A stretch of 64,000 nucleotides of DNA from an uncultured Clostridia bacterium (GTDB lineage Bacteria; Bacillota; Clostridia; Oscillospirales; Oscillospiraceae), in contig CAMNOV010000002.1 of the NCBI GenBank assembly GCA_946547105.1, positions 5,055 to 69,054 of the forward strand. Reading direction: 5' to 3'. Below, piece after piece: positions 1 through 64,000 of this stretch. How positions within the stretch are numbered: position 1 is the first letter of the stretch; each line of letters starts with the position of its first letter. The position numbers and the translations under genes are program-made. The notes under the pieces were generated by a model, which saw nothing but the letters and a program-made list of their open reading frames with translations, ran no database searches and was not told where the DNA came from.

Positions 1-1
1 C

Positions 2-1411
2 AGCGTTGGTTATCGTATTTTCGCCAAGCCCACTGGCTTTGACGAGCATGGTGATGTTGTTTACGACAAAAATGCGCAGAAGCGCGGCGCTGTTCTTGCG
101 GAAGACAGCGAGTACGCTGACCTTGCCAACGGTGTCTTTGCCGAAATCACCAGCACCGAGACTACGATCACCCTGACCATGCCGGCCAACGGTGAGATCC
201 GTCTGGTCAACCTGCCTGCCGGTACTCACTACAAGGTCGAAGAGATTCTTGATTCTGCGAATACCTCTTATCAGCACTTCAAGACTGTGCATGGCGTCAA
301 GACCGGCAGCGGCATCACCGAAGACGAGCCTGTTACCAATATCGAGGTCTCTGGTGAGGTCCATGGCAATATGGCTGCTGTCGAAACCTTCTATAACTGG
401 GCTGCCAGCTTCTATGTGTACCACTCCGCGGACAACACCATCGAGAAGATCTCCTTTGCCGACAACCGCGTGAAGGGTGAGTATGACGAAGAGAACAGCA
501 AGTACACCTACACCTTCAACATCGCCAAGGAGACCAAGGATCACTACATCTACGGCGGCTACTACAAAGACTTTGCCGACAAGGGCACGTTCGACGTGAC
601 CACGGCGCCCTTTGTTAAGGCGACCGAGGCTGTTGCGACCACCTATGACGGTGAGCACAAAGACGGCTACTGGTTCAAGGTCATCGAAGGCAGCCCCGCC
701 CCCTACCGTGGCGACGCCAGCAAGTGGACTCCCGCCCAGGCCTACACCGAAAACGGTACGGCAATGGAACCCAAAGCCAACACGGTGTATTTCCTGAAGG
801 AAGTCCCCGACGCCTTTATTCGTATCGCTCTGCGTTACACCTACTACTTGAACTCCACTTATGACGTTGGTACTGTGTGGCTGGTGTGCGCTATTGACGG
901 CGACGTCGACAACGGCTATAAGGATTTCGGCTTGATGAACTATGAGGATGGTTCCGTGATCGCGAATGTGAAAGCGGAAGATGGCATGCCTAAGGCCGTT
1001 ATTGCCGGCGCCGAGGTGAATTTCACCGCAAAAACGACGCAAACCTCTGTGAAAGTCGATGCGTCTGACCTGATTACCAAGATGGGTGACTCTTTCTTTG
1101 ATACCAATAAGGGCCCCTACACTGGTAATGTCGCATACATCACCGTCAGAGACAAGAGCATCTACGGCAACAGCGACAGCGGAATGATTGAGAATCTGAT
1201 TACTTCAGAGCAGAAGACCGTTTTGTTCTTCGTGACTCCGGACAACGTCCAGGTCACCAGCGCTCGTGTAGCTTCTGTCAAGAATATCAACGGTGTGGCG
1301 TCCAAGGGCGAGGTAGCCAAGCGCATCACGCTGCAGAAGTTTGGCCTGCGTGATAATTCTGAAGAACTCAGCACTTATATTTCCACGCTGACATATGTTC
1401 CTGTCGATTGA
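2..1411 (+). CDS. C-terminal part of a secreted/surface (pilin- or adhesin-like) protein; 5' end outside the window
   Basis: Frame 2 is open from base 2 with no stop before the listed ATG at 179, so the ORF enters from upstream. '...GEIRLVNLPAGTHYKVEEI...' resembles the terminal strands of SpaA/Cna-B type Ig-fold domains of Gram-positive surface proteins. The remaining ~370 aa carry no motif I recognise. No LPXTG and no C-terminal TM segment. Confidence 0.55.
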   Translation, partial: SVGYRIFAKPTGFDEHGDVVYDKNAQKRGAVLAEDSEYADLANGVFAEITSTETTITLTMPANGEIRLVNLPAGTHYKVEEILDSANTSYQHFKTVHGVKTGSGITEDEPVTNIEVSGEVHGNMAAVETFYNWAASFYVYHSADNTIEKISFADNRVKGEYDEENSKYTYTFNIAKETKDHYIYGGYYKDFADKGTFDVTTAPFVKATEAVATTYDGEHKDGYWFKVIEGSPAPYRGDASKWTPAQAYTENGTAMEPKANTVYFLKEVPDAFIRIALRYTYYLNSTYDVGTVWLVCAIDGDVDNGYKDFGLMNYEDGSVIANVKAEDGMPKAVIAGAEVNFTAKTTQTSVKVDASDLITKMGDSFFDTNKGPYTGNVAYITVRDKSIYGNSDSGMIENLITSEQKTVLFFVTPDNVQVTSARVASVKNINGVASKGEVAKRITLQKFGLRDNSEELSTYISTLTYVPVD

Positions 1412-1431
1412 TAAGAAAGAGAACGAGGTGA

Positions 1432-1713
1432 ATGAAAATGAAAAAAATGTTTGATATTCCTCGTATCGTTCCGGCAGTCATCTTGACTAATCCCATCGGC
1501 TACGGCAGCGATCAGGAAGAACAGAACAAGATCAAGCCCGTTCCTATGAGTTTCGGCGAGTGGGCGCAGTCCCGTTTCGTCTCCGACTACGACCAGAACC
1601 CCGGCGTGGACTTCCAGGACTACGCGGCCTGGTTCAGCCAGTGCGGCTTCGGCGAGACCGCCTGGATGCAGTTCAACCCCGGCGTTACGATGGACGTCTC
1701 GGAAACCAAGTGA
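1432..1713 (+). CDS. small hypothetical protein (93 aa), acidic and Trp/Phe/Gln-rich
   Basis: ORF starts 20 nt after the upstream stop and is preceded by GAGG (gaacGAGGtgaATGaaaATG). Alternative ATGs lie at 1438 and 1447. A hairpin follows at 1737-1766. No family recognised. Confidence 0.45.
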   Translation: MKMKKMFDIPRIVPAVILTNPIGYGSDQEEQNKIKPVPMSFGEWAQSRFVSDYDQNPGVDFQDYAAWFSQCGFGETAWMQFNPGVTMDVSETK

Positions 1714-1736
1714 TCCGCAAATAATGCAATGAGAAG

Positions 1737-1766
1737 TAGCGTGGGGTGATCTCCACGCTATTTCTC
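1737..1766 (+). terminator. putative intrinsic terminator after the surface-protein/small-ORF unit
   Basis: tagcgtgg-ggtgatct-ccacgcta hairpin followed by tttctc. The T-tract is weak. Confidence 0.4.
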
Positions 1767-1780
1767 ATATAGAGGAAATC

Positions 1781-2524
1781 ATGGAGAAGATCTATCAGGC
1801 AGAATACGCCGGACATCCGGTGCGCTATGTCTTTTTGAACCCCTTTACGCGCCAGCACTTCAAGTTCTGGCTCAAGCCTGTCGAAGGCGAGGAATACGAC
1901 ATCAAGGCCACGCCGGAGCAGGTCGCGCGGACGCTGGCACATATGCCGGAGACCAATCCGGAATACTACGCCGAGTACAAGTTTCTGATCCTGCCGACGA
2001 GCGACTATCTGCTGCGTTATCGCTGCTGCCTGTTTCACGCGGTGGCCTTTCTCTGGCGCGGCCGCGCCTGGCTGCTCACCGCGCCCAGCGGCACCGGGAA
2101 AACGACCCAGTTTCTGAACTGGCGGAAGCTCCATCCCGGCGAGATCACGATGATCTGCGGGGATCTGCCCGTTCTCGAACTGCGGGATGACGGCTCCGTA
2201 TGGGTACATTCGAGCAACTGGAACGGCAAAGAGGGCGTCGGCAGCTTTCAGTCTGCGCCGCTCGGCGGGACGATCCTGCTCGAGCAGGGCGGTGTGAACC
2301 GGATCGGTCGCCTGAACGTAAGCGAGGCGATCCCGGCGCTGTTCGGACAGTTTATTTCCGAGTACGAGACCGAGGATCAGATCCGTGCGGTCTGCGCGTT
2401 GATGGATGGGATGCTGAGCCGGTATCCGGCCTGGAAGCTTGTCAATCTGGGGGACGATGCATCGACGGAGCTGATGCGCTCAGTGATCGCGGAGGAGACG
2501 GGAGGAAACGATGGAACGGTATAA
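1781..2524 (+). CDS. HprK-related P-loop kinase-like protein
   Basis: RBS agAGGAaatcATG. Walker-A 'LLTAPSGTGKTTQ' lies mid-protein, laid out like the HPr kinase C-terminal domain and the HprK-like kinases of peptide-modification cassettes. The 3' end overlaps the next gene by 14 nt. Confidence 0.6.
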   Translation: MEKIYQAEYAGHPVRYVFLNPFTRQHFKFWLKPVEGEEYDIKATPEQVARTLAHMPETNPEYYAEYKFLILPTSDYLLRYRCCLFHAVAFLWRGRAWLLTAPSGTGKTTQFLNWRKLHPGEITMICGDLPVLELRDDGSVWVHSSNWNGKEGVGSFQSAPLGGTILLEQGGVNRIGRLNVSEAIPALFGQFISEYETEDQIRAVCALMDGMLSRYPAWKLVNLGDDASTELMRSVIAEETGGNDGTV

Positions 2525-2819
2525 AACACGTGCTGGGGTCGTATTGACCTGCGTATGCGGCGAATGGCTGCTGGTTTCGGCTGCCGCGCTGCGGGGCCTT
2601 TGCCCCTTCGTCACCGTCATCAACGAAAGCTCGGCCTTTCTGTGGAAGCGGCTGCAGAGCGGCACGGACGCGGAGGAACTGGAGCGCGCCGTGCGGGAGG
2701 AGTACGAGATCGAGGATCCGGAGACTGTCCGGAGCGTGATCGTGGCCTTTCTGCAGCAGATGCGGGAGATGAATTATCTCGAAGAGGCCGGGAAAGAGAC
2801 CGGCAAAGCAAATGATTGA
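2511..2819 (+). CDS. PqqD-family protein (RiPP recognition element-like peptide chaperone)
   Basis: 102 aa; RBS GGGAGGAaacgATG. The pattern '...GEWLLVS....VINESSAFLWKRLQSGTDAEELERAV.EEYEI.DPETVRSVIVAFLQQMREMNYL' matches the PqqD layout (beta strands followed by a winged helix). Confidence 0.75.
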   Translation: MERYKTRAGVVLTCVCGEWLLVSAAALRGLCPFVTVINESSAFLWKRLQSGTDAEELERAVREEYEIEDPETVRSVIVAFLQQMREMNYLEEAGKETGKAND

Positions 2820-4023
2820 CGAGACGAAGAAGCTTCTGCTGGACGTGCTTTCCTGTGCGATCCGTGGCAAACAGGCGCCGATTACAGATCAACTCAAGAA
2901 AAAACGCATGGCTCTTTTTCAGCTTGCGATGGAGCACCATGTGCTGCCGCTGGTCGTTGATACGCTGTACCATGGGGAAGAAGCAGACCCAACGATGCGC
3001 GGCATGGCCGGGCAGGTCCGGAGCCTTGTGATCGCCCAGGCACAGCGGACGGCGGATTTCCAGCTGCTGCTGCAGCGCTTCGGCCAAAAGGGTCTGTGGC
3101 CTGTCGTGGTCAAGGGCTTGGTCTGCCGGAGCCTCTATCCCGAGCCGGAGCTGCGGCCCTCCGTCGACGAAGATTTACTGATCCGTCCGGAGGACTTTTC
3201 CGTATACGACGCGGCCATGAAGGCCGCAGGCTTTCGCGTGGAGCAGGGCAATGAGGATGAGGATTACGAAATCGTCTATCTGCATCCGGAGAGCGACTTC
3301 TGCATCGAGCTGCACACCAGCCTGTTTCCTGAGGAATCCGAGGCCTACGGCGACTGTGCGCGTTATTTCGACGGCGCGATCGACCGCGCCGTCGATCTGA
3401 CGGTGGAAGGCGTTTCGCTGCGAACGCTTGCGCCGACGGATCATCTGCTGTTTCTGATCTGCCATGCCTACAAGCATCTGCTGCACGGAGGCGTGGGAAT
3501 CCGGCAGCTCTGCGACATGGAGCTGATGATCGAACGCTTTGGGAAAGATCTCGACTGGGGCTATATCCGCAAAAGCTGCGACGGGCTGAGCCTTTCGGTA
3601 TTTACAGCGGCTCTGTTTCGCATTGGGGAAAAGCATCTGGGTTTCGCGATGCCGGAGGCTTTCGTGGACATTGATGTGGATGAGAGCGCGCTGCTGGAGG
3701 ATATCCTCAGCGGCGGTCTGTACGGAGTCGTTGACGTCGACCGGGCACACAGCAGCACGATGACGCTGGAGGCGGTCTCGGCCGCCAGGGACGGGCGAAG
3801 GAGCAAAGGCGCGCTGCATTCGGTATTCCTGCCGCTGGAAGCGATGCGGGGAAACTATCCGTATCTGAGGAGCTGTCCCTGGCTGCTGCCGGCTGCCTGG
3901 GTGCAGCGGATCTTCCGCTATCTGGCGAGAAAAGACCGCTCCGATCCCGTCAACCCCCTCAGAAGCGTCCAGATCGCCCATGAGCGCATCGACCTGCTCA
4001 AGCAGTACCGCATCATTCGGTAA
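2812..4023 (+). CDS. uncharacterised nucleotidyltransferase family protein (NTP_transf_5-like)
   Basis: Overlaps the PqqD gene by 8 nt. 'VVVKGLVCRSLYPEPELRPSVDEDLLIRPEDF' fits the K-G-x-Y-P-x-R-x-D-x-D-L-L signature I associate with PF14907-type proteins found next to PqqD proteins. Confidence 0.6.
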   Translation: MIDETKKLLLDVLSCAIRGKQAPITDQLKKKRMALFQLAMEHHVLPLVVDTLYHGEEADPTMRGMAGQVRSLVIAQAQRTADFQLLLQRFGQKGLWPVVVKGLVCRSLYPEPELRPSVDEDLLIRPEDFSVYDAAMKAAGFRVEQGNEDEDYEIVYLHPESDFCIELHTSLFPEESEAYGDCARYFDGAIDRAVDLTVEGVSLRTLAPTDHLLFLICHAYKHLLHGGVGIRQLCDMELMIERFGKDLDWGYIRKSCDGLSLSVFTAALFRIGEKHLGFAMPEAFVDIDVDESALLEDILSGGLYGVVDVDRAHSSTMTLEAVSAARDGRRSKGALHSVFLPLEAMRGNYPYLRSCPWLLPAAWVQRIFRYLARKDRSDPVNPLRSVQIAHERIDLLKQYRIIR

Positions 4024-4070
4024 TGTTTTTGTTTCGCATTATAAAACTGGATAATCTGCTGATGATTGAC

Positions 4071-4104
4071 AAAAGCGGCCCAGACAACGGGGCCGCTTTT
4101 CTGT
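4071..4104 (+). terminator. intrinsic terminator closing the kinase/PqqD/NTase unit
   Basis: aaaaGCGGCCC-agacaacg-GGGCCGCtttt hairpin with a T-tract. Confidence 0.7.
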
Positions 4105-4163
4105 TCATGTCTACGAAATCCTTGTATTTTCCTGGTTTTTACTTCTAATCAATGTGTTTCTTG

Positions 4164-4192
4164 TTGCATTTTATTGCTTAAAAATGTATAAT
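4164..4192 (+). promoter_or_regulatory. near-consensus sigma-A type promoter heading the glycan operon
   Basis: TTGCAT (4164-4169), 17-nt spacer, TATAAT (4187-4192), located in an AT-rich 140-bp gap directly upstream of the ABC exporter gene. Confidence 0.55.
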
Positions 4193-4239
4193 CGATAATT
4201 GGATTGATATGGTCAAATGATAGTGGGTGGAGAAGCGGC

Positions 4240-6024
4240 ATGGAAAAACCGAACGAAGAAAACAAGGCGCTTTTTCAGTCGCTGCATATTTTGAGAAGCC
4301 GTTGGAAAGACGGCACCTTCGGCGAGATCCTGGATGACTGGCGCTGGATCTTCAGCTACAGCAGACGGTATAAGACGGCGATCGTTTTTTATACGCTGCT
4401 TGGCGTGTTCGGCACGACCTTTGGCCTCGTGGCCAGCGTTGCCGGTAAATACGTGATCGATATCATTACCGGGTATGAGACCAGCAAGTTGGGCGCCATG
4501 ATCGCCGTGATGCTGGGCAGCGCACTTTTCAGCCTGGCCTTCTCCAATATCATCAACCGGATCTCTACCAGACTCAGTATCAGCATCCATAACGACATCC
4601 AGGCCGATATTTTTGACCAGATCATCGACGTGGATTGGAAAGCGATCAATCAATACAGCAGCGGGGATCTGCTCAACCGCTTCAACAGCGACGTGAGCAC
4701 CGTCAGCAACAACGCCATCAGCTGGCTGCCTTCCATTATCATTGCCGTTTATAATTTCGTCGTTACCTTTGCTTTGATCTGGCATTACAACAAAGTCATG
4801 TCTCTGCTCGCCTTTGCCAGCGCCCCGATCATGCTGCTGATGAGCAAGTATTTCATCAGAAAGCAGCGGGAATACGCGGCGAAGGTCAAGGAGACCGGCA
4901 GCGAAATGATGGGCTTCGAGGTGGAGACCTTCTATAACTTCGATACCATCAAATCCTTCGGTGTGATGGAAAACTATGGACGCAAGCTGCGTGCCTGGCA
5001 GCAGAAGCTGAAATCCATCACGCTCGATTATAATCTCTTTACGATCAAGACAAATATCTTCATGTCGATCCTCGGCATGATCGTACAATACGCGGCTTTC
5101 GGGTACAGCCTGTTCCTGCTCTGGTCGCACCAGATCACCTACGGCACGATGACGCTGTTCCTTGAACAGCGCAGCCGTCTGTCCGGCGCTTTCAACAGCG
5201 TGGTCGGCATCATCCCCTCGTTTCTGACAAGCTCCGTATCCGCTCACCGCATCCGCGAGCTGATCGAGCTGCCGCGCGAGCGGCATCTGCCGGAGAGCGA
5301 AAAGCTCCGTGAGCTGTCCGACCGCGGCTTCGAGGTGCGGATGAACGAGCTGAGCTTTGCCTACGTGGAAGGCAAGCGCGTGATCGAAGAGTCTGGCTTC
5401 CGGGCCTGCCCCGGAGAGATCGTGGCGCTGGTCGGGCCTTCCGGCGAGGGCAAAACAACGATGATCCGCCTGATGCTCGGGCTGATCCGGCCTGACGAGG
5501 GAAGGGCCTTTCTGCGCGCTGCCGACGGCAGCGAGGTGGAGATGAACGCGGACAGCCGCGGTCTTTTCTCCTATGTGCCGCAGGGCAACACCATTCTTTC
5601 CGGCACGGTGGCGGAAAATCTGCGCCTGGTCAGGGAAGACGCAAGCGACGAGGAACTGATCGAGGCGCTGCAGATCGCCTGCGCCTGGGATTTTATTTCC
5701 CGGCTGCCGGATGGCATCAACACCAGGGTGGGCGAGCGCGGCCGCGGTTTTTCCGAAGGCCAGGCCCAGCGCATCGCCATCGCCCGCGCAGTGCTGCGCG
5801 ACGCGCCGATCCTGCTGCTGGACGAGGCAACATCCGCGCTTGACGTAGCGACGGAGCGCCAGGTGCTGCGCAATATCATCCGCCAGCGCCCGAACAAGAC
5901 CTGCATCGTGACGACCCATCGCCCCACTGTGCTGAACATGTGCCAGCGGGTCTACCGCGTAATGGAACGGCACGTCACCGAGCTGAGCGAGGAAGAATCC
6001 AGCCGCATGGCGATGGACTTTTAA
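4240..6024 (+). CDS. ABC exporter, fused permease/ATPase half-transporter (MsbA/PglK-like type I exporter)
   Basis: Start chosen at ATG 4240 (RBS GGTGGAGaagcggcATG); the track ORF begins at TTG 4204. N-terminal ~300 aa contain 6 TM helices. The NBD has Walker A 'GPSGEGKTT', signature 'FSEGQAQR' and Walker B 'ILLLDEATSALD'. No C39 peptidase domain. Confidence 0.85.
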   Translation: MEKPNEENKALFQSLHILRSRWKDGTFGEILDDWRWIFSYSRRYKTAIVFYTLLGVFGTTFGLVASVAGKYVIDIITGYETSKLGAMIAVMLGSALFSLAFSNIINRISTRLSISIHNDIQADIFDQIIDVDWKAINQYSSGDLLNRFNSDVSTVSNNAISWLPSIIIAVYNFVVTFALIWHYNKVMSLLAFASAPIMLLMSKYFIRKQREYAAKVKETGSEMMGFEVETFYNFDTIKSFGVMENYGRKLRAWQQKLKSITLDYNLFTIKTNIFMSILGMIVQYAAFGYSLFLLWSHQITYGTMTLFLEQRSRLSGAFNSVVGIIPSFLTSSVSAHRIRELIELPRERHLPESEKLRELSDRGFEVRMNELSFAYVEGKRVIEESGFRACPGEIVALVGPSGEGKTTMIRLMLGLIRPDEGRAFLRAADGSEVEMNADSRGLFSYVPQGNTILSGTVAENLRLVREDASDEELIEALQIACAWDFISRLPDGINTRVGERGRGFSEGQAQRIAIARAVLRDAPILLLDEATSALDVATERQVLRNIIRQRPNKTCIVTTHRPTVLNMCQRVYRVMERHVTELSEEESSRMAMDF

Positions 6025-6048
6025 CAGACCGAGCAAGGAGATCCCCGC

Positions 6049-6795
6049 ATGATTGATATTCACAGCCATGTCCTCCCCGGCATTGACGACGGGTCCGCGG
6101 ACATGGAAATGAGCCTGGACATGCTGGCCATGGCGGCGGAAAGCGGCGTGGATACCCTGGTCGCCACGCCACATTGCAATATTCCCGGTGAATTTGAGAA
6201 TTATCTCTCGCAGGACCTGGAGGAGCTTTTCCGGGAACTGCAGCGCGAGGCCGAACGGGACGAGATCCCCCTGCGGCTGTGCCGCGGAATGGAGATCTAC
6301 GCCACGCCCGAGCTGCCGGAGCTGCTGAAGAACGGACGTGTCTGGACCCTCAACGGCGGCCGCTATTTCCTGACGGAGTTCAACTTCGGCGAAAACCCGG
6401 ATTTCTGCAGCTACGTGCTCAGGCAGTGCGCCAGACTGGGTTATCGTCCGATCGTCGCCCACCCGGAGCGCTATTACTTTCTGCAGCGGGATCCCGAGCT
6501 TGCCTACGAGTGGTGCACGGCCGGTTACGGCCTTCAGATCAATAAGGGCAGCCTTCTTGGCCGCTTTGGCCCACAGGCCCGTCAGACGGCGACGCTGCTG
6601 CTGGAGCACGGTCTGGCCGCCTGCGTTGCCAGCGACGCCCATCGCCCCTATGAACGGACCACACACATGGGAGAGGTCAAGGATTATCTGGACAGAGTGT
6701 ACGGCGAGGAATACCGCCGCCTGCTGCTGGAGGAAAATCCGGCGCGCATTCTGGACGGGCGCGAGCTTCTCGGCTATGAACCGATCCCGTTTTGA
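6049..6795 (+). CDS. cpsB: PHP-family protein-tyrosine phosphatase (CpsB/Wzh/YwqE type)
   Basis: 'MIDIHSHVLPGIDDGS' N-terminus plus 'TPHC', 'AHPERY' and 'ASDAH' metal-binding motifs typical of CpsB. Confidence 0.85.
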   Translation: MIDIHSHVLPGIDDGSADMEMSLDMLAMAAESGVDTLVATPHCNIPGEFENYLSQDLEELFRELQREAERDEIPLRLCRGMEIYATPELPELLKNGRVWTLNGGRYFLTEFNFGENPDFCSYVLRQCARLGYRPIVAHPERYYFLQRDPELAYEWCTAGYGLQINKGSLLGRFGPQARQTATLLLEHGLAACVASDAHRPYERTTHMGEVKDYLDRVYGEEYRRLLLEENPARILDGRELLGYEPIPF

Positions 6796-6824
6796 TTAAT
6801 GCAAGACTATAAGAGGAATGAGCT

Positions 6825-7700
6825 ATGAGCATTAAGACATTCAGAACTCTCATCACAGTGTTTTTTCTGTGCGTGTTTACGGTGTTTGCCGTATACCGCG
6901 TGAGGCTGTACCTGGCGTCGGATTCCAAAGCGCCGGTGATCACCGCTGACGTGGATACGATCGAGGCCAGCGTTTCGGTCACGGATGAGGAGCTGCTGGC
7001 CGGCATGCGCGCGGAGGACAACATGGACGGGGACGTTACCGGCTCGCTGGTCGTCGCCTCCAAGTCCAAGTTCATCAAAAAGGGTACGCTGAACGTCAAT
7101 TATGCCGCATTTGACAAGAACAACAACGTCGGCGTGTATACCAGAGAGCTGACCTATGTCGACTATGAGTCTCCGAAGTTCAAGATCACCAAGCCGCTGC
7201 GGATCCTGACGGGCGATACCCGCGCCAATATCCTGGACAACATCAGCGCTTCGGACTGCCTCAACGGCAATATTTCCTCGCAGATCATGTACACACTGGG
7301 CGACAGGACCATGACCAGCGATACGGCCAGCGTCCAGACCCTGAATCTGCAGGTGACGAACAGCGCCGGCGACACGGCTACGCTGGAGCTGGAACTCGAT
7401 TACGACGATTTTACGACCTATTACACGCCCGCGCCGCACCTGAGCGACTATGTGATCTATACCAAGATCGGGGAAGTGCCCAATTACCGCGGTCTGCTGA
7501 TCGGGCTTTGGACCGGCGGCGTGACGCGCGCCTTCACCGGCACGGATTACGATGAGTCAGACGTGCAGATCAACAGCACCCATGTAAACGTCAGAGAGCC
7601 GGGGATCTATCCCGTCTATTACCGCCTGATCAGGACCGATAAGGACGGGGCCCGCGAAATGCTCGGCATTGCCAAGCTTCTTGTGATTGTGGAGGAATAA
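6825..7700 (+). CDS. membrane-anchored protein with two Ig-like (DUF5011-like) domains
   Basis: N-terminal TM 'LITVFFLCVFTVFAVY'. Two repeats follow the pattern 'P.I......(D/S)..L..G..A.D..DG(D/N)(V/I)(T/S)' typical of bacterial Ig-like DUF5011 modules. Confidence 0.55.
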   Translation: MSIKTFRTLITVFFLCVFTVFAVYRVRLYLASDSKAPVITADVDTIEASVSVTDEELLAGMRAEDNMDGDVTGSLVVASKSKFIKKGTLNVNYAAFDKNNNVGVYTRELTYVDYESPKFKITKPLRILTGDTRANILDNISASDCLNGNISSQIMYTLGDRTMTSDTASVQTLNLQVTNSAGDTATLELELDYDDFTTYYTPAPHLSDYVIYTKIGEVPNYRGLLIGLWTGGVTRAFTGTDYDESDVQINSTHVNVREPGIYPVYYRLIRTDKDGAREMLGIAKLLVIVEE

Positions 7701-7703
7701 GAG

Positions 7704-9185
7704 ATGGAAGAAAAAACCGGCATTTCCTCCTTCATGGAGCAGATTGACCTGTACAGTCTGATCCGCGATGTTTTCAAGAATCTGGGTTTCATCCTGCTGG
7801 CTGCGATCGCGGCTTCGATGATCGCGGATATCGTAGTCCGCGACAATTACCAGAACTCCTATACGACGACGGCGACCTTCGTCGTCACCAGCAAGAATTC
7901 CAGCAACTATGCATACAGCAATCTGAACGCGGCCTCTGCCATGGCCGACAGCTACAGCAACATCCTCAACAGCAGCCTGCTGCGAAAAAAAGTCTGCCAG
8001 GATCTGGGCGTCTCCAGCTTTGACGCCAAAGCCAGGGCGAGTGTGATCGCCGATACGAATCTGATGACTCTGAGCGTGACCTCCAGTACGCCGCAGAAGG
8101 CCTATCTGACGATCCGCTCGATCATGCGGACGATCAACGGCCTGACCGGCTATGTTTCCGAGAACATGGTCATGGAAGTGCTGCAGGATCCGCCGGTCCC
8201 CACCAAGCCGGATTCCTCCGTCTCCGTTACCCGGCAGACCCGCCGCGCTTTTCTGCTGACCGGCCTCGCCGTTACGCTTGTCTTCATGTATCTGTCCTAT
8301 CGGCGCGACACGGTCAAGAGCGAGGACGATCTGAAGGAAAAGCTGGACGCGGATTCTCTCGGCGTGCTGTACCACGACCCGGTCTATCACTCGGCAAGCG
8401 ACTTTTTCCGCCGCAGCAAGAGCAAGCACCTGGTCACCGACCTGAACGCCCGCTTCGAATATGTGGAGCGCTTCAAGAAGATCTCCGCCACGATCGCCGG
8501 CATCGCCCGCAAAAAGGGCGTCAAAACGATCCTTGTCACCAGCGTGCGTGAGCATGAGGGCAAATCCACCTTCTCGGCAAACCTCGCGCTGACGCTTGCC
8601 CGCCAGTCCGCCTCCGTTCTGCTGATCGACGGCGATATGCGCCGCCCGACGCTGAATAAGATCTTCCTCAAGCCGGGGGAGAAGCTTGACGGCAGCCTGG
8701 GCGATATGCTACAGGGCAAGGCCAGCATGACGAGCGTGATCTACAACAACAAGGATCTCGGGATTCAGATGCTTCTGAATGACAGAGATTACCCGAATTC
8801 CACGGATATCGTTTCCTCCTACTATATGGAGCGGCTGCTTGAGGTGGCGTCCAAGAGCTTTGACTATATCGTCATCGACTCCCCGCCGATGTCGATCATG
8901 GCGGACGCCGAGGTCCTGGCCGGACTTGCCGACCTGAGCATGCTCGTCGTCGGCTACGACAACGTCCCCGCTCCGGATCTGAATGACGCGATCGATTCGC
9001 TGCGCGACTGCAAGGCCGAGTTCATCGGCTGCGTGCTCAATAACGTGTACACGCTGCCCGGCGCGCACCGGACCGTCGGCGGATACGGCGGATACGGCGG
9101 TTACGGCCGCTACAGCCGTTACTCTCACTACCAGCGCTACGGAAAGTACGGCGGTTACGGTCATTACGGAGACAAATCCAAGTAA
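7704..9185 (+). CDS. fused Wzz/CpsC-like transmembrane modulator + CpsD-like BY tyrosine kinase (copy 1)
   Basis: N-terminal half has 2 TM helices of Wzz type. C-terminal half has Walker A 'EHEGKST', A' 'LLIDGDMRRP', B 'YIVIDSPP' and a Tyr tail 'GGYGGYGGYGRYSRYSHYQRYGKYGGYGHYG'. Confidence 0.85.
   Translation: MEEKTGISSFMEQIDLYSLIRDVFKNLGFILLAAIAASMIADIVVRDNYQNSYTTTATFVVTSKNSSNYAYSNLNAASAMADSYSNILNSSLLRKKVCQDLGVSSFDAKARASVIADTNLMTLSVTSSTPQKAYLTIRSIMRTINGLTGYVSENMVMEVLQDPPVPTKPDSSVSVTRQTRRAFLLTGLAVTLVFMYLSYRRDTVKSEDDLKEKLDADSLGVLYHDPVYHSASDFFRRSKSKHLVTDLNARFEYVERFKKISATIAGIARKKGVKTILVTSVREHEGKSTFSANLALTLARQSASVLLIDGDMRRPTLNKIFLKPGEKLDGSLGDMLQGKASMTSVIYNNKDLGIQMLLNDRDYPNSTDIVSSYYMERLLEVASKSFDYIVIDSPPMSIMADAEVLAGLADLSMLVVGYDNVPAPDLNDAIDSLRDCKAEFIGCVLNNVYTLPGAHRTVGGYGGYGGYGRYSRYSHYQRYGKYGGYGHYGDKSK
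9078..9167 (+). repeat. 10 consecutive 9-bp (X-X-Tyr) coding repeats forming the Tyr-cluster of kinase 1
   Basis: ggcggatac ggcggatac ggcggttac ggccgctac agccgttac tctcactac cagcgctac ggaaagtac ggcggttac ggtcattac. The first three units are nearly identical at the DNA level. Confidence 0.9.
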
Positions 9186-9208
9186 TACGATCCGGGAAGG
9201 ATACAGGT

Positions 9209-10681
9209 ATGAACGAAAACACGACCAATACAACAGCGAAGTCTGAAAACACAGAGCGTACAGAGCTGACCTCGCTGATCTGGGATATGCTGCACCGGCT
9301 GAAACGCTTCTGGTGGGTGATCGTGCTGCTGACGGCACTCGTCGCCGGGCTGTTCTATTTCCGCAGCAGCAGCTCCTATTCGCCGCGCTACGTGGCGGAG
9401 GCCACGGTCTCGGTTGAGATCGTCAACGGCGGCCAGTATGCCAACCAGAATACCGCCGAGCAGATGGGCAAGGTTTTCCCCTATATTTTAACCAGCGGTG
9501 CACTTTCCGACGTGATCTCCGCCGATCTGGGGACCAAGAGCGTGCCCGGCACGATCTCGGTATCCAGCATCCACGGTACGAATCTGCTGACGATCAGCGT
9601 TTCATCCGGCGATCCGAATATGGCTTATGCGATCTTGCAGTCGGTGCTGAGCAATTATCCGGAAGTGGCCAAGTTTGTCGTCGGCCAGACCTTCCTGTCC
9701 GTGATCGATGACAGCGGCGTTCCCACGGACTCCGGCCGCAACACCGTGCTGCGCGGCTCGCTGCGCCGCGGCGCGCTTGTCGGCTTTGTCCTCGGCGTCC
9801 TGCTGCTGCTGGTCTATACCATCAATACCCGCACCATTCGCAGCGAAATGGAGCTGCGCCGCCTGCTGAACATCCCCTGCCTCGGCTCTCTGCCGCTGGT
9901 CAAGCGCAAGCGCCGCACGAGCGAAGTCGACAGCCAGATCAACATGCTCCAGGACCGCAACTGCGACGACTATATCGAAGCGATGCGCCTGGTCCGCACC
10001 CGTCTGGAACGCCAGCTCGGGGACAAAAAAGTGATCATGGTCACGAGCTCCATCCCCGGCGAAGGCAAGTCGACAGTTGCGGCCAACCTGGCCATCTCCT
10101 TTGCCCAAAAGGGCAAGAAGGTCATTTTGATCGACTGCGACCTGCGCAATCCTTCTACGGCCGGTATCTTTCACATTGAAGGCGAGCATCCCGGCCTGGC
10201 TTCGATCCTGAAGGGCGAATCCCGCCCGGAGGAGTCGATGGTGCAGATCGTGTATCAGGACGAGCCCATCGGCCTGACGGTGCTCTGCGGCGGCGAGCAG
10301 CAGACGCGCGCGGTCGAGATCATGGGCGGCGAAGAGATGGGAAAGCTGCTCGACAAGCTGCGCTCTCTGGCAGACGTCATCATTCTGGACACGCCGCCTT
10401 CCGCCATGCTGGTCGACGCGATGTTCCTCGCCCGCCATGCAGACGGCGTGGTGTACGTGGTCATGAACGACTATGCCAAGCGCCGCTTCATCTTCAAGGG
10501 TATCGAAGAGCTGCAGGAGAACTCCGTTCCGGTACTCGGCTGCCTGCTCAACGGCGCCCACGGCCGCGTCGGCCGCTACGGTTACTATGGCCGCTACGGC
10601 AGCTACAGCCGCTATGGCTACGGCTACAGCTACAGCAGCAAAAACTATAAGAGCAAGGATTCGGAACACGCAAAGTCCTGA
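9209..10681 (+). CDS. fused Wzz/CpsC-like modulator + BY tyrosine kinase (copy 2)
   Basis: Same architecture as copy 1: Walker A 'PGEGKST', A' 'ILIDCDLRNP', B 'VIILDTPP' and tail 'GRVGRYGYYGRYGSYSRYGYGYSYSS'. Confidence 0.85.
   Translation: MNENTTNTTAKSENTERTELTSLIWDMLHRLKRFWWVIVLLTALVAGLFYFRSSSSYSPRYVAEATVSVEIVNGGQYANQNTAEQMGKVFPYILTSGALSDVISADLGTKSVPGTISVSSIHGTNLLTISVSSGDPNMAYAILQSVLSNYPEVAKFVVGQTFLSVIDDSGVPTDSGRNTVLRGSLRRGALVGFVLGVLLLLVYTINTRTIRSEMELRRLLNIPCLGSLPLVKRKRRTSEVDSQINMLQDRNCDDYIEAMRLVRTRLERQLGDKKVIMVTSSIPGEGKSTVAANLAISFAQKGKKVILIDCDLRNPSTAGIFHIEGEHPGLASILKGESRPEESMVQIVYQDEPIGLTVLCGGEQQTRAVEIMGGEEMGKLLDKLRSLADVIILDTPPSAMLVDAMFLARHADGVVYVVMNDYAKRRFIFKGIEELQENSVPVLGCLLNGAHGRVGRYGYYGRYGSYSRYGYGYSYSSKNYKSKDSEHAKS
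10562..10633 (+). repeat. 9-bp periodic Tyr-cluster coding repeat of kinase 2
   Basis: ggccgcgtc ggccgctac ggttactat ggccgctac ggcagctac agccgctat ggctacggc tacagctac. Confidence 0.85.
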
Positions 10682-10716
10682 GGCTTGCCCTTTCACTTCG
10701 CCAGGCAGGTAACGGC

Positions 10717-11583
10717 ATGAAAAAAAGAACTTGGATATGGATCCCGGCCGCGCTGCTGGCGTTAACGCTTCTCTGCCTGCTGTCCGTGTTCCTCTCGGCG
10801 CGGATCTTTACCGTGACCAAATACAGGATCTATGCCCCGCTGGAGCAGCCGATGCGGCTGGTGCAGCTGAGCGACCTGCACAATTCCGAATTTGGGGAGG
10901 ACAATGCCCGGCTCGTCAAGCGCATCCGCGCCCTGAAGCCGGACCTGATCCTGATGACGGGGGATATGATCAACAATGACGATCCAGATATCTCCGTCCT
11001 TCTGGAGCTGACGCAGTCTCTGAGCGGGATCGCCCCGGTCTACTGCTGCTACGGCAATCACGAGATGGCCTGGATGGAGCTCTTTGATACAGACCTGCGC
11101 CCCAGTCTGGAGCAGGCGGGTGCAACGGTGCTGGACGCGGAATACTGCGACCTTGACTGGAACGGGAACGCACTGCGCCTCGGCGGCTATGAGGGTTATT
11201 ACCGCGCCCCCGTGATGACCTCGCACGGCGACCGGGAGAAGGAAAAGCGGGAATTTGAATTCTTTCAGGAATTTGAACACACAGATCGTTATAAGATCCT
11301 TTTAAACCACATTCCCACCGCCTGGCTCGACTGGGAATACCGGGATGACTATAACGTCGATCTGGTGTTCTCCGGGCATTATCACGGCGGCCAGATCCGC
11401 CTGCCGCTGATCGGCGGGCTGTTTGCTCCGAATATCGGTTATTTCCCGCATTATACCAAGGGCCTTTACGCCAGCATCCCCGCCAAGGTCGTCCTTTCGG
11501 CCGGCCTCGGCTCGAATCGAAAGATCCCTCGCATCAACAATCCCGGAGAGATCGTCTGCGTTGATCTGATTCCGGAGAAATGA
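10717..11583 (+). CDS. membrane-anchored metallophosphoesterase (calcineurin-like)
   Basis: N-terminal TM segment, then the motifs 'LSDLHN', 'TGDMIN', 'GNHE' and 'GHYHGG'. Confidence 0.8.
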   Translation: MKKRTWIWIPAALLALTLLCLLSVFLSARIFTVTKYRIYAPLEQPMRLVQLSDLHNSEFGEDNARLVKRIRALKPDLILMTGDMINNDDPDISVLLELTQSLSGIAPVYCCYGNHEMAWMELFDTDLRPSLEQAGATVLDAEYCDLDWNGNALRLGGYEGYYRAPVMTSHGDREKEKREFEFFQEFEHTDRYKILLNHIPTAWLDWEYRDDYNVDLVFSGHYHGGQIRLPLIGGLFAPNIGYFPHYTKGLYASIPAKVVLSAGLGSNRKIPRINNPGEIVCVDLIPEK

Positions 11584-11595
11584 GGACTCCATCGC

Positions 11596-12207
11596 ATGCC
11601 GATTTACAAAAACGGGCTCAAGCGTGTGCTCGACTGTGCCATCGCTTTGCCTGTCCTGCTTGTGGCCGCGATCCCGATGGCCTTGATCGCAATCGCTATA
11701 AAGCTCGATTCTCCCGGACCGGTGGTTTTTCGCCAGCAGCGTCTTGGGAAGAACGGAAAAGTTTTTGACATGCTCAAGTTCCGCAGCATGTGCCTCAATG
11801 CCGAACATACCGGCAGCGGCGTTTACTCTGAAAAAGGCGACAAGCGCGTGACCCGCGTGGGGAGGCTCCTTCGGGCCACCAGCCTGGACGAGCTGCCGCA
11901 GCTGATCAACATTCTGCGCGGCGATATGTCGCTGATCGGGCCGCGTCCGCCGCTGACCTATCATCCCTGGCCGCTCGAGGTCTATACCCCGGAGCAGAGA
12001 AGGATGTTCGAAGTGCGGCCCGGCATCACCGGCTGGGCGCAGATCAACGGCCGCAAGGCTGTGGAGTGGCATCGCCGCATCGAGTTGAACGTCTGGTACG
12101 TCGACCACGTGTCGTTCCTGCTCGACGTCAAGATCTTTTTCCTGACGGTGCTCAAAGTCCTCTGCAATGAAAACAACGTCAATCAGGGCGTAACCCTAAA
12201 AAAATAA
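11596..12207 (+). CDS. small (PglC/EpsL-type) undecaprenyl-phosphate sugar-phosphate transferase, initiating enzyme
   Basis: 'KRVLD..IALP.L......[36 protein letters not shown]' and '[22 protein letters not shown]' are hallmark bacterial sugar transferase (PF02397) motifs. Confidence 0.9.
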
Positions 12208-12223
12208 AAGGAAGTTTGTCGTC

Positions 12224-13075
12224 ATGGCGCTGAAAATGATGTATATTACGAAGGATCCGGAGATTGCCCGCATCGCGGAAGAAGCGGGTGTGGATCGCAT
12301 CTGGGTGGATCTGGAGTATATTGGCAAGGCCTTGCGGCAGGGCGGTCTGGATACCGTCCAGTCTCATCATACCATGGAAGACATTAAAGTGATCCACGCG
12401 GCCATCAACCGCGCGGAGCTGCAGGTGCGGGTCAATCCGATCCATCAAGCCACCGCGGAATACAGTGATTCCCGGACGGAGATCGATGACGCCATCGCGG
12501 CCGGCGCCGACCGGCTGATGCTGCCGTATTTCAAAACCGTTGCAGAGGTCGAGACCTTTCTGGATCTGGTGGATGGGCGCGTGAGAAACAATCTTCTGCT
12601 CGAAACGCCGGAGGCGGTCGAGCGGATCGATGAGATCCTGGCCCTGCCCGGGATCGACGAGATCCATATCGGGCTCAACGATCTCAGCCTCGGCTACAAA
12701 AAGCCCTTCCTGTTTGACCTCCTGGCCGACGGAACGGTGGAGCGGCTCTGCCTCAAGTGCCGCGAAGCCGGCATCCCTTACGGCTTCGGCGGCGTGGCCT
12801 CTTTGGGACGAGGCCTGCTGCCCGCCGAGTATGTCATCCGCGAGCATTACCGCCTCGGCTCGACCCGCGTGATCCTCTCCCGCAGCTTCTGCAACCGGGA
12901 ACTGAACGCCGATCTGGACGAGGGCCGCATTGCCTTTACCTCTAGAATGCGTCAGATCCGCGCCTTTGAGCGCGAGTGCGAGCAGCACGCCGCCTTTTTC
13001 TGGAACAGCCGCAAGGAAGCCGAACGGGAGATCCGCCTGATCTCAGAGAAGCTGAGCAGGGGGGGACGGACTTGA
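12224..13075 (+). CDS. HpcH/HpaI aldolase / citrate-lyase-beta family protein
   Basis: 'AEEAGVDRIWVDLEYIGK', 'ADRLMLPYFKTVAEVE' and 'ETPEAVERIDEILALPGIDEIHIGLNDLS' match the TIM-barrel PEP/pyruvate-domain pattern of HpcH-like enzymes. Confidence 0.6.
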   Translation: MALKMMYITKDPEIARIAEEAGVDRIWVDLEYIGKALRQGGLDTVQSHHTMEDIKVIHAAINRAELQVRVNPIHQATAEYSDSRTEIDDAIAAGADRLMLPYFKTVAEVETFLDLVDGRVRNNLLLETPEAVERIDEILALPGIDEIHIGLNDLSLGYKKPFLFDLLADGTVERLCLKCREAGIPYGFGGVASLGRGLLPAEYVIREHYRLGSTRVILSRSFCNRELNADLDEGRIAFTSRMRQIRAFERECEQHAAFFWNSRKEAEREIRLISEKLSRGGRT

Positions 13076-13989
13076 GGCTGCTGATCTGCGGCGCCTGGCA
13101 GGGCGCCGGAGCGCATTTGGACGAGATCCGCGCCATGGGGCACGAGGTCGCGTTTCTGCCCCAGGAACGGGACGAGCTGCCGGTCGAAGCCGACTGGGTG
13201 GAAGGCGTGATCGGCAACGGCTTTTTTCTCTTTCACCCGATAGAAACCTTTCGCAATCTGAAATATATCCAGGTCATCAGCGCCGGACTGGACCGCGTCC
13301 CGGTGGACGAGGTGCAGCGGCGCGGTATTACGCTGAAAAACGCGCGCGGCGTTTACAGCGGCCCGATGGCGGAGCACGCCGTCTGGGCGGCGCTGACATT
13401 GTATCGCCGTCGCGCGTATTACATGAATAACCAGGCGGAGCACATCTGGAGCAAGCTCCGCGTGATCCCGGAACTGGCGGGGAAGACGGTCTGCGTTCTC
13501 GGCTGCGGCAGCGTGGGCACGGCCTGCGCCGAGCGCTTCGGCGGCATGGGCTGCCGCGTGATCGGCGTCAACCGCACGCCGCGCAGAGATCCCGCCTTTG
13601 AGAAGATCTTTTCCTTTGCCGAAACGTCAGACGCGTTGGGCATGGCTGATATTGTGGTCGTGACGCTGCCGCTGAATGACGAGACGCGCCATTTGATAAA
13701 TGAGGAACGTCTGTCGCAGATGAAAGACAGCGCCCTTCTGATCAATATCGCCCGCGGTCCGCTGGTGGATACGGATGCGCTGCTTGCGGCGCTGGACGTA
13801 CAGCTCGGCGGCGCGGCGCTGGACGTTTTTGAAACCGAACCCCTCCCGGCGGACAGTCCGCTCTGGGAGCATCCCAAACTCCTCCTCACCCCGCACAACA
13901 GCTTCATGGGCGAGCACAACGCCGAACGCCTGGATGCGGTGATCATGAGAAATCTATCGGATCAAGAGAAAAATGCTTTTTCAACCTGA
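13072..13989 (+). CDS. D-isomer-specific 2-hydroxyacid dehydrogenase family protein
   Basis: Start moved to in-frame TTG 13072 (RBS GGGGGAcggac), a 4-nt overlap with the upstream stop; the track ATG 12976 would overlap the upstream gene by 100 nt. 'GKTVCVLGCGSVGTA' is a Rossmann motif; 'LINIARG..VD' and 'LDVFETEPLP......LLLTPHNS' follow the family pattern. Confidence 0.8.
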   Translation: MRLLICGAWQGAGAHLDEIRAMGHEVAFLPQERDELPVEADWVEGVIGNGFFLFHPIETFRNLKYIQVISAGLDRVPVDEVQRRGITLKNARGVYSGPMAEHAVWAALTLYRRRAYYMNNQAEHIWSKLRVIPELAGKTVCVLGCGSVGTACAERFGGMGCRVIGVNRTPRRDPAFEKIFSFAETSDALGMADIVVVTLPLNDETRHLINEERLSQMKDSALLINIARGPLVDTDALLAALDVQLGGAALDVFETEPLPADSPLWEHPKLLLTPHNSFMGEHNAERLDAVIMRNLSDQEKNAFST

Positions 13990-14000
13990 AGGGGGATTCC

Positions 14001-15572
14001 ATGCAGTCAATAAAAGATCTTCTGGATCAGTATCCTCAATACCGGGAAAAACTGTATATCCGCGGCTTTCTCCTTTCAAAAGGTGAGGAAGACGAATCAG
14101 TATATCCCTATTACGGTGCATGGAAGCCCTTTTCAATCGGCAGCTATCGTCTGCTCGTACATCCGCTTCAGCATATCTGCATCCGTAATACTGGCTCCTA
14201 TAGTGTAGCCCTTGTCGGACATGCCATGGATCCTTTTGCCCTGGAGGCGAATGAAGCAGTGATTCTGGACGGCTGTCTGGAAGAACTTGAACGAGATGAG
14301 GCATCTTTCTGGAATCGTTTCAATCAGCTTACAGGAGTTTTTACTTGTTTCGTATTTCATGAAGATCGGGTTTGGATCATTGGCGATGCCAGCGGTATGC
14401 AGACTACATTTTATGCCGTACAAAACGGCAAACTATTTGTATCCTCCCATACCATGATGCTGGGCGAGCAGCTTGGACTGAAAAAAGATCCCTATATTGA
14501 TCGACTGATCCGATATCGTTTTTTCCCGCTTCTTGGAAATGCGCTACCAGGCGACCGGACGCAATTTGTCGGTCTTACTCGCGTCACGCCGAATATATGT
14601 ACTATTTTTGAAAATGGTGAAATCAGACGTCGGCGTTTTTTTACCCCTTATAGGATGCCAGAAAAATCGAAGGAAGAGCTGGCGAAAGAAGCTGGCGAGC
14701 TGATAAACCGTACGCTGGTACTGGTCGCTCAAAAATGGAAGAAGCCGGCGATCTCCTTGACCGGTGGATGTGACAGCAAAACGACATTAGCTTGCGCCAG
14801 AGGGGTGTACGATCGTTTTCAGTATTACAGCTACTCGTCCTCTCCGGCCGAGCAAGTTGACTGCGAAGCGGCAGGGATCATTTGCCAGGCACTTGGATTG
14901 GAGCATACTGTCTATTCAATTCCGAACACGTTGCCGGATCATGAAGTGCTTGAAGTCGTAGCCAGGATCCTCCGTTGGAACTGCGGAGATATCCTGGACA
15001 GCAACCCGAATGACGTCAGAAAGCGGATTGTGCTGGATGAGATCGACGATTTTGACGTTGAGGTCAAATCGTGGGCTTCAGAGATCGGCCGCGCTTATTA
15101 TTCCAAACGTTTTCACGGCCGCACAAAGTTTCCGGTGAAGCCCAGCGGCCGTGCCTGCACGACTTTGTATAAGTTTTTCCTCCATGACCGAAAGCTGGTC
15201 CGGGAAACTGACAAAGTGTTTGAAGGTTTTATCAGAGAGTATTATCAGGCTGCTGAGCAGGATCCGATCCCGTGGTTTGAACAGTTCTTTTGGGAATTCC
15301 GTGTACCCGCGTGGAATGGTCTTGTCATTACTGGTGAGCACCGATACTCCTCGGATATCACGATCCCTTACAACAATCGGTTACTGCTGACGATCCTGTT
15401 GAGCGTGCCGATCGAAGAGCGCATTACTGACGCACTGTATACGGAAATCAGAAAGCAGTTTCAGCCGAAGATTGATGCGGCCGGTGTTTCTGTGACAAAT
15501 CTTCACCATACTGAGCGAAGAGAAAAACTGGAGAATTTGTATTGGCTGCTCCATACTGCAATTCCATACTAG
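14001..15572 (+). CDS. asparagine-synthetase-like PP-loop (adenylating) protein lacking the N-terminal Cys nucleophile
   Basis: RBS AAGGGGGAttccATG. 'LTGVFTCFVFHEDRVWIIGDASGMQTTFY' resembles the AsnB GATase-domain core, but the protein starts MQSIK with no Cys2. 'ISLTGGCDSKT' is an SGGxDS-type PP-loop. Confidence 0.5.
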   Translation: MQSIKDLLDQYPQYREKLYIRGFLLSKGEEDESVYPYYGAWKPFSIGSYRLLVHPLQHICIRNTGSYSVALVGHAMDPFALEANEAVILDGCLEELERDEASFWNRFNQLTGVFTCFVFHEDRVWIIGDASGMQTTFYAVQNGKLFVSSHTMMLGEQLGLKKDPYIDRLIRYRFFPLLGNALPGDRTQFVGLTRVTPNICTIFENGEIRRRRFFTPYRMPEKSKEELAKEAGELINRTLVLVAQKWKKPAISLTGGCDSKTTLACARGVYDRFQYYSYSSSPAEQVDCEAAGIICQALGLEHTVYSIPNTLPDHEVLEVVARILRWNCGDILDSNPNDVRKRIVLDEIDDFDVEVKSWASEIGRAYYSKRFHGRTKFPVKPSGRACTTLYKFFLHDRKLVRETDKVFEGFIREYYQAAEQDPIPWFEQFFWEFRVPAWNGLVITGEHRYSSDITIPYNNRLLLTILLSVPIEERITDALYTEIRKQFQPKIDAAGVSVTNLHHTERREKLENLYWLLHTAIPY

Positions 15573-15594
15573 AAAACTGAGAGGGGACTGTTCA

Positions 15595-16578
15595 TTGCAG
15601 CTTTCATTTCTAATAAAAGAAAGAATTCATCTTTTTAATCAAAATATAAAAAAATATAATACTATCAATTACTGCGGATTTGCACCCTTATTATATGTGC
15701 GCTTTTGGGTTGATGAGATTTTTTCTTTCTTTTTCTTTGGCGCCAGCCCCGATGATTATTTTAGATATGAATTCTATAGAAAGTCTTTGTCTGAGCGGAA
15801 TAACTTCATAACGTTTTTAAAAAGCAAAAAGCTTATCAAAAAGTTTAATAGCGAGGACATCGTTCGAAAAATAAACAGTAAAGATGAATTAAATCAGTTG
15901 TTTTCTTGCTATTTACACCGAGAATGGTTGGATTTGGATTCAGCAAATAACGATGCTTTTTCTGATTTTTTATGCAGACATAAGAAGATTATTCTAAAAC
16001 CTAAAACTGGTTCCGGTGGAAAGGGTATTTTTGTCTTATCGCAAGAGGACGTTTCTATCCAAAGAAATGGACTTGAAGAGTATAGAGGATACATAGCGGA
16101 AGAACTTTTAAACCAGCATCAGGCTCTATCGAAAATTAATCCAAGTTCAGTTAATAGCATTAGAGTTATGACTTTTCGTGGAACTATTCTATCTGCTGTA
16201 TTAAAGGTTGGACGTTTAGGGTCAGTTGTAGATAATATGAGCTCTTCAGGGCTGTATGGTAATATAGACTTAGATTATGGAGTAACCAATTCGGTTTTCC
16301 ACGATATTAAATTAAATAACTATTATTACCATCCAGACACAAACGAGAAATTAATAGGACTAACTATTCCTCTGTGGAATGAAGTCAAACAAATTGTTGC
16401 TGAGGCTTCAAAATGTGTCCCAGACTTACAGTATTGCGGTTGGGATATAGCTGTTTTGCCAGATAAGGTAGCTATTATAGAAGTTAATGCTTCTCCAGGG
16501 CATGATTTGTCGATCCAGTCAACACTTCAACAAGGTATTTATAATAAAATACAACAAGAATTAAAGAAAAAGAGTTAA
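15595..16578 (+). CDS. TupA-like 'sugar-transfer associated' ATP-grasp protein
   Basis: TTG start with RBS GAGAGGGGA. 'ILKPKTGSGGKGIFVL', 'IAEELL.QH' and 'IRVMTF' fit the ATP-grasp fold, and the N-terminal region 'DDYFRYEFYRKS' is typical of the TupA-like family. Very AT-rich gene. Confidence 0.65.
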   Translation: MQLSFLIKERIHLFNQNIKKYNTINYCGFAPLLYVRFWVDEIFSFFFFGASPDDYFRYEFYRKSLSERNNFITFLKSKKLIKKFNSEDIVRKINSKDELNQLFSCYLHREWLDLDSANNDAFSDFLCRHKKIILKPKTGSGGKGIFVLSQEDVSIQRNGLEEYRGYIAEELLNQHQALSKINPSSVNSIRVMTFRGTILSAVLKVGRLGSVVDNMSSSGLYGNIDLDYGVTNSVFHDIKLNNYYYHPDTNEKLIGLTIPLWNEVKQIVAEASKCVPDLQYCGWDIAVLPDKVAIIEVNASPGHDLSIQSTLQQGIYNKIQQELKKKS

Positions 16579-16588
16579 CAGCATCAGA

Positions 16589-17719
16589 ATGAAGATCCTC
16601 TTTGTAGCCACGGTGCTCAGCCATATCTGCCAATTCCATCTGCCCTATCTGCGGATGCTGAAGGAGCAGGGGCATGAGATCCACGTGGCGGCTCATGATA
16701 ATTTGGCAGTAAAAAACGGCCTGCAGCTTCGCTATGCGGACAATCATATTGAAATTCCCTTTGAGCGTTCGCCCTTCGACCGCAGAAATATCAAGGCGTA
16801 TCGTCGGCTGAAAGAACTGATCGACGGGGGAAACTATGACCTCATCGTCTGCAATACGCCGGTGGGCGGCATTTTGACCCGTCTGGCGGCGAGGAAGGCG
16901 AGAAAACAGGGAACGAAGGTCGTTTATATCGCCCACGGCTTCCACTTCTTCCGGGGTGCACCGCGAAAGAACTGGCTGCTGTATTACCCGCTGGAAAAGC
17001 ATTTCGCCCGCCTTTGCGACATGGTGATCACGATCAACGAGGAAGATTATCAACTGGCGAAAAGCTGCGTCCCCGGGCGCGTGGAGCACATCCACGGCAT
17101 CGGCGTCGACGGAAACCGCTATCATCCGGCAAGTAAGGAAGAGCAGGGCGTTATGCGGCAGAAAGAGGGCCTGTCCGGGGAGGACTTTGTCGTCCTCTGT
17201 ACGGGCGAGCTCAACGAGAACAAAAATCAGAAAACGCTGATTGCCGCTGCGGCGATGCTGAAGGAGAGAATCCCTCATTTGAAGGTTCTTTTGGGCGGCA
17301 ACGGCCCCAAGGAGCAGGAGCTGAAAGCTCAGGTCCGGGAGCTCGGGCTGGAGGAGACGGTCCGGTTTCTCGGTTACCGCACTGACCTTGAGCGGGTTGT
17401 CCCGGCGGTCGATGTGGTCGTTTCCTGCAGCAGGCGCGAGGGCCTGCCTCTGAATATCGTCGAGGCAATGCTGTGTGAAAAACCGATCGTTGCATCGACT
17501 AATCGCGGGCACCGGGAACTTGTCAAAGACGGAGCCACCGGCTTTCTGCTTGCCCCGGATGACGCCGCCGGCTTTGCTGATCGGATTAAAAAGCTAAATG
17601 ATGATCAAGAACTGAGAAAAATGTTTGGCAGCAAGGGGTTAAGCAGAGCGCAGGCATATACAGTCAGCAGGGTTCAAAAAGAATTACAGATGATAATCGA
17701 TAACTGCGTACTATCTTAA
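16589..17719 (+). CDS. GT4-family glycosyltransferase
   Basis: 'MKILFVATV..H...F.LPYLRML.EQGHEIHV' N-domain and 'E(G)LPLNIVEAM.C.KPIV.S....RELV.DG.TGFL' C-domain carrying the EX7E region. Confidence 0.85.
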   Translation: MKILFVATVLSHICQFHLPYLRMLKEQGHEIHVAAHDNLAVKNGLQLRYADNHIEIPFERSPFDRRNIKAYRRLKELIDGGNYDLIVCNTPVGGILTRLAARKARKQGTKVVYIAHGFHFFRGAPRKNWLLYYPLEKHFARLCDMVITINEEDYQLAKSCVPGRVEHIHGIGVDGNRYHPASKEEQGVMRQKEGLSGEDFVVLCTGELNENKNQKTLIAAAAMLKERIPHLKVLLGGNGPKEQELKAQVRELGLEETVRFLGYRTDLERVVPAVDVVVSCSRREGLPLNIVEAMLCEKPIVASTNRGHRELVKDGATGFLLAPDDAAGFADRIKKLNDDQELRKMFGSKGLSRAQAYTVSRVQKELQMIIDNCVLS

Positions 17720-17746
17720 AGTAAGTCAGAAAACGGGGGATATTGA

Positions 17747-18871
17747 ATGGCGGAGCCGATACGGGTGCTTCACGTTATAGCCGGCATGGGGAGCGGTGGA
17801 GCAGAGTCATTTCTGATGAATATGTGTCGTCATATTGACCGGGATAAGGTTCAATTTGACTTCCTTCTGCGCAGTAATGAAAATATATATACTAAAGAAC
17901 TTGAATCAATGGGCTGCCGGGTTTACTATACGGCTTCTTTTCCGCGCCATTGGCTCAAAAATTTTCTGCAGACATGGAGAATTATAAAGCAGAATCATTA
18001 TAAAATCATTCACGTCCATGCTAATGCTCTACTGTATGTTTTTCCTTTGATTATAGCAAAAAAGCTTAACGTTCCCTGCAGAATCATGCATAGTCATAAT
18101 TCGTCCATGGCCTATAAAAGTGCGCTTCCGATCCATCAGTTTTTTAAAAGTCGGATCAATAGAATCGCTACGCATTGTTTTGCTTGCTCCATGCAGGCAG
18201 GAGAATGGATGTTTTCAGGGCAATACCAGATTATTTGCAACGCCATAGAGGTCGAAAAGTTTCGTTTTGATTCGATGGCAAGAGACAGGATTCGGGCTGA
18301 ATGGAACCTTCCTAAAGACGCAATGGTTATTGGTCATGTCGGCAGGTTTTGGGAACAGAAGAATCATGCTTTTCTCCTGCATGTTTTTTCCAAGGTGCTC
18401 CAGCAGAAACCGAATGCTTATTTGGTGTTGATCGGAGAAGGCGGGCTGGAACAGCAGATCAAAGATCTTGCGTGCAAGTTAGGTTTGAGTGAACACGTTA
18501 TTTTTGCCGGCGTCCGTAAAGACGTTAATAAAGCGCTGAGTGCCTTTGACGTTTTTGCGTTTCCGTCGATTTATGAAGGATTAAGCGTTGTCGTTATTGA
18601 GGCCCAGACAAATGGTTTGCCTTTGATTTGCTCGGAAGCTACGCCAAAATCTGTCCTATTTTCGCCTTATTCAGAGCAAATTCCCCTGGACTACGGTGAA
18701 GATACTTGGTGTCAAAAACTGTTGTCTGTCGGAGGACATAGATGCGATGTGTCAAACGCTATCCGCCAAGCAGGTTATGACATTAGAATAGAAGCTAAAA
18801 AGCTACAGGATTTTTATTGTGAGATTGGACAAAGTTACCGCATAGTTGAAGAGGGAAGAGATGAACACTAA
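17747..18871 (+). CDS. GT4-family glycosyltransferase
   Basis: 'IRVLHVIAGMGSGGAESFLMN' plus 'FAFPSIYEGLSVVVIEAQTNGLPLI.SE'. Confidence 0.85.
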   Translation: MAEPIRVLHVIAGMGSGGAESFLMNMCRHIDRDKVQFDFLLRSNENIYTKELESMGCRVYYTASFPRHWLKNFLQTWRIIKQNHYKIIHVHANALLYVFPLIIAKKLNVPCRIMHSHNSSMAYKSALPIHQFFKSRINRIATHCFACSMQAGEWMFSGQYQIICNAIEVEKFRFDSMARDRIRAEWNLPKDAMVIGHVGRFWEQKNHAFLLHVFSKVLQQKPNAYLVLIGEGGLEQQIKDLACKLGLSEHVIFAGVRKDVNKALSAFDVFAFPSIYEGLSVVVIEAQTNGLPLICSEATPKSVLFSPYSEQIPLDYGEDTWCQKLLSVGGHRCDVSNAIRQAGYDIRIEAKKLQDFYCEIGQSYRIVEEGRDEH

Positions 18872-19841
18872 GTATTCTGTGATTATCCCTGTATACAATG
18901 CGGCTGGCACTCTTCACAGATGTCTTGATAGTCTCGTTGACCAAGCTCAGGGCAGAGCGGAAATCGTTCTGGTCAACGACGGCTCCAAAGATGAAAGCTT
19001 GCGTATCTGTCGGGAATATGAGAGCAAGTATCCCGAAATCAAGGTGATTGATCAGCAAAACGCCGGCGCGTCAGCAGCCAGAAACACTGGTTTGGATGCG
19101 GCCGGAGGAACCTATATCAGCTTCGTTGACAGCGACGACTGTGTACCGGTCAACTACTTTGAATTGCTTGATGAGGCGGGAGACGCTGATTTCGCGATAT
19201 ACGCATATGTCCGTGTTGTGGGAGACAAGCAGATCCCGGTTGACATTCCGCAGAGTATCCTGAAAGAAAACAATCATTATGACAGGATCATTGAGATCGT
19301 CAGGAACCGCTTTGCGGCGCCGTGGAATAAACGGTATAAAAGAAGGATCATAGAAGAGAAAAAGATCCGTTTTAAACAGGATCTGATTATCGGCGAGGAT
19401 TTCCTGTTCGGGTTGACTTATATGCTCTGTTGCCGGAGCAGCTGCGCCTGTGCCGACAGCATTTACTGTGTGGATGAGAGTTCAAGTGCATCGGTTACCA
19501 GAAGCGCCAAATATAATCCGACTCAATTTGTGAAGATCTATGAGTATGCCTTTCCGGTTGTCGAGCAGTGCTCCTGGGATGACATATACCGCGAGCGTTT
19601 GCTGCAGCAGCTGGATTATCTGTTTTGCAGGACTTCTTTCGTGGCTGCGGCTTATCAGCAAAAGACAGAAATCAGTGATTGCTCGCTGAAAGAACTGCTG
19701 CAGGGCTTTTATGATCAAAGCCGCTGGTCCATTCAGCCGTTGAACGCGACGCATGCCCTGATGAAACGCTGTATCAAAAACAAAGCGGCACCGGTATATT
19801 GGGCGGTGTCGTTTATCCGTAATCATCGGGCGGGCAAATAA
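18861..19841 (+). CDS. GT2-family glycosyltransferase
   Basis: Start at ATG 18861 (RBS GAAGAGGGAAGAG), an 11-nt overlap with the upstream gene. 'YSVIIPVYNAAGTLHRCLDSLVDQ', 'VLVNDGSKDES' and 'FVDSDD'. Confidence 0.85.
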   Translation: MNTKYSVIIPVYNAAGTLHRCLDSLVDQAQGRAEIVLVNDGSKDESLRICREYESKYPEIKVIDQQNAGASAARNTGLDAAGGTYISFVDSDDCVPVNYFELLDEAGDADFAIYAYVRVVGDKQIPVDIPQSILKENNHYDRIIEIVRNRFAAPWNKRYKRRIIEEKKIRFKQDLIIGEDFLFGLTYMLCCRSSCACADSIYCVDESSSASVTRSAKYNPTQFVKIYEYAFPVVEQCSWDDIYRERLLQQLDYLFCRTSFVAAAYQQKTEISDCSLKELLQGFYDQSRWSIQPLNATHALMKRCIKNKAAPVYWAVSFIRNHRAGK

Positions 19842-19917
19842 TAAATGCGTTCGTCGGTGATTGCACAGCCGGTTAGAGGGAGCTGTACCGCATAAAAACC
19901 TTCAGGAGGTCTGTGAA

Positions 19918-20766
19918 ATGGGTAATACACTGCGTGAACTGCAGCTTTGTGAACTTCAGATATTGAAAGATGTCAGGATAATCTTTGAGCGACACGGTCT
20001 GAAGTACTATCTCAGTGGAGGAACGCTTCTCGGTGCCGTGAGACACAAAGGTTTTATCCCCTGGGATGATGACATCGATATTATGATGCCGTATGAAGAC
20101 TACCGACGGTTTCTGGAAGTAGCGCAGGAAGAACTGGGAGACAAATATTTTGTTCAGAACAGTGAAACCGATCCAAGCTATGCTTTCGCATACACGCACA
20201 TCAGAAAAAATAATACAACAGTATTAAGTGAGTGGGATAAATTATACTTCTCTCACCACGGAGCATGGATTGATATAACACCGTTAGTACATGTAAAAGG
20301 TAAAAGAGATCGCCGTTTCAAAAATTTTCTTCTTCGAATTTGCTATTTCCTCATCATGGAAGAGAATGCTTTCAAAGTTACTGAGGAATGGCTGGTGAAA
20401 CAGAGCAGCGCAAGAATGGTACGCTTGGTCAAGCTGGTGCGGAAACTGCCGGAATCGCTGCGGAGATGGATCCGAAAAAGACTGCTGCACGTGGTCATAT
20501 ATGAAAAACGGGGCAAGCTCATCAGCTTTATCTGGTCAAGGCTGTCCGTGCCCATTCCGGCCGAGGCCTATGAAGGAGAGCCAGTTTTGCTTCCGTTTGA
20601 AGACGACGTTTTTCCAGCTCCAAAGGGTTATGAGCAGTTCCTAACCATGTCTTATGGAGACTATATGACGCCTCCACCGCCAGAAAGACAGAATGGCGGG
20701 CATGGAGCAAAACTGACCATCGATCTTGAGCACGATTGGACAGAGTATTGTAATGATTTGAATTGA
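19918..20766 (+). CDS. licD: LicD-family phosphotransferase (copy 1)
   Basis: Start at ATG 19918 (RBS AGGAGGtctgtgaa). 'LSGGTLLGAVRHKGFIPWDDDIDIMMP' and C-terminal 'YGDYMTPPPPE' are LicD hallmarks. Confidence 0.85.
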   Translation: MGNTLRELQLCELQILKDVRIIFERHGLKYYLSGGTLLGAVRHKGFIPWDDDIDIMMPYEDYRRFLEVAQEELGDKYFVQNSETDPSYAFAYTHIRKNNTTVLSEWDKLYFSHHGAWIDITPLVHVKGKRDRRFKNFLLRICYFLIMEENAFKVTEEWLVKQSSARMVRLVKLVRKLPESLRRWIRKRLLHVVIYEKRGKLISFIWSRLSVPIPAEAYEGEPVLLPFEDDVFPAPKGYEQFLTMSYGDYMTPPPPERQNGGHGAKLTIDLEHDWTEYCNDLN

Positions 20767-20917
20767 CATTTTTGTTTTTTCATATCTATAACCCGCCGCC
20801 GGATAAACGGAAGCCGCGCTTCCCGCTTCTCGTCAATTTCGAGCGGGAGTATGATTCGTCTGAAGAAGGCGGATTTAAATGGGAAAAAGTTTTTTGAAAT
20901 ATTGATTGGTAGTTATT

Positions 20918-21757
20918 ATGAGTAAAGTAATTAGCATTCCGAAGGAAGATATGCATAAAATGCATTTAATGCAATTGGAAATGCTTTCGGAATTGGACCG
21001 CGTCTGCAGACAAAATAATATAAATTATACAATATGTAACGGGACCTTGCTTGGTGCAGTCAGACACGGAGGATATATTCCGTGGGATGATGACGCCGAC
21101 ACAATGATGTTGAGAGAAGACTATGAGAGATTCAAGGAATGCTCTAATCAGTTGGACCCTAGTATCTGCTTCTTTCAGGATAATTCTACAGATCCCGGAT
21201 ATCGATGGGGATATGGAAAATTAAGAAGAACTGGTACATCTTATGTTAGAGCTGGCCAAGAGCATCTTAAAGGGAAAACAGGTGTCTTTATTGATATTTT
21301 CCCCGCAGATGATATTCCCAATTCAAAAACCGGGGCTGAATTTCAACGTTTTTTTGCTTATGTTGCCAGAAAGATTCTATATTCGGAAGTTGCCAAGAAG
21401 AATACAACTGGAATAAAAAAATATTGGTTCCAACTTTTGTCATGTGTTTCTCCCCAAAATGTATTTAAAATGATGGAGATTTATACAAACAAAAGCAGAA
21501 ACAGTAGCAATAATAGAGTTACAGCCCTGTTTATGCCAATCAGTAAGCATGTTGATCCATATTCAGGAGAGCTTCTCTATGGAAGACCAAAAAAATGGTT
21601 ATTAGAATTAGATAATTATCAATTTGAAAATTTGAACCTCATTGGCCCTAAAGATTATGATAAATGTCTGAGATGGCAATATGGTGACGATTATATGACT
21701 CCGCCGCCAGAAGACAAACGTGGTCAGCATGCACCGGTATCAAGTTATTCGCTTTGA
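20918..21757 (+). CDS. licD: LicD-family phosphotransferase (copy 2)
   Basis: 'CNGTLLGAVRHGGYIPWDDDADTMM' and 'YGDDYMTPPPED'. Confidence 0.85.
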   Translation: MSKVISIPKEDMHKMHLMQLEMLSELDRVCRQNNINYTICNGTLLGAVRHGGYIPWDDDADTMMLREDYERFKECSNQLDPSICFFQDNSTDPGYRWGYGKLRRTGTSYVRAGQEHLKGKTGVFIDIFPADDIPNSKTGAEFQRFFAYVARKILYSEVAKKNTTGIKKYWFQLLSCVSPQNVFKMMEIYTNKSRNSSNNRVTALFMPISKHVDPYSGELLYGRPKKWLLELDNYQFENLNLIGPKDYDKCLRWQYGDDYMTPPPEDKRGQHAPVSSYSL

Positions 21758-21781
21758 TCATTGTTTAGCAAGGAGCTCAAC

Positions 21782-23050
21782 ATGAAGAACTGCGCAGGAA
21801 AAAGGCTTTTGCTTCTTGGCGGAAGCCATCCGTACTACAAAGTCGCAAAAGCAGCAAAAAAATACGGTATTCAAGTGGCCGTTGTTGATCAAAACGCCTC
21901 GGAAGAAGTACTCAGCATCTCCGATGACTATCTAAAATGTAGCCTATTGGATGTTGATACAATCAGCGATTGGTGCCTGAAGAACCCGGTTGATGGAGTA
22001 CTCAATTTCTGTATTGATTTTGCACAGAAGACTTATCTGGACATCTGTGAGCGTTTTCAATTGCCCTGTCTGTATACAAAAAAACAGGTTTCCGCACTTT
22101 CCGATAAATCAACATTTAAAAACTTGCTTCATGAGTGCGGATTAGAGATTATTAAAACATATTCCGAACAGGATATTTACAGCGATTTTGTGCATTTTCC
22201 GGTTATTGTCAAGCCGTCTGAAGCAAGCGGATCCCGCGGAAGCAAGACATGTTACAATAAAACTGAAGCCATAAAAGCGATAGACAACGCAAAAAAGGAG
22301 TCTCGCAATGGTGAGATCATTATTGAAGAGTTTATAGAAGACGGATCTGAGTTTCAAATCACTTTTTTCGTTCAAGATGGACATGTATGCGTTATTAGAA
22401 CTGCAGACAGTTATGAGGGGGAAAAGCAGTATGGATTAGAGCGCGTTGTATCATGCGCTGTATCGCCTTCTGTTTTTACGGAAGAATACTTCTTGCAAAC
22501 GCATAAGATGGTTCTTGAATTTGTTAGAAGGCTTGGGTTACGTTACGGTCCTTTTTTCATGCAGGGGTTTTATCATCACGGTTCGTTCAAGTTTTTTGAT
22601 CCAGGTTGCCGATTCCCTGGAGTGAATTTTGATTCTGTTTTCATCAGTGAATACGGAGTTGATCTTGCTGAACTGATGGTTGAATTCTCACTTTTTGGTA
22701 CAATGTCCTCTTTTTCGGTCCCGGAGAATATGTATCAATTAAACGGAAAAACAGCTGCAGTTATTTTTCCCTTTATCAAAAAAGGCCAAATTGCATCAGT
22801 TTCTGGTCTGGAGTGGTTGGAGAATAATAAAAGCATCTTTTCTGTATCAAAACGGCATTGTATAGGAGACATAATAGGACAGACTTTAGATGTAAATCAA
22901 CGCTTTGGAGAAATCGATTTAATTGGAGATAATATAGGAAAAATAAAACAACTGATAAACAATATCAATTCAAAACTCCATGTTTATGACCTTTCCGGTA
23001 GCGAAATGACTTATGCTCATTTTAATACAGAGAGGATTCAAAATAATTAA
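21782..23050 (+). CDS. ATP-grasp domain carboxylate-amine ligase-like protein
   Basis: Start at ATG 21782 (RBS AAGGAGctcaac). 'GKRLLLLGGS....KVAKAAKKYGIQVAVVD' is a pre-ATP-grasp Rossmann-like domain; 'FPVIVKPSEASGSRG' and 'IIEEFIEDGSEF' are ATP-grasp motifs. Confidence 0.65.
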   Translation: MKNCAGKRLLLLGGSHPYYKVAKAAKKYGIQVAVVDQNASEEVLSISDDYLKCSLLDVDTISDWCLKNPVDGVLNFCIDFAQKTYLDICERFQLPCLYTKKQVSALSDKSTFKNLLHECGLEIIKTYSEQDIYSDFVHFPVIVKPSEASGSRGSKTCYNKTEAIKAIDNAKKESRNGEIIIEEFIEDGSEFQITFFVQDGHVCVIRTADSYEGEKQYGLERVVSCAVSPSVFTEEYFLQTHKMVLEFVRRLGLRYGPFFMQGFYHHGSFKFFDPGCRFPGVNFDSVFISEYGVDLAELMVEFSLFGTMSSFSVPENMYQLNGKTAAVIFPFIKKGQIASVSGLEWLENNKSIFSVSKRHCIGDIIGQTLDVNQRFGEIDLIGDNIGKIKQLINNINSKLHVYDLSGSEMTYAHFNTERIQNN

Positions 23051-23085
23051 CTTGTTCTAGTTGATGAGTTGTTAGGAGCGTAAAG

Positions 23086-24114
23086 ATGAATAATACTATT
23101 GTCGCAAAACTAATTTCAATGGAAGACATCTTAGCTGCTGGCTGTTTTGATGTTAGCGATACAATTCAGATAATTGAAGATGCCCTGGTCGCATATAAAA
23201 ACGGAAAAGTGTTGTTGCCAGATAAAATATCACAGGTTTTTGATACAAAGACGCAAAATAGAATCAATTGTATGCCAGCGACTCTTCTGGATGAAAGAGT
23301 ATGCGGAGTAAAGTGGGTTTCTGTTTTTCCCGGTAATCCTGTCCAGTATAGTTGTCCAAATGTTTCAGGAACGATTATCCTTTCTGAGTTGGAAAAAGGA
23401 TATCCGTTTGCTATTATGGACGGAACCTTTATTACTGCTTTTCGCACTGCTTGTATGGGCGCTATTGGCACTAAATATTTGGCCAAGAATCACTGTGAAG
23501 TTCTCGGAATAATAGGAAGCGGTGAACAAGCCAAGATGCATTTGATTACTATAAAGACTGTGCATCCAGAAATAAAACTGTGTCGGGTTGCCTCTCGAAG
23601 CATAGAAAGCGAAAAGCGATTTGTTCAGCAGATGCAGCAACGCTTTCCGGATATGCTTTTTGAAACTTGCTGCTCCGACTATGAAATGGCCTCGTCCGGG
23701 GCGGATATAATTGTTACAGCGGTCAGCTGCCAAGCACCGTTATTGAAGGCAAGAACAATAAAAAAAGGTGCGCATTATTGTCATGTGGCTGGTTGGGAGG
23801 ATGAATTAGAGGTGCCTCTTATGGCAGACAAAATCGTTTGTGATCAGTGGGAAGCTGTAAAGCATCGTACTCAAACGATCAGCCAATTATATAAACTTGG
23901 ACGGCTAAAGGACGCAGATATTTATTCCGATATTGTTGACATCATAGATGGAACAGTGCCGGGCCGTGAGACAGACGATGAATTTACATATTTTAATTCG
24001 GTTGGTCTTGCATACATAGATGTAGCGGTTGCTTATCATTTCTATAAAAAGGTTCTTTCTAGAGGACTTGGCATAGACTGGAAAATGAAGAGCAGCAATT
24101 TCTTAGAACAATAA
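23086..24114 (+). CDS. ornithine cyclodeaminase / mu-crystallin family dehydrogenase (SbnB/opine-dehydrogenase-like)
   Basis: '...AFRTACMGAIGTKYLAK......GIIGSGEQAKMHL' is the typical OCD-family Rossmann segment, and the overall length of 342 aa fits the family. Confidence 0.65.
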   Translation: MNNTIVAKLISMEDILAAGCFDVSDTIQIIEDALVAYKNGKVLLPDKISQVFDTKTQNRINCMPATLLDERVCGVKWVSVFPGNPVQYSCPNVSGTIILSELEKGYPFAIMDGTFITAFRTACMGAIGTKYLAKNHCEVLGIIGSGEQAKMHLITIKTVHPEIKLCRVASRSIESEKRFVQQMQQRFPDMLFETCCSDYEMASSGADIIVTAVSCQAPLLKARTIKKGAHYCHVAGWEDELEVPLMADKIVCDQWEAVKHRTQTISQLYKLGRLKDADIYSDIVDIIDGTVPGRETDDEFTYFNSVGLAYIDVAVAYHFYKKVLSRGLGIDWKMKSSNFLEQ

Positions 24115-24171
24115 TTGCAAGCACAAAATAGTATCTATCGATCGTCCTAAGAAGAAAAATGGGAGAATCAT

Positions 24172-25245
24172 ATGTTGAATTTTACTGTCGGCCCGGTGAT
24201 GTCGGACGAAAGAGTCCTGGAGATCGCGAGCCATTCGAGTCCATATTTTCGCACGCCGGAGTTTTCCACGCTGATGAAGGAGAACGAAGCGCTGATGCTC
24301 CGCTTCCTGTCGGCGCCGGCGGGCAGCCGCTGCGTGTTTCTGACCAGCTCCGGTACCGGAGCGATGGAATCCCTGGTTATGAACATCCTGAACGACCGGG
24401 ACAAGGTCCTCGTCGTCAACGGCGGCAGCTTCGGCCAGCGCTTTGCGGAGCTCTGCCGGCTGCACAAGAGAAATATGACGGAGATCAAACTCGACTACGG
24501 CCATGCGCTTCGCCGTGAACAGCTGGAGCCCTTTGCCGGCTGCGGATATACCGCGCTGCTGATCAATATGCACGAGACCTCGTCGGGTGTTTTGTATGAT
24601 ATGCCGATGATCTCCTCTTTCTGCAAGGAGCAGGGGATCCTCCTGCTCGTGGATGCGATCAGCGCCTTCCTGGCGGACGAGCTTGACATGACGGCTCTCG
24701 GCGCTGCGGCGGTGATCACCGGCTCGCAGAAGGCGCTGGCGGTGCAGCCGGGCATTTCCGTCGTCGCGCTTGCCCCGGCCGCGCTGGAACGAGTGGCTGC
24801 GAATGAAGAAGTCTGCATGTATCTGAGCCTGAAGGAAGCGTTGAAAAACGCCGAGCGCGGGCAGACGCCCTTTACTCCCGCGGTGACGACACTGCTGCAG
24901 ATCCACGCCCGGCTGAAACAGATCGAGGCGGACGGCGGACCAGCGGCGGAGCGGCAGAAGATCGCCGGGGTCGCCCGACAGCTGCGGGCGGGGATCGCCG
25001 ATCTGCCGCTGACCAATATCTCGGAGAGCCCCTCCAACGCGGTGACGGCCCTCCATCCCGAAAACGTTCCGGCGACTGAGATCATCCGCGTCCTGAAGGA
25101 CGAGTATCGGATCTGGGCCTGCCCGAACGGCGGCGCGATGGCTGACAAGGTCTTCCGGATCGGGCACATCGGCCACATCACGGAACAGGACAATCAGACG
25201 CTGATCGACGCCCTGCACGACATGAAGAACAGAGGATTGCTGTAA
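24172..25245 (+). CDS. class-V (PLP) aminotransferase
   Basis: 'LNFTVGPVMSDERVL', 'LTSSGTGAMESLVMN' and 'ITGSQKALAVQPGIS' (PLP-Lys region) match the Ser/Ala-glyoxylate, PhnW and SerC type fold-I class V pattern. Confidence 0.75.
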   Translation: MLNFTVGPVMSDERVLEIASHSSPYFRTPEFSTLMKENEALMLRFLSAPAGSRCVFLTSSGTGAMESLVMNILNDRDKVLVVNGGSFGQRFAELCRLHKRNMTEIKLDYGHALRREQLEPFAGCGYTALLINMHETSSGVLYDMPMISSFCKEQGILLLVDAISAFLADELDMTALGAAAVITGSQKALAVQPGISVVALAPAALERVAANEEVCMYLSLKEALKNAERGQTPFTPAVTTLLQIHARLKQIEADGGPAAERQKIAGVARQLRAGIADLPLTNISESPSNAVTALHPENVPATEIIRVLKDEYRIWACPNGGAMADKVFRIGHIGHITEQDNQTLIDALHDMKNRGLL

Positions 25246-25266
25246 CGCGGAAAGAGAGGCTGTTCC

Positions 25267-26637
25267 ATGGTAAAAGTCATTACATACGGAACCTATGATC
25301 TCCTGCATTATGGACATATCCGTTTGCTGCAGCGGGCCAAGGCGCTGGGCGATTATCTGATCGTCGGCGTGACGGCGGACGATTTTGACCGGAAACGGGG
25401 CAAAATCAACGTTCAGCAGTCGCTGATGGAACGGATCGAGGCGGTCAAGGCCACCGGTCTTGCCGACGAGATCATCGTGGAAGAATACGAAGGGCAGAAG
25501 ATCGACGATATCCGGAAATATCACATCGATATTTTCACGGTCGGATCCGACTGGGTCGGGGTTTTCGACTATCTGCGCGAATACTGCCAGGTCGTCTATC
25601 TGCCTCGTACGAAGGGCGTTTCCAGCTCGGAACTGAGGACGGAGAAACAGAAGCTCCGCTTCGGCCTGGTAGGGGAAGCGGCCTATCTGAATAAATTTGC
25701 CCGGGAATGCAGCTTCGTCAACGGGACGCAGATCGTCGGCGTCTGCTCCGAAACGAAGGAGGAGGCGGGGAAGCTCGGCGAGTATCCGGTCCTTACCGAT
25801 GATCTGAACGAGCTGCTGGACCAGTCCGATGCGGTCTATATCACGTCACATCCCAGCCTGCACTTTGAGCAGATCCGTCTTGCCCTGGAAAAGGGCAAGC
25901 ACGTTTTGTGCGAAGCCCCGCTTGCTTTGAACGAGGCGCAGCTCCGGGAGCTTTCCGAACTGGCCGGCAAAAACGGCTGTATTCTGACGGAAGGCTTGAA
26001 AACCGCATATTCAACGGCATACACCCGGCTGATCCTGCTTGTGAAGGGCGGGGCCATCGGAAAACCTGTTTCCGTGGATGCGACATGTACCAGCCTGCGC
26101 GATCTATCCGCCATGACGGAGGAGGATCTGAACCGCTATTGGAATACCATCTGCGCCTGGGGCCCGACGGCAATGCTTCCCGTGTTTCATATTCTCGGCA
26201 CCGATTGGCGGGAGAGCAGGATCACGACCAAGCTGCTGGATGGAAGCAACGATTTTGACGTTTTTTCCAAAATCGATTTTACCTATTCGGATGCAGTCGC
26301 TACGGTTAAGGTCGGCAAGGGGATCAAGTCCGAAGGCGAGCTGATCGTCTCCGGCACGAAGGGATATATTTATGTTCCCGCACCCTGGTGGAAGACGGAC
26401 TATTTCGAGGTCCGCTACGAAAACCAGACTGAGAACAAACGGTATTTTTATCAGCTGGACGGCGAGGGCATCCGTTATGAGATCTCGGCCTTCCTGCGGA
26501 TGATCCGCTATGGGAACGGGGATTATTATATTTCCCGGGAAATCAGCAGAGGCTTTGCCCGGCTGATGCAGCAGTTTTATCACGGAGACTATACCTGTCT
26601 TGGCAGCAGCCTCATGAAAGCTGAAGACGAGCCTTGA
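25267..26637 (+). CDS. fusion: TagD-like glycerol-3-phosphate cytidylyltransferase (N) + Gfo/Idh/MocA-family oxidoreductase (C)
   Basis: N-terminal ~130 aa 'VITYGTYDLLHYGHIRLLQRAKALGDYLIVGV..DDF....K' and 'VGSDW.G.FDYL...C.VVYLPRT.GVSSS.LR' are close to B. subtilis TagD. Residues ~135-456, 'LRFGLVG.......F......V.G.QIVGV' and 'EKGKHVLCEAPLA', form a Gfo/Idh/MocA Rossmann domain. Confidence 0.8.
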   Translation: MVKVITYGTYDLLHYGHIRLLQRAKALGDYLIVGVTADDFDRKRGKINVQQSLMERIEAVKATGLADEIIVEEYEGQKIDDIRKYHIDIFTVGSDWVGVFDYLREYCQVVYLPRTKGVSSSELRTEKQKLRFGLVGEAAYLNKFARECSFVNGTQIVGVCSETKEEAGKLGEYPVLTDDLNELLDQSDAVYITSHPSLHFEQIRLALEKGKHVLCEAPLALNEAQLRELSELAGKNGCILTEGLKTAYSTAYTRLILLVKGGAIGKPVSVDATCTSLRDLSAMTEEDLNRYWNTICAWGPTAMLPVFHILGTDWRESRITTKLLDGSNDFDVFSKIDFTYSDAVATVKVGKGIKSEGELIVSGTKGYIYVPAPWWKTDYFEVRYENQTENKRYFYQLDGEGIRYEISAFLRMIRYGNGDYYISREISRGFARLMQQFYHGDYTCLGSSLMKAEDEP

Positions 26638-26658
26638 ACTGGGCAATTGAGAGACAGT

Positions 26659-27762
26659 ATGAAGAAACGTTGTTTGCTGATCACAGCTTCGCTTCGTATC
26701 GGCGGGGCGGAGAAAGTCGCCAGAGACATCGGCATGAACGCCCGGCGAATGGGCTACGAGGTCGATTACCTCGTTTTCGGTGATGAAGTCTGCGGCTATG
26801 AGCGGGAACTGGAGAACGTCGGCTGCCGGATGATCCATATTCCGTCGCCGTCAGAAAGCTACAGCCGCTATATGAATACGCTGAAGCGGCTGATGACGGA
26901 AAATCATTATACCGTCGTCCATGCACATACCATGTTCAATATCGGCTGGGCGATGCTGGCGGCCAGACAGTGCGGGGTGCCGATCCGCATCGCACACGCA
27001 CACTCGGCCTTGACAAACGGAACAGATATCAAAAAAAGCATCTATGAACATATCATGCGACGGCTGATTCTGCACGATGCGACCGATCTGGTCGCCTGCG
27101 GAGACGCCGCCGGGATCCGGCTTTTCGGAAAGACCGCTTATGAAAAAAGAGGAAAATGTATCCTCAACGGCATTGACGTCGATCGCTTTGCGTTCAGTAA
27201 AGAGGCAAGAGACAGAATTCGAAATGATCTGAAGATCCGGGACGCCTTTGTCATCGGCCACGTCGGGCATCTGGCGGCGGTCAAAAACCAGGCCTTCCTG
27301 ATCCGGCTTCTTCCGCAAATCCTTGAAAAGAAACCGAACGCGAAGCTGCTGCTGCTCGGCGAGGGCGAGGATCGGGAGAAGCTGAAAACAATGATCCGTG
27401 ATGCAAAGATCGAGGATCGGGTGATCATGACGGGAAATGTCCGGAACGTTTCGGATTACCTCAGTGCCATGGATGTATTTGCTTTCCCATCGATCTATGA
27501 GGGAATGCCGCTTTCCATCGTGGAGGTGCAGGCCAATGGGCTCCCCTGTGTTTTGTCGACCGGGGTGCCTCGTGACGTATATTTTACGGATCTGCTCAAG
27601 CCTCTTTCACTGGAATGTCCTGCTGCCTGGGCGGAGGCGATCTGCCGGACCGGGCGCGGCGAGCCGGGGCGTTATGCAGCCTTGCTGAAGGACTGTGGCC
27701 TGGATACGGAAGAGATCATGCGGAAATATACGGAAATCTACGAAAGAGTTGAAACTACTTGA
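26659..27762 (+). CDS. GT4-family glycosyltransferase
   Basis: Start at ATG 26659. 'CLLITASLRIGGAEKVARD' and 'FAFPSIYEGMPLSIVEVQANGLPCV.S'. Confidence 0.85.
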   Translation: MKKRCLLITASLRIGGAEKVARDIGMNARRMGYEVDYLVFGDEVCGYERELENVGCRMIHIPSPSESYSRYMNTLKRLMTENHYTVVHAHTMFNIGWAMLAARQCGVPIRIAHAHSALTNGTDIKKSIYEHIMRRLILHDATDLVACGDAAGIRLFGKTAYEKRGKCILNGIDVDRFAFSKEARDRIRNDLKIRDAFVIGHVGHLAAVKNQAFLIRLLPQILEKKPNAKLLLLGEGEDREKLKTMIRDAKIEDRVIMTGNVRNVSDYLSAMDVFAFPSIYEGMPLSIVEVQANGLPCVLSTGVPRDVYFTDLLKPLSLECPAAWAEAICRTGRGEPGRYAALLKDCGLDTEEIMRKYTEIYERVETT

Positions 27763-28868
27763 TCAAAATCCTCTTTTTTATTGAAACTCTCGAGGGCGGC
27801 GGTGCGGAAAAGGTACTGCGGGACCTCGTCAACCATATGGATCAAACAAAATTTGATATTACCGTCCAAACGGTTTGGCCCTGTGATTCTTCCAAGCTTC
27901 TCGTGCCCGGGGTTCGCTATAAAACAACGTTCCGGGAAAAAAATAAAATCAATCAACAGAGATACCGGGTGGAGGCGGAGCTCAGGATCCTGTATCAGCT
28001 GCATATCAAAGATGACTATGATATCGAGTGCGCTTATCTGGAAATGGGGCCGACCAAGGTAATGGCCGCATCTACGAACAAAAAGGCAAAAAAGCTGGCC
28101 TGGGTGCACTGCGATCTGACGAAGGCGGTCGGATACCCTATAGCGTATGCAAGGAAAACCGCTTCCTGGTATGCGAAATATGACCAGGTCGTCTGTGTAT
28201 CGCAGCGGGTCAAGGAAAGTTTTGACCAGGTTTTCCAAAATCAATTTGATTCGGTGGTTTCGCATAATGTGATCGATGACGCTGCTATCCGGGAAAAGGC
28301 AGGTGCCCCGCTGGGAGATGGGATGCAGAAACGGAGATTTACGGTCCTTTCTGTTGGACGTCTCTCCACACCCAAAAAATACATCCGTCTTTTGGAAGCG
28401 CACCGAAGGCTTTTGGGCGAGGGGCTGGCGCATGACCTTTGGATCCTTGGCGAAGGGCCGGAGCGGGAAAAACTTGAACAGTACGTTGCAGTTCATAAGC
28501 TTCAGAATTCTGTCTGGATGCCTGGGTTTATCGAGAATCCTTATCCTTTTATGCGCGAAGCAGATCTGCTGACTTGTTCTTCAATATATGAGGGTTACAG
28601 CACATTCGCAACGGAGGGCGTTATCCTCGGCAAGCCGATCGTAACAACGGAAGTATCCGGTATGCGCGAGCTGCTGGGCAATTCGGAGTTCGGGATGATC
28701 GTCGACAATAACGACGAAGCGTTTTATCAAGGCTTGAAGAAAATGCTGTGTGATGACTCATTACGAAAGAATTTTGCTGCAAAAGCAGAACGGCGCGGAC
28801 ATCAATTCACGGCTGAAGAGCTGACGAATGAAAATGAGCGTTTTTTTGAAGAATTGCTCATTTCATAA
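27759..28868 (+). CDS. GT4-family glycosyltransferase
   Basis: TTG start overlapping the upstream TGA (TTGA). 'IKILFFIETLEGGGAEKVLRDL' and 'LTCSSIYEGYSTFATEGVILGKPIVTTEVSGMRELL'. Confidence 0.85.
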   Translation: MIKILFFIETLEGGGAEKVLRDLVNHMDQTKFDITVQTVWPCDSSKLLVPGVRYKTTFREKNKINQQRYRVEAELRILYQLHIKDDYDIECAYLEMGPTKVMAASTNKKAKKLAWVHCDLTKAVGYPIAYARKTASWYAKYDQVVCVSQRVKESFDQVFQNQFDSVVSHNVIDDAAIREKAGAPLGDGMQKRRFTVLSVGRLSTPKKYIRLLEAHRRLLGEGLAHDLWILGEGPEREKLEQYVAVHKLQNSVWMPGFIENPYPFMREADLLTCSSIYEGYSTFATEGVILGKPIVTTEVSGMRELLGNSEFGMIVDNNDEAFYQGLKKMLCDDSLRKNFAAKAERRGHQFTAEELTNENERFFEELLIS

Positions 28869-28919
28869 TTGCTAAGGAAAACAGCATTTCTAAACTTCAT
28901 TACAGATCGGAGAACATCC

Positions 28920-30017
28920 ATGACAGTATATACCTGGATGGTCGTCCTGCTGTTGTTGGCAGCCCTACTGCTCAATGGCAATAAAAAAGGAAATATCAAA
29001 TTTATATTGATCGCATTCCTGCTGGTTTTTGCTGTGCTTGGCCTGCGGAACGTCAATACCGCCGGTTTGGATTCATCAGGCGCTTCCGGCTCTTATCCTG
29101 TCATTTTCCGGCGATATGGGCAGACGGCATGGGGGGCTCTATACAGCGAAGGCGGTGAAAACTTCAATATCGGTTTTAAGTATTTATCAAAAGGGCTGTA
29201 TGAGCTAACAGATGGCGATTACCAGCTGTATGTTACGATACTGATGTTTTTCGTCATTTTTTCCTACATGCGTTTTATCAAAAAGTATTCGCCCTCTCCG
29301 CTTCAGAGCGTTCTTTATTTGCTTGGACTTTTGTATTTTACGCTTTTGATGGATGCGCTGAAGCAGGCGCTGGCCATGTCCGTCCTTCTGTTTGCATTTG
29401 ATGCGATCTTTGAGAAAAAGCCTGTCAAGTTTGTCCTGCTTGTGCTGCTGGCGGCCTCTTTCCATTTTCCTGCGCTGGTTTTTCTGCCTGCCTACTGGCT
29501 GGCAAAAATGCGGGTGGGAAGGAATTACCTGCTCCTGCTTGCTCTGATCCTCATTGTGACCTATTTCTTCCGTGAGCAGATCCTGAATCTGATGCTGAGC
29601 GCTTACGGCGGAGAGGATGTCAACGCTAGTCTGGAGGGCATACGTTTTCTACGAAATAAGGCTGTTATTATGATCGTCATCGTTGTAGCGGCGGTGACCC
29701 TCCGGCCTCCGACCGAGGGCGACTCGGTTTACAATGCCTGCCTGGTGTTCACCGGTGTTGCTATCGTGATCCAGACTTTCTGCGGCTACAACAACATTTT
29801 TGAACGCCTGGCCGACTATTATTTCCATACTGCGATCATTTTTATCCCGCTGGTATTTGAAAAATGCGCTCTGAAACGACATGCTCTGGATCTTGGAACA
29901 GAACTGATGATTAAAGAGCTTGGAACGCCAATTTTCTGCGCGTTCGCGATATGGCGCTTCCTATCGACCGTCAACAATTCGTGGTATTATTCGGGCATTC
30001 AGATGCTGTGGCAGTAA
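28920..30017 (+). CDS. EpsG-family polytopic membrane protein (Wzy-type polymerase candidate)
   Basis: Start at ATG 28920. About 10 predicted TM helices. 'MDALKQALAMSVLLFAF' resembles the EpsG-family R/KQ..A motif. Confidence 0.65.
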   Translation: MTVYTWMVVLLLLAALLLNGNKKGNIKFILIAFLLVFAVLGLRNVNTAGLDSSGASGSYPVIFRRYGQTAWGALYSEGGENFNIGFKYLSKGLYELTDGDYQLYVTILMFFVIFSYMRFIKKYSPSPLQSVLYLLGLLYFTLLMDALKQALAMSVLLFAFDAIFEKKPVKFVLLVLLAASFHFPALVFLPAYWLAKMRVGRNYLLLLALILIVTYFFREQILNLMLSAYGGEDVNASLEGIRFLRNKAVIMIVIVVAAVTLRPPTEGDSVYNACLVFTGVAIVIQTFCGYNNIFERLADYYFHTAIIFIPLVFEKCALKRHALDLGTELMIKELGTPIFCAFAIWRFLSTVNNSWYYSGIQMLWQ

Positions 30018-30028
30018 AGGAACAAAGC

Positions 30029-31069
30029 ATGTTGATCAGCGTGATCATTCCGGCCTATCAATGCGCCGATACAATTGAAAAAACAGTAGACAGTATCCTC
30101 GCATCCGGCCTTTCTGATGTTGAAATCGTTATGATTGACGACGGGTCACAGGATGGAACGGCAGAACACTGCGATTCTATTGCAGAGAAGTATCCCTGTG
30201 TTCGCTGCATTCATCAGAAGAACGCAGGCGTCTCGGCGGCCAGAAACAGGGGCTTGAAAGAGGCGAGGGGAGAATATGTCTGGTTTTTTGACGCTGATGA
30301 CAGTGTAGATGAGAACGCTTTGTCTGATGCAGAATCTATCCTAATAAAAGCTTCGCCGGACATGCTTGTGTTTGGAATGAGCTTTGACCATTACAGTAAG
30401 GGGAAGCGATATCGCCGGGATGAACTGCTCCCGCCTTTGGAAGGCCCGGCACACACAGGGGAACTAAGCACTGAATTGTTTATGTTGTATCAAAAAAATG
30501 TGCTCAGTTCTCTTTGCAACAGAATTATAAAAAGAAACATTCTTGTACAGATGCACCAGTGGCTTCGTGAAGACATGTTTCTGTATGAAGATATGGAGTT
30601 CACACTTCGCATTTGGAAACACTGCGAAAATGTGTATTTCCTCAGAGAGCCGATTTACCGTTATCGTCAGGCGGAAGACGGAGGAAATGCCGGGCGCAGA
30701 TTGATGAGGATACCTCATATCCCGGCGCTTCTCGATCAGATCGAAGCGGCTCTGGATGGCGTGGCGGACAAGAACAGGATCCTTCTGTCCCTGTGTCTGA
30801 CCCTGGCAAGAGAAAAAATCAGCGCTGCATCCGTGACTGACATCGAAACAGTCTGCACGGATTTTAAACAATGGGTCGATGCGCATGATCTGCTGCCTGA
30901 GATCCAAAACAGGGAATATGCCATGCGGATCTATGATGCGAGGATAATCAGCCTCGTTGTAAAAAGAAACATCAGCAAGATCCGGCATCGGGCGGCCAAC
31001 TGGGTGAAGCGGAATATCGGAGATTTCAGAAAATGGACTTATGGTTCCGGTAAGGAAGGAAAACAATAG
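30029..31069 (+). CDS. GT2-family glycosyltransferase
   Basis: Start at ATG 30029 (RBS AAGGAAcaaagc). 'ISVIIPAYQCADTIEKTVDSIL', 'VMIDDGSQDGT' and 'FFDADD'. Confidence 0.85.
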   Translation: MLISVIIPAYQCADTIEKTVDSILASGLSDVEIVMIDDGSQDGTAEHCDSIAEKYPCVRCIHQKNAGVSAARNRGLKEARGEYVWFFDADDSVDENALSDAESILIKASPDMLVFGMSFDHYSKGKRYRRDELLPPLEGPAHTGELSTELFMLYQKNVLSSLCNRIIKRNILVQMHQWLREDMFLYEDMEFTLRIWKHCENVYFLREPIYRYRQAEDGGNAGRRLMRIPHIPALLDQIEAALDGVADKNRILLSLCLTLAREKISAASVTDIETVCTDFKQWVDAHDLLPEIQNREYAMRIYDARIISLVVKRNISKIRHRAANWVKRNIGDFRKWTYGSGKEGKQ

Positions 31070-31932
31070 TGGAACAAGGAAAATACTATAAGCTTATAAC
31101 TTCTGATTCAAGAAACAATTATTTCAATTTCAGAGAGGTCTGGCAATACAAGGATATGATCCTGCTGCTTGTCAAGCGCAATTTCGTATCGCGGTATAAG
31201 CAGACGATCCTGGGCCCGGCCTGGGCGGTGATCCAGCCGCTGCTCACAACGATCGTGTTCACTTTTATCTTCGGCAACGTTGCCGGACTTGCCAACTGCG
31301 GCACTGTGCCGACCTTCCTGTTTTATATGTGCGGCAATATTGCCTGGCACTTTTTCTCCGGATGTCTGAGCGGCACGGCCAATACTTTTGTTTCAAATCG
31401 CGGGATCATGGGCAAGGTTTATTTCCCGAGAATCAGTATGCCCATTGCTACGGTACTCAGCAACCTGATCGGTTTTGGGATCCAGTCTGCCATGTTTCTT
31501 GCCTTCCTTGTGATTTATCATTTCGTTCCCGGCTATAGCATCGGAACAAACTGGTATGTGCTGATGGCTCCTCTCCTTATCTTGGAGGCTGCCGTTTTGG
31601 GTCTGGGCTGCGGTATCATCATCTCTGCGATGACCACAAAATATCGGGATCTTCAGTTTCTGGTTTCTTTCGGCGTGTCACTTTGGATGTATGCAACTCC
31701 CGTGGCCTATTCCATGGATCTGTTTGAGGGCTCTGCAGTTCTGTATATCATCGCCCGGGCCAACCCCATGTCTCCGATCGTTGAAATGCTGCGTTACGGA
31801 TTTCTCGGCGGGGAAGCGGGCTCTGTCGACTGGATGTCCTACGGCTGGTCCTGGATCTTCACCCTGGTCATACTGACTTGGGGCGTCTCTCTGTTCAACA
31901 AGGTGGAACGCACCTTTATGGACACCGTCTGA
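31069..31932 (+). CDS. tagG: ABC-2 type polysaccharide/teichoic-acid export permease (TagG/Wzm-like)
   Basis: GTG start overlapping the upstream TAG by 1 nt. 'LLLVKRNFVSRYKQTILGPAWAVIQPLLTT.VFTFIFG' is the canonical Wzm/TagG N-terminus. 6 TM helices. Confidence 0.85.
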   Translation: MEQGKYYKLITSDSRNNYFNFREVWQYKDMILLLVKRNFVSRYKQTILGPAWAVIQPLLTTIVFTFIFGNVAGLANCGTVPTFLFYMCGNIAWHFFSGCLSGTANTFVSNRGIMGKVYFPRISMPIATVLSNLIGFGIQSAMFLAFLVIYHFVPGYSIGTNWYVLMAPLLILEAAVLGLGCGIIISAMTTKYRDLQFLVSFGVSLWMYATPVAYSMDLFEGSAVLYIIARANPMSPIVEMLRYGFLGGEAGSVDWMSYGWSWIFTLVILTWGVSLFNKVERTFMDTV

Positions 31933-31976
31933 GCACGGATCGGAACAAATTTGATTTCATCAGTAGGGTAACAACG

Positions 31977-33263
31977 ATGGCTGAAGATATTTTGAGAATT
32001 GATCATATCAGCAAAGAATACCGTCTCGGCATGATCGGCGGCACGACACTCCGCGATGAGCTGCAGCGTCGGCGCGCCAAACGGAAAGGGCTGGAGGATC
32101 CAACCAGCAAGATCGGCGACAAAAACGTCGGCAGAATAGGCGAAACTTTCCTCGCTTTGGACGACGTCAGTTTTACCGTAAAGCATGGTGAGCGTATCGG
32201 GATCATCGGGCACAACGGCGCGGGCAAATCCACACTGCTCAAGCTGATCTGCCGGATCACGGCGCCGACCAAAGGAAGCATCGAGATGAACGGAAGGATC
32301 GCTTCCATGCTCGAAGTCGGAACCGGCTTTCACCCGGAGCTCAGCGGCAGGGAGAACATCTACATGAACGGCGCGATCCTCGGCATGACCAAGGCCGAGA
32401 TCGACAAAAAGATCGAGGAGATCATCGACTTTTCCGAATGCCGACAATTCATCGACACCCCGGTCAAGCGCTATTCCTCCGGCATGTATGTCAAGCTGGC
32501 CTTCTCCGTGGCGGCTCATTTGGATTCCGAGATCATGATTATGGATGAGGTGCTGGCCGTCGGCGACATGGCTTTCCAGAGAAAATGCATCGCAAAAATG
32601 AGCGAGATTTCCAAAGCTCAGGGAAGAACGATCCTGTACGTCAGCCATAATATGGGGACTATTAGACAGCTTTGCGACAGATGCATTGTGCTGGATCATG
32701 GACACTTGATTTTTGATGGTGATGTCGATAAAGCTATTTCTCTGTATTTGGATACCAATATTGAGGAAAAAACTCATTACAGTTTCAGAGATAATACTAA
32801 CAGTAAAGACGTTGTTACCGGGGAAGTTAAGGTACAGGAGCTGGAAATACTGGATAAAACAACTATGTTTTATTTCGGTTCCAGAATGAAGGTATCGTTA
32901 GTGGTTGATGTCCATAAAGCAGTGGAAAGTCTGCAATTCAGGTTTATTTTTCTCACATCCGGCGGAATGGCTGTTGCTGCTACGACAACTGAAAGAGTAT
33001 GTCTTCAAGCCGGCAAAAATCAAAGATTGAATTTCGAACTGGATATTTCCCATTTGGCGCCGGCGTGTTATTATGTAAAGATCATCGCTGCGGAAATTGA
33101 TGATGCCGGAATTCAAATCAGACACGATCGTGTAGCACAGGCTTTTGCATTTACTATCCAGAACTTTGATGGACTAAGGCCAGTTAAGTGGGATTGTACA
33201 TATTGGGGGAATTATGCGATTGATCTCACCAAGACTTTAGGAGAGACAGCAGAAATATCATAG
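31977..33263 (+). CDS. tagH: polysaccharide/teichoic-acid export ATP-binding protein (TagH/Wzt-like) with ~180-aa C-terminal beta-rich extension
   Basis: Start at ATG 31977. 'LRIDHISKEY', Walker A 'GHNGAGKST', signature 'YSSGMYVKLAF' and Walker B 'IMIMDEVLAVGD'. Residues ~250-429 resemble a Wzt C-terminal carbohydrate-binding domain. Confidence 0.85.
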   Translation: MAEDILRIDHISKEYRLGMIGGTTLRDELQRRRAKRKGLEDPTSKIGDKNVGRIGETFLALDDVSFTVKHGERIGIIGHNGAGKSTLLKLICRITAPTKGSIEMNGRIASMLEVGTGFHPELSGRENIYMNGAILGMTKAEIDKKIEEIIDFSECRQFIDTPVKRYSSGMYVKLAFSVAAHLDSEIMIMDEVLAVGDMAFQRKCIAKMSEISKAQGRTILYVSHNMGTIRQLCDRCIVLDHGHLIFDGDVDKAISLYLDTNIEEKTHYSFRDNTNSKDVVTGEVKVQELEILDKTTMFYFGSRMKVSLVVDVHKAVESLQFRFIFLTSGGMAVAATTTERVCLQAGKNQRLNFELDISHLAPACYYVKIIAAEIDDAGIQIRHDRVAQAFAFTIQNFDGLRPVKWDCTYWGNYAIDLTKTLGETAEIS

Positions 33264-33396
33264 AAAGAACCAGAGGCTGACAGCCAGCTCAGATTCCTTT
33301 TCGTAGATAGAGCGATCAAAGTATTGTTCCCGCTGACTATATGATAGGCTTTTATAGCAAAACGAAAGAATCTATGTTCTGCTTGGGGGAAGAGAG

Positions 33397-35508
33397 TTGA
33401 AACAGGGCAGCAAAAAAAACATGTTATATTCGCAATATTTCTCCCAATATTTCCTGGACACCTGGGGGATCGAAGCGGATGCGGAACTGAAAACTGAGCT
33501 TGTTTCGCCTAAGACGCTTCTGACTGCCAACCGGTTGGATCTGGCCTGCAAGCTTTACTTTATTGACTGCCTGGAAAAAAAGGTGGATATGAGCTTCGCA
33601 AGGCAGCTGTATCAGGCCCATCTTGCGGCTTTTTCCGGCGGAAGTTTCGTGGAACCCGGACAGAACGCCAAGAACTCCCCGCAGGACTATTATGACAGCT
33701 TTTGCCGCTTGATCGATGACATGCGGGAGCATGGCTTCGATCAAGCACGGTCTGTCGTGCCTGTCGGTGACAATGGTGCGATCCTGGACGGGGCCCATCG
33801 TGTCGCGATTGCAATCTATTACAATATTCCGCTTAGCATCGTCCGCATTCCTGGCCAAAGCTGCCGCTATGATTACGCCTATTTCCGGGATAAGAGCCTT
33901 CCGGAAGAGTATCTGGACTTTATGGCGTATCAGTTTATCCGATTTTCCGAGCGGGTCTATACGGTTTGTTTGTGGCCGGCTGCCGATCAGCCGGAAAAAC
34001 TGACCGAAGCGGATCGTTTGATCCGCCGCTATTCCTCCGTCGCGTATCGGAAAACAATCGCGTTGAACTACAATGCGGTAGAGCAACTGATGATCAGCTT
34101 TTATCACAGCATGTCCTGGACGGGCTCTATAGACAACGGATTCCGCGGCGTGGCCTCCAAGGCAAAGGATTGCTTCCGGGCTAAATCGCTGACAAATGTA
34201 TATATAATCTGCGACGTGGATTTGGAGCGGGTGCTGGAACTCAAGCAGCGCATCCGGGACCTGTATGCCATAGACAATTCCTCTGTCCACATCACCGACA
34301 CCCATGCCGAGGCGATCGAGGCAGGAAAACTGCTGCTGTTTCGCAACAGCATCGACCTGATGAATGCCCGAAATCCTTTTCGTGACGCTGATTTCATCGA
34401 GGTTTTTTCTTCCAAGGAAAAGGTTTTCCAGCACTGCTCCTGCCCGGATACGACGTTGGCCCTCTATGGGATCGGCGCTCATTGTTTGAGCGATGGATGC
34501 GGAGATACGACCGACTGGGAGGATCCGAAGGATTATTTTTATTTCTGGGGCGTGAAGATGCCGTCGCTCAGTTGCGTAAAAGCAATCAGGCAGCGGAGCG
34601 GCAGCCCGGAAGATCGGGAGGACGTGCGCCAGATCGAGGCCTTTGAGCGGGAGAGACGCAGCGGCTTTACCGCGTGGAAAGAACGGGCAGGACAGACGGC
34701 CCGGAGCTTCTCTCAGCGCCTGCAGCGCGCTTTCCGTACGATGCGCGCAGAGACCGTCCGAGCGGCTAAGATTTTCTATCACCGATTTAAATACAGGAAA
34801 ATCGGTCCGGGTTCCGGGAAACGGAACGTGATGGATCTAAAGTACGTTTTTTTGAATATCAACACGACGACGGCCGATTATCTTGTGATGCGCAACTGGG
34901 AGGGATTCTATGACGATATCCTTCTGGAAGGGCATAACGATATTGATATCCTCTGCCGGGACCGCGACAGCCGCGATATCATCGTTCGTCTTTTGGACGC
35001 CAGACCCCTGACACCGGACGGCTTCCATTACAGTTTCCAGTATCAGGGCAGGGCTGTCACGCTTGATACGCGAATCATGGGGGACGGCTACTATGACCGT
35101 CGCTGGCAGCGTGATATGCTGAAAACGAAAAAACTCCATCCGCAGGGTTTCTATATTATGAACCCGGAGAATTACTACTATTCTCTGATCTATCACGCGA
35201 TTTACCAGAAAAAAACCGGTCTGTCTGAAGAGTATTTGCAGCGGCTCAATCAAATGTCTGACGCTGACATCGTGTTGGCACAGAATGAGTTCGCTTCCCG
35301 GCTGGATGATTTCATGCGGGCGAAGCACTATGTTTATACCCAAACCGAAGATCAAAGCGTGACGCTGAATTTCACGATTACGCCTTTCAAAAAAGAAATC
35401 TGCTATCCGTTCGCTATTCGCCTTCGTCACTTTGTGCAGCATGTGAAAAGGAAGCACTTGCTTCAGCGTTTGAAGATCAGGATTCGAAAGATGGTTATCA
35501 GGAGTTGA
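33397..35508 (+). CDS. large hypothetical two-part protein (703 aa)
   Basis: Start uncertain: TTG 33397 after GGGGGAAGAGAG, or ATG 33421. The N-terminal part has 'VPVGDNGAILDGAHRVAIAIY', a ParB/Srx-like DGxHR-type motif. The C-terminal part has 'EGHNDIDILCRDRD', minimal-nucleotidyltransferase-like. No family confidently recognised. Confidence 0.55.
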   Translation: MKQGSKKNMLYSQYFSQYFLDTWGIEADAELKTELVSPKTLLTANRLDLACKLYFIDCLEKKVDMSFARQLYQAHLAAFSGGSFVEPGQNAKNSPQDYYDSFCRLIDDMREHGFDQARSVVPVGDNGAILDGAHRVAIAIYYNIPLSIVRIPGQSCRYDYAYFRDKSLPEEYLDFMAYQFIRFSERVYTVCLWPAADQPEKLTEADRLIRRYSSVAYRKTIALNYNAVEQLMISFYHSMSWTGSIDNGFRGVASKAKDCFRAKSLTNVYIICDVDLERVLELKQRIRDLYAIDNSSVHITDTHAEAIEAGKLLLFRNSIDLMNARNPFRDADFIEVFSSKEKVFQHCSCPDTTLALYGIGAHCLSDGCGDTTDWEDPKDYFYFWGVKMPSLSCVKAIRQRSGSPEDREDVRQIEAFERERRSGFTAWKERAGQTARSFSQRLQRAFRTMRAETVRAAKIFYHRFKYRKIGPGSGKRNVMDLKYVFLNINTTTADYLVMRNWEGFYDDILLEGHNDIDILCRDRDSRDIIVRLLDARPLTPDGFHYSFQYQGRAVTLDTRIMGDGYYDRRWQRDMLKTKKLHPQGFYIMNPENYYYSLIYHAIYQKKTGLSEEYLQRLNQMSDADIVLAQNEFASRLDDFMRAKHYVYTQTEDQSVTLNFTITPFKKEICYPFAIRLRHFVQHVKRKHLLQRLKIRIRKMVIRS

Positions 35509-35511
35509 AAA

Positions 35512-36462
35512 ATGTCACAGATTACAGTGATAGTGCCTGTCTATAAGGTCGAGGCCTATATCGACCGGTGCCTGGAAAGTATTCTTGCCCAGTCATTTAC
35601 TGATTTCGATCTCGTACTGGTGGACGACGGCTCTCCGGACAACTGCCCGAAGATTTGCGATGCCTATGCAGAGAAGGATGGCAGAATCACCGTGATCCAC
35701 AAACAAAACGGCGGCCTGTCCGACGCGCGCAACGCCGGGATCGACTGGGCCATGGAGCACAGCAACAGCGAATGGCTCGCATTTGTGGACAGCGACGATT
35801 ATCTTCACCCGGATTATCTGAAGATCCTTCTTGACACGGCCAAAAAAGAAAATGCGGACCTGGTGATCTGCGATTTCATTCGCGTGAACGAGCGGGACGA
35901 GATTATTGAAAGGGAACACAAGTTTTTTGACCTGGTCACAGAAGACAAGAACAAGCTGTTCCAGTTACTTTATTCCAATTGGCGTGTGATTCCAGCGTGG
36001 AATAAGCTCTATCACAAACATATTTTTGACGATTTGCGCTTTGCCTTCGGCAAGATCCATGAAGACGACTTTGCCATTCATCATGTGCTTTGGAATTGCC
36101 GGAAAGCGGTGATCATCCCGACCGGACTGTACTATTATCTTCAGCGCGCAAACAGCATCATGAAGACTGAAACTCCAAAGTCCAGATTGGATTCTCTGGA
36201 AGCGCTGGTTGAAAGCTACGAATTCAGTTTGGCTCGAGGCTTGCTCAACCCCAAAAGGATGTCTACAGACTACCTTCATAGCTTCGAAGCCATGAAGAAA
36301 GAACTAACGGTAGCGGAGAAGAAACGTCTCAACAGCCTGAGGAGGCGCTTTTCCATCGTCTATTTCAGCAATCCGGCAAACCGAAGCCTCAAGAAATATC
36401 TGGCCTTCCACTTTGGTCGCCTGTATCGGAAGGCTGGAGGAGTCTACAACCAGATGAGATAA
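35512..36462 (+). CDS. GT2-family glycosyltransferase
   Basis: 'ITVIVPVYKVEAYIDRCLESILAQSFTDFDLVLVDDGSPDNCP' and 'FVDSDD'. Confidence 0.85.
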   Translation: MSQITVIVPVYKVEAYIDRCLESILAQSFTDFDLVLVDDGSPDNCPKICDAYAEKDGRITVIHKQNGGLSDARNAGIDWAMEHSNSEWLAFVDSDDYLHPDYLKILLDTAKKENADLVICDFIRVNERDEIIEREHKFFDLVTEDKNKLFQLLYSNWRVIPAWNKLYHKHIFDDLRFAFGKIHEDDFAIHHVLWNCRKAVIIPTGLYYYLQRANSIMKTETPKSRLDSLEALVESYEFSLARGLLNPKRMSTDYLHSFEAMKKELTVAEKKRLNSLRRRFSIVYFSNPANRSLKKYLAFHFGRLYRKAGGVYNQMR

Positions 36463-36488
36463 AGGCGGCTGGCGATAGAGGTTCGTAT

Positions 36489-37514
36489 ATGGTTTCTATT
36501 ATTATTCCCGTCTATAATGCCCAGAAAACCCTCTTGGCCTGCGTGCAGTCCGTTCTTGATCAGACTTACAAAGACTGGGAACTGATCCTGGTCGACGACG
36601 GCTCTAAAGACGGCAGCGGAAAAATCTGCGAAGAGCTTCAGAAAAACTGCATAGCACAAGGTAAACCATGCCAGGTGATTCATCAGGAAAACCGCGGCGT
36701 GTCCGCCGCCAGGAACTGCGGGATCGAACATGTCAACGGGGAATTCTTCGTCTGCGTCGACAGTGACGATCGGATCGAGCCCGGTTATCTGGAGGACCTG
36801 GTCAGCACGGCCGAAGCCCATCCGGAGTTTGGTCATGTCCTCTGCGGCTTCCGATGCAGTTCTCATGTATATAATTATATTTATTCAGACCAAGAGGAAC
36901 TATCCGTTTTGGATCGTTCAAAATATATGCTCCTGCTCGATAAAATCTTGGTTCAAAGTCCTTGCCTGGCTCTCTACAGAACGCAACTCGTGCGGTCACA
37001 CCATATAAAAATGAGGGAGGAGTTGAGCTTAGCCGAGGATATGCTTTTCAATCTGGACTACCTTAATGTGCTGGATCAAACGACGATTGGCGTGGTCAAT
37101 AAAGCAAATTATATTTATCAGGATGAAGACCAGACTTCTCTTTATCGGAAATACCGAAAGGACCTGCTTCCAATTTATGAAAAGGTTAATCAGGCGACCT
37201 TTCGGTACTTGAAGGAATGGGACATTACGGACGATGATTCCTGGAATCGGTATTATCAATCAGTGATCAACCACTATAACTCCGTCCTGAAAAATACTTT
37301 TCATAAAGATAATCCGATGACAACAGAAGAAAAATACAAATTCAATAATGAGATCCTCCGCTCGGAAGCATTTCAGGAAGTACTGAAAAAACGACCAAAT
37401 GCAGTGCCCGCTTGGTTGCTTCGTGCTTTTCGATCGGGCAATTATCGGCGGGTAATTGCGGCTGAAAAGATGCAGAGTACAAAACGTTGGATTGCAGTTG
37501 CTTTCAGACGATGA
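36489..37514 (+). CDS. GT2-family glycosyltransferase
   Basis: 'VSIIIPVYNAQKTLLACVQSVLDQTYKDWELILVDDGSKDGS' and 'CVDSDD'. Confidence 0.85.
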   Translation: MVSIIIPVYNAQKTLLACVQSVLDQTYKDWELILVDDGSKDGSGKICEELQKNCIAQGKPCQVIHQENRGVSAARNCGIEHVNGEFFVCVDSDDRIEPGYLEDLVSTAEAHPEFGHVLCGFRCSSHVYNYIYSDQEELSVLDRSKYMLLLDKILVQSPCLALYRTQLVRSHHIKMREELSLAEDMLFNLDYLNVLDQTTIGVVNKANYIYQDEDQTSLYRKYRKDLLPIYEKVNQATFRYLKEWDITDDDSWNRYYQSVINHYNSVLKNTFHKDNPMTTEEKYKFNNEILRSEAFQEVLKKRPNAVPAWLLRAFRSGNYRRVIAAEKMQSTKRWIAVAFRR

Positions 37515-37540
37515 AGCCTTCTGCCATTTGGTGACGATCT

Positions 37541-38107
37541 ATGATTCAGACGAAACAAAACCTTATAGACTATATCGCGGCGGATAATCGATGGTATCAG
37601 AAAAAAAGCTTAAAATGGCGCATGATTGAAGCGTTTACCGCAGCACCATATTATGAACTGAAGAAATATCTGAGATATCTGAGAACCTATGAGTATTACC
37701 TGAACAATTCCAAAGGCAGCAGATGGAATACTTATATGAGCTATTTCTATGAACGGAAGAAAAACCGACTCGGAGAAAAACTAGGCATTGAGATCGGCCC
37801 AAACTGTTTCGGCAAAGGGCTTTCCATTTGGCACGCCGGCTGCATTGTGGTCAATCCCGGCGTAAGAGCGGGAGAAAACTGCATTCTGCACGGCGCCAAC
37901 TGTATTGGCAATAACGGGAAGTCGGATCAGTCTCCTATTCTGGGTGACGGCGTGGAACTCGGTTTCGGTGCGGTTGTCATCGGGGATGTGACGGTGGCCG
38001 ACCGGACGGTCATCGGAGCAAACGCCGTGGTCAACCGTTCCATTGAGGAACCCGGAGGCACTTATGTCGGCGTTCCGGTCAAAAGAATTCAACACAGAGT
38101 GAAATGA
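37541..38107 (+). CDS. left-handed beta-helix (hexapeptide) O-acetyltransferase, serine-acetyltransferase-like
   Basis: The N-terminal helical region 'YYELKKYLRYLRTYEYY' is followed by hexapeptide repeats 'GIEIGPNCFGKGLSIWHAGCIVVNPGVRAGENCILHGANCIG'. Confidence 0.75.
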   Translation: MIQTKQNLIDYIAADNRWYQKKSLKWRMIEAFTAAPYYELKKYLRYLRTYEYYLNNSKGSRWNTYMSYFYERKKNRLGEKLGIEIGPNCFGKGLSIWHAGCIVVNPGVRAGENCILHGANCIGNNGKSDQSPILGDGVELGFGAVVIGDVTVADRTVIGANAVVNRSIEEPGGTYVGVPVKRIQHRVK

Positions 38108-38141
38108 ACAACATGGTCATTCAAAAAGGGAGTGACGGAAG

Positions 38142-38792
38142 ATGAAAACTAGCACAGTATTCACTAAAGGAATTAACTATTATTACAGGGTAAAAAGGGA
38201 ATTGTGGCTCAAGCAACTGCGGAAAAGAAACCACAATCATGACTTCAGCCTTATCTCCAATGATTGTACTGGGGGAGTAATTTGCCACGATCTCGGCGAA
38301 CAGTTTCGTTCTCCGACTGTCAACCTCTGGATCCCCAACACACAATTTCTCGCATTTGCCCAGAATCTGCAGTATTATCTCTCGTGTGAGATGCGTGAAA
38401 CACCTGATGGGTCCAAACTGTATCCGGTAGGAACGATCATACCAAAGGACGAGGATCATATTCCGATCGAAGTGAATTTTGAGCATTATCCCAGTTTCAA
38501 TGCAGGTTATGCAAAATGGAAGGAACGCAGCAAGAGAGTCAATTATGACAAGCTGTATTTCGTCTGGCACTATTTCGGAGAAAATGCTGACGAAGATGTG
38601 AAGGCTTTTGATTGCTGGAAAGCGAGAAAACTCATCATTCTTCATGCTCCGATGGAAGGACTGGAGTCGTACAAAACCGTAACTTGCTATCGGTCAGAGC
38701 CATACCATGGGAAAATACTATCTATTATCAAAAAAACAGGGAAAAGGTACTTGGACGAAATCAACTATACGGACTTCTTGTCTATGGAATAA
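38142..38792 (+). CDS. DUF1919-family exopolysaccharide biosynthesis protein
   Basis: 'FSLISNDCTGGVICHDLGEQFRSPTVNLWI' matches the conserved N-terminal block of DUF1919 proteins. Confidence 0.65.
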   Translation: MKTSTVFTKGINYYYRVKRELWLKQLRKRNHNHDFSLISNDCTGGVICHDLGEQFRSPTVNLWIPNTQFLAFAQNLQYYLSCEMRETPDGSKLYPVGTIIPKDEDHIPIEVNFEHYPSFNAGYAKWKERSKRVNYDKLYFVWHYFGENADEDVKAFDCWKARKLIILHAPMEGLESYKTVTCYRSEPYHGKILSIIKKTGKRYLDEINYTDFLSME

Positions 38793-38941
38793 AACTCCCG
38801 TCTTCGTTCCTTCGTGAGATAACCCTACTCGGCGGTGAAGAACGTGAGCCAGGCAATATCGGATGCTGCTGTATATCTGTGAAGATTTGCGTAATGCCTC
38901 GTGAAAGGAAATAAACATATGTTTCAGTCATTATAGAAAAA

Positions 38942-39457
38942 ATGCGATATTACTGGTATGTCCGAATTCTTAAAATGGATGAAATGGACTTTCGTATTAT
39001 GCTGATGAGGCGCCGGGGAATCAAAATCGGAGATAACTGTAAGATATACACCTTCATTAGCGCTGTTGAAGCTAGTTTGATTTCGATCGGGGATCGTACT
39101 ACGATCAGCAGTAACGTTGAATTTTGCACCCATGATAATGCGATCCGCAAAGCGATTCCGGGAACTACCGATCTAATGGGGAGAATCACTGTGGGGAATG
39201 ATTGCTTCTTGGGAATGCACAGCATTCTTCTTTATGGAGTTACGCTCGGCGATCACTGCATCGTCGAAGCGGGAGCAGTTGTTACGAAAAGCTTTCCTTC
39301 CGGATCAGTGATCGCGGGAAATCCGGCAAAACGAATCTGCGGCATCGAGGAATATGCAAGAAAATATCAAAAACAGGCGTATAATTATGAGCCTATTCCG
39401 CTTATCGACCAGCCTGCTTTTTTTGACGCGCATCCCGAACTGATGGTGAAGCGCTGA
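38942..39457 (+). CDS. hexapeptide-repeat acetyltransferase (maltose/galactoside O-acetyltransferase-like)
   Basis: 'IKIGDNCKI', 'ISIGDRTTISSNV', 'ITVGNDCFLGMHSILLYGVTLGDHCIVEAGAVV' and 'IAGNPAKRI'. Start uncertain because the RBS is poor. Confidence 0.7.
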   Translation: MRYYWYVRILKMDEMDFRIMLMRRRGIKIGDNCKIYTFISAVEASLISIGDRTTISSNVEFCTHDNAIRKAIPGTTDLMGRITVGNDCFLGMHSILLYGVTLGDHCIVEAGAVVTKSFPSGSVIAGNPAKRICGIEEYARKYQKQAYNYEPIPLIDQPAFFDAHPELMVKR

Positions 39458-39461
39458 TGTT

Positions 39462-39490
39462 TTCACGGTAAGGGGCAACAATGGTATAAT
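39462..39490 (+). promoter_or_regulatory. possible internal promoter (extended -10) for licD3/deacetylase
   Basis: TTCACG, 17-nt spacer, TATAAT, with TGg immediately upstream (aaTGgTATAAT). Confidence 0.4.
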
Positions 39491-39535
39491 AGTTCATCGG
39501 GAAAGGTTCTTTGTCAGACATACTTGGGAGGATCT

Positions 39536-40369
39536 ATGACACTTCGGGAGATTCAACTATATAAGCTTGGCATGATGAAAGATATCGCATCTATCTGCGA
39601 TCAGCACGGGATCAAATACATATTGCATTATGGGACATTGTTGGGCGCGATCCGTCACGGCGGTTTTATTCCCTGGGATGATGACGTTGATCTGGCGATG
39701 GCATGGAATGATTTCAAGAAACTGATTCAGATTTTGAATTGTGATTATTCAGATCGGTATTTTGCGCAGAGTATCTGGACGGAGGAGAGGTTTCCGCTTC
39801 TTTGGATGCAGATCCGAGCGAACGGAACGACCAGCATGCCTGTCGATTACGCATCTTATGATATCCATTGGGGGATGTGCATTGATGTTTTTGCACTTGT
39901 GGCTGCAGAGATCGACGAAAAGAAAAAGAGAAAAAGAGAAAAGATTATTCATCTGGTCAAATTGTTTCTTGAGAATGATTATCGGGAGATGACAAATCAA
40001 GAATTAAAAGGAAGAAGACTGAAACTGATTAATCGTATCCCGCGGGGAATACGGCGTCTGATTATTAGGACACTTTTGAAAGCAGTGGCCAGTGATCCGC
40101 AGGAAAATGGCTTTGTTTCCCCGCTTCAAAATCCCAAAAGAATTTATGCATATGCTGATATTATGAATACGGAAAAGCACGTCTTTGAAGGCCTGCTTTT
40201 CGATATTCCAAAGGGTTTTGAAAATGTGTTAAAGACCGAATACCGGGACTACATGACATTGCCGCCGGAAAACCAGCGTGGTGGACATGAGCTGGCTTTG
40301 GGTAGGATCATCAATGACGCAAACAAGGACTACAAAGAGTATCAGGCGGAACTGAAAGCAAACACATAG
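39536..40369 (+). CDS. licD: LicD-family phosphotransferase (copy 3)
   Basis: Start at ATG 39536 (RBS GGGAGGAtct). 'HYGTLLGAIRHGGFIPWDDDVDLAM' and 'YRDYMTLPPEN'. Confidence 0.85.
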   Translation: MTLREIQLYKLGMMKDIASICDQHGIKYILHYGTLLGAIRHGGFIPWDDDVDLAMAWNDFKKLIQILNCDYSDRYFAQSIWTEERFPLLWMQIRANGTTSMPVDYASYDIHWGMCIDVFALVAAEIDEKKKRKREKIIHLVKLFLENDYREMTNQELKGRRLKLINRIPRGIRRLIIRTLLKAVASDPQENGFVSPLQNPKRIYAYADIMNTEKHVFEGLLFDIPKGFENVLKTEYRDYMTLPPENQRGGHELALGRIINDANKDYKEYQAELKANT

Positions 40370-40415
40370 GATTGATTGCCCCGCGGCAGTTTTTGAGTAA
40401 AGTGAGAAAGAAACC

Positions 40416-41234
40416 ATGATCAATCAACTGCGAAAGTATTTCGTCAACCGTATCAGAGACAGTGTCGATCGGATCCCCTGCGAAATTCGCAGAAAGAAGG
40501 CGGCGGAGATCATCAGGAGTCATCATCCTTTGGTGCTGATGTATCATTCCGTCGTGCCGCATTATTCTGGTGAAGCCTATACTGTCAGCACGGCTACGGT
40601 GGAACAGAATATTGTCGACCTAATCGAGGATGGCTATAGCTTCGCGTTTGAAGACGAGTTTTTCAATTGTTCGTCGCAGAGTGTGATCCTGACGCTGGAC
40701 GACGGTTTCACAAATAATTACACAGAAGTATTTCCGCTTCTCAAAAAATACAATGTCAAAGCAAGCATCAATATGGTGGCAGATTGGGTTTCTGATCCGG
40801 AAGGAAAATATTTGACCCGCGAGCAGATTCAGGAGATGGAATCGAGCGGGCTGGTTCAGTTCCAGTCGCATACCTGCTCGCATCGATCATTGGATCAATT
40901 GACTAAGGAAGAGATCCAATATGAAATCACGGAGTCAAAGCGAAAGCTGCAGACTATTCTTCGGGGGGAGGTAAGCGTTCTTGCCTATCCGAGAGAAGAC
41001 TTTACGGAAGAAATTGCGCGAATGGCCTCTGAGCACTATGGCTTGTGCTACGGATGGAACGGGACTATGAAGATCGATCCCGAATACACTTTGCCACGGA
41101 TCGAAATAATGGAGAGCAACAGCGATTACGCATATAATATTCTGCTTGAGCATCGGATGCAAAACTATCACCGGGTGATATGGGCGCTGAGAAAAAACAA
41201 GCCGAAAAATGAATATCGAAGACTGCTGCTCTGA
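40416..41234 (+). CDS. polysaccharide deacetylase (NodB homology domain), no signal peptide
   Basis: 'VILTLDDGFTNNY..VFPLLKKYNVKASI' and 'QSHTCSHRSL' are NodB motifs 1-3. The N-terminus is hydrophilic. Confidence 0.8.
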   Translation: MINQLRKYFVNRIRDSVDRIPCEIRRKKAAEIIRSHHPLVLMYHSVVPHYSGEAYTVSTATVEQNIVDLIEDGYSFAFEDEFFNCSSQSVILTLDDGFTNNYTEVFPLLKKYNVKASINMVADWVSDPEGKYLTREQIQEMESSGLVQFQSHTCSHRSLDQLTKEEIQYEITESKRKLQTILRGEVSVLAYPREDFTEEIARMASEHYGLCYGWNGTMKIDPEYTLPRIEIMESNSDYAYNILLEHRMQNYHRVIWALRKNKPKNEYRRLLL

Positions 41235-41302
41235 ATTGCATTAAAATGCCTGGCGAACCTGGCGAGATCCTTCAGATTTTTTTCGCCCTAAACTTCGTAT
41301 TT

Positions 41303-41336
41303 AAAACCACCACCTTTGATTGAGGCGGTGGTTTTC
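41303..41336 (+). terminator. intrinsic terminator ending the glycan locus
   Basis: aaaaCCACCaCC-tttgattga-GGcGGTGGtttt. Confidence 0.7.
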
Positions 41337-41427
41337 TACGTGTATTGGCAATAGATCATCTCGTCCTCTGGAAAAAAACAGTCTAAAGGAATATCCCATG
41401 GGACTCTCATTCGTCTGTCTTCTCCGC

Positions 41428-41456
41428 TTGCCTTTCTACGGCAGATGGGTTACAAT
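41428..41456 (+). promoter_or_regulatory. putative promoter of the aminopeptidase gene
   Basis: TTGCCT, 17-nt spacer, TACAAT, 27 nt upstream of the RBS/ATG at 41484. Confidence 0.45.
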
Positions 41457-41483
41457 GAAAAAAACACAAAGGAGGCCTTTCCC

Positions 41484-42719
41484 ATGACAATCACCCAGGA
41501 ACTGCTGCAGAGCTACGCGCGGCTGATCGTGCGCTCCGGCGCCAACGTCCGCCCCGGACAGACCGTGCTGCTGAATATCGCGGTGGAGCAGGCGGCCTTC
41601 GCCGCGCTGCTGACCGAGGAATGTTATCTGGCCGGCGCAAAAAAGGTCAACGTGGAGTGGCAGAGCGACGCGATCTCCCGTCTGCATTTCCAGTATGCCT
41701 CGCAGGAGACGCTTGCGACGGTGCTGCCCTGGGAGGAAGCCAAGGCGCAGCAGATGGTCGAGGATCTGCCCTGCCGGATCTTCATCGCCTCGCAGGATCC
41801 CGACGCGCTGGCCGGCATCTCGCCGGAGAAGCTCTCCGCCGTGGGACAGGGCCGCGCCCGCGTTCTCAAGCCCTATCGCAACGCCATCGACGGCAGGCAC
41901 CAGTGGACGATCGCCGCTTATCCCTCTGAAAAGTGGGCGAAAAAGTGCTTCCCGGAGGAGACGACGGAGAATGCCGTCGCCAGGCTTTGGGAGGCGGTTC
42001 TGACGACCGTCCGCATCGACGGCGAGCACGATCCCGTGGCCGCCTGGGCGGCACATACGGCATTTATTTCGGAGAAAGCGGCCTGGCTCAACGCGCAGGA
42101 ATTTCGCTCGCTCCGCTATCACAGCGCCAACGGCACTGATTTCACCGTGGAGCTCATCCCCGGCGCCAGCTGGGAGGGTGCGGCCGCGGTCAACAGCAAC
42201 AACGGCGCAAGCTACATCCCCAACATGCCCACCGAGGAGATCTTTACTTCGCCTCAGGCCGGCCGCTGCGAGGGAACGCTGGTAGCCACCAAGCCCCTGT
42301 CCTGGAACAGCCAGCTGATCGAAAACTTTACCATTACCTTTGCAGACGGCCGCGCGGTATCCTGCCGGGCGGAAAAGGGCCAGGAGCTGCTGGAAAAGAT
42401 GATCGCAATGGACGAATGCGCCTGCATGCTCGGCGAGGTCGCCCTCGTTCCGAAGGAGAGCCCGGTCAACCGCTGCGGCTTCCTGTTCTATGAAACGCTC
42501 TTTGACGAGAACGCCTGCTGCCACGTTGCGCTGGGCGCGGGCTTCAAGGAAGTGCTGCCGGACGGCGATTCGCTCACGACGGAAGAGGCGAAGGCGCGCG
42601 GCGTCAACGACTCCATCATCCACGTGGACTTCATGGTCGGCAGCGACGACCTGTCCATCGACGGCATCCGCGCCGACGGCAGCAGCGCCCCTGTCTTCCG
42701 CAACGGCACCTGGGCCTGA
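41484..42719 (+). CDS. M29-family aminopeptidase (AmpS/PepS type)
   Basis: Start at ATG 41484 (RBS AAGGAGG). 'LL.SYARLIVRSGANVRPGQTVLLNIAVE' and 'IHVDFM.GS' are typical of thermophilic metalloprotease M29. Confidence 0.85.
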   Translation: MTITQELLQSYARLIVRSGANVRPGQTVLLNIAVEQAAFAALLTEECYLAGAKKVNVEWQSDAISRLHFQYASQETLATVLPWEEAKAQQMVEDLPCRIFIASQDPDALAGISPEKLSAVGQGRARVLKPYRNAIDGRHQWTIAAYPSEKWAKKCFPEETTENAVARLWEAVLTTVRIDGEHDPVAAWAAHTAFISEKAAWLNAQEFRSLRYHSANGTDFTVELIPGASWEGAAAVNSNNGASYIPNMPTEEIFTSPQAGRCEGTLVATKPLSWNSQLIENFTITFADGRAVSCRAEKGQELLEKMIAMDECACMLGEVALVPKESPVNRCGFLFYETLFDENACCHVALGAGFKEVLPDGDSLTTEEAKARGVNDSIIHVDFMVGSDDLSIDGIRADGSSAPVFRNGTWA

Positions 42720-42761
42720 GCGCAGGTCATGAACCCACGATCAAATGAAAGGGGAGCGCCC

Positions 42762-43718
42762 ATGAAAAACGTATTAGTTCTCATACCGCTTACCGATGAA
42801 CAGAAGGCCAGGCTGGAGTCCATCGGCCCGGACTGCCGTTACCGTTATTCAAACGGCGCCGACGTCAGTACGGAAGACGTTCAAAGCGCCAACGTCATCA
42901 TCGGCTTTCCCATTCCGGCGATGATCAGAGCCTCGGACAAGCTTGAATTCCTGCAGCTGTCCTCCTCCGGCGCGGACGCCTATGTCAAGCCCGGCGTCCT
43001 CCGCCCCGGCACCGTCCTGTGCAGCGTCACCGGCGCCTATGGCCAGGCGGTGGGCGAGCACGCCTTCGCCATGACCTGGGAGCTGCTGAAAAAGCTGCAC
43101 CTGTACCGTGACGACCAGGCGATGGCACACTGGGGCGACCGCGGCATTGTGGGGACTCTGCGCGGTGCGACGGTCGTCGTGGTCGGCCTCGGCGATATCG
43201 GCTCGGAATACGCCCGCCTGGTAAAGGCGGTCGGCGCGAGAGTCATCGGCGTTAAGCGCCGTCCCTCGGCCTGCCCGGACTTTGTCGATGAGCTCTGCCT
43301 CACGGACGAGCTGGACCGCGTGCTGCCCGAGGCGGACGTTGTCTGCAGCATCCTGCCCGGCACGGCGAGCACCTACCATCTGTTTGACGCTGCGCGCTTT
43401 GCCAAAATGAAGCCATCCGCGATTTTCATCAACTGCGGACGCGGCACCGCACTGGACGCGGATGCGCTCTATGATGCCCTGGATCGAGGCGTGATCGCCG
43501 CCGCCGGTGCGGACGTCATGGAGATCGAGCCGTTTCCCGCCGAGCATCCGCTCTGGAAGCAGCCCAACATGGTCATCACGCCTCATATCTCCGGCGGCTT
43601 CCATCTGCCCGGCACGCTCGATCGCATCGTTGAGATCTGCCTTGCCAACTTCGAGGCCTGGCTCAAGGGCGGCGAGCTGCAAAACGTCATCGATTTCCAG
43701 ACCGGGTACAAGAAATAA
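42762..43718 (+). CDS. D-2-hydroxyacid dehydrogenase family protein
   Basis: Start at ATG 42762. 'GATVVVVGLGDIGSEYA', 'FINCGRG' and 'DVMEIEPFPAEHPLW....VITPHISG'. Confidence 0.8.
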   Translation: MKNVLVLIPLTDEQKARLESIGPDCRYRYSNGADVSTEDVQSANVIIGFPIPAMIRASDKLEFLQLSSSGADAYVKPGVLRPGTVLCSVTGAYGQAVGEHAFAMTWELLKKLHLYRDDQAMAHWGDRGIVGTLRGATVVVVGLGDIGSEYARLVKAVGARVIGVKRRPSACPDFVDELCLTDELDRVLPEADVVCSILPGTASTYHLFDAARFAKMKPSAIFINCGRGTALDADALYDALDRGVIAAAGADVMEIEPFPAEHPLWKQPNMVITPHISGGFHLPGTLDRIVEICLANFEAWLKGGELQNVIDFQTGYKK

Positions 43719-43720
43719 AT

Positions 43721-43768
43721 AAAAAAAACCGAACCCCACGCCGTCAGGCGCGGGGTTCGATTTTGTTT
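43721..43768. terminator. bidirectional intrinsic terminator between convergent genes
   Basis: aaaaaaaaCCGAACCCCaCGCC-gtca-GGCGcGGGGTTCGattttgttt; an A-tract lies on one side and a T-tract on the other. Confidence 0.7.
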
Positions 43769-44444
43769 ACCAGAGCTTCGGAAAGCGGCGGAGCAGGGCG
43801 TCGGCAATCCGGGAATAAGCCTTGCGCAGCCGCGGGACCGAGGCCAGCAGATAGTCCGCCTCGGCCAGCGCGACACCGGAGACGACGTCCGCCATCACAT
43901 GCTGACGCGTGGTCAGCGTGGAAACGCACACCATCAGCGACAGAAGCAGCGCAAGCAGTTTCGTCCAGCGGGGCAGATCCTTCCGCCCCCGCAGGCCGAT
44001 CCAGCAGAGCCAGGCGGTGGAGCAGTGCAGGGAGGGGAAGAGGTTTTCGGGTGTGTCCACCCAGTAGACGATGCGCATCAGCCCGTTCCAAAGCCCGCCG
44101 CCGGTGATTTCCGGGCGCTCCAGGGTCGTCGGCAGCAGCACGAAGCAGAGGAAGGACAGGCTCACCGTCAGCGCATGGGCGTAGAAGAAGCGGTCCGCCT
44201 GCTCGCGATCCCGCATGGCGATCAGAACAAAGCAGAGATACCAGTAGACAAAGCTGCCCAGATAGATGCTGACCGTCCAGGGGAGAAAGGGGACGGCTGC
44301 GTCCCAGGGGATGCTCATGTTCACATGCGGCCGCCAGAAGCAAAACAGCTTGGCCAGCCCAAAGCTGAGCGTGCTGAACAGCAGCGCGGCAACCGGAATG
44401 ATCAGCGCATAGCGGTTTCCGCGAAAAATTTTTTTGATTATCAT
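43767..44444 (-). CDS. PAP2-superfamily membrane phosphatase/transferase-like protein
   Basis: 5-6 TM helices. 'FPSLHCSTAW' and 'TRQHVMADVVSG' fit the PAP2 C2/C3 motifs (SxH ... HxxxD). Confidence 0.7.
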   Translation of the reverse strand: MIIKKIFRGNRYALIIPVAALLFSTLSFGLAKLFCFWRPHVNMSIPWDAAVPFLPWTVSIYLGSFVYWYLCFVLIAMRDREQADRFFYAHALTVSLSFLCFVLLPTTLERPEITGGGLWNGLMRIVYWVDTPENLFPSLHCSTAWLCWIGLRGRKDLPRWTKLLALLLSLMVCVSTLTTRQHVMADVVSGVALAEADYLLASVPRLRKAYSRIADALLRRFPKLW

Positions 44445-44516
44445 ATCATCATAACAAGGATCTGGCTGTGAAGGGATTCACAGCCAGATCCGGTCGGTTT
44501 CAATTTTGGTTCGGCC

Positions 44517-46181
44517 TTATTCGCGGCCGCCTTTGCCGAAGCGGCTGAGCAGCTGCTGCCAGAGGGCGGTCAGCTCATCCTTCTTGGTCACGTAGAGATA
44601 GGCGAGCAGCGCGACCAGCGCGACCAGGGCCGTAAAGATGATCACCATCAGCATGGCGCTGCTGGCGCGCTTGGAGCGGCTGTCCTCGTACCGGCTCTCG
44701 TCGGGCTTCTCCGTCGGCTGGGGATCGCTCTGCTCCTCCTGATCGGAGGGCGCCCTGGTGGGCTCGGGCTTGGCTTCGCCCGGCGCAACGGTCAGCTCCA
44801 GGGTGCAGCTTTGGCTGCCGTAGCTGACGGTGACGGTCTGCACGCCCTCGCGGGTAAAGCGGGAGGGGCTGCAGGTAAATCCGCTGCGCACCAGTTCGTC
44901 GCCCTGATCGGTGCTCACGCGCAGCACCATGCCGGTCGAGTCAAAGCTGTCGCCGACCTGGTAGTCGAGCTTGTTCGGCATCTTGTCGATGCTGATTTTC
45001 TGGATGGTCTTGGTCCCGCCCTGAACGGTCACGGTAAAGCTGGTGGTCTTGCCCTCATAGCTGACCGTGACGGTCTGGATGCCTGGGGTGCTGAGGACCT
45101 CGGGGCTGCAGGTAAAGCCGCTCGTGATCGGAACGCGGCGGCCTTTGTTGGTGATCGCCTCCAGCGCAAGGCCGGTGGTGTCCAGCCGCTCGCCCTGCTT
45201 GTATTCCCGCTTGGCGGGAAGCGCGGTGACGGCGATGGCCTCCACAACTTCCTTTTCCTCTTTCACGATGACCGGGAAGGTGACGGTGTTGTTCTGATAG
45301 GTGACGGTGATGGTCTGCGTGCCGACCTCGGTCAGCTTGGTGGGGCTGACGGTGAAGCCCTCGTTGTCGCTGACGACCATGCCGTTGGAGTAGTGGATGG
45401 TGAGCGTCAGACCGGTGGTGTCGAGCTCGTCTCCCTCGGTGTATTCCAGCTTGGTCGGCAGGGCGGAGATGGCGACGGAGGTGATGCTGGGCTCCACCAC
45501 GTTGACGGTGACGACCGGCGTGGTGACCGTTTCGCTCAGCCCGTTATTGTTGTTGGTGATGACGCAGTAGAAATAGGCCGGGCCGACGAATTCGGTGTTC
45601 ACGGCAAGCTCGGCGTCGGTTTTGCCCTCCAGCTTTTCACCGTCGATATTGTCCTTGATGGTGTTGCTGTACCACTGATAGCTCAGTGTGCCGCTGTCGT
45701 CCGTGCCAGCCTGCACGCGGATCCTCGCGTCCTCGCCCACAAAGCACTCCAGATCCTGCACCGTATAGTGGGGGATCGCAGGCTGCACGCTGATCGAGCA
45801 GGTCAGCGTGGCGACCGTCACAGTCTCGGTGCGCGTTTCGCCTTCGCCTTCACCCTCGCCTTCACCCTCAACGGGGACTTCCACCGTGTCGGTCACGACC
45901 AGAGTGAACTCATAGTCGCCCGCCAGGCCCGGCGTGCCGCGCAGGTAATGGGCGGCGGATCCGCCGCGGTCCTCGGTGACGATGGAGCAGTTATCCGGCA
46001 GATTGCCGCCGGACAGGGAGGCCGACCCGGTTTCGGTGGTGGCCATCTGCATATCCAGCGAGCTGCCGGCGCGCACGGTGCCGAGATTGACGACGATGCT
46101 TCCCTCGGCAAAGGCCGCCGCGGGAAGCAGCGCCATCAGCATCAGCGCCGCCAGAAGAATGGAAAGCAAACGTTTATTCAT
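44517..46181 (-). CDS. cell-surface protein with signal peptide, three tandem Big_3-like Ig repeats, Pro/Glu-rich linker and C-terminal TM anchor
   Basis: Signal peptide 'MNKRLLSILLAALMLMALLPAAAFA'. Three ~85-aa repeats follow the form '(I/V).(V/I)..(L/M)P.K.(E/D)Y..G(D/E).(L/F)D..G(L/M).L......G......GFT.SP......G.QT(I/V)TV(T/S)Y'. The motif 'GEGEGEGEGE' is present. C-terminal 'AMLMVIIFTALVALVALLAYLYV'. Confidence 0.75.
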   Translation of the reverse strand: MNKRLLSILLAALMLMALLPAAAFAEGSIVVNLGTVRAGSSLDMQMATTETGSASLSGGNLPDNCSIVTEDRGGSAAHYLRGTPGLAGDYEFTLVVTDTVEVPVEGEGEGEGEGETRTETVTVATLTCSISVQPAIPHYTVQDLECFVGEDARIRVQAGTDDSGTLSYQWYSNTIKDNIDGEKLEGKTDAELAVNTEFVGPAYFYCVITNNNNGLSETVTTPVVTVNVVEPSITSVAISALPTKLEYTEGDELDTTGLTLTIHYSNGMVVSDNEGFTVSPTKLTEVGTQTITVTYQNNTVTFPVIVKEEKEVVEAIAVTALPAKREYKQGERLDTTGLALEAITNKGRRVPITSGFTCSPEVLSTPGIQTVTVSYEGKTTSFTVTVQGGTKTIQKISIDKMPNKLDYQVGDSFDSTGMVLRVSTDQGDELVRSGFTCSPSRFTREGVQTVTVSYGSQSCTLELTVAPGEAKPEPTRAPSDQEEQSDPQPTEKPDESRYEDSRSKRASSAMLMVIIFTALVALVALLAYLYVTKKDELTALWQQLLSRFGKGGRE

Positions 46182-46338
46182 AAAAATTTACTCCTTGTCA
46201 ATGATTACATTGCGGTTACATTATAGCGCTTTCCTCGGCAAAGGTCAACCGGAGGGGATGCGCAAAAGCGTTGCTAAGAGCGGTGTTTTATGGTAAAATA
46301 AGAATTATTAAGGAATATTCGGCAAAGGAGGGCTCGTT

Positions 46339-48027
46339 TTGGACGGAAAACGCTGGTATAAGGAGATGTCCGTCTACCAGATCTGGCCGCGCAGCTTCTG
46401 CGACGGCAACGGCGACGGCATCGGCGATCTGTGGGGCGTGCTCGGCAAGCTCGACTATATCAAAAGCCTCGGCGTGGACGCGATCTGGTTTTCGCCGCTC
46501 TATCCCTCGCCGAACGCGGATTTCGGCTACGATATCGCCGATTACCGGAACATCCACCCGGATTACGGTGATCTTGAGGTCTTCCGCCAGGTGCTCCAAG
46601 GCGCGCATCAGCGCGGCCTGCGTGTGTTCATGGACCTGGTCGTGAACCACACCTCGGACGAGCACCCCTGGTTTATCGAAAGCCGCAAGAGCAAAGACAA
46701 CCCTTACCATGACTATTACTATTGGCGCCCGGGCAGGAAAAAGAACGGGAAAACCCTGCCGCCGAACAACTGGACCAGCATTTTCGAGGGCGGCGCCTGG
46801 GAATATGACGAGCACTTGGACGAATACTATCTCCACCTCTTTGCCAAAAAGCAGCCGGATCTGAACATGGACAATCCCCGCGTCCGACAGGAGGTCAAGG
46901 ACATCATGCGCTTCTGGCTGGACATGGGCGTGGACGGCTTCCGCGAGGACGTGATCACCTTCATCTCCAAGGCGCCCGGCCTGCCGAACAGCTATCCGCC
47001 GAGCCCGATCGCCAACGGGATGAAGTACTATATCAATCGCCCGGAGGCGCACCAGTATCTGGCCGAATTCAAGCGCGAGGTGCTCGACCACTATGACTGC
47101 TTCACCGTCGGCGAGAGTCCGATGACCACGGCCGACACGGCGCTGCGCTATATCAGTGAGGGGCCGGATCAGGTGCTCGACGAGATGATCGGCTTTTCCC
47201 ATATGGAGGCCGACTGCTTCATGACCGATATGATCCAGCGCCCCTTCAACCTGCGCAAAATGAAAAAAGCCTTCAGCGAATGGCAGATGAAGCTGCAGGA
47301 CAGGGCCTGGCCCGCGCTCTATATCGAAAACCACGACCATCCGCGCATCATCAGCCGCTACGGCAGCGAAAAATACCGCACGGAGAGCGGCAAGATGCTC
47401 GCCGCCATGTATATCCTCCAGCGCGGCACGCCCTTCATCTACCAGGGGCAGGAGATCGGCATGCTGAATATCTCGCTGCCGCGCCTGGAGGACTATCCGG
47501 ACGTGATGGCGCGCAACAACGCCCGCATCCTCTCGCACTTCCTGCCGAAGAAGAAGGTGCTGGACATTATCCGCCGCTCGAGCCGCGACAGCGCGCGCAC
47601 CCCGGTGCAGTGGTCGGCAGAAGCCTACGCCGGCTTCAGCACGCACGAGCCCTGGCTGCGCGTGAACGACAACTACACGCGCATCAACGTCGCCTCGCAG
47701 GAGAAGGATCCGGATTCGCTGCTGAATTTCTATCGCGCGCTTTTGCAGTTTCGCAAGGACAACAGCGCCGCGCTCTATGGCGACTATCGGGAGCACTGCC
47801 CGGACAGCAATGATTTCTATGTCTATGAGCGCCGCAGCGAGGAGCAGCGGCTGCTGGTGATCTGCTCCTTCTCCTCCGAACTCAAGCGCTTTGACGCGCC
47901 GGAGGGGATCGACCTGGATCAGTGGCAGCTCGTGCTGCACAACTACGACGTGAATTTCATCATCGAAAACGGCTATACGGCCCGGCCCTACGAGCTGCGG
48001 GTCTATCAGACGAAAACCGGGATATAA
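46339..48027 (+). CDS. GH13 alpha-glucosidase / oligo-1,6-glucosidase
   Basis: TTG start after AAGGAGGG. 'WYKE.SVYQIWPRSF.D.NGDGIGDL.G....LDYIKSLGVDAIWFSPLY.SPN.DFGYDI.DY', 'GFREDVI' and 'ENHDHPR' are the GH13 catalytic regions. Confidence 0.9.
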   Translation: MDGKRWYKEMSVYQIWPRSFCDGNGDGIGDLWGVLGKLDYIKSLGVDAIWFSPLYPSPNADFGYDIADYRNIHPDYGDLEVFRQVLQGAHQRGLRVFMDLVVNHTSDEHPWFIESRKSKDNPYHDYYYWRPGRKKNGKTLPPNNWTSIFEGGAWEYDEHLDEYYLHLFAKKQPDLNMDNPRVRQEVKDIMRFWLDMGVDGFREDVITFISKAPGLPNSYPPSPIANGMKYYINRPEAHQYLAEFKREVLDHYDCFTVGESPMTTADTALRYISEGPDQVLDEMIGFSHMEADCFMTDMIQRPFNLRKMKKAFSEWQMKLQDRAWPALYIENHDHPRIISRYGSEKYRTESGKMLAAMYILQRGTPFIYQGQEIGMLNISLPRLEDYPDVMARNNARILSHFLPKKKVLDIIRRSSRDSARTPVQWSAEAYAGFSTHEPWLRVNDNYTRINVASQEKDPDSLLNFYRALLQFRKDNSAALYGDYREHCPDSNDFYVYERRSEEQRLLVICSFSSELKRFDAPEGIDLDQWQLVLHNYDVNFIIENGYTARPYELRVYQTKTGI

Positions 48028-48030
48028 GTG

Positions 48031-48894
48031 ATGAGCATACAGGAAAAAGCATACGCAAAAATCAATATTTCGCTGGACGTGGCCGGCAAGCGGCCGGACG
48101 GCTATCATGAGATGATCATGCCGATGCAGACGGTCTCGCTCTGTGATCTGCTGACCATCCGCATGGAGGGCGAGGGCATCCGCGCTAAAAGCAACCTCCG
48201 CTACGTGCCGGGGGACGAGCGCAATCTCGCCGTCCGCGCGGCCAAACGCTATCTGGAGACGATCGGCGAGGAAGGCCAGGGGCTGCGCATCGAGCTTGAC
48301 AAGCGCATCCCGGTCGGTGCCGGGATGGGCGGGGGCTCGGCGGACGCGGCGGCGACGCTGCGCGCGCTCAACCGCGCCTATAGCGAACGCCTCGGCCGGG
48401 AGGAACTGACAGCCCTGGCCGCCGAGATCGGCTCTGACGTGGCCTTCTGCCTCGTGGGCGGCACGATGCTTGCCACCGGGCGGGGAGAGAATCTGCAGCC
48501 GATCGCCCCGCTGCCGCCCTGCCACATCGCCATCGTCAAGCCTTCTTTCTCGATCTCCACGCCGGAGCTGTTCAACAAGCTCGACCGCGCGCCGATCCGT
48601 ATTCACCCGGACACGAACGGCCTGATCGAGGCCATGGAGCAGGGCGACCTGCAGGGAGTCTGCCGGAGGCTGTACAACGTCTTTGAGGACGTGGACGACC
48701 GCCGTATGCGCAGCATCCGCCAGATCAAGGGCGAGCTGCTGGACGGCGGCGCGCTCGGCGCGGTGATGACCGGGACGGGCTCGGCGGTGTTCGGCCTCTT
48801 TGACGACGGCGAAGCCGCGGTGCGCTGCTGCGAGAAGATGAAAAAAGAATACGGCTTTGCCTTCGTGGCCGAGACGGTCGGCACGTTGCTGTAA
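48031..48894 (+). CDS. ispE: 4-(cytidine 5'-diphospho)-2-C-methyl-D-erythritol kinase
   Basis: 'AYAKINISLDV.GKR.DGYHE' N-terminus and GHMP motif 'KRIPVGAGMGGGSADAAA'. Confidence 0.9.
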   Translation: MSIQEKAYAKINISLDVAGKRPDGYHEMIMPMQTVSLCDLLTIRMEGEGIRAKSNLRYVPGDERNLAVRAAKRYLETIGEEGQGLRIELDKRIPVGAGMGGGSADAAATLRALNRAYSERLGREELTALAAEIGSDVAFCLVGGTMLATGRGENLQPIAPLPPCHIAIVKPSFSISTPELFNKLDRAPIRIHPDTNGLIEAMEQGDLQGVCRRLYNVFEDVDDRRMRSIRQIKGELLDGGALGAVMTGTGSAVFGLFDDGEAAVRCCEKMKKEYGFAFVAETVGTLL

Positions 48895-48906
48895 GGAGGC
48901 GGGACG

Positions 48907-49740
48907 ATGCCCCAGGTCATTGAGATCGCGGATCTGTCCGCACCGGAGCTGGAGGTCTATGCCCGCCTCACCGAAGGGCAGCTGAAAAACCGGGCCGAGC
49001 CGGAAAAAGGCCTGTTTATCGCCGAAAGCCCGAAGGTCATCGACCGGGCGCTGGACGCGGGTTATGAGCCGGTGTCTCTGCTGATGGAGCGCAAGCACAT
49101 CGAGGGCCAGGCGCGGGAGATCGTCGCGCGCTGCGGCGAGATCCCGGTCTATACCTCCGAGCTTTCTGTTCTGAAAGAACTGACCGGCTTTCCGCTCACG
49201 CGAGGCGTACTTTGCGCGATGCGAAGAAAGCCGCTGCCGGAGGCGGAGGCCGTCTGCTCGGGAGCAAGACGCGTGGCCGTATTGGAAGAAGTCGTCAACC
49301 CCACCAACGTCGGGGCGATCTTTCGTTCCGCCGCAGCGCTCGGTATGGACGCCGTGCTGCTCACGCCCGGCTCCTGTGATCCGCTCTACCGCCGCGCCGT
49401 GCGTGTCAGCATGGGCACGGTGTTTCAGATCCCATGGGCTTTCATCGGCACGGAGATCGCCGACTGGCCGCATCCGGGCATGGATCGCCTGCATGCGCTC
49501 GGCTTCAAAACCGTCGCCATGGCGCTGGAGGACGACTCTGTGTCTATTGACGATCCGCGCCTTGCCTCCGAGGAAAAGCTCGCGCTGATCCTCGGTACAG
49601 AAGGAGAGGGTCTCGCCGCATGCACGATCGCTGACTGCGATTACACCGCGCGCATCCCGATGTCCCACGGCGTGGATTCGCTCAACGTCGCCGCGGCCAG
49701 CGCCGTGGCTTTCTGGCAGCTGGGAGGAGGCCGCCCATGA
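48907..49740 (+). CDS. TrmH/SpoU-family RNA 2'-O-methyltransferase
   Basis: 'NPTNVGAIFRSAAALG.DAVLL', 'LILGTEGEGL' and 'IPM..GVDSLNVAAASAVAFW'. Confidence 0.8.
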   Translation: MPQVIEIADLSAPELEVYARLTEGQLKNRAEPEKGLFIAESPKVIDRALDAGYEPVSLLMERKHIEGQAREIVARCGEIPVYTSELSVLKELTGFPLTRGVLCAMRRKPLPEAEAVCSGARRVAVLEEVVNPTNVGAIFRSAAALGMDAVLLTPGSCDPLYRRAVRVSMGTVFQIPWAFIGTEIADWPHPGMDRLHALGFKTVAMALEDDSVSIDDPRLASEEKLALILGTEGEGLAACTIADCDYTARIPMSHGVDSLNVAAASAVAFWQLGGGRP

Positions 49741-50597
49741 TTTGTGTGTACCCCGATTTCTACCGCGCCTTTGCCTGCAAGGCGTCGTTCTGTCGCCACA
49801 GCTGCTGCCGCGGCTGGGAGATCGACGTGGACGAGGAGAGCGCCGCGTATTACCGCGCGCTGTCGGGCAAGCTCGGCGACGACCTGCGCGCCGCGCTCGT
49901 CGAGGAAGCCGGGGTCTGGCACTTCCGCCTGACGGACGACGAGCGCTGCCCCTTTCTGCGCAGGGACGGCCTGTGCCGTCTGATCCGGGAGCTGGGGGAG
50001 CATGCGCTCTGCGATATCTGCGCGCTGCACCCGCGCTTTTACGGCGAGCTGGGCAGCTTTGAGTTCTGCGGCCTCGGTCTGAGCTGTGAAAAAGTCTGCG
50101 AGCTTCTGCTTGCCACCTCCGCGCCGCTGCGCTTCCGGTTGGACGACGAGGCAGATCCGGTGGACTTTGCGGGTCTGCTGCGCCGGATGGGGCTGGAACC
50201 TGTGGAGGAGCTGCTCCGTTTTGCGCCGAAGCCGAGCGAGGCGCGCTATGCCGAGATCCTGCGCCGGCTTTCGGAGACGGAGCCGATCGACGAGGCCTGG
50301 ACGGAGCATCTGCGTCAGCTGCGCGCGGCGCTGCCCGATCTCGTCGAAAATGCGGCCGACTACGCCGCTGTCTGTGACCGCGGGCGCTACGACCGCATCT
50401 ATCAGTATATCCTCTTTCGCCAGCTCGAGCGGGCGGGGGAGTATGAGTTCCCGGCGCTGGCCGTCTATGCGCGGCTGAGCACCGAATTCGTCTTCATGCA
50501 GGACGCGCTCCTCGGTATCGATCCCGAGCATCTGCGCCGCTGGTCGGAGCAGATCGAATACAGCACCGAAAACGTCGACCGCCTGCTGAGCATCTGA
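49737..50597 (+). CDS. Cys-rich FliB-like (putative protein lysine-N-methylase family) protein
   Basis: ATGA overlap with the upstream gene. 'F.C.AS.C.HSCC.GWEI.VDE.S...Y' and 'CPFL..DGLC.L..ELGE..LC.IC..HPRF' match the N-terminal Cys pattern I associate with flagellin lysine-N-methylase homologues. Confidence 0.45.
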   Translation: MICVYPDFYRAFACKASFCRHSCCRGWEIDVDEESAAYYRALSGKLGDDLRAALVEEAGVWHFRLTDDERCPFLRRDGLCRLIRELGEHALCDICALHPRFYGELGSFEFCGLGLSCEKVCELLLATSAPLRFRLDDEADPVDFAGLLRRMGLEPVEELLRFAPKPSEARYAEILRRLSETEPIDEAWTEHLRQLRAALPDLVENAADYAAVCDRGRYDRIYQYILFRQLERAGEYEFPALAVYARLSTEFVFMQDALLGIDPEHLRRWSEQIEYSTENVDRLLSI

Positions 50598-50717
50598 TCA
50601 CGCCGCCTCGTCGTCGCTGACCGCCTCGTAGTAATCCGCCTCCGAGGCAAAGAGACGGTATTCGCCGTCGATGAGTCCGTAATAGCCGCCCGCTGTGAAA
50701 TATCCGCGCATGTTCAT
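50598..50717 (-). CDS. possible 39-aa small protein
   Basis: GGGAGGGc precedes ATGaacATG on the minus strand. The sequence is 'MNMRGYFTAGGYYGLIDGEYRLFASEADYYEAVSDDEAA'. No family recognised; it may not be expressed. Confidence 0.3.
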   Translation of the reverse strand: MNMRGYFTAGGYYGLIDGEYRLFASEADYYEAVSDDEAA

Positions 50718-50805
50718 GCCCTCCCGTGTTTCATTTGATGACCTGATTATAAAGCAAGCACTGTCCGATAAAACGGACAGTGCTTGCTGAATTTTTATAG
50801 ATTTT

Positions 50806-52083
50806 TCAGGCAAGTCCGGGCTTGCACGGGCGGCCGATCGCTCGGCGGTGGGCGTAGTAGAGTTCCTCCGTGGCGAGAGCCATTTTGGTTACGGCAAAGT
50901 CCCGGCCATGGGGGTAGATGTACCAGGTGTCATCCAGCGTGTTCAGATCCACGCAGTCGCCGTATTTGCCGAGATATTCGTATTCGATATGGCAGGAGTA
51001 GAGGCTGGGTACGGGCTTGAGCATCTCAAAGGGGTCGCCGTCGGCGTCCGTGCCGCGCACGGTGAAGCCGTTCATGTCGTGCACGAGCGTCCCGTTTCCG
51101 AGCCGGATGAACTTTTTCGCGTTCGGAAGCGTATCCACGTGTACCTCCAGCTCGCCGCTGGAATAGGTTCCGGCCTCGACCTCGGCGCGCACGTTCGCGC
51201 GTTCCCATTCGTACCAGTCCGGGATGTGCGAAAACTCCGTCTCGCCGTCCACGGCCTCCAGCTCGCCCAGCTCCGTCATGCGCCAGCGTTTGCCGCAGCT
51301 TTCACAGAAAAGCTCCGCGCCCTTGGATGCCATGCGAAACTCCGTCCGGCAGTGCGGGCACTGATAGAGCACCTTGTGCAGCCCCTCGGCGCGCCCCTTG
51401 TAGGGCGTGCGGATGCCGCGCGCCTTCTGCCAGGCAAAGTCGTCGTACTGGAACAGCTCCAGGATCTTTGCGTTGACTTCGTCGGCCGTGGCTTTTTCCA
51501 ACTCCTCCGCCGTGAAGATCTGCGTCAGCTCGGCCTCGGTTGGCTTCACGCCGCGGTCGTGCAGGTTCCAGAACGGGGAGTTGACGTGGTGCCCGTGGCA
51601 GATCAGCGTCACGACCGGCACCTTGAGAAGTTTGCACAGCTTCCCGAGCGAGGCGGGCAGAACGGCGGTGGTGCCGCAGAGGGAATAGCGCGCCTCGGGG
51701 TAAATCATGGCGATATCGCCGTTTTTCACGACCTGCCGAAGCTGACGGATCAGCGTGAGGTCGTTGGTGAATTTGCGCTTGCAGATGCAGCCTACCTGCC
51801 GCAGCAGCTCTTCACGCCCAATGAAGCCGTCGATCGCGACGACGTAATTGGCGCGGTGGGGAAAAGTGGCCAGCGTGGCGACCTTGAAATCGAGAAAGGC
51901 GTTGTGGTTGCACAGCAGCACGTAGGGCGGCTTGAGCCCGTCGGCGTTGATCTTCCGGATCTGCGCATGGTGCTTCCACACGTCCGGCGCGCTGAGCGCC
52001 CAGGTCAGCGGGCGCAGAAAGGCGCGCGTGCGCACCGGCGGGCGCTGCATGTCAAAGCGTTCAAAATCCTGGCTCACGGTCAT
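50806..52083 (-). CDS. lysophospholipid/glycerol-3-phosphate acyltransferase (PlsC-like) family protein with zinc-ribbon and C-terminal extension
   Basis: Start at ATG 52083 (RBS GAGGGAGGG). Acyltransferase motif I is 'CNHNAFLD' and motif III is 'IYPEARYS'. 'CPHCRTEF......LFCESCGKRW' is a zinc ribbon. Confidence 0.7.
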   Translation of the reverse strand: MTVSQDFERFDMQRPPVRTRAFLRPLTWALSAPDVWKHHAQIRKINADGLKPPYVLLCNHNAFLDFKVATLATFPHRANYVVAIDGFIGREELLRQVGCICKRKFTNDLTLIRQLRQVVKNGDIAMIYPEARYSLCGTTAVLPASLGKLCKLLKVPVVTLICHGHHVNSPFWNLHDRGVKPTEAELTQIFTAEELEKATADEVNAKILELFQYDDFAWQKARGIRTPYKGRAEGLHKVLYQCPHCRTEFRMASKGAELFCESCGKRWRMTELGELEAVDGETEFSHIPDWYEWERANVRAEVEAGTYSSGELEVHVDTLPNAKKFIRLGNGTLVHDMNGFTVRGTDADGDPFEMLKPVPSLYSCHIEYEYLGKYGDCVDLNTLDDTWYIYPHGRDFAVTKMALATEELYYAHRRAIGRPCKPGLA

Positions 52084-52157
52084 CCCTCCCTCTTCCACAG
52101 CATAACACAGGTTCCTGTTGTGCACAACGTATAAAAGCGAAAAAAACCGCCGATACT

Positions 52158-52796
52158 ATGGACAAAGCATACATAGACGGACGGTATTTTGAAATGGAAC
52201 AGGAAAACGGAAAGAATCTGCGGGCCTGGGAGCTCGCGCTGCTGGCGGCGCTGTGCCTGGCGCTGTGCGTGGGGCTCTGGGCTCAGAAAAAGCAGGGGGA
52301 GCTGGCTTCCCAGGTCGTGCGGCTGCACGTGTTGGCGGTGGATGACACGGAGGAAGAGCAGGCGCTCAAGCTGCGCGTGCGCGACGCGGTGCTGGCTTAT
52401 CTGAGCCCGGTACTCGAAGGCGTGAGCGACCGGGACGAGGCGCGGGAGCTTCTGGCCGGGCGCCTGCAGGCGATCGCCGAGACGGCGGCTGCTGCATCCG
52501 AAGGACGCAAGGTGTCCGTGAGCCTCGGGCCGGAGAGTTATCCGCTGCGGCGCTACGAGGGCTTCGTGCTGCCGGCGGGGACCTATGAATCGCTGCGCGT
52601 GGTGCTGGGCGAGGGCGAGGGGCATAACTGGTGGTGCGTGGTGTTTCCGCCGCTGTGCCTGTCGGCCGCCGACGCCGGGCGCGTGCAGAGCGTAATGAAG
52701 CCGGACGATTTCGCCCTGATCATCGAAGAGGACGGCTATGAGCTGCGCTTTCGCATCGTGGAACTCTGGGGCGAGCTGCAGCGCCTGTTCGGATAA
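52158..52796 (+). CDS. spoIIR: stage II sporulation protein R
   Basis: 'VVRLHVLAVDDTEEEQALKLRVRDAVL' and 'LGEGEGHNWWCVVFPPLC' are signature SpoIIR blocks. Confidence 0.85.
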   Translation: MDKAYIDGRYFEMEQENGKNLRAWELALLAALCLALCVGLWAQKKQGELASQVVRLHVLAVDDTEEEQALKLRVRDAVLAYLSPVLEGVSDRDEARELLAGRLQAIAETAAAASEGRKVSVSLGPESYPLRRYEGFVLPAGTYESLRVVLGEGEGHNWWCVVFPPLCLSAADAGRVQSVMKPDDFALIIEEDGYELRFRIVELWGELQRLFG

Positions 52797-52835
52797 AAAA
52801 CCGGGACGGAAAAACCGTCCCGGTTGTGTTATTTG
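52795..52835. terminator. bidirectional intrinsic terminator
   Basis: aaaaaaCCGGGACGG-aaaaa-CCGTCCCGGttgtgttatttg, between convergent genes. Confidence 0.75.
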
Positions 52836-53473
52836 CCCGGTCTTCTCCAGGCAAAGTCCACGGCATGTAACAGCTCCCGCCCCTCAAGCACGGCGCGAAG
52901 CTCCGCCTCGGCCTGCGGGAGATAGCGCTCGATAAATTCCTCCATCATGGCAGGGCTCAGGTAAGTAAAATCGCCTGTCGGCTGCTCGGTGAAATCCTGC
53001 GCGAGGTCGGCCTGCAGCTTCGTAAGGTCAAAGCCTGCGATGCTTGCCAGCGGCTCGGTATGGAAATCCGAAGGGATCTTCAGCCGGTTTTCAAGGGCAT
53101 AGCGCCGCACGAGCCAGGGATTGAGCAGATGGTAATCCCGGTGCAGAGCGCGTACGGCCTCATCCTTGATGAAATAGAGCTGATAGTCCTCATGGCAGAA
53201 GGCGCGGTAGAAGCTGTCCTCCACCAGATGCATGTAATAGCCGAGATAAAGAGGGTCGCTCATCTCAGCGGCAAATTCGAACCGAAAGCGGTCGAATTGA
53301 TAATAACGCGTGCCGTCGGAGCCGCGGAAGGCAAAATGCGTAATGTCCCGATCCTCTTTGCTGCCGATCGCGTCCGGAAGGAGGCTGCCAAGCAGAAAAC
53401 GCGGCACATCCCGGATGCCACAGGCTTCGGCCAGACGCAGGCCGAATACATAATGGACCGTCCGCTGCGCCAT
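52829..53473 (-). CDS. hypothetical protein, zinc-dependent phospholipase-C-like family
   Basis: RBS GAAGGAGGG. 'TVHYVFG..LA......PRFLLGSLLPD' and 'YYMHLVEDSFY' resemble the His/Asp metal sites of PF00882-like Firmicute proteins. Confidence 0.45.
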   Translation of the reverse strand: MAQRTVHYVFGLRLAEACGIRDVPRFLLGSLLPDAIGSKEDRDITHFAFRGSDGTRYYQFDRFRFEFAAEMSDPLYLGYYMHLVEDSFYRAFCHEDYQLYFIKDEAVRALHRDYHLLNPWLVRRYALENRLKIPSDFHTEPLASIAGFDLTKLQADLAQDFTEQPTGDFTYLSPAMMEEFIERYLPQAEAELRAVLEGRELLHAVDFAWRRPGK

Positions 53474-53564
53474 ATCTTGCCCTCCTTCCGCTCTTTTCTG
53501 ACAGTATAAAGCAGGGGAGAGGGAAAGTCAACGCGGCGAATTCCGGGAAAAAGGAAATTAATGC

Positions 53565-53593
53565 TTGCAAAGCGGAAAGGGATGTGCTAATAT
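53565..53593 (+). promoter_or_regulatory. promoter of tRNA-Val
   Basis: TTGCAA, 17-nt spacer, TAATAT with an extended -10 (TGcTAATAT), ending 14 nt before the tRNA 5' end. Confidence 0.5.
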
Positions 53594-53606
53594 ATAAAAG
53601 CTCTTC

Positions 53607-53683
53607 GGAGGGTTAGCTCAGCTGGTTAGAGCGTCCGCCTCACACGCGGAAGGTCGACGGTTCGAGTCCGCCACTCTCCACCA
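53607..53683 (+). tRNA. tRNA-Val (anticodon CAC), CCA encoded
   Basis: Manual cloverleaf: acceptor GGAGGGT/ACTCTCC, D-arm GCTC-AGCTGGTTA-GAGC, anticodon stem TCCGC/GCGGA with loop CT-CAC-AC, variable AGGTC, T-arm GACGG-TTCGAGT-CCGCC (one A-C mismatch), discriminator A, CCA. Confidence 0.9.
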
Positions 53684-53686
53684 AAC

Positions 53687-53718
53687 AAAAACACCGCCCG
53701 TTGGGCGGTGTTTTTGTT
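53687..53718 (+). terminator. intrinsic terminator after tRNA-Val
   Basis: aaaaaCACCGCCC-gtt-GGGCGGTGtttttgttt. Confidence 0.8.
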
Positions 53719-53811
53719 TGGTAAAGACTCCCGTGCGGACTCGAAGGGAGCGGGAGTGAATGGCGTGCCGGTGGCACGCCAGAGCCGCGACCCGGCCCGC
53801 CCGCAGGCGGG

Positions 53812-53832
53812 CGAGTCCGCCACTCTCCACCA
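53812..53832 (+). repeat. exact 21-nt direct repeat of the tRNA-Val 3' end (att-like)
   Basis: cgagtccgccactctccacca occurs at 53663-53683 inside the tRNA and again at 53812-53832. The second copy is followed by its own hairpin, aaaaagatccac...gtggatcttttt (53834-53868). Confidence 0.8.
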
Positions 53833-53980
53833 GAAAAAGATCCACGGCCATAGGCTGTGGATCTTTTTCTGTATGTGGAAGTCGGACGAGAACCGTAGGT
53901 TCGATAAGTGAGGCTCCAAAAAATCAAGCGAAGAGCTGATTTTTTGGCAAGCCGAACTTATGCAGGCGAGCGCAGGCAGG

Positions 53981-53992
53981 CGAGTCCGCCAC
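53981..53992 (+). repeat. third, truncated copy (12 nt) of the tRNA-Val 3'-end repeat
   Basis: cgagtccgccac, preceded by gcaggcagg as in copy 2 (gcaggcggg), and followed by the hairpin aaaaaacgacgtg...cacgtcgtttttt (54001-54032). Confidence 0.55.
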
Positions 53993-54074
53993 GATCTTCA
54001 AAAAAACGACGTGTTTCGACACGTCGTTTTTTATTTGACGCTGATCCTGTGATGCCTCAGCAGAGAAGCGGCGT

Positions 54075-55097
54075 TTATCTTGTGCTGTGCCGGGCCAGCG
54101 TGTCGAGCAGCCACCGACCGGTCGCGTTATAGTCCTCGTCGGCAAAGCCGCTGTATTTCAGCAGCCCGGTGCGCAGCGCGGAACAGGGCTCCGGGGCCGA
54201 CGAGAAGGACCACATACAGTAGGAGATTTGCTCCCGCTCCAGCAGCTCGATCCAAAGGTCTGCACTCTCCAGATCCCGAGGAAAGCCGCCGCTGGACGAG
54301 GTGACGCCGAACTCGGTGACAAAGATCGGAAGGCCCTGTTGACTGAGCTGCTCGGTCATATCGCGCAGGTCCTGACCGTGGCTGGCGGCATAGAAGTGCA
54401 GTGTGTACAGGATATTGTCGAAATTGAGAGGATCGTCAGCAACGCTGCGCAGATCTTTGGACCAGTCGGGATTGCCGACGATGATCACCGAGTCGGGATC
54501 CTTTTCGCGGATCGCGGGGATGATCTGCTCGGCATAGGTTTTGACCGTCGGCCAGTCCACGCCGTTGGGCTCGTTGCAGATCTCGTACAGGACGTTGTCG
54601 TAATCGCGAAATCGTTCCGCCATCTCCGCAAAGAAGGTCTTTGCCTCGTCGAGATACTGGTTGGGGTCTCCGTCGCTGAGAATGTGCCAGTCGATGAGGG
54701 CGTACATATCATGCACCCGGGCAAGCTCAACGCCTTTGACGATATCCTGCTTGTGACGCTCCTTGTCGCCGCCGGTGCAGTAGCCGACGACGCCGACGCC
54801 GTAGGTGTACATGGCAAAGCGGAAGAGATTGACGCCTCTGTCTTCGGACAGCTCGCGAAACAGGGATTCGTTGATGAAATCTTCGGCTGTAATGAGCCCG
54901 TTGCTGCTCACACCGCGGAGCATCACGGGCTCTCCGCGTTCGGCGCAGAGCTTCCCGCCGACGACCTGCAGCCGTCCGCTGTTGGAAGGCCGGGAGCGGC
55001 CGTCGTCAACGACGGATGCCGGTTTCGCGTTTCCGCAGCCGGACAGGACGCCCAGCAGCAGAGCGACACAAAGCAGAAGGGAAAGGATCTTTTTCAT
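54075..55097 (-). CDS. GH5 endoglucanase-type lipoprotein
   Basis: Lipobox 'LLGVLSGC'. GH5 blocks: 'GVNLFR.AMY', 'YEICNEPNG' (acid/base Glu) and 'FVTEFG' (nucleophile Glu). Confidence 0.85.
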   Translation of the reverse strand: MKKILSLLLCVALLLGVLSGCGNAKPASVVDDGRSRPSNSGRLQVVGGKLCAERGEPVMLRGVSSNGLITAEDFINESLFRELSEDRGVNLFRFAMYTYGVGVVGYCTGGDKERHKQDIVKGVELARVHDMYALIDWHILSDGDPNQYLDEAKTFFAEMAERFRDYDNVLYEICNEPNGVDWPTVKTYAEQIIPAIREKDPDSVIIVGNPDWSKDLRSVADDPLNFDNILYTLHFYAASHGQDLRDMTEQLSQQGLPIFVTEFGVTSSSGGFPRDLESADLWIELLEREQISYCMWSFSSAPEPCSALRTGLLKYSGFADEDYNATGRWLLDTLARHSTR

Positions 55098-55138
55098 TGG
55101 TATGACTCCCTTTGTCGGGAACTGAGCAGAAGGTAAGC

Positions 55139-57574
55139 TCAGCCCATGCGGACGAGTACGGACACGCGCTTCCCGGCAGGCTGAACGGGCAGGACGTTTC
55201 CCTCTACGGGACGGCCGTCGATTGTGACGGAGGCAAGACCTTTCTGCACGCCCGCCGGATTTTCCACCGTGATCTCATAAACAGCACCGCGGTAACGGCG
55301 GGTGACCGTGAAGCGCCGCAGGGAAGAGGGGACGCAGGGGTCGATCCGCAGACCGTCCAGCGTGGGCTGCATGCCGAGGATCGCCTGCGAAACGCTGACG
55401 AAGGTCCAGGCCGCCGTGCCTGTCAGCCAGCTGTTTTTCGCTTCGCCGAAGCTCGCTGCGTCTTTTCCTGCGACCATCTGGCTGTAAACGTAGGGTTCGG
55501 TGCGGTGGATCTCGCTGATATCTTCGATATAGGCGGGCGCCGTGCGGCGATAGACCTCAAAGGCGCGATCGCCGTGGCCGAGCTCCGCCTCCGCACAGAC
55601 GATCCAGGGATTGTTGTGGCAGAAGATGCCGGCGTTTTCCTTGTATCCCGGCGGGTAGCTGCTGATCTCGCCCAACTCCAGGTGATAGCGGGTATAAGCG
55701 GGCTGCAGCAGGACAATGCCATATTTTGTGTCGAGGCGCTCCTTGACGCTCTGCAGCGCGCGGGCAGCCTCGCCGCTTTCTTTGCCGATACCGGCCATCA
55801 CGCACATGCCCTGCGGCTCGATGAAGATTTTTCCTTCTTCGCAGTCCCTGCCGCCGACGACATGCCCGAAAGCATCATAGGCGCGGCGGAACCATGCGCC
55901 GTCCCAACCTGCGTCGAGCACGGTTTTTTCCATGGCGTCGACGGCCTGTTCGGCTTGCCCGGCCTCGTCGGCGAGGCCAACATGGCGGCAGATCTCCGTC
56001 CAGGCGCGGCCGTATTTGACGAACATGCCGGCGATGAACACGCTTTCTGCCACGGGACCCTCGCTCGGGCCGGTGGTCTGGAAGCTCTCGCCGGGCTGCG
56101 CCGAGAAGCAGTTGAGGTTCAGGCAGTCGTTCCAGTCGGCGCGGCCGATCAGCGGCAGGCCGTGCGGGCCGAGATGCGTGCAGGTATAGTTGAAGCTGCG
56201 GCGCAGATGCTCCAGCAGCGGCTGCGCCAGGGACGGATCGTTGTCAAAATCCACAGATTCGTCGAGAATCGTCCAGTCGCCGGTCTCGCGCAGATAGGCG
56301 TCCGTGCCGGCGATGAGCCAGAGCGGGTCGTCGTTGAAGCCGCTGCCGACGGCCAGATTGCCCTTTTTGGTCAGCGGCTGATACTGGTGATAAGCGCTGC
56401 CGTCGGGAAACTGCGTGGCGGCAATGTCCAGAATGCGCTCGCGGGCACGCTCAGGGATCATGTGCACGAAGCCCAGCAGATCCTGGCAAGAATCGCGAAA
56501 ACCCATCCCGCGCCCCATGCCGGACTCATAATAACTGGCCGAGCGGCTCATGTTGAAGGTGACCATGCACTGGTACTGGTTCCAGATATTGACCATGCGG
56601 TCGAGCTTTTCATCGGAGCTCGATACCCGGTAGGCGCCGAGCAGCTCTTCCCAATGGCTGCCCAGCGCGGCGAGCGCCGCATCCACGGCCGCGTCGTCGG
56701 CATAGCGGGCCATCATGGCCTCGGCCTTCGTCTTGTTGATGACGCCGGGCTTTTCCCATTTCTCTTCCGGCGCATTTTCAATATAGCCCAGGCCGAAGAT
56801 CAGGCTGCGGCTTTCGCCGGGCTGCAGCGCCAGCTTGAACTGCTGGGCGGCGATGGGCTGCCAGCCGTGCGCGATGCTGCCGGTGCAGCCGCCGCCGAAT
56901 ACGGCATCCGGCCGGGCCGGGCTGCCGTACGGACCCAGGAAGGCCTCCCGGGAGGTATCGAAGCCGTCGGGCAGGGAATTGGCCCAGAAAACGGCGTAGT
57001 GATCTCGGCGCTCGCGGTACTCGGTCTTATGGTAGATCGCCGCGCCCTCGATCTCCACCTCGCCGATGGAATAGTTGCGCTGGAAGTTCGAACTGTCGTC
57101 CATCGCGTCCCAGAGACAGAACTCCAGATAGGGGAAGAGCTCCGGAGTCTTCGGCCCTGCGCTTTCGTTGCGGACCTTCACCCGCATCAGCAGACAGTTG
57201 TCCCCCTGCGGGACAAACAGCTCCTGCGTGACGGAAAGGCCGTTCTTCCTGCCCTCGATGACCGTATAACCCAGGCCGTGGCGGCAGCAATAGGCGTCAA
57301 GCTCGGTCTGCACCGGCTGCCAGCCGGGATTCCAGACGACGCTGCCGTCGCGGACATACAGATGAAAGCCCTCCTGATCCAGCGGCGCGTTATTATAGCG
57401 GTAACGGGTCAGACGGCGAAGCCGGGCGTCACGGAAGAAGGCGTAGCCGCCGGCCGTGTTGGAGCAGAGCGTGAAGAAGTCCTCGCTGCCCAGATAGTTG
57501 ATCCAGGGCAGGGGAGTCCTTGGGGTTGTGATGACGTATTCTTTACTTGCGTCGTCAAAGAAACCGTATTTCAT
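55139..57574 (-). CDS. GH94 cellobiose/cellodextrin (or chitobiose) phosphorylase
   Basis: '[32 protein letters not shown]...SNTAGGY.F..DA...RLTRYRYNN' is near-canonical for GH94 cellobiose phosphorylases; 811 aa. Confidence 0.9.
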
Positions 57575-57879
57575 GACAAGCCCTCTTTTGTTCGTAATCG
57601 TTTAAGTGACAATACCATAGAGTAAAGTAACGGATTTTATCGGAAAAATCAAGAAGTTTTTGAGACAAAATCGGCATTTTTACGAATAAAATCAAAATTG
57701 TTCAATTTACGAAATCGTTAAGCTGACAGAAAGCACAGATTTTCGCGATGAAACTATCCACTTTTGCCAAATTTCATTTTTCAAAAAATTTTTTTGAAAG
57801 CATATCTTGCTTTTTTGAACGAAATGCGCTATTTTGGATTTGCGAAAACGATTAAGTATGCGGAAGGCGGTTTGCCCAA

Positions 57880-58896
57880 ATGGTGTCGATGAAGGATATC
57901 GCGCGTCAGTGCGGCGTATCTGTGGCTACGGTGAGCAAGGCACTGAACGGGCAGCAGGATATCGGGCGGGAAACAAGGGAAAAGATCCGCCGGGTCGCCG
58001 ACGAAATGGGCTATATGACCAACGCCTCCGCCCGCGCGCTGAAAACCAGCCGCAGCTACAACATCGGCGTGCTTTTCGTGGATCCGATGCAGGGCGGCCT
58101 TGCGCATGAGTACTTCTCATCCGTGCTTGACAGCATCCGCGTGGAGAGCGAGCGCTGCGGCTATGACATCACCTTTATCAACCGAAACGTCGGCCGCCGC
58201 CAGACCTCCTATCTGCAGCACTGCCTGTACCGCGGTGTGGACGGCGTGGTGGTGGCTTCGGTGGATTTCACCGACCCGATGGTGCTGGAGCTGATCCACT
58301 CCGGGCTTCCCGTCGTAACGATCGACCACATGTTCAACGGACGCATGGCCGTCATCAGCGACAACGTGGCCGGGATGGAGGCGCTGACGCGCTACGTTGT
58401 GGGGAAGGGGCACCGGGATCTCGCTTTTATCCACGGCGAGCAGACCACGGTGACCGACAGCCGCCTGACCGGCTTCTTCCGCGCCTGCGAGGCGCTGGGC
58501 GTGCCGGTGCGGGAGGAATGCATCCTGCAGGGCGCCTATCACGACGTCACGCGCTGCTATGAGGCGACAAAGCAGCTTCTGGCTTTGCCGACGCGGCCCA
58601 GCTGCATCTTTTTCCCGGACGACTTTTCCTATATCGGCGGTTATAACGCCATTGTTGAGGCGGGACTGCGGATCCCCGAGGATATTTCGGCCGTCGGCTA
58701 TGACGGCATCCGCCTGGCCCGGGTGGTCAGCCCCCGGCTGACGACCTGGCAGCAGAACACCCCCGCCCTGGGCCGCGAGGCGGCGGCCCGCCTGATCGAG
58801 TTGATCGAGCACCCAAAGACCGCGCTGATCGACCGCTACGTGGTATCCGGCTGCCTGCTGGAGGGCGAGAGCGTGGCGGACCTGACCAAAAGGTGA
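57880..58896 (+). CDS. LacI-family transcriptional regulator
   Basis: HTH 'MKDIARQCGVSVATVSKALNG' followed by a periplasmic-binding-like sugar domain. Confidence 0.85.
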   Translation: MVSMKDIARQCGVSVATVSKALNGQQDIGRETREKIRRVADEMGYMTNASARALKTSRSYNIGVLFVDPMQGGLAHEYFSSVLDSIRVESERCGYDITFINRNVGRRQTSYLQHCLYRGVDGVVVASVDFTDPMVLELIHSGLPVVTIDHMFNGRMAVISDNVAGMEALTRYVVGKGHRDLAFIHGEQTTVTDSRLTGFFRACEALGVPVREECILQGAYHDVTRCYEATKQLLALPTRPSCIFFPDDFSYIGGYNAIVEAGLRIPEDISAVGYDGIRLARVVSPRLTTWQQNTPALGREAAARLIELIEHPKTALIDRYVVSGCLLEGESVADLTKR

Positions 58897-58950
58897 TATG
58901 CGGGGACGACCCGCTAAAATAAAATCACAATTTATTTAGGAGGAAGAAAA

Positions 58951-60243
58951 ATGAAAAAGCTGATCGCACTGCTTCTGGCTCTCGTGATGGTTTTCGCGCT
59001 CTGCGCCTGCGGCGCGCCGAAGGCTGACAGCAAGACCGAGGGCAAAGTCTTCAACATCTACGCCTGGAACGAGGAATTCAAGGGCTTCTTCGAGAAGTAC
59101 TACACCGTTCCCGAAGGCGTGACCGTCAACTGGATCATCACCCCGAGCGACAACGGCGCCTACCAGCAGAAGCTGGATGAGGCTCTGCTCAACCAGGCCA
59201 GTGCCGCCGCCGACGACAAGGTCGACCTGTTCCTGGCCGAGGCTGATTACATCCTCAAGTACGTCAATTCTGATGCGACTCAGGATATCACCAAGATCGG
59301 CGTGACCGACTTCTCCAACACCTATGCCTACACCGTGCAGGCTGCCACCGATCCCAACGGCGTTGTGAAGGGCGTCTCCTTCCAGTGCTGCCCCTCCGCT
59401 CTGATCTACCGCCGCTCCATCGCGCAGGACGTCCTTGGCGTTTCCGAGCCCGATGAGGTCCAGGCCAAGCTCGACAGCTGGGACAAGTTCAACGCTGTCG
59501 CCGCCGACGCCAAGGCCAAGGGTTACTACATGACCGCCTCCTTCGCCGAGACCTACCGTCCCTTCTCCAACAACTGCACCAGCGCCTGGGTCGACGCCGA
59601 CAACAAGCTGCAGTTCGACCCCCAGATCGAAGCCTGGATCGCCCAGACCGAGGACTTCATCAAGAACGAGTACACCCTGACCGCCGGCATCTGGGATCAG
59701 GAGAAGAACGACCAGATGTTCAAGGACGGCAAGACCATGTGCTTCTTCGGACCCGCCTGGTACTTCAACTTCTGCATGGGCAACGCGCAGGATCCCGAGA
59801 AGGGCTGCTCCGGCGACTGGGCCATCTGCGAAGGCCCCGCTGCTCACTTCTGGGGCGGCACCTGGCTGCTCGCGCCTGCCGGCACCGATAATGCTTCCAT
59901 GGCTGCGGACATCATGAACACCTTCATCAACAACGAAGATGTCTGCTCCAAGCTCGTCTCCGAGGAGAACCAGTTCTCCAACAACCAGAAGGTCAACGCC
60001 AAGTTTGCGGAAGATCCCAACTACGGCAATGCCTTCCTGGGCGGCCAGAACGACGTAGCCCTCTTCTCCTCCATGACCAGCAACATCAAGTGGGAGAACC
60101 ACACCATCTACGACCAGCTCCTCAACGAAGGCCTGCAGAACAACATGCAGGAATTCTTCAAGGGCCAGGTAGACAAGGAAACGGCTCTGAAGAACTTCTA
60201 CAACTACGTCAACGAGACCTATCCCACCATCGTCACTCCCTGA
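58951..60243 (+). CDS. sugar ABC transporter substrate-binding lipoprotein
   Basis: Lipobox 'VFALCAC'. 430 aa, the size and composition of CUT1 family solute-binding proteins. RBS AGGAGG. Confidence 0.8.
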   Translation: MKKLIALLLALVMVFALCACGAPKADSKTEGKVFNIYAWNEEFKGFFEKYYTVPEGVTVNWIITPSDNGAYQQKLDEALLNQASAAADDKVDLFLAEADYILKYVNSDATQDITKIGVTDFSNTYAYTVQAATDPNGVVKGVSFQCCPSALIYRRSIAQDVLGVSEPDEVQAKLDSWDKFNAVAADAKAKGYYMTASFAETYRPFSNNCTSAWVDADNKLQFDPQIEAWIAQTEDFIKNEYTLTAGIWDQEKNDQMFKDGKTMCFFGPAWYFNFCMGNAQDPEKGCSGDWAICEGPAAHFWGGTWLLAPAGTDNASMAADIMNTFINNEDVCSKLVSEENQFSNNQKVNAKFAEDPNYGNAFLGGQNDVALFSSMTSNIKWENHTIYDQLLNEGLQNNMQEFFKGQVDKETALKNFYNYVNETYPTIVTP

Positions 60244-60284
60244 ACTGACGATCAGGACTGAGTTCGATCATACTCTTTGCTGCG

Positions 60285-60313
60285 CAGAGGCAAGGCGATT
60301 TGCCTTGCCTCTG
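60285..60313 (+). other. intra-operon stem-loop after the binding-protein gene
   Basis: CAGAGGCAAGGC-gattt-GCCTTGCCTCTG, a perfect 12-bp stem with no T-tract. Typical of mRNA-stabilising or partial-termination elements between SBP and permease genes. Confidence 0.45.
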
Positions 60314-60433
60314 TCTGCATGAAAGTTTCCGCCGCAGAGCTCTGCCGGCGCGGAGCGGAACACACGTGTTCGCGTATGCTCCGCTGCACACCGTCGGAAC
60401 ACGCGCCAACGATACTATGAACGGGGGGATCCC

Positions 60434-61387
60434 ATGAAAACCAAGCGCGGAAGCGGAGTCAGCTACGCCAAGTACGGCTATCTCTTCATCCTGCCCTTTT
60501 TCATCGTCTATACCTTCTTTACCCTGATCCCGCAGCTGATGACCTTCTACTACAGCCTCTTTGAGAACTATCGAGACGGACTGACGCAGATCGGACCGAA
60601 CTTCGTAGGCCTGAAAAACTACGTGACCCTGTTCAGCCCCGACAATACCGGCAGCATCGGCATCCTTAAGTATTTCGGCAATACGCTGATCCTCTGGGTC
60701 ATGGGCGCCGTGCCCCAGGTCGTGATCGCGCTTCTGCTGGCGGTGTTTTTCACCAGCTACCGTATGAATCTGAAGGGACAGCAGTTTTTCAAGACGGTCA
60801 TTTACATGCCGAACCTGATCATGGCGGCGGCATTTGCGATGCTCTTCTCCACGCTGTTTTCCAACGTCGGCCCGGTCAAGCAGGTGCTGCTGGCCCACGA
60901 TCTGATCGACAAGAGCTTCGACTTTCTGACCATGAAGGTCCCGGTGCGTGTTTTGATCGCACTGATGAATTTCCTCATGTGGTTCGGCAACACGACGATC
61001 CTTTTGATGGCAGGCATCCAGGGCATCGACCAGAACATGTTTGAGGCTGCGGAGATCGACGGGGCCAACTCCCTGCAGGTCTTCTTCCGTGTGACGCTGC
61101 CGCTGCTGGCGCCGATCCTGGTCTATACGGTCATCACGGCGATGATCGGCGGTCTGCAGATGTTCGACGTGCCGCAGGTGCTCACCAACGGCAAGGGAAC
61201 ACCGAACCGCGCCAGTATGACGATGGTCATGTACCTGAACAACTTCCTGACCACCAGTAAAAACTACGGCATGGCCGGCGCGGTGAGCGTGGTGCTGTTC
61301 CTGGTGTCCACGGGATTGAGCCTGTTCGTCTATAACAGCCTGTCCAGCCAGTACAAGGATACCGCCCACAAGCGGGATCAGATCTGA
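60434..61387 (+). CDS. carbohydrate ABC transporter permease (MalF-like)
   Basis: 6 TM helices. EAA-loop 'FEAAEIDGANSLQVFFRVTLPLLAP'. Confidence 0.85.
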   Translation: MKTKRGSGVSYAKYGYLFILPFFIVYTFFTLIPQLMTFYYSLFENYRDGLTQIGPNFVGLKNYVTLFSPDNTGSIGILKYFGNTLILWVMGAVPQVVIALLLAVFFTSYRMNLKGQQFFKTVIYMPNLIMAAAFAMLFSTLFSNVGPVKQVLLAHDLIDKSFDFLTMKVPVRVLIALMNFLMWFGNTTILLMAGIQGIDQNMFEAAEIDGANSLQVFFRVTLPLLAPILVYTVITAMIGGLQMFDVPQVLTNGKGTPNRASMTMVMYLNNFLTTSKNYGMAGAVSVVLFLVSTGLSLFVYNSLSSQYKDTAHKRDQI

Positions 61388-61401
61388 TCGGAGGCGGGAC
61401 C

Positions 61402-62265
61402 ATGAAAAACAAAGAAAATAACAAGGGTCGGATCCAGCTGATCATTGCCCGCACCGTGGCATACATCATTCTGATCTTCCTTTCTTTCCTTTGCCTGTTC
61501 AGCTTTTATATGCTGATCATCAACTCCACCCGGTCGAATTTCCAGCTTCAGTCCGGCTTTACCCTGCTGCCGAAGGACCATTTCTTCATCAACCTCAAGA
61601 ACGCCTGGAACGATTACTCCATCAATATCCCGCGCGGCATGCTCAACAGCTTCTTCATCGCCGCCTGCTGCTCGGTGCTGACCACCTACTTCTCTGCGCT
61701 GACCGCCTACGGCATCCATGTGTACCGCTTCAAGCTGCGCCGCTTCGCCTTTTATTTCATCATGGCCGTCATGATGATCCCGCCCCAGGTGTCGGCGGTC
61801 GGCTTCATCCAGCTGGTGTATAAGCTCCATCTGACCAACAATTACATTCCGCTCATCATCCCCAGCATCGCGGCGCCGGTGGTCTTCTTCTACATGAAGC
61901 AGTACCTGGAGAGCGTGCTGCCGATGGAGATGGTGGAGGCCGCGCGCATCGACGGCAGCGGCGAGTTTTATACCTTCAACCACGTGGTGCTGCCGATCAT
62001 GAAGCCGGCGCTGGCCGTGCAGATGATTTTCTCCTTCGTCGGCTCCTGGAACAACTACTTTATTCCGGCCCTGCTGCTGGATAAGAAGGAGCTGAAAACC
62101 GTCCCCATCATGATCGCCCAGCTCCGAAGCGCGGACTACTCCAAGTTCGACATGGGCAAGGTGTACATGTTTATCCTTCTGGCGATCCTGCCCGTTATGA
62201 TCGTCTATATCATCCTCTCCAAGGCCATCATCAAGGGCGTCACCGCCGGCTCGGTCAAGGGCTGA
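61402..62265 (+). CDS. carbohydrate ABC transporter permease (MalG-like)
   Basis: EAA-loop 'VEAARIDGSGEFYTFNHVVLPIMKPAL'. 6 TM helices. Confidence 0.85.
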   Translation: MKNKENNKGRIQLIIARTVAYIILIFLSFLCLFSFYMLIINSTRSNFQLQSGFTLLPKDHFFINLKNAWNDYSINIPRGMLNSFFIAACCSVLTTYFSALTAYGIHVYRFKLRRFAFYFIMAVMMIPPQVSAVGFIQLVYKLHLTNNYIPLIIPSIAAPVVFFYMKQYLESVLPMEMVEAARIDGSGEFYTFNHVVLPIMKPALAVQMIFSFVGSWNNYFIPALLLDKKELKTVPIMIAQLRSADYSKFDMGKVYMFILLAILPVMIVYIILSKAIIKGVTAGSVKG

Positions 62266-62326
62266 GCAAAAACACAAACGGCTCTCCGCTTCTGGGGAGC
62301 CGTTTTACAATGAAAGGAAGACTGTT

Positions 62327-63280
62327 ATGTTAAAAGAACGCGGGTTTTACCGGGGCGTGAATCTCGGCGGCTGGCTGAGCCAGTGCGATTACAGCGCTGA
62401 GCGCCTGGATGGCTTTATTACGGAGAGTGATTTTGCGCAGATCGCCGCCTGGGGCTTTGACCACGTACGCCTGCCGGTGGACTACAACGTGATCCAGCGC
62501 CCGGACGGAACGATGATCGAGGAAGGCCTGCGGCGGATCGACTGCGCCGTCTCCTGGGCGGAGGCGCAGGATTTGCGCTTGGTACTGGATCTGCATAAGA
62601 CGCAGGGTTTTTCCTTCGACGCCGGGGAGAACGAGTCCGGCTTCTTCGAAAGCGAACAATACCAGGAGCTGTTCTACTCCGTCTGGGACTGCTTCGCCGC
62701 ACGCTACGGCTCGAAACCCGAGCGGGTGATGTTCGACCTGCTCAACGAGGTCACCGAGGATCGCTATCTCCCGGCCTGGAAGCGCATCAGCCGCGAGGCC
62801 GTGCGCCGCATCCGTCGGCATGCGCCGGAGACGCTGATCCTGCTGGGAAGTTTCCGCTGGAACAGCGCGAAGACCCTGCCGGCCCTTGAAGCGCCCTATG
62901 ACGAGCGCGTGATCTATAACTTCCACTTCTACGAGCCGCACGATTTCACCCACCAGGGCGCGTACTGGGAAGCGCCGTACCGCGACGTCAGCGCGCGATA
63001 CAGCTACGCCGAGAGCGGCGCGTGCGAGAAGTACTTTGAGGACTTCCTCGCCCCGGCTCTGGAAAAGGCGGAGAAGGAGGGAGCGGAGCTTTACTGCGGC
63101 GAATACGGCGTGATCGATGTCGTGCCGCCGGAGGAGGCGGTGCGGTGGTTCCGCGAACTGCATGCGGTTTTCGAGCGGCACGGCATCGCCCGCTGCCTGT
63201 GGAGCTACAAAGAGATGGACTTCGGCCTGTCCGACGCCCGGATGGACGCGGTGCGGGACGAACTGCTGCCGCTGCTGTAA
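62327..63280 (+). CDS. intracellular GH5-family glycoside hydrolase
   Basis: No signal peptide. 'RGVNLGGWL', 'FDHVRLPVDY', 'LLNEV' (acid/base Glu) and 'YCGEYG' (nucleophile Glu). Confidence 0.8.
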   Translation: MLKERGFYRGVNLGGWLSQCDYSAERLDGFITESDFAQIAAWGFDHVRLPVDYNVIQRPDGTMIEEGLRRIDCAVSWAEAQDLRLVLDLHKTQGFSFDAGENESGFFESEQYQELFYSVWDCFAARYGSKPERVMFDLLNEVTEDRYLPAWKRISREAVRRIRRHAPETLILLGSFRWNSAKTLPALEAPYDERVIYNFHFYEPHDFTHQGAYWEAPYRDVSARYSYAESGACEKYFEDFLAPALEKAEKEGAELYCGEYGVIDVVPPEEAVRWFRELHAVFERHGIARCLWSYKEMDFGLSDARMDAVRDELLPLL

Positions 63281-63369
63281 GAAGGCTTTGAAAATATAAA
63301 CGACGTTTTCTGAAGCGTACACAGCAAAAAAATAACTTTTTGGCTGCGATCACCGGCTCTAAAGAATAG

Positions 63370-63404
63370 AAAATCGGCGTGACCTTTGTGGTCACGCCGA
63401 TTTT
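63370..63404. terminator. bidirectional intrinsic terminator
   Basis: AAAATCGGCGTGAC-ctttgtg-GTCACGCCGATTTT, a perfect 14-bp stem between convergent genes. Confidence 0.8.
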
Positions 63405-63466
63405 ATCTCTTGGATGAGATGGGGAAAACCAGATGCTCTCCGCAAGTACGCACGAAATAACGACAC

Positions 63467-63991
63467 CTACTGCTCTCTGCTGACGGGCAGCCAGATCTCA
63501 CAGTAGTGGGAATGATTGACCTCGTCGTTTCCGTCTTCGAAAGGCCAATGGATCACCCCGAGCTCAGGGGCGTCTCGCAGAACGTAGCCGGAAGAGGGCA
63601 GCCACTCTGTCACGATCCGGCGGCGCAGTTCATCGACCAGATTCGTCGGGAACATACAGCGCTCCGTCTCGCAGACTACGTACAGTCCCGCAGGAATCTC
63701 CAGGTGTGTGTACCGCTTGGCAAAATCGCCGAGATCTTCTTCAAAATCCTCCAATGCCCATTTTGGCATCAGATAGGCATAGTAAAAATCATATCCGCTG
63801 TCGCCGAAGTTCGTCATAACGGTATAGACCGTATCGTGGATCCGGCTCCTTCCTTCCAAAACGTACTGCTCCAGCAGTGTTTCACAGGCAAAGTAGTGAT
63901 CCTGGTCCTTTTTGTCGTTGGGGTCCCCCGAAAAGCGCCGCTTAAAGCCGGTCAGCAGCATGGCGGGCTTCTCTTCCAATTTGTATTGCAT
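63467..63991 (-). CDS. GyrI-like small-molecule-binding (AraC effector-domain-like) protein; may be the C-terminal part of a longer regulator
   Basis: 'YKLEEKPAMLLTGFKRRF' and 'EIWLPV' are typical GyrI-like/SOUL domain ends. The frame stays open upstream of the ATG to the window edge. Confidence 0.6.
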   Translation of the reverse strand: MQYKLEEKPAMLLTGFKRRFSGDPNDKKDQDHYFACETLLEQYVLEGRSRIHDTVYTVMTNFGDSGYDFYYAYLMPKWALEDFEEDLGDFAKRYTHLEIPAGLYVVCETERCMFPTNLVDELRRRIVTEWLPSSGYVLRDAPELGVIHWPFEDGNDEVNHSHYCEIWLPVSREQ

Positions 63992-64000
63992 GTCGTTTCC

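Follow-up and report, generated by a model that had tools for sequence, protein, structure and literature searches.

The window analyzed here is a stretch of 64,000 nucleotides from an uncultured Clostridia bacterium (contig CAMNOV010000002.1). It contains a gene island in which a class-V aminotransferase gene is followed by a gene for a fusion protein, here called CT-Gfo, which joins a TagD-like cytidylyltransferase domain to a Gfo/Idh/MocA-fold domain. The features referred to below are as follows.

24172-25245, + strand: class-V aminotransferase gene, 357 aa, intact ORF
25267-26637, + strand: CT-Gfo fusion gene (TagD-like cytidylyltransferase, then Gfo/Idh/MocA-fold domain), 456 aa
25267-25644, + strand: cytidylyltransferase domain of the fusion (aa 1-126), matching CTP_transf_like and PDB 1coz; predicted to form the CDP-activated head group
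25654-26637, + strand: Gfo/Idh/MocA-fold domain of the fusion (aa 130-456), matching GFO_IDH_MocA; active site degenerate
19861-20766, + strand: LicD-family phosphotransferase 1 (Pfam LicD, E 3.6e-39); predicted transferase for the CDP-linked phospho-head group
20906-21757, + strand: LicD-family phosphotransferase 2 (Pfam LicD, E 9.4e-44)
39524-40369, + strand: LicD-family phosphotransferase 3 (Pfam LicD, E 1.4e-33), at the far end of the island
21761-23050, + strand: ATP-grasp ligase, 429 aa, matching ATP-grasp Pfam families
23086-24114, + strand: ornithine cyclodeaminase/mu-crystallin (OCD) family protein, 342 aa (Pfam OCD_Mu_crystall, E 6.8e-61)

The positions and plus-strand orientation of the 2 paired genes given in the initial annotation were confirmed, as were the 21-nt gap between them and the presence of 3 LicD paralogs in the island. 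An AGAGAGG Shine-Dalgarno-like motif is located 5' of the ATG of the fusion gene. The high GC content ascribed to both genes was likewise borne out, with values of 0.54 to 0.58 across 24 to 27 kb of the window versus 0.38 to 0.44 across 20 to 24 kb.

The upstream gene had been described as a class-V PLP aminotransferase, and the protein is indeed an AGT/PhnW-like enzyme of this class with an intact PLP site: it matches the Pfam family Aminotran_5 (PF00266) at E 2e-18, and the PLP lysine K187 (Q186-K187), D161, and R329 were invariant in an alignment of 56 orthologs. It did not reach the cutoff of any NCBIfam equivalog, scoring 144 bits for the PhnW-AepZ model TIGR03301 (cutoff 361), 104 bits for TIGR02326 (cutoff 401), and about 44 bits for SerC. 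Relatives in the PDB include 6pd1 and PhnW structures as well as 3f0h, which was matched at E 1e-120 and was deposited as "Aminotransferase" with no stated function. Of the solved aminotransferases, 3f0h, presumably from Eubacterium rectale, is the closest relative. Among the island proteins, scanned across 0.2 to 44 kb of the window, none matched PEP mutase or phosphonopyruvate decarboxylase. Because the island lacks both enzymes and the PhnW cutoffs were not reached, a phosphonate (2-aminoethylphosphonate, AEP) pathway was rejected.

Domains of the fusion protein

The cytidylyltransferase domain matches CTP_transf_like (PF01467) over aa 5 to 125 with an E-value of 1.4e-18. It contains the HxGH motif as HYGH at aa 14 to 17 together with VYLPRTKGVSSS, and RTKGVSSS at aa 114 to 121 corresponds to the RTxGVSS/RTxGISTT-type signature of TagD. 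Over the first 126 aa of the fusion, 60 of 125 residues (48%) were identical to TagD from Bacillus subtilis (PDB 1coz, E 7.5e-36). The domain is thus TagD-like, as the initial annotation had it, but "very close" was an overstatement, since the score of 116.3 bits against the TagD equivalog TIGR01518 was well below the cutoff of 165.4. In an alignment to 1coz and 2b7l, K46 of TagD was retained, R and E stood in place of K44 and W74, respectively, and there was a one-residue insertion; we take these 3 TagD residues to belong to the substrate region. The TagD segment EKNWEQK reads EEYEGQK in the fusion family, with each position at least 90% conserved, and the family motifs RGK(I/L)NV and EEYEGQKIDDI are unlike those of both TagD and TarD. 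These motifs were also present in relatives that lack the aminotransferase and are therefore not a specific pointer to an amine substrate; E74 was rejected as specific evidence of amine binding for the same reason.

The second domain matches GFO_IDH_MocA (PF01408) over aa 131 to 243 (E 1.5e-17). It has the two-domain Gfo/Idh/MocA fold, with an N-terminal Rossmann domain and a C-terminal alpha/beta domain, and Foldseek matched it to 3e9m, 4had, KijD10, and GnnA (target-normalised TM about 0.83). An AlphaFold2 model of the whole fusion had a mean pLDDT of 83. The annotation of this part as an NAD(P) oxidoreductase domain was accordingly correct with regard to family and fold, but the dehydrogenase site is degenerate. 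The sequence CEAPL of the fusion aligns with the EKP motifs of 4 PDB homologs (LLEKPF, VCEKPL, LVEKPF, and ILEKPA), and the lysine position 217 was never K in 195 aligned members, being S in 117, A in 47, T in 28, and P in 3, so that S, A, or T occupied it in 192. The segment GGSxxELGSY (GGSFTELGSY) of relatives with an intact site aligns with WNSICAWGPT or WNTICAWGPT in the fusion family. The canonical Asp/Glu position 297 was A in 126 of the 195 members and D or E in 39, and the canonical Tyr/His position 301 was T in 156, with neither Y nor H among its 6 commonest residues. In the GxGxxA loop, G133 and G136 were invariant, and the central position was mostly S (100), A (26), or T (19), with Gly in 8 of the 195 members.

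The Rossmann half was the least conserved part of the fusion, with a mean identity of 0.47 versus a mean pairwise identity of 0.83 for the cytidylyltransferase domain, the latter being an unusually high value for 195 members that span several phyla. The residues W292, N293, W298, G133, G136, H199, K245, and R254 were near-invariant in the Gfo-like domain. Judging from these substitutions, the domain is unlikely to be a canonical dehydrogenase and was probably retained for a scaffolding or binding function, although it is under clear purifying selection and may therefore have an unrecognized catalytic role. The family name is misleading in this case, as the proteins are called Gfo/Idh/MocA family oxidoreductases, yet the redox site is gone.

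Distribution and gene neighborhood

A database comparison of the fusion architecture and its neighbors, as the initial annotation had proposed, recovered at least 8,000 candidate relatives in a protein search (all E <= 0.001), and both domains were present in all 120 proteins among the matches listed. Contrary to the rarity that had been implied, the fusion is very common in gut microbes, with a relative encoded in at least 553 stretches from species-representative genomes. The carriers include Clostridia, Bacteroidales, Treponema, Akkermansia, Elusimicrobia, and Methanobrevibacter, with Ruminococcus albus and Prevotella among them, and many gut and rumen lineages are represented.

An aminotransferase accompanied the fusion in 73 of 77 informative loci, and neither type described below was found in the other 4. 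The class-V type was identified in 53 of 80 species-level loci (51 by ORF clustering, and L009 and L039 by tblastn), mostly directly upstream of the fusion. Another 20 of the 80 loci contained a HisC-like class I/II aminotransferase, with TIGR01141 scores of 228 to 240 bits versus 143 to 158 bits for the CobD decarboxylase model, and the 2 types never occurred together. The conserved synteny shows fusion and aminotransferase to be a conserved pair, with non-orthologous displacement of the latter, in line with the earlier suggestion that they are a functional unit. A plasmid search returned mostly unrelated Gfo/Idh/MocA proteins and one useful match, R. albus 7, in which the gene order is LicD, aminotransferase, fusion, LicD, GNAT, LicD.

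The proposed association with LicD enzymes was also recovered: LicD genes were located close to the pair in about 45 of the 80 loci, and genes for TagF-like phosphotransferases (Glyphos_transf) in 5. Orthologs of LicD 2 with 52% to 57% identity adjoin the pair in L007, L020, L031, L055, L067, and L070. GNAT genes were found in 12 loci, mostly directly adjacent to the pair, and L101 encodes a LicD-GNAT fusion. Genes of the Octopine_DH family (opine-dehydrogenase-like) adjoin the pair in L034, L041, L075, and L091 to L093; counting Octopine_DH and OCD-like genes together, 8 loci in addition to those with GNAT genes had such a neighbor, the window included, and in L071 an OCD-like gene sits between the aminotransferase and the fusion. 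The GNAT genes, the LicD-GNAT fusion, and the opine-dehydrogenase-like genes fit with the amine-bearing head group suggested in the initial annotation.

The OCD-like protein in the window scored below all NCBIfam cutoffs and resembles alanine dehydrogenase and SbnB; it could possibly be an amine-tailoring or amino-acid-supply enzyme, with a weak link to the pair. The link is likewise weak for the ATP-grasp ligase, for which a role in acylation of the head-group amine is possible. ATP-grasp homologs adjoin the pair in L069 and L079, and in L100, an 83%-identical relative, such a gene separates the LicD genes from the aminotransferase. As OCD-like and ATP-grasp genes accompany the pair in few loci only, they were rejected as core parts.

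In 5 gene contexts (L081-84, L089, L095, L096/97, and L098/99), no aminotransferase adjoined the genes of relatives whose CEKP and GGSxxELGSY motifs are intact. The intact member in L081-84 is a Gfo protein that stands alone, encoded beside a CT-Gfo fusion with the sequence CENP. The distant members P0143 and P0145, which lack the lysine, do have an aminotransferase. Loss of the dehydrogenase site tracks the gain of the partner enzyme, and the intact relatives, which have LicD genes and no aminotransferase, probably act as cytidylyltransferase-oxidoreductase CDP-polyol synthases.

Proposed pathway and alternatives

We consider the chances about even that the 2 genes constitute a portable cassette that supplies an amino-alcohol phosphate with a C3 skeleton in CDP-activated form, CDP-serinol (CDP-2-amino-1,3-propanediol) being the most likely candidate, for attachment to a surface polysaccharide by LicD enzymes. 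In the proposed scheme, the PLP aminotransferase would transaminate dihydroxyacetone phosphate (DHAP) to serinol phosphate, the TagD-like domain would combine serinol phosphate with CTP to give CDP-serinol, and the LicD paralogs, or TagF-like enzymes in some genomes, would move phospho-serinol onto the polysaccharide to give a zwitterionic phosphodiester decoration. In some loci, the GNAT, opine-dehydrogenase-like, or ATP-grasp neighbors may alter the amine. The Gfo/Idh/MocA-fold domain would be a relic of an ancestral cytidylyltransferase-dehydrogenase that has lost its catalytic residues.

The domain identities, the intact PLP site, the degenerate dehydrogenase site, and the synteny behind this scheme are observed; serinol phosphate formed from DHAP is predicted as the most likely product of the aminotransferase, with the keto substrate suggested by the family resemblance of that enzyme. 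HisC-type enzymes aminate 2-oxo-propyl phosphates. Campylobacter jejuni obtains (S)-serinol phosphate for its capsule from DHAP by means of the PLP transaminase Cj1437 (PMC12096443). The HisC-like displacement and the Cj1437 precedent together point to a small phospho-carbonyl substrate, and are the reason why amination of a phosphorylated precursor before its activation, one of 2 routes put forward in the initial annotation, fits better than the other. We infer this order of the steps; CTP and DHAP might alternatively yield CDP-dihydroxyacetone, which would then be transaminated.

In the other route, CDP-glycerol made from glycerol-3-phosphate would be oxidized at C2 by the fused Gfo domain to CDP-dihydroxyacetone, which the aminotransferase would convert to CDP-serinol. 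A dehydrogenase followed by an aminotransferase is standard logic in nucleotide-sugar pathways, and such a route would account for a fusion of both domains in which the Gfo-like part is conserved, resembles the nucleotide-sugar enzymes KijD10 and GnnA, and retains the dinucleotide-binding framework G133, G136, H199, and E216. It is nevertheless distinctly unlikely. With the catalytic residues lost, an oxidation step is improbable: the EKP lysine is gone, Ala and Thr predominate where Asp/Glu and Tyr/His are canonical, the central loop Gly is rare, and the Rossmann half is the fastest-evolving part. DHAP is, moreover, already an abundant ketone, so that no oxidation is needed, and to our knowledge, aminotransferases acting on nucleotide-linked substrates are of the DegT family and not class-V or HisC-like. 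A different amino head group handled by the same architecture, such as ethanolamine phosphate, phosphoserine, or aminopropanol phosphate, with LicD transferring CDP-ethanolamine or an analog, appears unlikely, if less so. The human ethanolamine-phosphate cytidylyltransferase matches the domain at E 5.7e-17, JGI calls some members choline-phosphate cytidylyltransferase, and the class-V enzyme has its nearest counterparts in AEP and glyoxylate transaminases. However, among solved structures TagD is much the nearest relative (E 1e-35 vs. 1e-17), and relatives of the Gfo-like domain, part of them with a cytidylyltransferase domain as well, have a fused glycerophosphodiester phosphodiesterase (GDPD) domain, an indication of a glycerol (C3) skeleton. 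The alternative aminotransferase also scores higher as HisC than as CobD, and the island genes gave no match to PEP mutase or the decarboxylase.

That the fusion yields ordinary CDP-glycerol, 1- or 2-linked as with Gtp1-3 of Streptococcus pneumoniae, and that the aminotransferase works in some other process, for instance the synthesis of amino sugars, we regard as very improbable, even though TagD is the best match. By their product names only (PMC3493582; PMC1391919), the pneumococcal genes gtp1 ("glycerol-2-phosphate dehydrogenase"), gtp2 ("nucleotidyl transferase"), and wchX look like the present system divided among separate genes, and name look-ups of 20 stand-alone relatives found no streptococcal proteins among the named cluster members. 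The pairing across phyla and the swap to another aminotransferase class are hard to explain by chance neighborhood, and the relatives with an intact dehydrogenase site are those that have no adjacent aminotransferase. Amino-sugar transaminases are, as far as we know, of the DegT family.

A broader version of the CDP-serinol reading is advanced more tentatively. Across hundreds of bacterial and archaeal species of the gut, phospho-serinol may be a widespread and unrecognized zwitterionic glycan decoration that optionally carries N-acetyl, N-carboxyalkyl, or N-aminoacyl groups. The pathway would then have arisen from an ancestral bifunctional CDP-polyol synthase whose reductase half was functionally replaced by the aminotransferase and persists as a conserved pseudo-enzyme domain, and CDP-serinol would be a new nucleotide-activated donor. 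If an amino-alcohol phosphate is installed, paired positive and negative charges would be added to surface glycans, a feature that underlies immunomodulatory zwitterionic polysaccharides. The pathway appears to be uncharacterized so far: in agreement with the initial annotation, no characterized pathway with this fusion was found in the searchable literature. The same literature yielded nothing relevant on CDP-serinol, phosphoserinol, serinol phosphodiester polysaccharides, or the gene combination, and no natural phospho-serinol glycan, which counts against the CDP-serinol reading.

Comparison with known systems

The cassette has parallels in several known systems. It shares the cytidylyltransferase fold and signature motifs with the TagD/TarD and TagF/LicD pathway, which supplies CDP-glycerol for teichoic acids and capsules, as well as LicD or TagF-like enzymes downstream of the cytidylyltransferase. 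It differs in its score below the TagD equivalog cutoff, the replacements of K44 and W74, the family motifs of its own, the fusion to a Gfo-like domain, and the almost constant presence of an aminotransferase.

The serinol-phosphate branch of the C. jejuni HS:2 capsule consists of the DHAP transaminase Cj1437, the ATP-grasp amidoligase Cj1438, and the phosphatase Cj1435. PLP transaminase and ATP-grasp genes are also present in the island, and the cassette may be likened to this branch by its proposed activity. In HS:2, however, serinol phosphate is amide-linked to glucuronate and then dephosphorylated, with neither CDP activation nor LicD transfer.

The CMP-2-aminoethylphosphonate pathway comprises PepM, Ppd, a class-V AEP transaminase, and the nucleotidyltransferase PntC (PDB 6pd1 is a fusion). 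As proposed for the cassette, the product of a class-V aminotransferase, a small amino-phosph(on)ate, is cytidylylated for transfer to a glycan, but the nucleotidyltransferase in the window is of the TagD type and not of the LicC/PntC type, in addition to the differences in gene content and PhnW scores noted above.

Coupling of a cytidylyltransferase with an oxidoreductase to give a CDP-polyol donor is shared with the bifunctional CDP-alditol synthases, namely Bcs1 of Haemophilus influenzae, TarI/TarJ for CDP-ribitol, and the C. jejuni HS:5 enzymes for CDP-6-D-glucitol, and with Gtp1-3 of S. pneumoniae for CDP-2-glycerol. Their transferases are of the IspD type, and their reductases belong to the SDR or MDR families. 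Unlike them, the subfamily represented in the window has lost the oxidoreductase site and gained an aminotransferase.

The aminotransferase-fusion pair and its recurrence

Two adjacent genes in the window encode a class-V aminotransferase and a protein in which a TagD-like cytidylyltransferase (CT) domain is joined to a domain of the Gfo/Idh/MocA fold, here called the fusion and the Gfo-like domain:

24172-25245, + strand, class-V aminotransferase, 357 aa
25267-26637, + strand, fusion, 456 aa, cytidylyltransferase-like at aa 5-125 and GFO_IDH_MocA at aa 131-243

The initial annotation had proposed this architecture, with the aminotransferase 21 nt upstream, and both features were recovered from the open reading frames, the domain matches and the similarity to B. 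subtilis TagD (E = 7.5e-36, 60 of 125 residues identical). The score of the CT domain was below the NCBIfam TagD cutoff (116 vs. 165 bits), and a ribosome-binding-site-like motif preceded the fusion gene. As had also been noted, the pair was GC-rich (54% to 58%) relative to the AT-richer genes immediately upstream (38% to 44%), and all three LicD phosphotransferase paralogs were found in the window. An antisense open reading frame of 473 amino acids over the high-GC aminotransferase gene (24103-25524, - strand) is a composition artifact, and similar long antisense frames extended across the aminotransferase gene in loci L009 and L039 of other genomes.

The aminotransferase retained the Schiff-base lysine K187, the PLP aspartate D161, and the C-terminal anion-binding arginine R329, all of which were invariant in 56 orthologs. 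It reached none of the NCBIfam equivalog cutoffs, with scores of 144 for PhnW-AepZ (cutoff 361), 139 for BhcA (cutoff 650), and about 44 for SerC. The sole close relative with a solved structure was PDB 3f0h (E = 1e-120), deposited just as "Aminotransferase", which we take to be a structural-genomics entry from Eubacterium rectale without assigned function.

A protein search with the fusion yielded at least 8000 candidates, all with E <= 0.001, and PF01467 and PF01408 were both present in 120 of 120 among the matches listed. Scanning one genome per species, we identified at least 553 stretches that encode a relative of the fusion; from these, 80 loci with 59% to 65% identity in the fusion were retained as the neighborhood set. 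These loci represented Lachnospiraceae, Oscillospiraceae, Bacteroidales/Prevotella, Treponema, Elusimicrobia, Akkermansia, Lentisphaeria, Selenomonadales, and Methanobrevibacter. Judging from the search counts and the range of taxa, the architecture is abundant and widely exchanged. The databases gave it no names other than "Gfo/Idh/MocA family oxidoreductase" and "adenylyltransferase/cytidyltransferase family protein".

Open reading frames within 8 kb of the fusion were clustered in the 80 loci, complemented by tblastn with the window proteins, and the fusion was found to recur along with its neighbors. A class-V aminotransferase was present in 53 of the 80 loci, in most of which the fusion was located directly downstream of it, and a second kind, of about 353 amino acids, was present in 20; the two kinds never occurred in the same locus. 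Both were absent from only 4 informative loci (L043, L059, L060, and L062), while 3 of the 80 were cut off upstream of the fusion and hence uninformative. The second kind was HisC-like, with 228 to 240 bits against TIGR01141, slightly below the cutoff of 276.6, and only 143 to 158 bits against the CobD decarboxylase model. Near the pair, LicD genes were identified in about 45 of the 80 loci, GNAT acetyltransferase genes, mostly immediate neighbors, in 12, and TagF-like Glyphos_transf genes in 5. Octopine_DH-family genes were located near the pair in L034, L041, and L075, and both the window and L071 had an OCD-like gene close to it.

Similar sets were encoded by closer and more distant relatives. 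Locus L100 contained 3 LicD genes, ATP-grasp, GNAT, aminotransferase, and fusion genes, and the metagenomic locus L101 encoded a LicD-GNAT fusion protein (2220-3563). On the megaplasmid pRUMAL01 of the cultured Ruminococcus albus 7 (L094, NC_014824.1 343780-349550), a LicD gene was followed by the genes for the class-V aminotransferase (WP_013483592.1) and the fusion (WP_013483593.1), and these by LicD, GNAT, and LicD genes. Among the more distant members of this subfamily, P0143 was encoded with an Aminotran_5 gene and 2 LicD genes, and P0145 with Octopine_DH and Aminotran_1_2 genes, with a GT2-Glyphos_transf gene close by. A gene for a polysaccharide pyruvyl transferase followed by an FrhB/ferredoxin-like gene was often located just upstream of the pair (L005, L008, L016, L026, L027, L030, L032, L035, L051, L073, and others), and in some loci a TPP-enzyme and epimerase pair replaced the FrhB-like gene.

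The Gfo-like domain and its intact relatives

In HMMER alignments, the "CEAPL" of the Gfo-like domain was placed opposite the EKP motifs of 4 solved homologs. Across 195 aligned members, the EKP lysine position was occupied by S (117), A (47), T (28), or P (3), and never by K. The stretch "WNSICAWGPT" stood in place of "GGSxxE/DxGxY/H", with A at the acid position in 126 members and T at the Tyr/His position in 156, and the central glycine of GxGxxA was mostly S, A, or T. Among the closest structural matches was KijD10 (TM about 0.83), for which K102A, K102E, and Y186F mutant structures have been deposited; K102 and Y186 are presumably the Lys and Tyr positions that are substituted in the Gfo-like domain. 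Judged by these residues, a canonical dehydrogenase function is very unlikely for the domain.

The mean pairwise identity was 0.83 for the CT domain, 0.62 for the C-terminal half, and 0.47 for the Rossmann half. Since G133, G136, N152, G153, H199, R254, G262, W298, and the "PAPWWKTDYFE" block were invariant or nearly so, selection clearly still acts on the Gfo-like domain, which is not decaying.

When the Gfo-like domain was searched exhaustively and without a profile, 167 representatives were identified at E <= 1e-30, and GTGRIA, CEKP, and GGSFTELGSY were kept in aligned relatives of 31% to 41% identity. These intact relatives (P0168-P0176, P0189, P0195, P0221, and P0275, in loci L081-L084, L089, and L095-L099) were stand-alone proteins of about 325 amino acids or were fused to the same special CT domain or to GDPD, metallophosphoesterase, or LicD domains, the largest containing 4 domains in 1240 amino acids. 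An aminotransferase gene adjoined them in none of the 5 gene contexts (L081-84, L089, L095, L096/97, and L098/99), and LicD or TagF-like genes were present in 4. The comparison of sites and contexts therefore indicates that an intact dehydrogenase site occurs without the aminotransferase, and a degenerate site with it.

The CT motifs "RGK(I/L)NV" and "EE(Y/H)xGQKI", which differ from those of TagD/TarD, were common to both groups, and the intact relatives possibly make an unusual CDP-glycerol isomer. The products of the pneumococcal Gtp1-3 genes have been named "glycerol-2-phosphate dehydrogenase", "nucleotidyl transferase", and "phosphotransferase" (PMC3493582; PMC1391919). It is plausible that the intact subfamily is homologous to these CDP-2-glycerol genes.

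In L081-L084 (about 1645-9660), the gene order was flagellin, GT2, a 324-aa protein without assignment, a CT-Gfo fusion carrying "CENP", an adjoining stand-alone intact Gfo protein ("CEKP"), LicD, and a 274-aa protein without assignment, a set that may serve phospho-polyol decoration of a flagellin glycan. In L098/L099 (1332-7356), an intact CT-Gfo fusion adjoined T7-like RNA polymerase genes (RPOL_N, RNA_pol) and an Exostosin-like glycosyltransferase gene, and this setting may be viral.

A putative route to CDP-serinol

The most economical model is that an ancestral bifunctional enzyme with CT and reductase activities would have made a CDP-polyol for LicD-type transfer, and that in the window lineage the ketone would have been taken over by the aminotransferase and the reductase site lost. 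The ketone is most likely dihydroxyacetone phosphate (DHAP), since the TagD-like skeleton and the GDPD fusions indicate glycerol phosphate chemistry, and since the aminotransferase that takes the place of the class-V kind resembles HisC, an enzyme that uses a 2-oxopropyl phosphate. The same substrate is suggested by Cj1437 of C. jejuni, an enzyme of capsule synthesis that was shown to convert DHAP into (S)-serinol phosphate (PMC12096443). CDP-serinol would result, with amination either before or after cytidylylation; LicD would put phospho-serinol onto a glycan, and neighboring GNAT, opine-dehydrogenase-like, or ATP-grasp enzymes may tailor the amine. We speculate from the stereochemistry that (S)-serinol phosphate is a spatial analog of sn-glycerol-1-phosphate, not of sn-glycerol-3-phosphate, which could account for the divergence of the CT domain from TagD in both subfamilies.

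In the initial annotation, the fused domain was suggested to oxidize CDP-glycerol at C2, followed by transamination. As the domain is conserved, oxidation is conceivable, but it is at odds with the degenerate active site of the 195 aligned members, and we regard this route as improbable. It is also unlikely that the fusion makes plain CDP-glycerol and that the aminotransferase is unrelated; the TagD-like CT domain would fit such a role, but the synteny statistics of the pair argue against it. Alternatively, the head group may be another amino compound, for example ethanolamine phosphate or phosphoserine.

The route to CDP-serinol would resemble in its logic the systems that supply LicD with CDP-choline, CDP-glycerol, or CMP-AEP, as well as the CDP-alditol synthases of the Bcs1/TarIJ type. 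The annotation knew of no characterized pathway with this fusion, in agreement with the searchable literature, in which we found no report of CDP-serinol, a phospho-serinol glycan, or the gene combination of the cassette. The cassette is of interest because it is prevalent in gut microbes, because its product may be zwitterionic, and because it includes a pseudo-dehydrogenase domain.

The surrounding glycan island

The glycan island around the pair, at about 14-41 kb, was of low GC (0.38-0.54) in a genome of about 60% GC, and the flanking M29 aminopeptidase shared 85% to 90% identity with proteins from MAGs of uncultured Oscillospiraceae. On the + strand, the gene order was 2 Wzz/tyrosine-kinase genes, metallophosphoesterase, priming sugar transferase, HpcH-like, 2-hydroxyacid dehydrogenase, AsnB-like, sugar-transfer-associated ATP-grasp, GT4, GT4, GT2, LicD, LicD, ATP-grasp ligase, OCD/mu-crystallin, aminotransferase, fusion, GT4, GT4, EpsG, GT2, Wzm, Wzt, a 703-aa protein, GT2, GT2, acetyltransferases, DUF1919, LicD, and polysaccharide deacetylase. 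The 703-aa (33397-35508) and 523-aa (14001-15572) open reading frames had no Pfam match; the latter, AsnB-like, had a weak NCBIfam asparagine-synthase match.

Directly past the priming sugar transferase, an HpcH/HpaI aldolase-like gene (283 aa) overlapped a D-2-hydroxyacid dehydrogenase gene (337 aa; 12224-13989). This pair, which was not seen in the related loci, may be the source of an acidic non-sugar substituent. Two ATP-grasp ligases, one of them "sugar-transfer associated", and AsnB-like and OCD/alanine-dehydrogenase-like proteins were encoded at 14001-16578 and 21761-24114. This set suggests amide-linked amino-acid or amine substituents, and recalls the ATP-grasp enzyme Cj1438 of C. jejuni, which amidates glucuronate with serinol phosphate. 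Furthermore, the tandem Wzz/tyrosine-kinase genes (7704-10681) and an EpsG Wzy-like polymerase gene (28869-30017) shared the island with a Wzm/Wzt ABC exporter (31069-33263), a possible juxtaposition of two assembly routes by which more than one polymer may be encoded.
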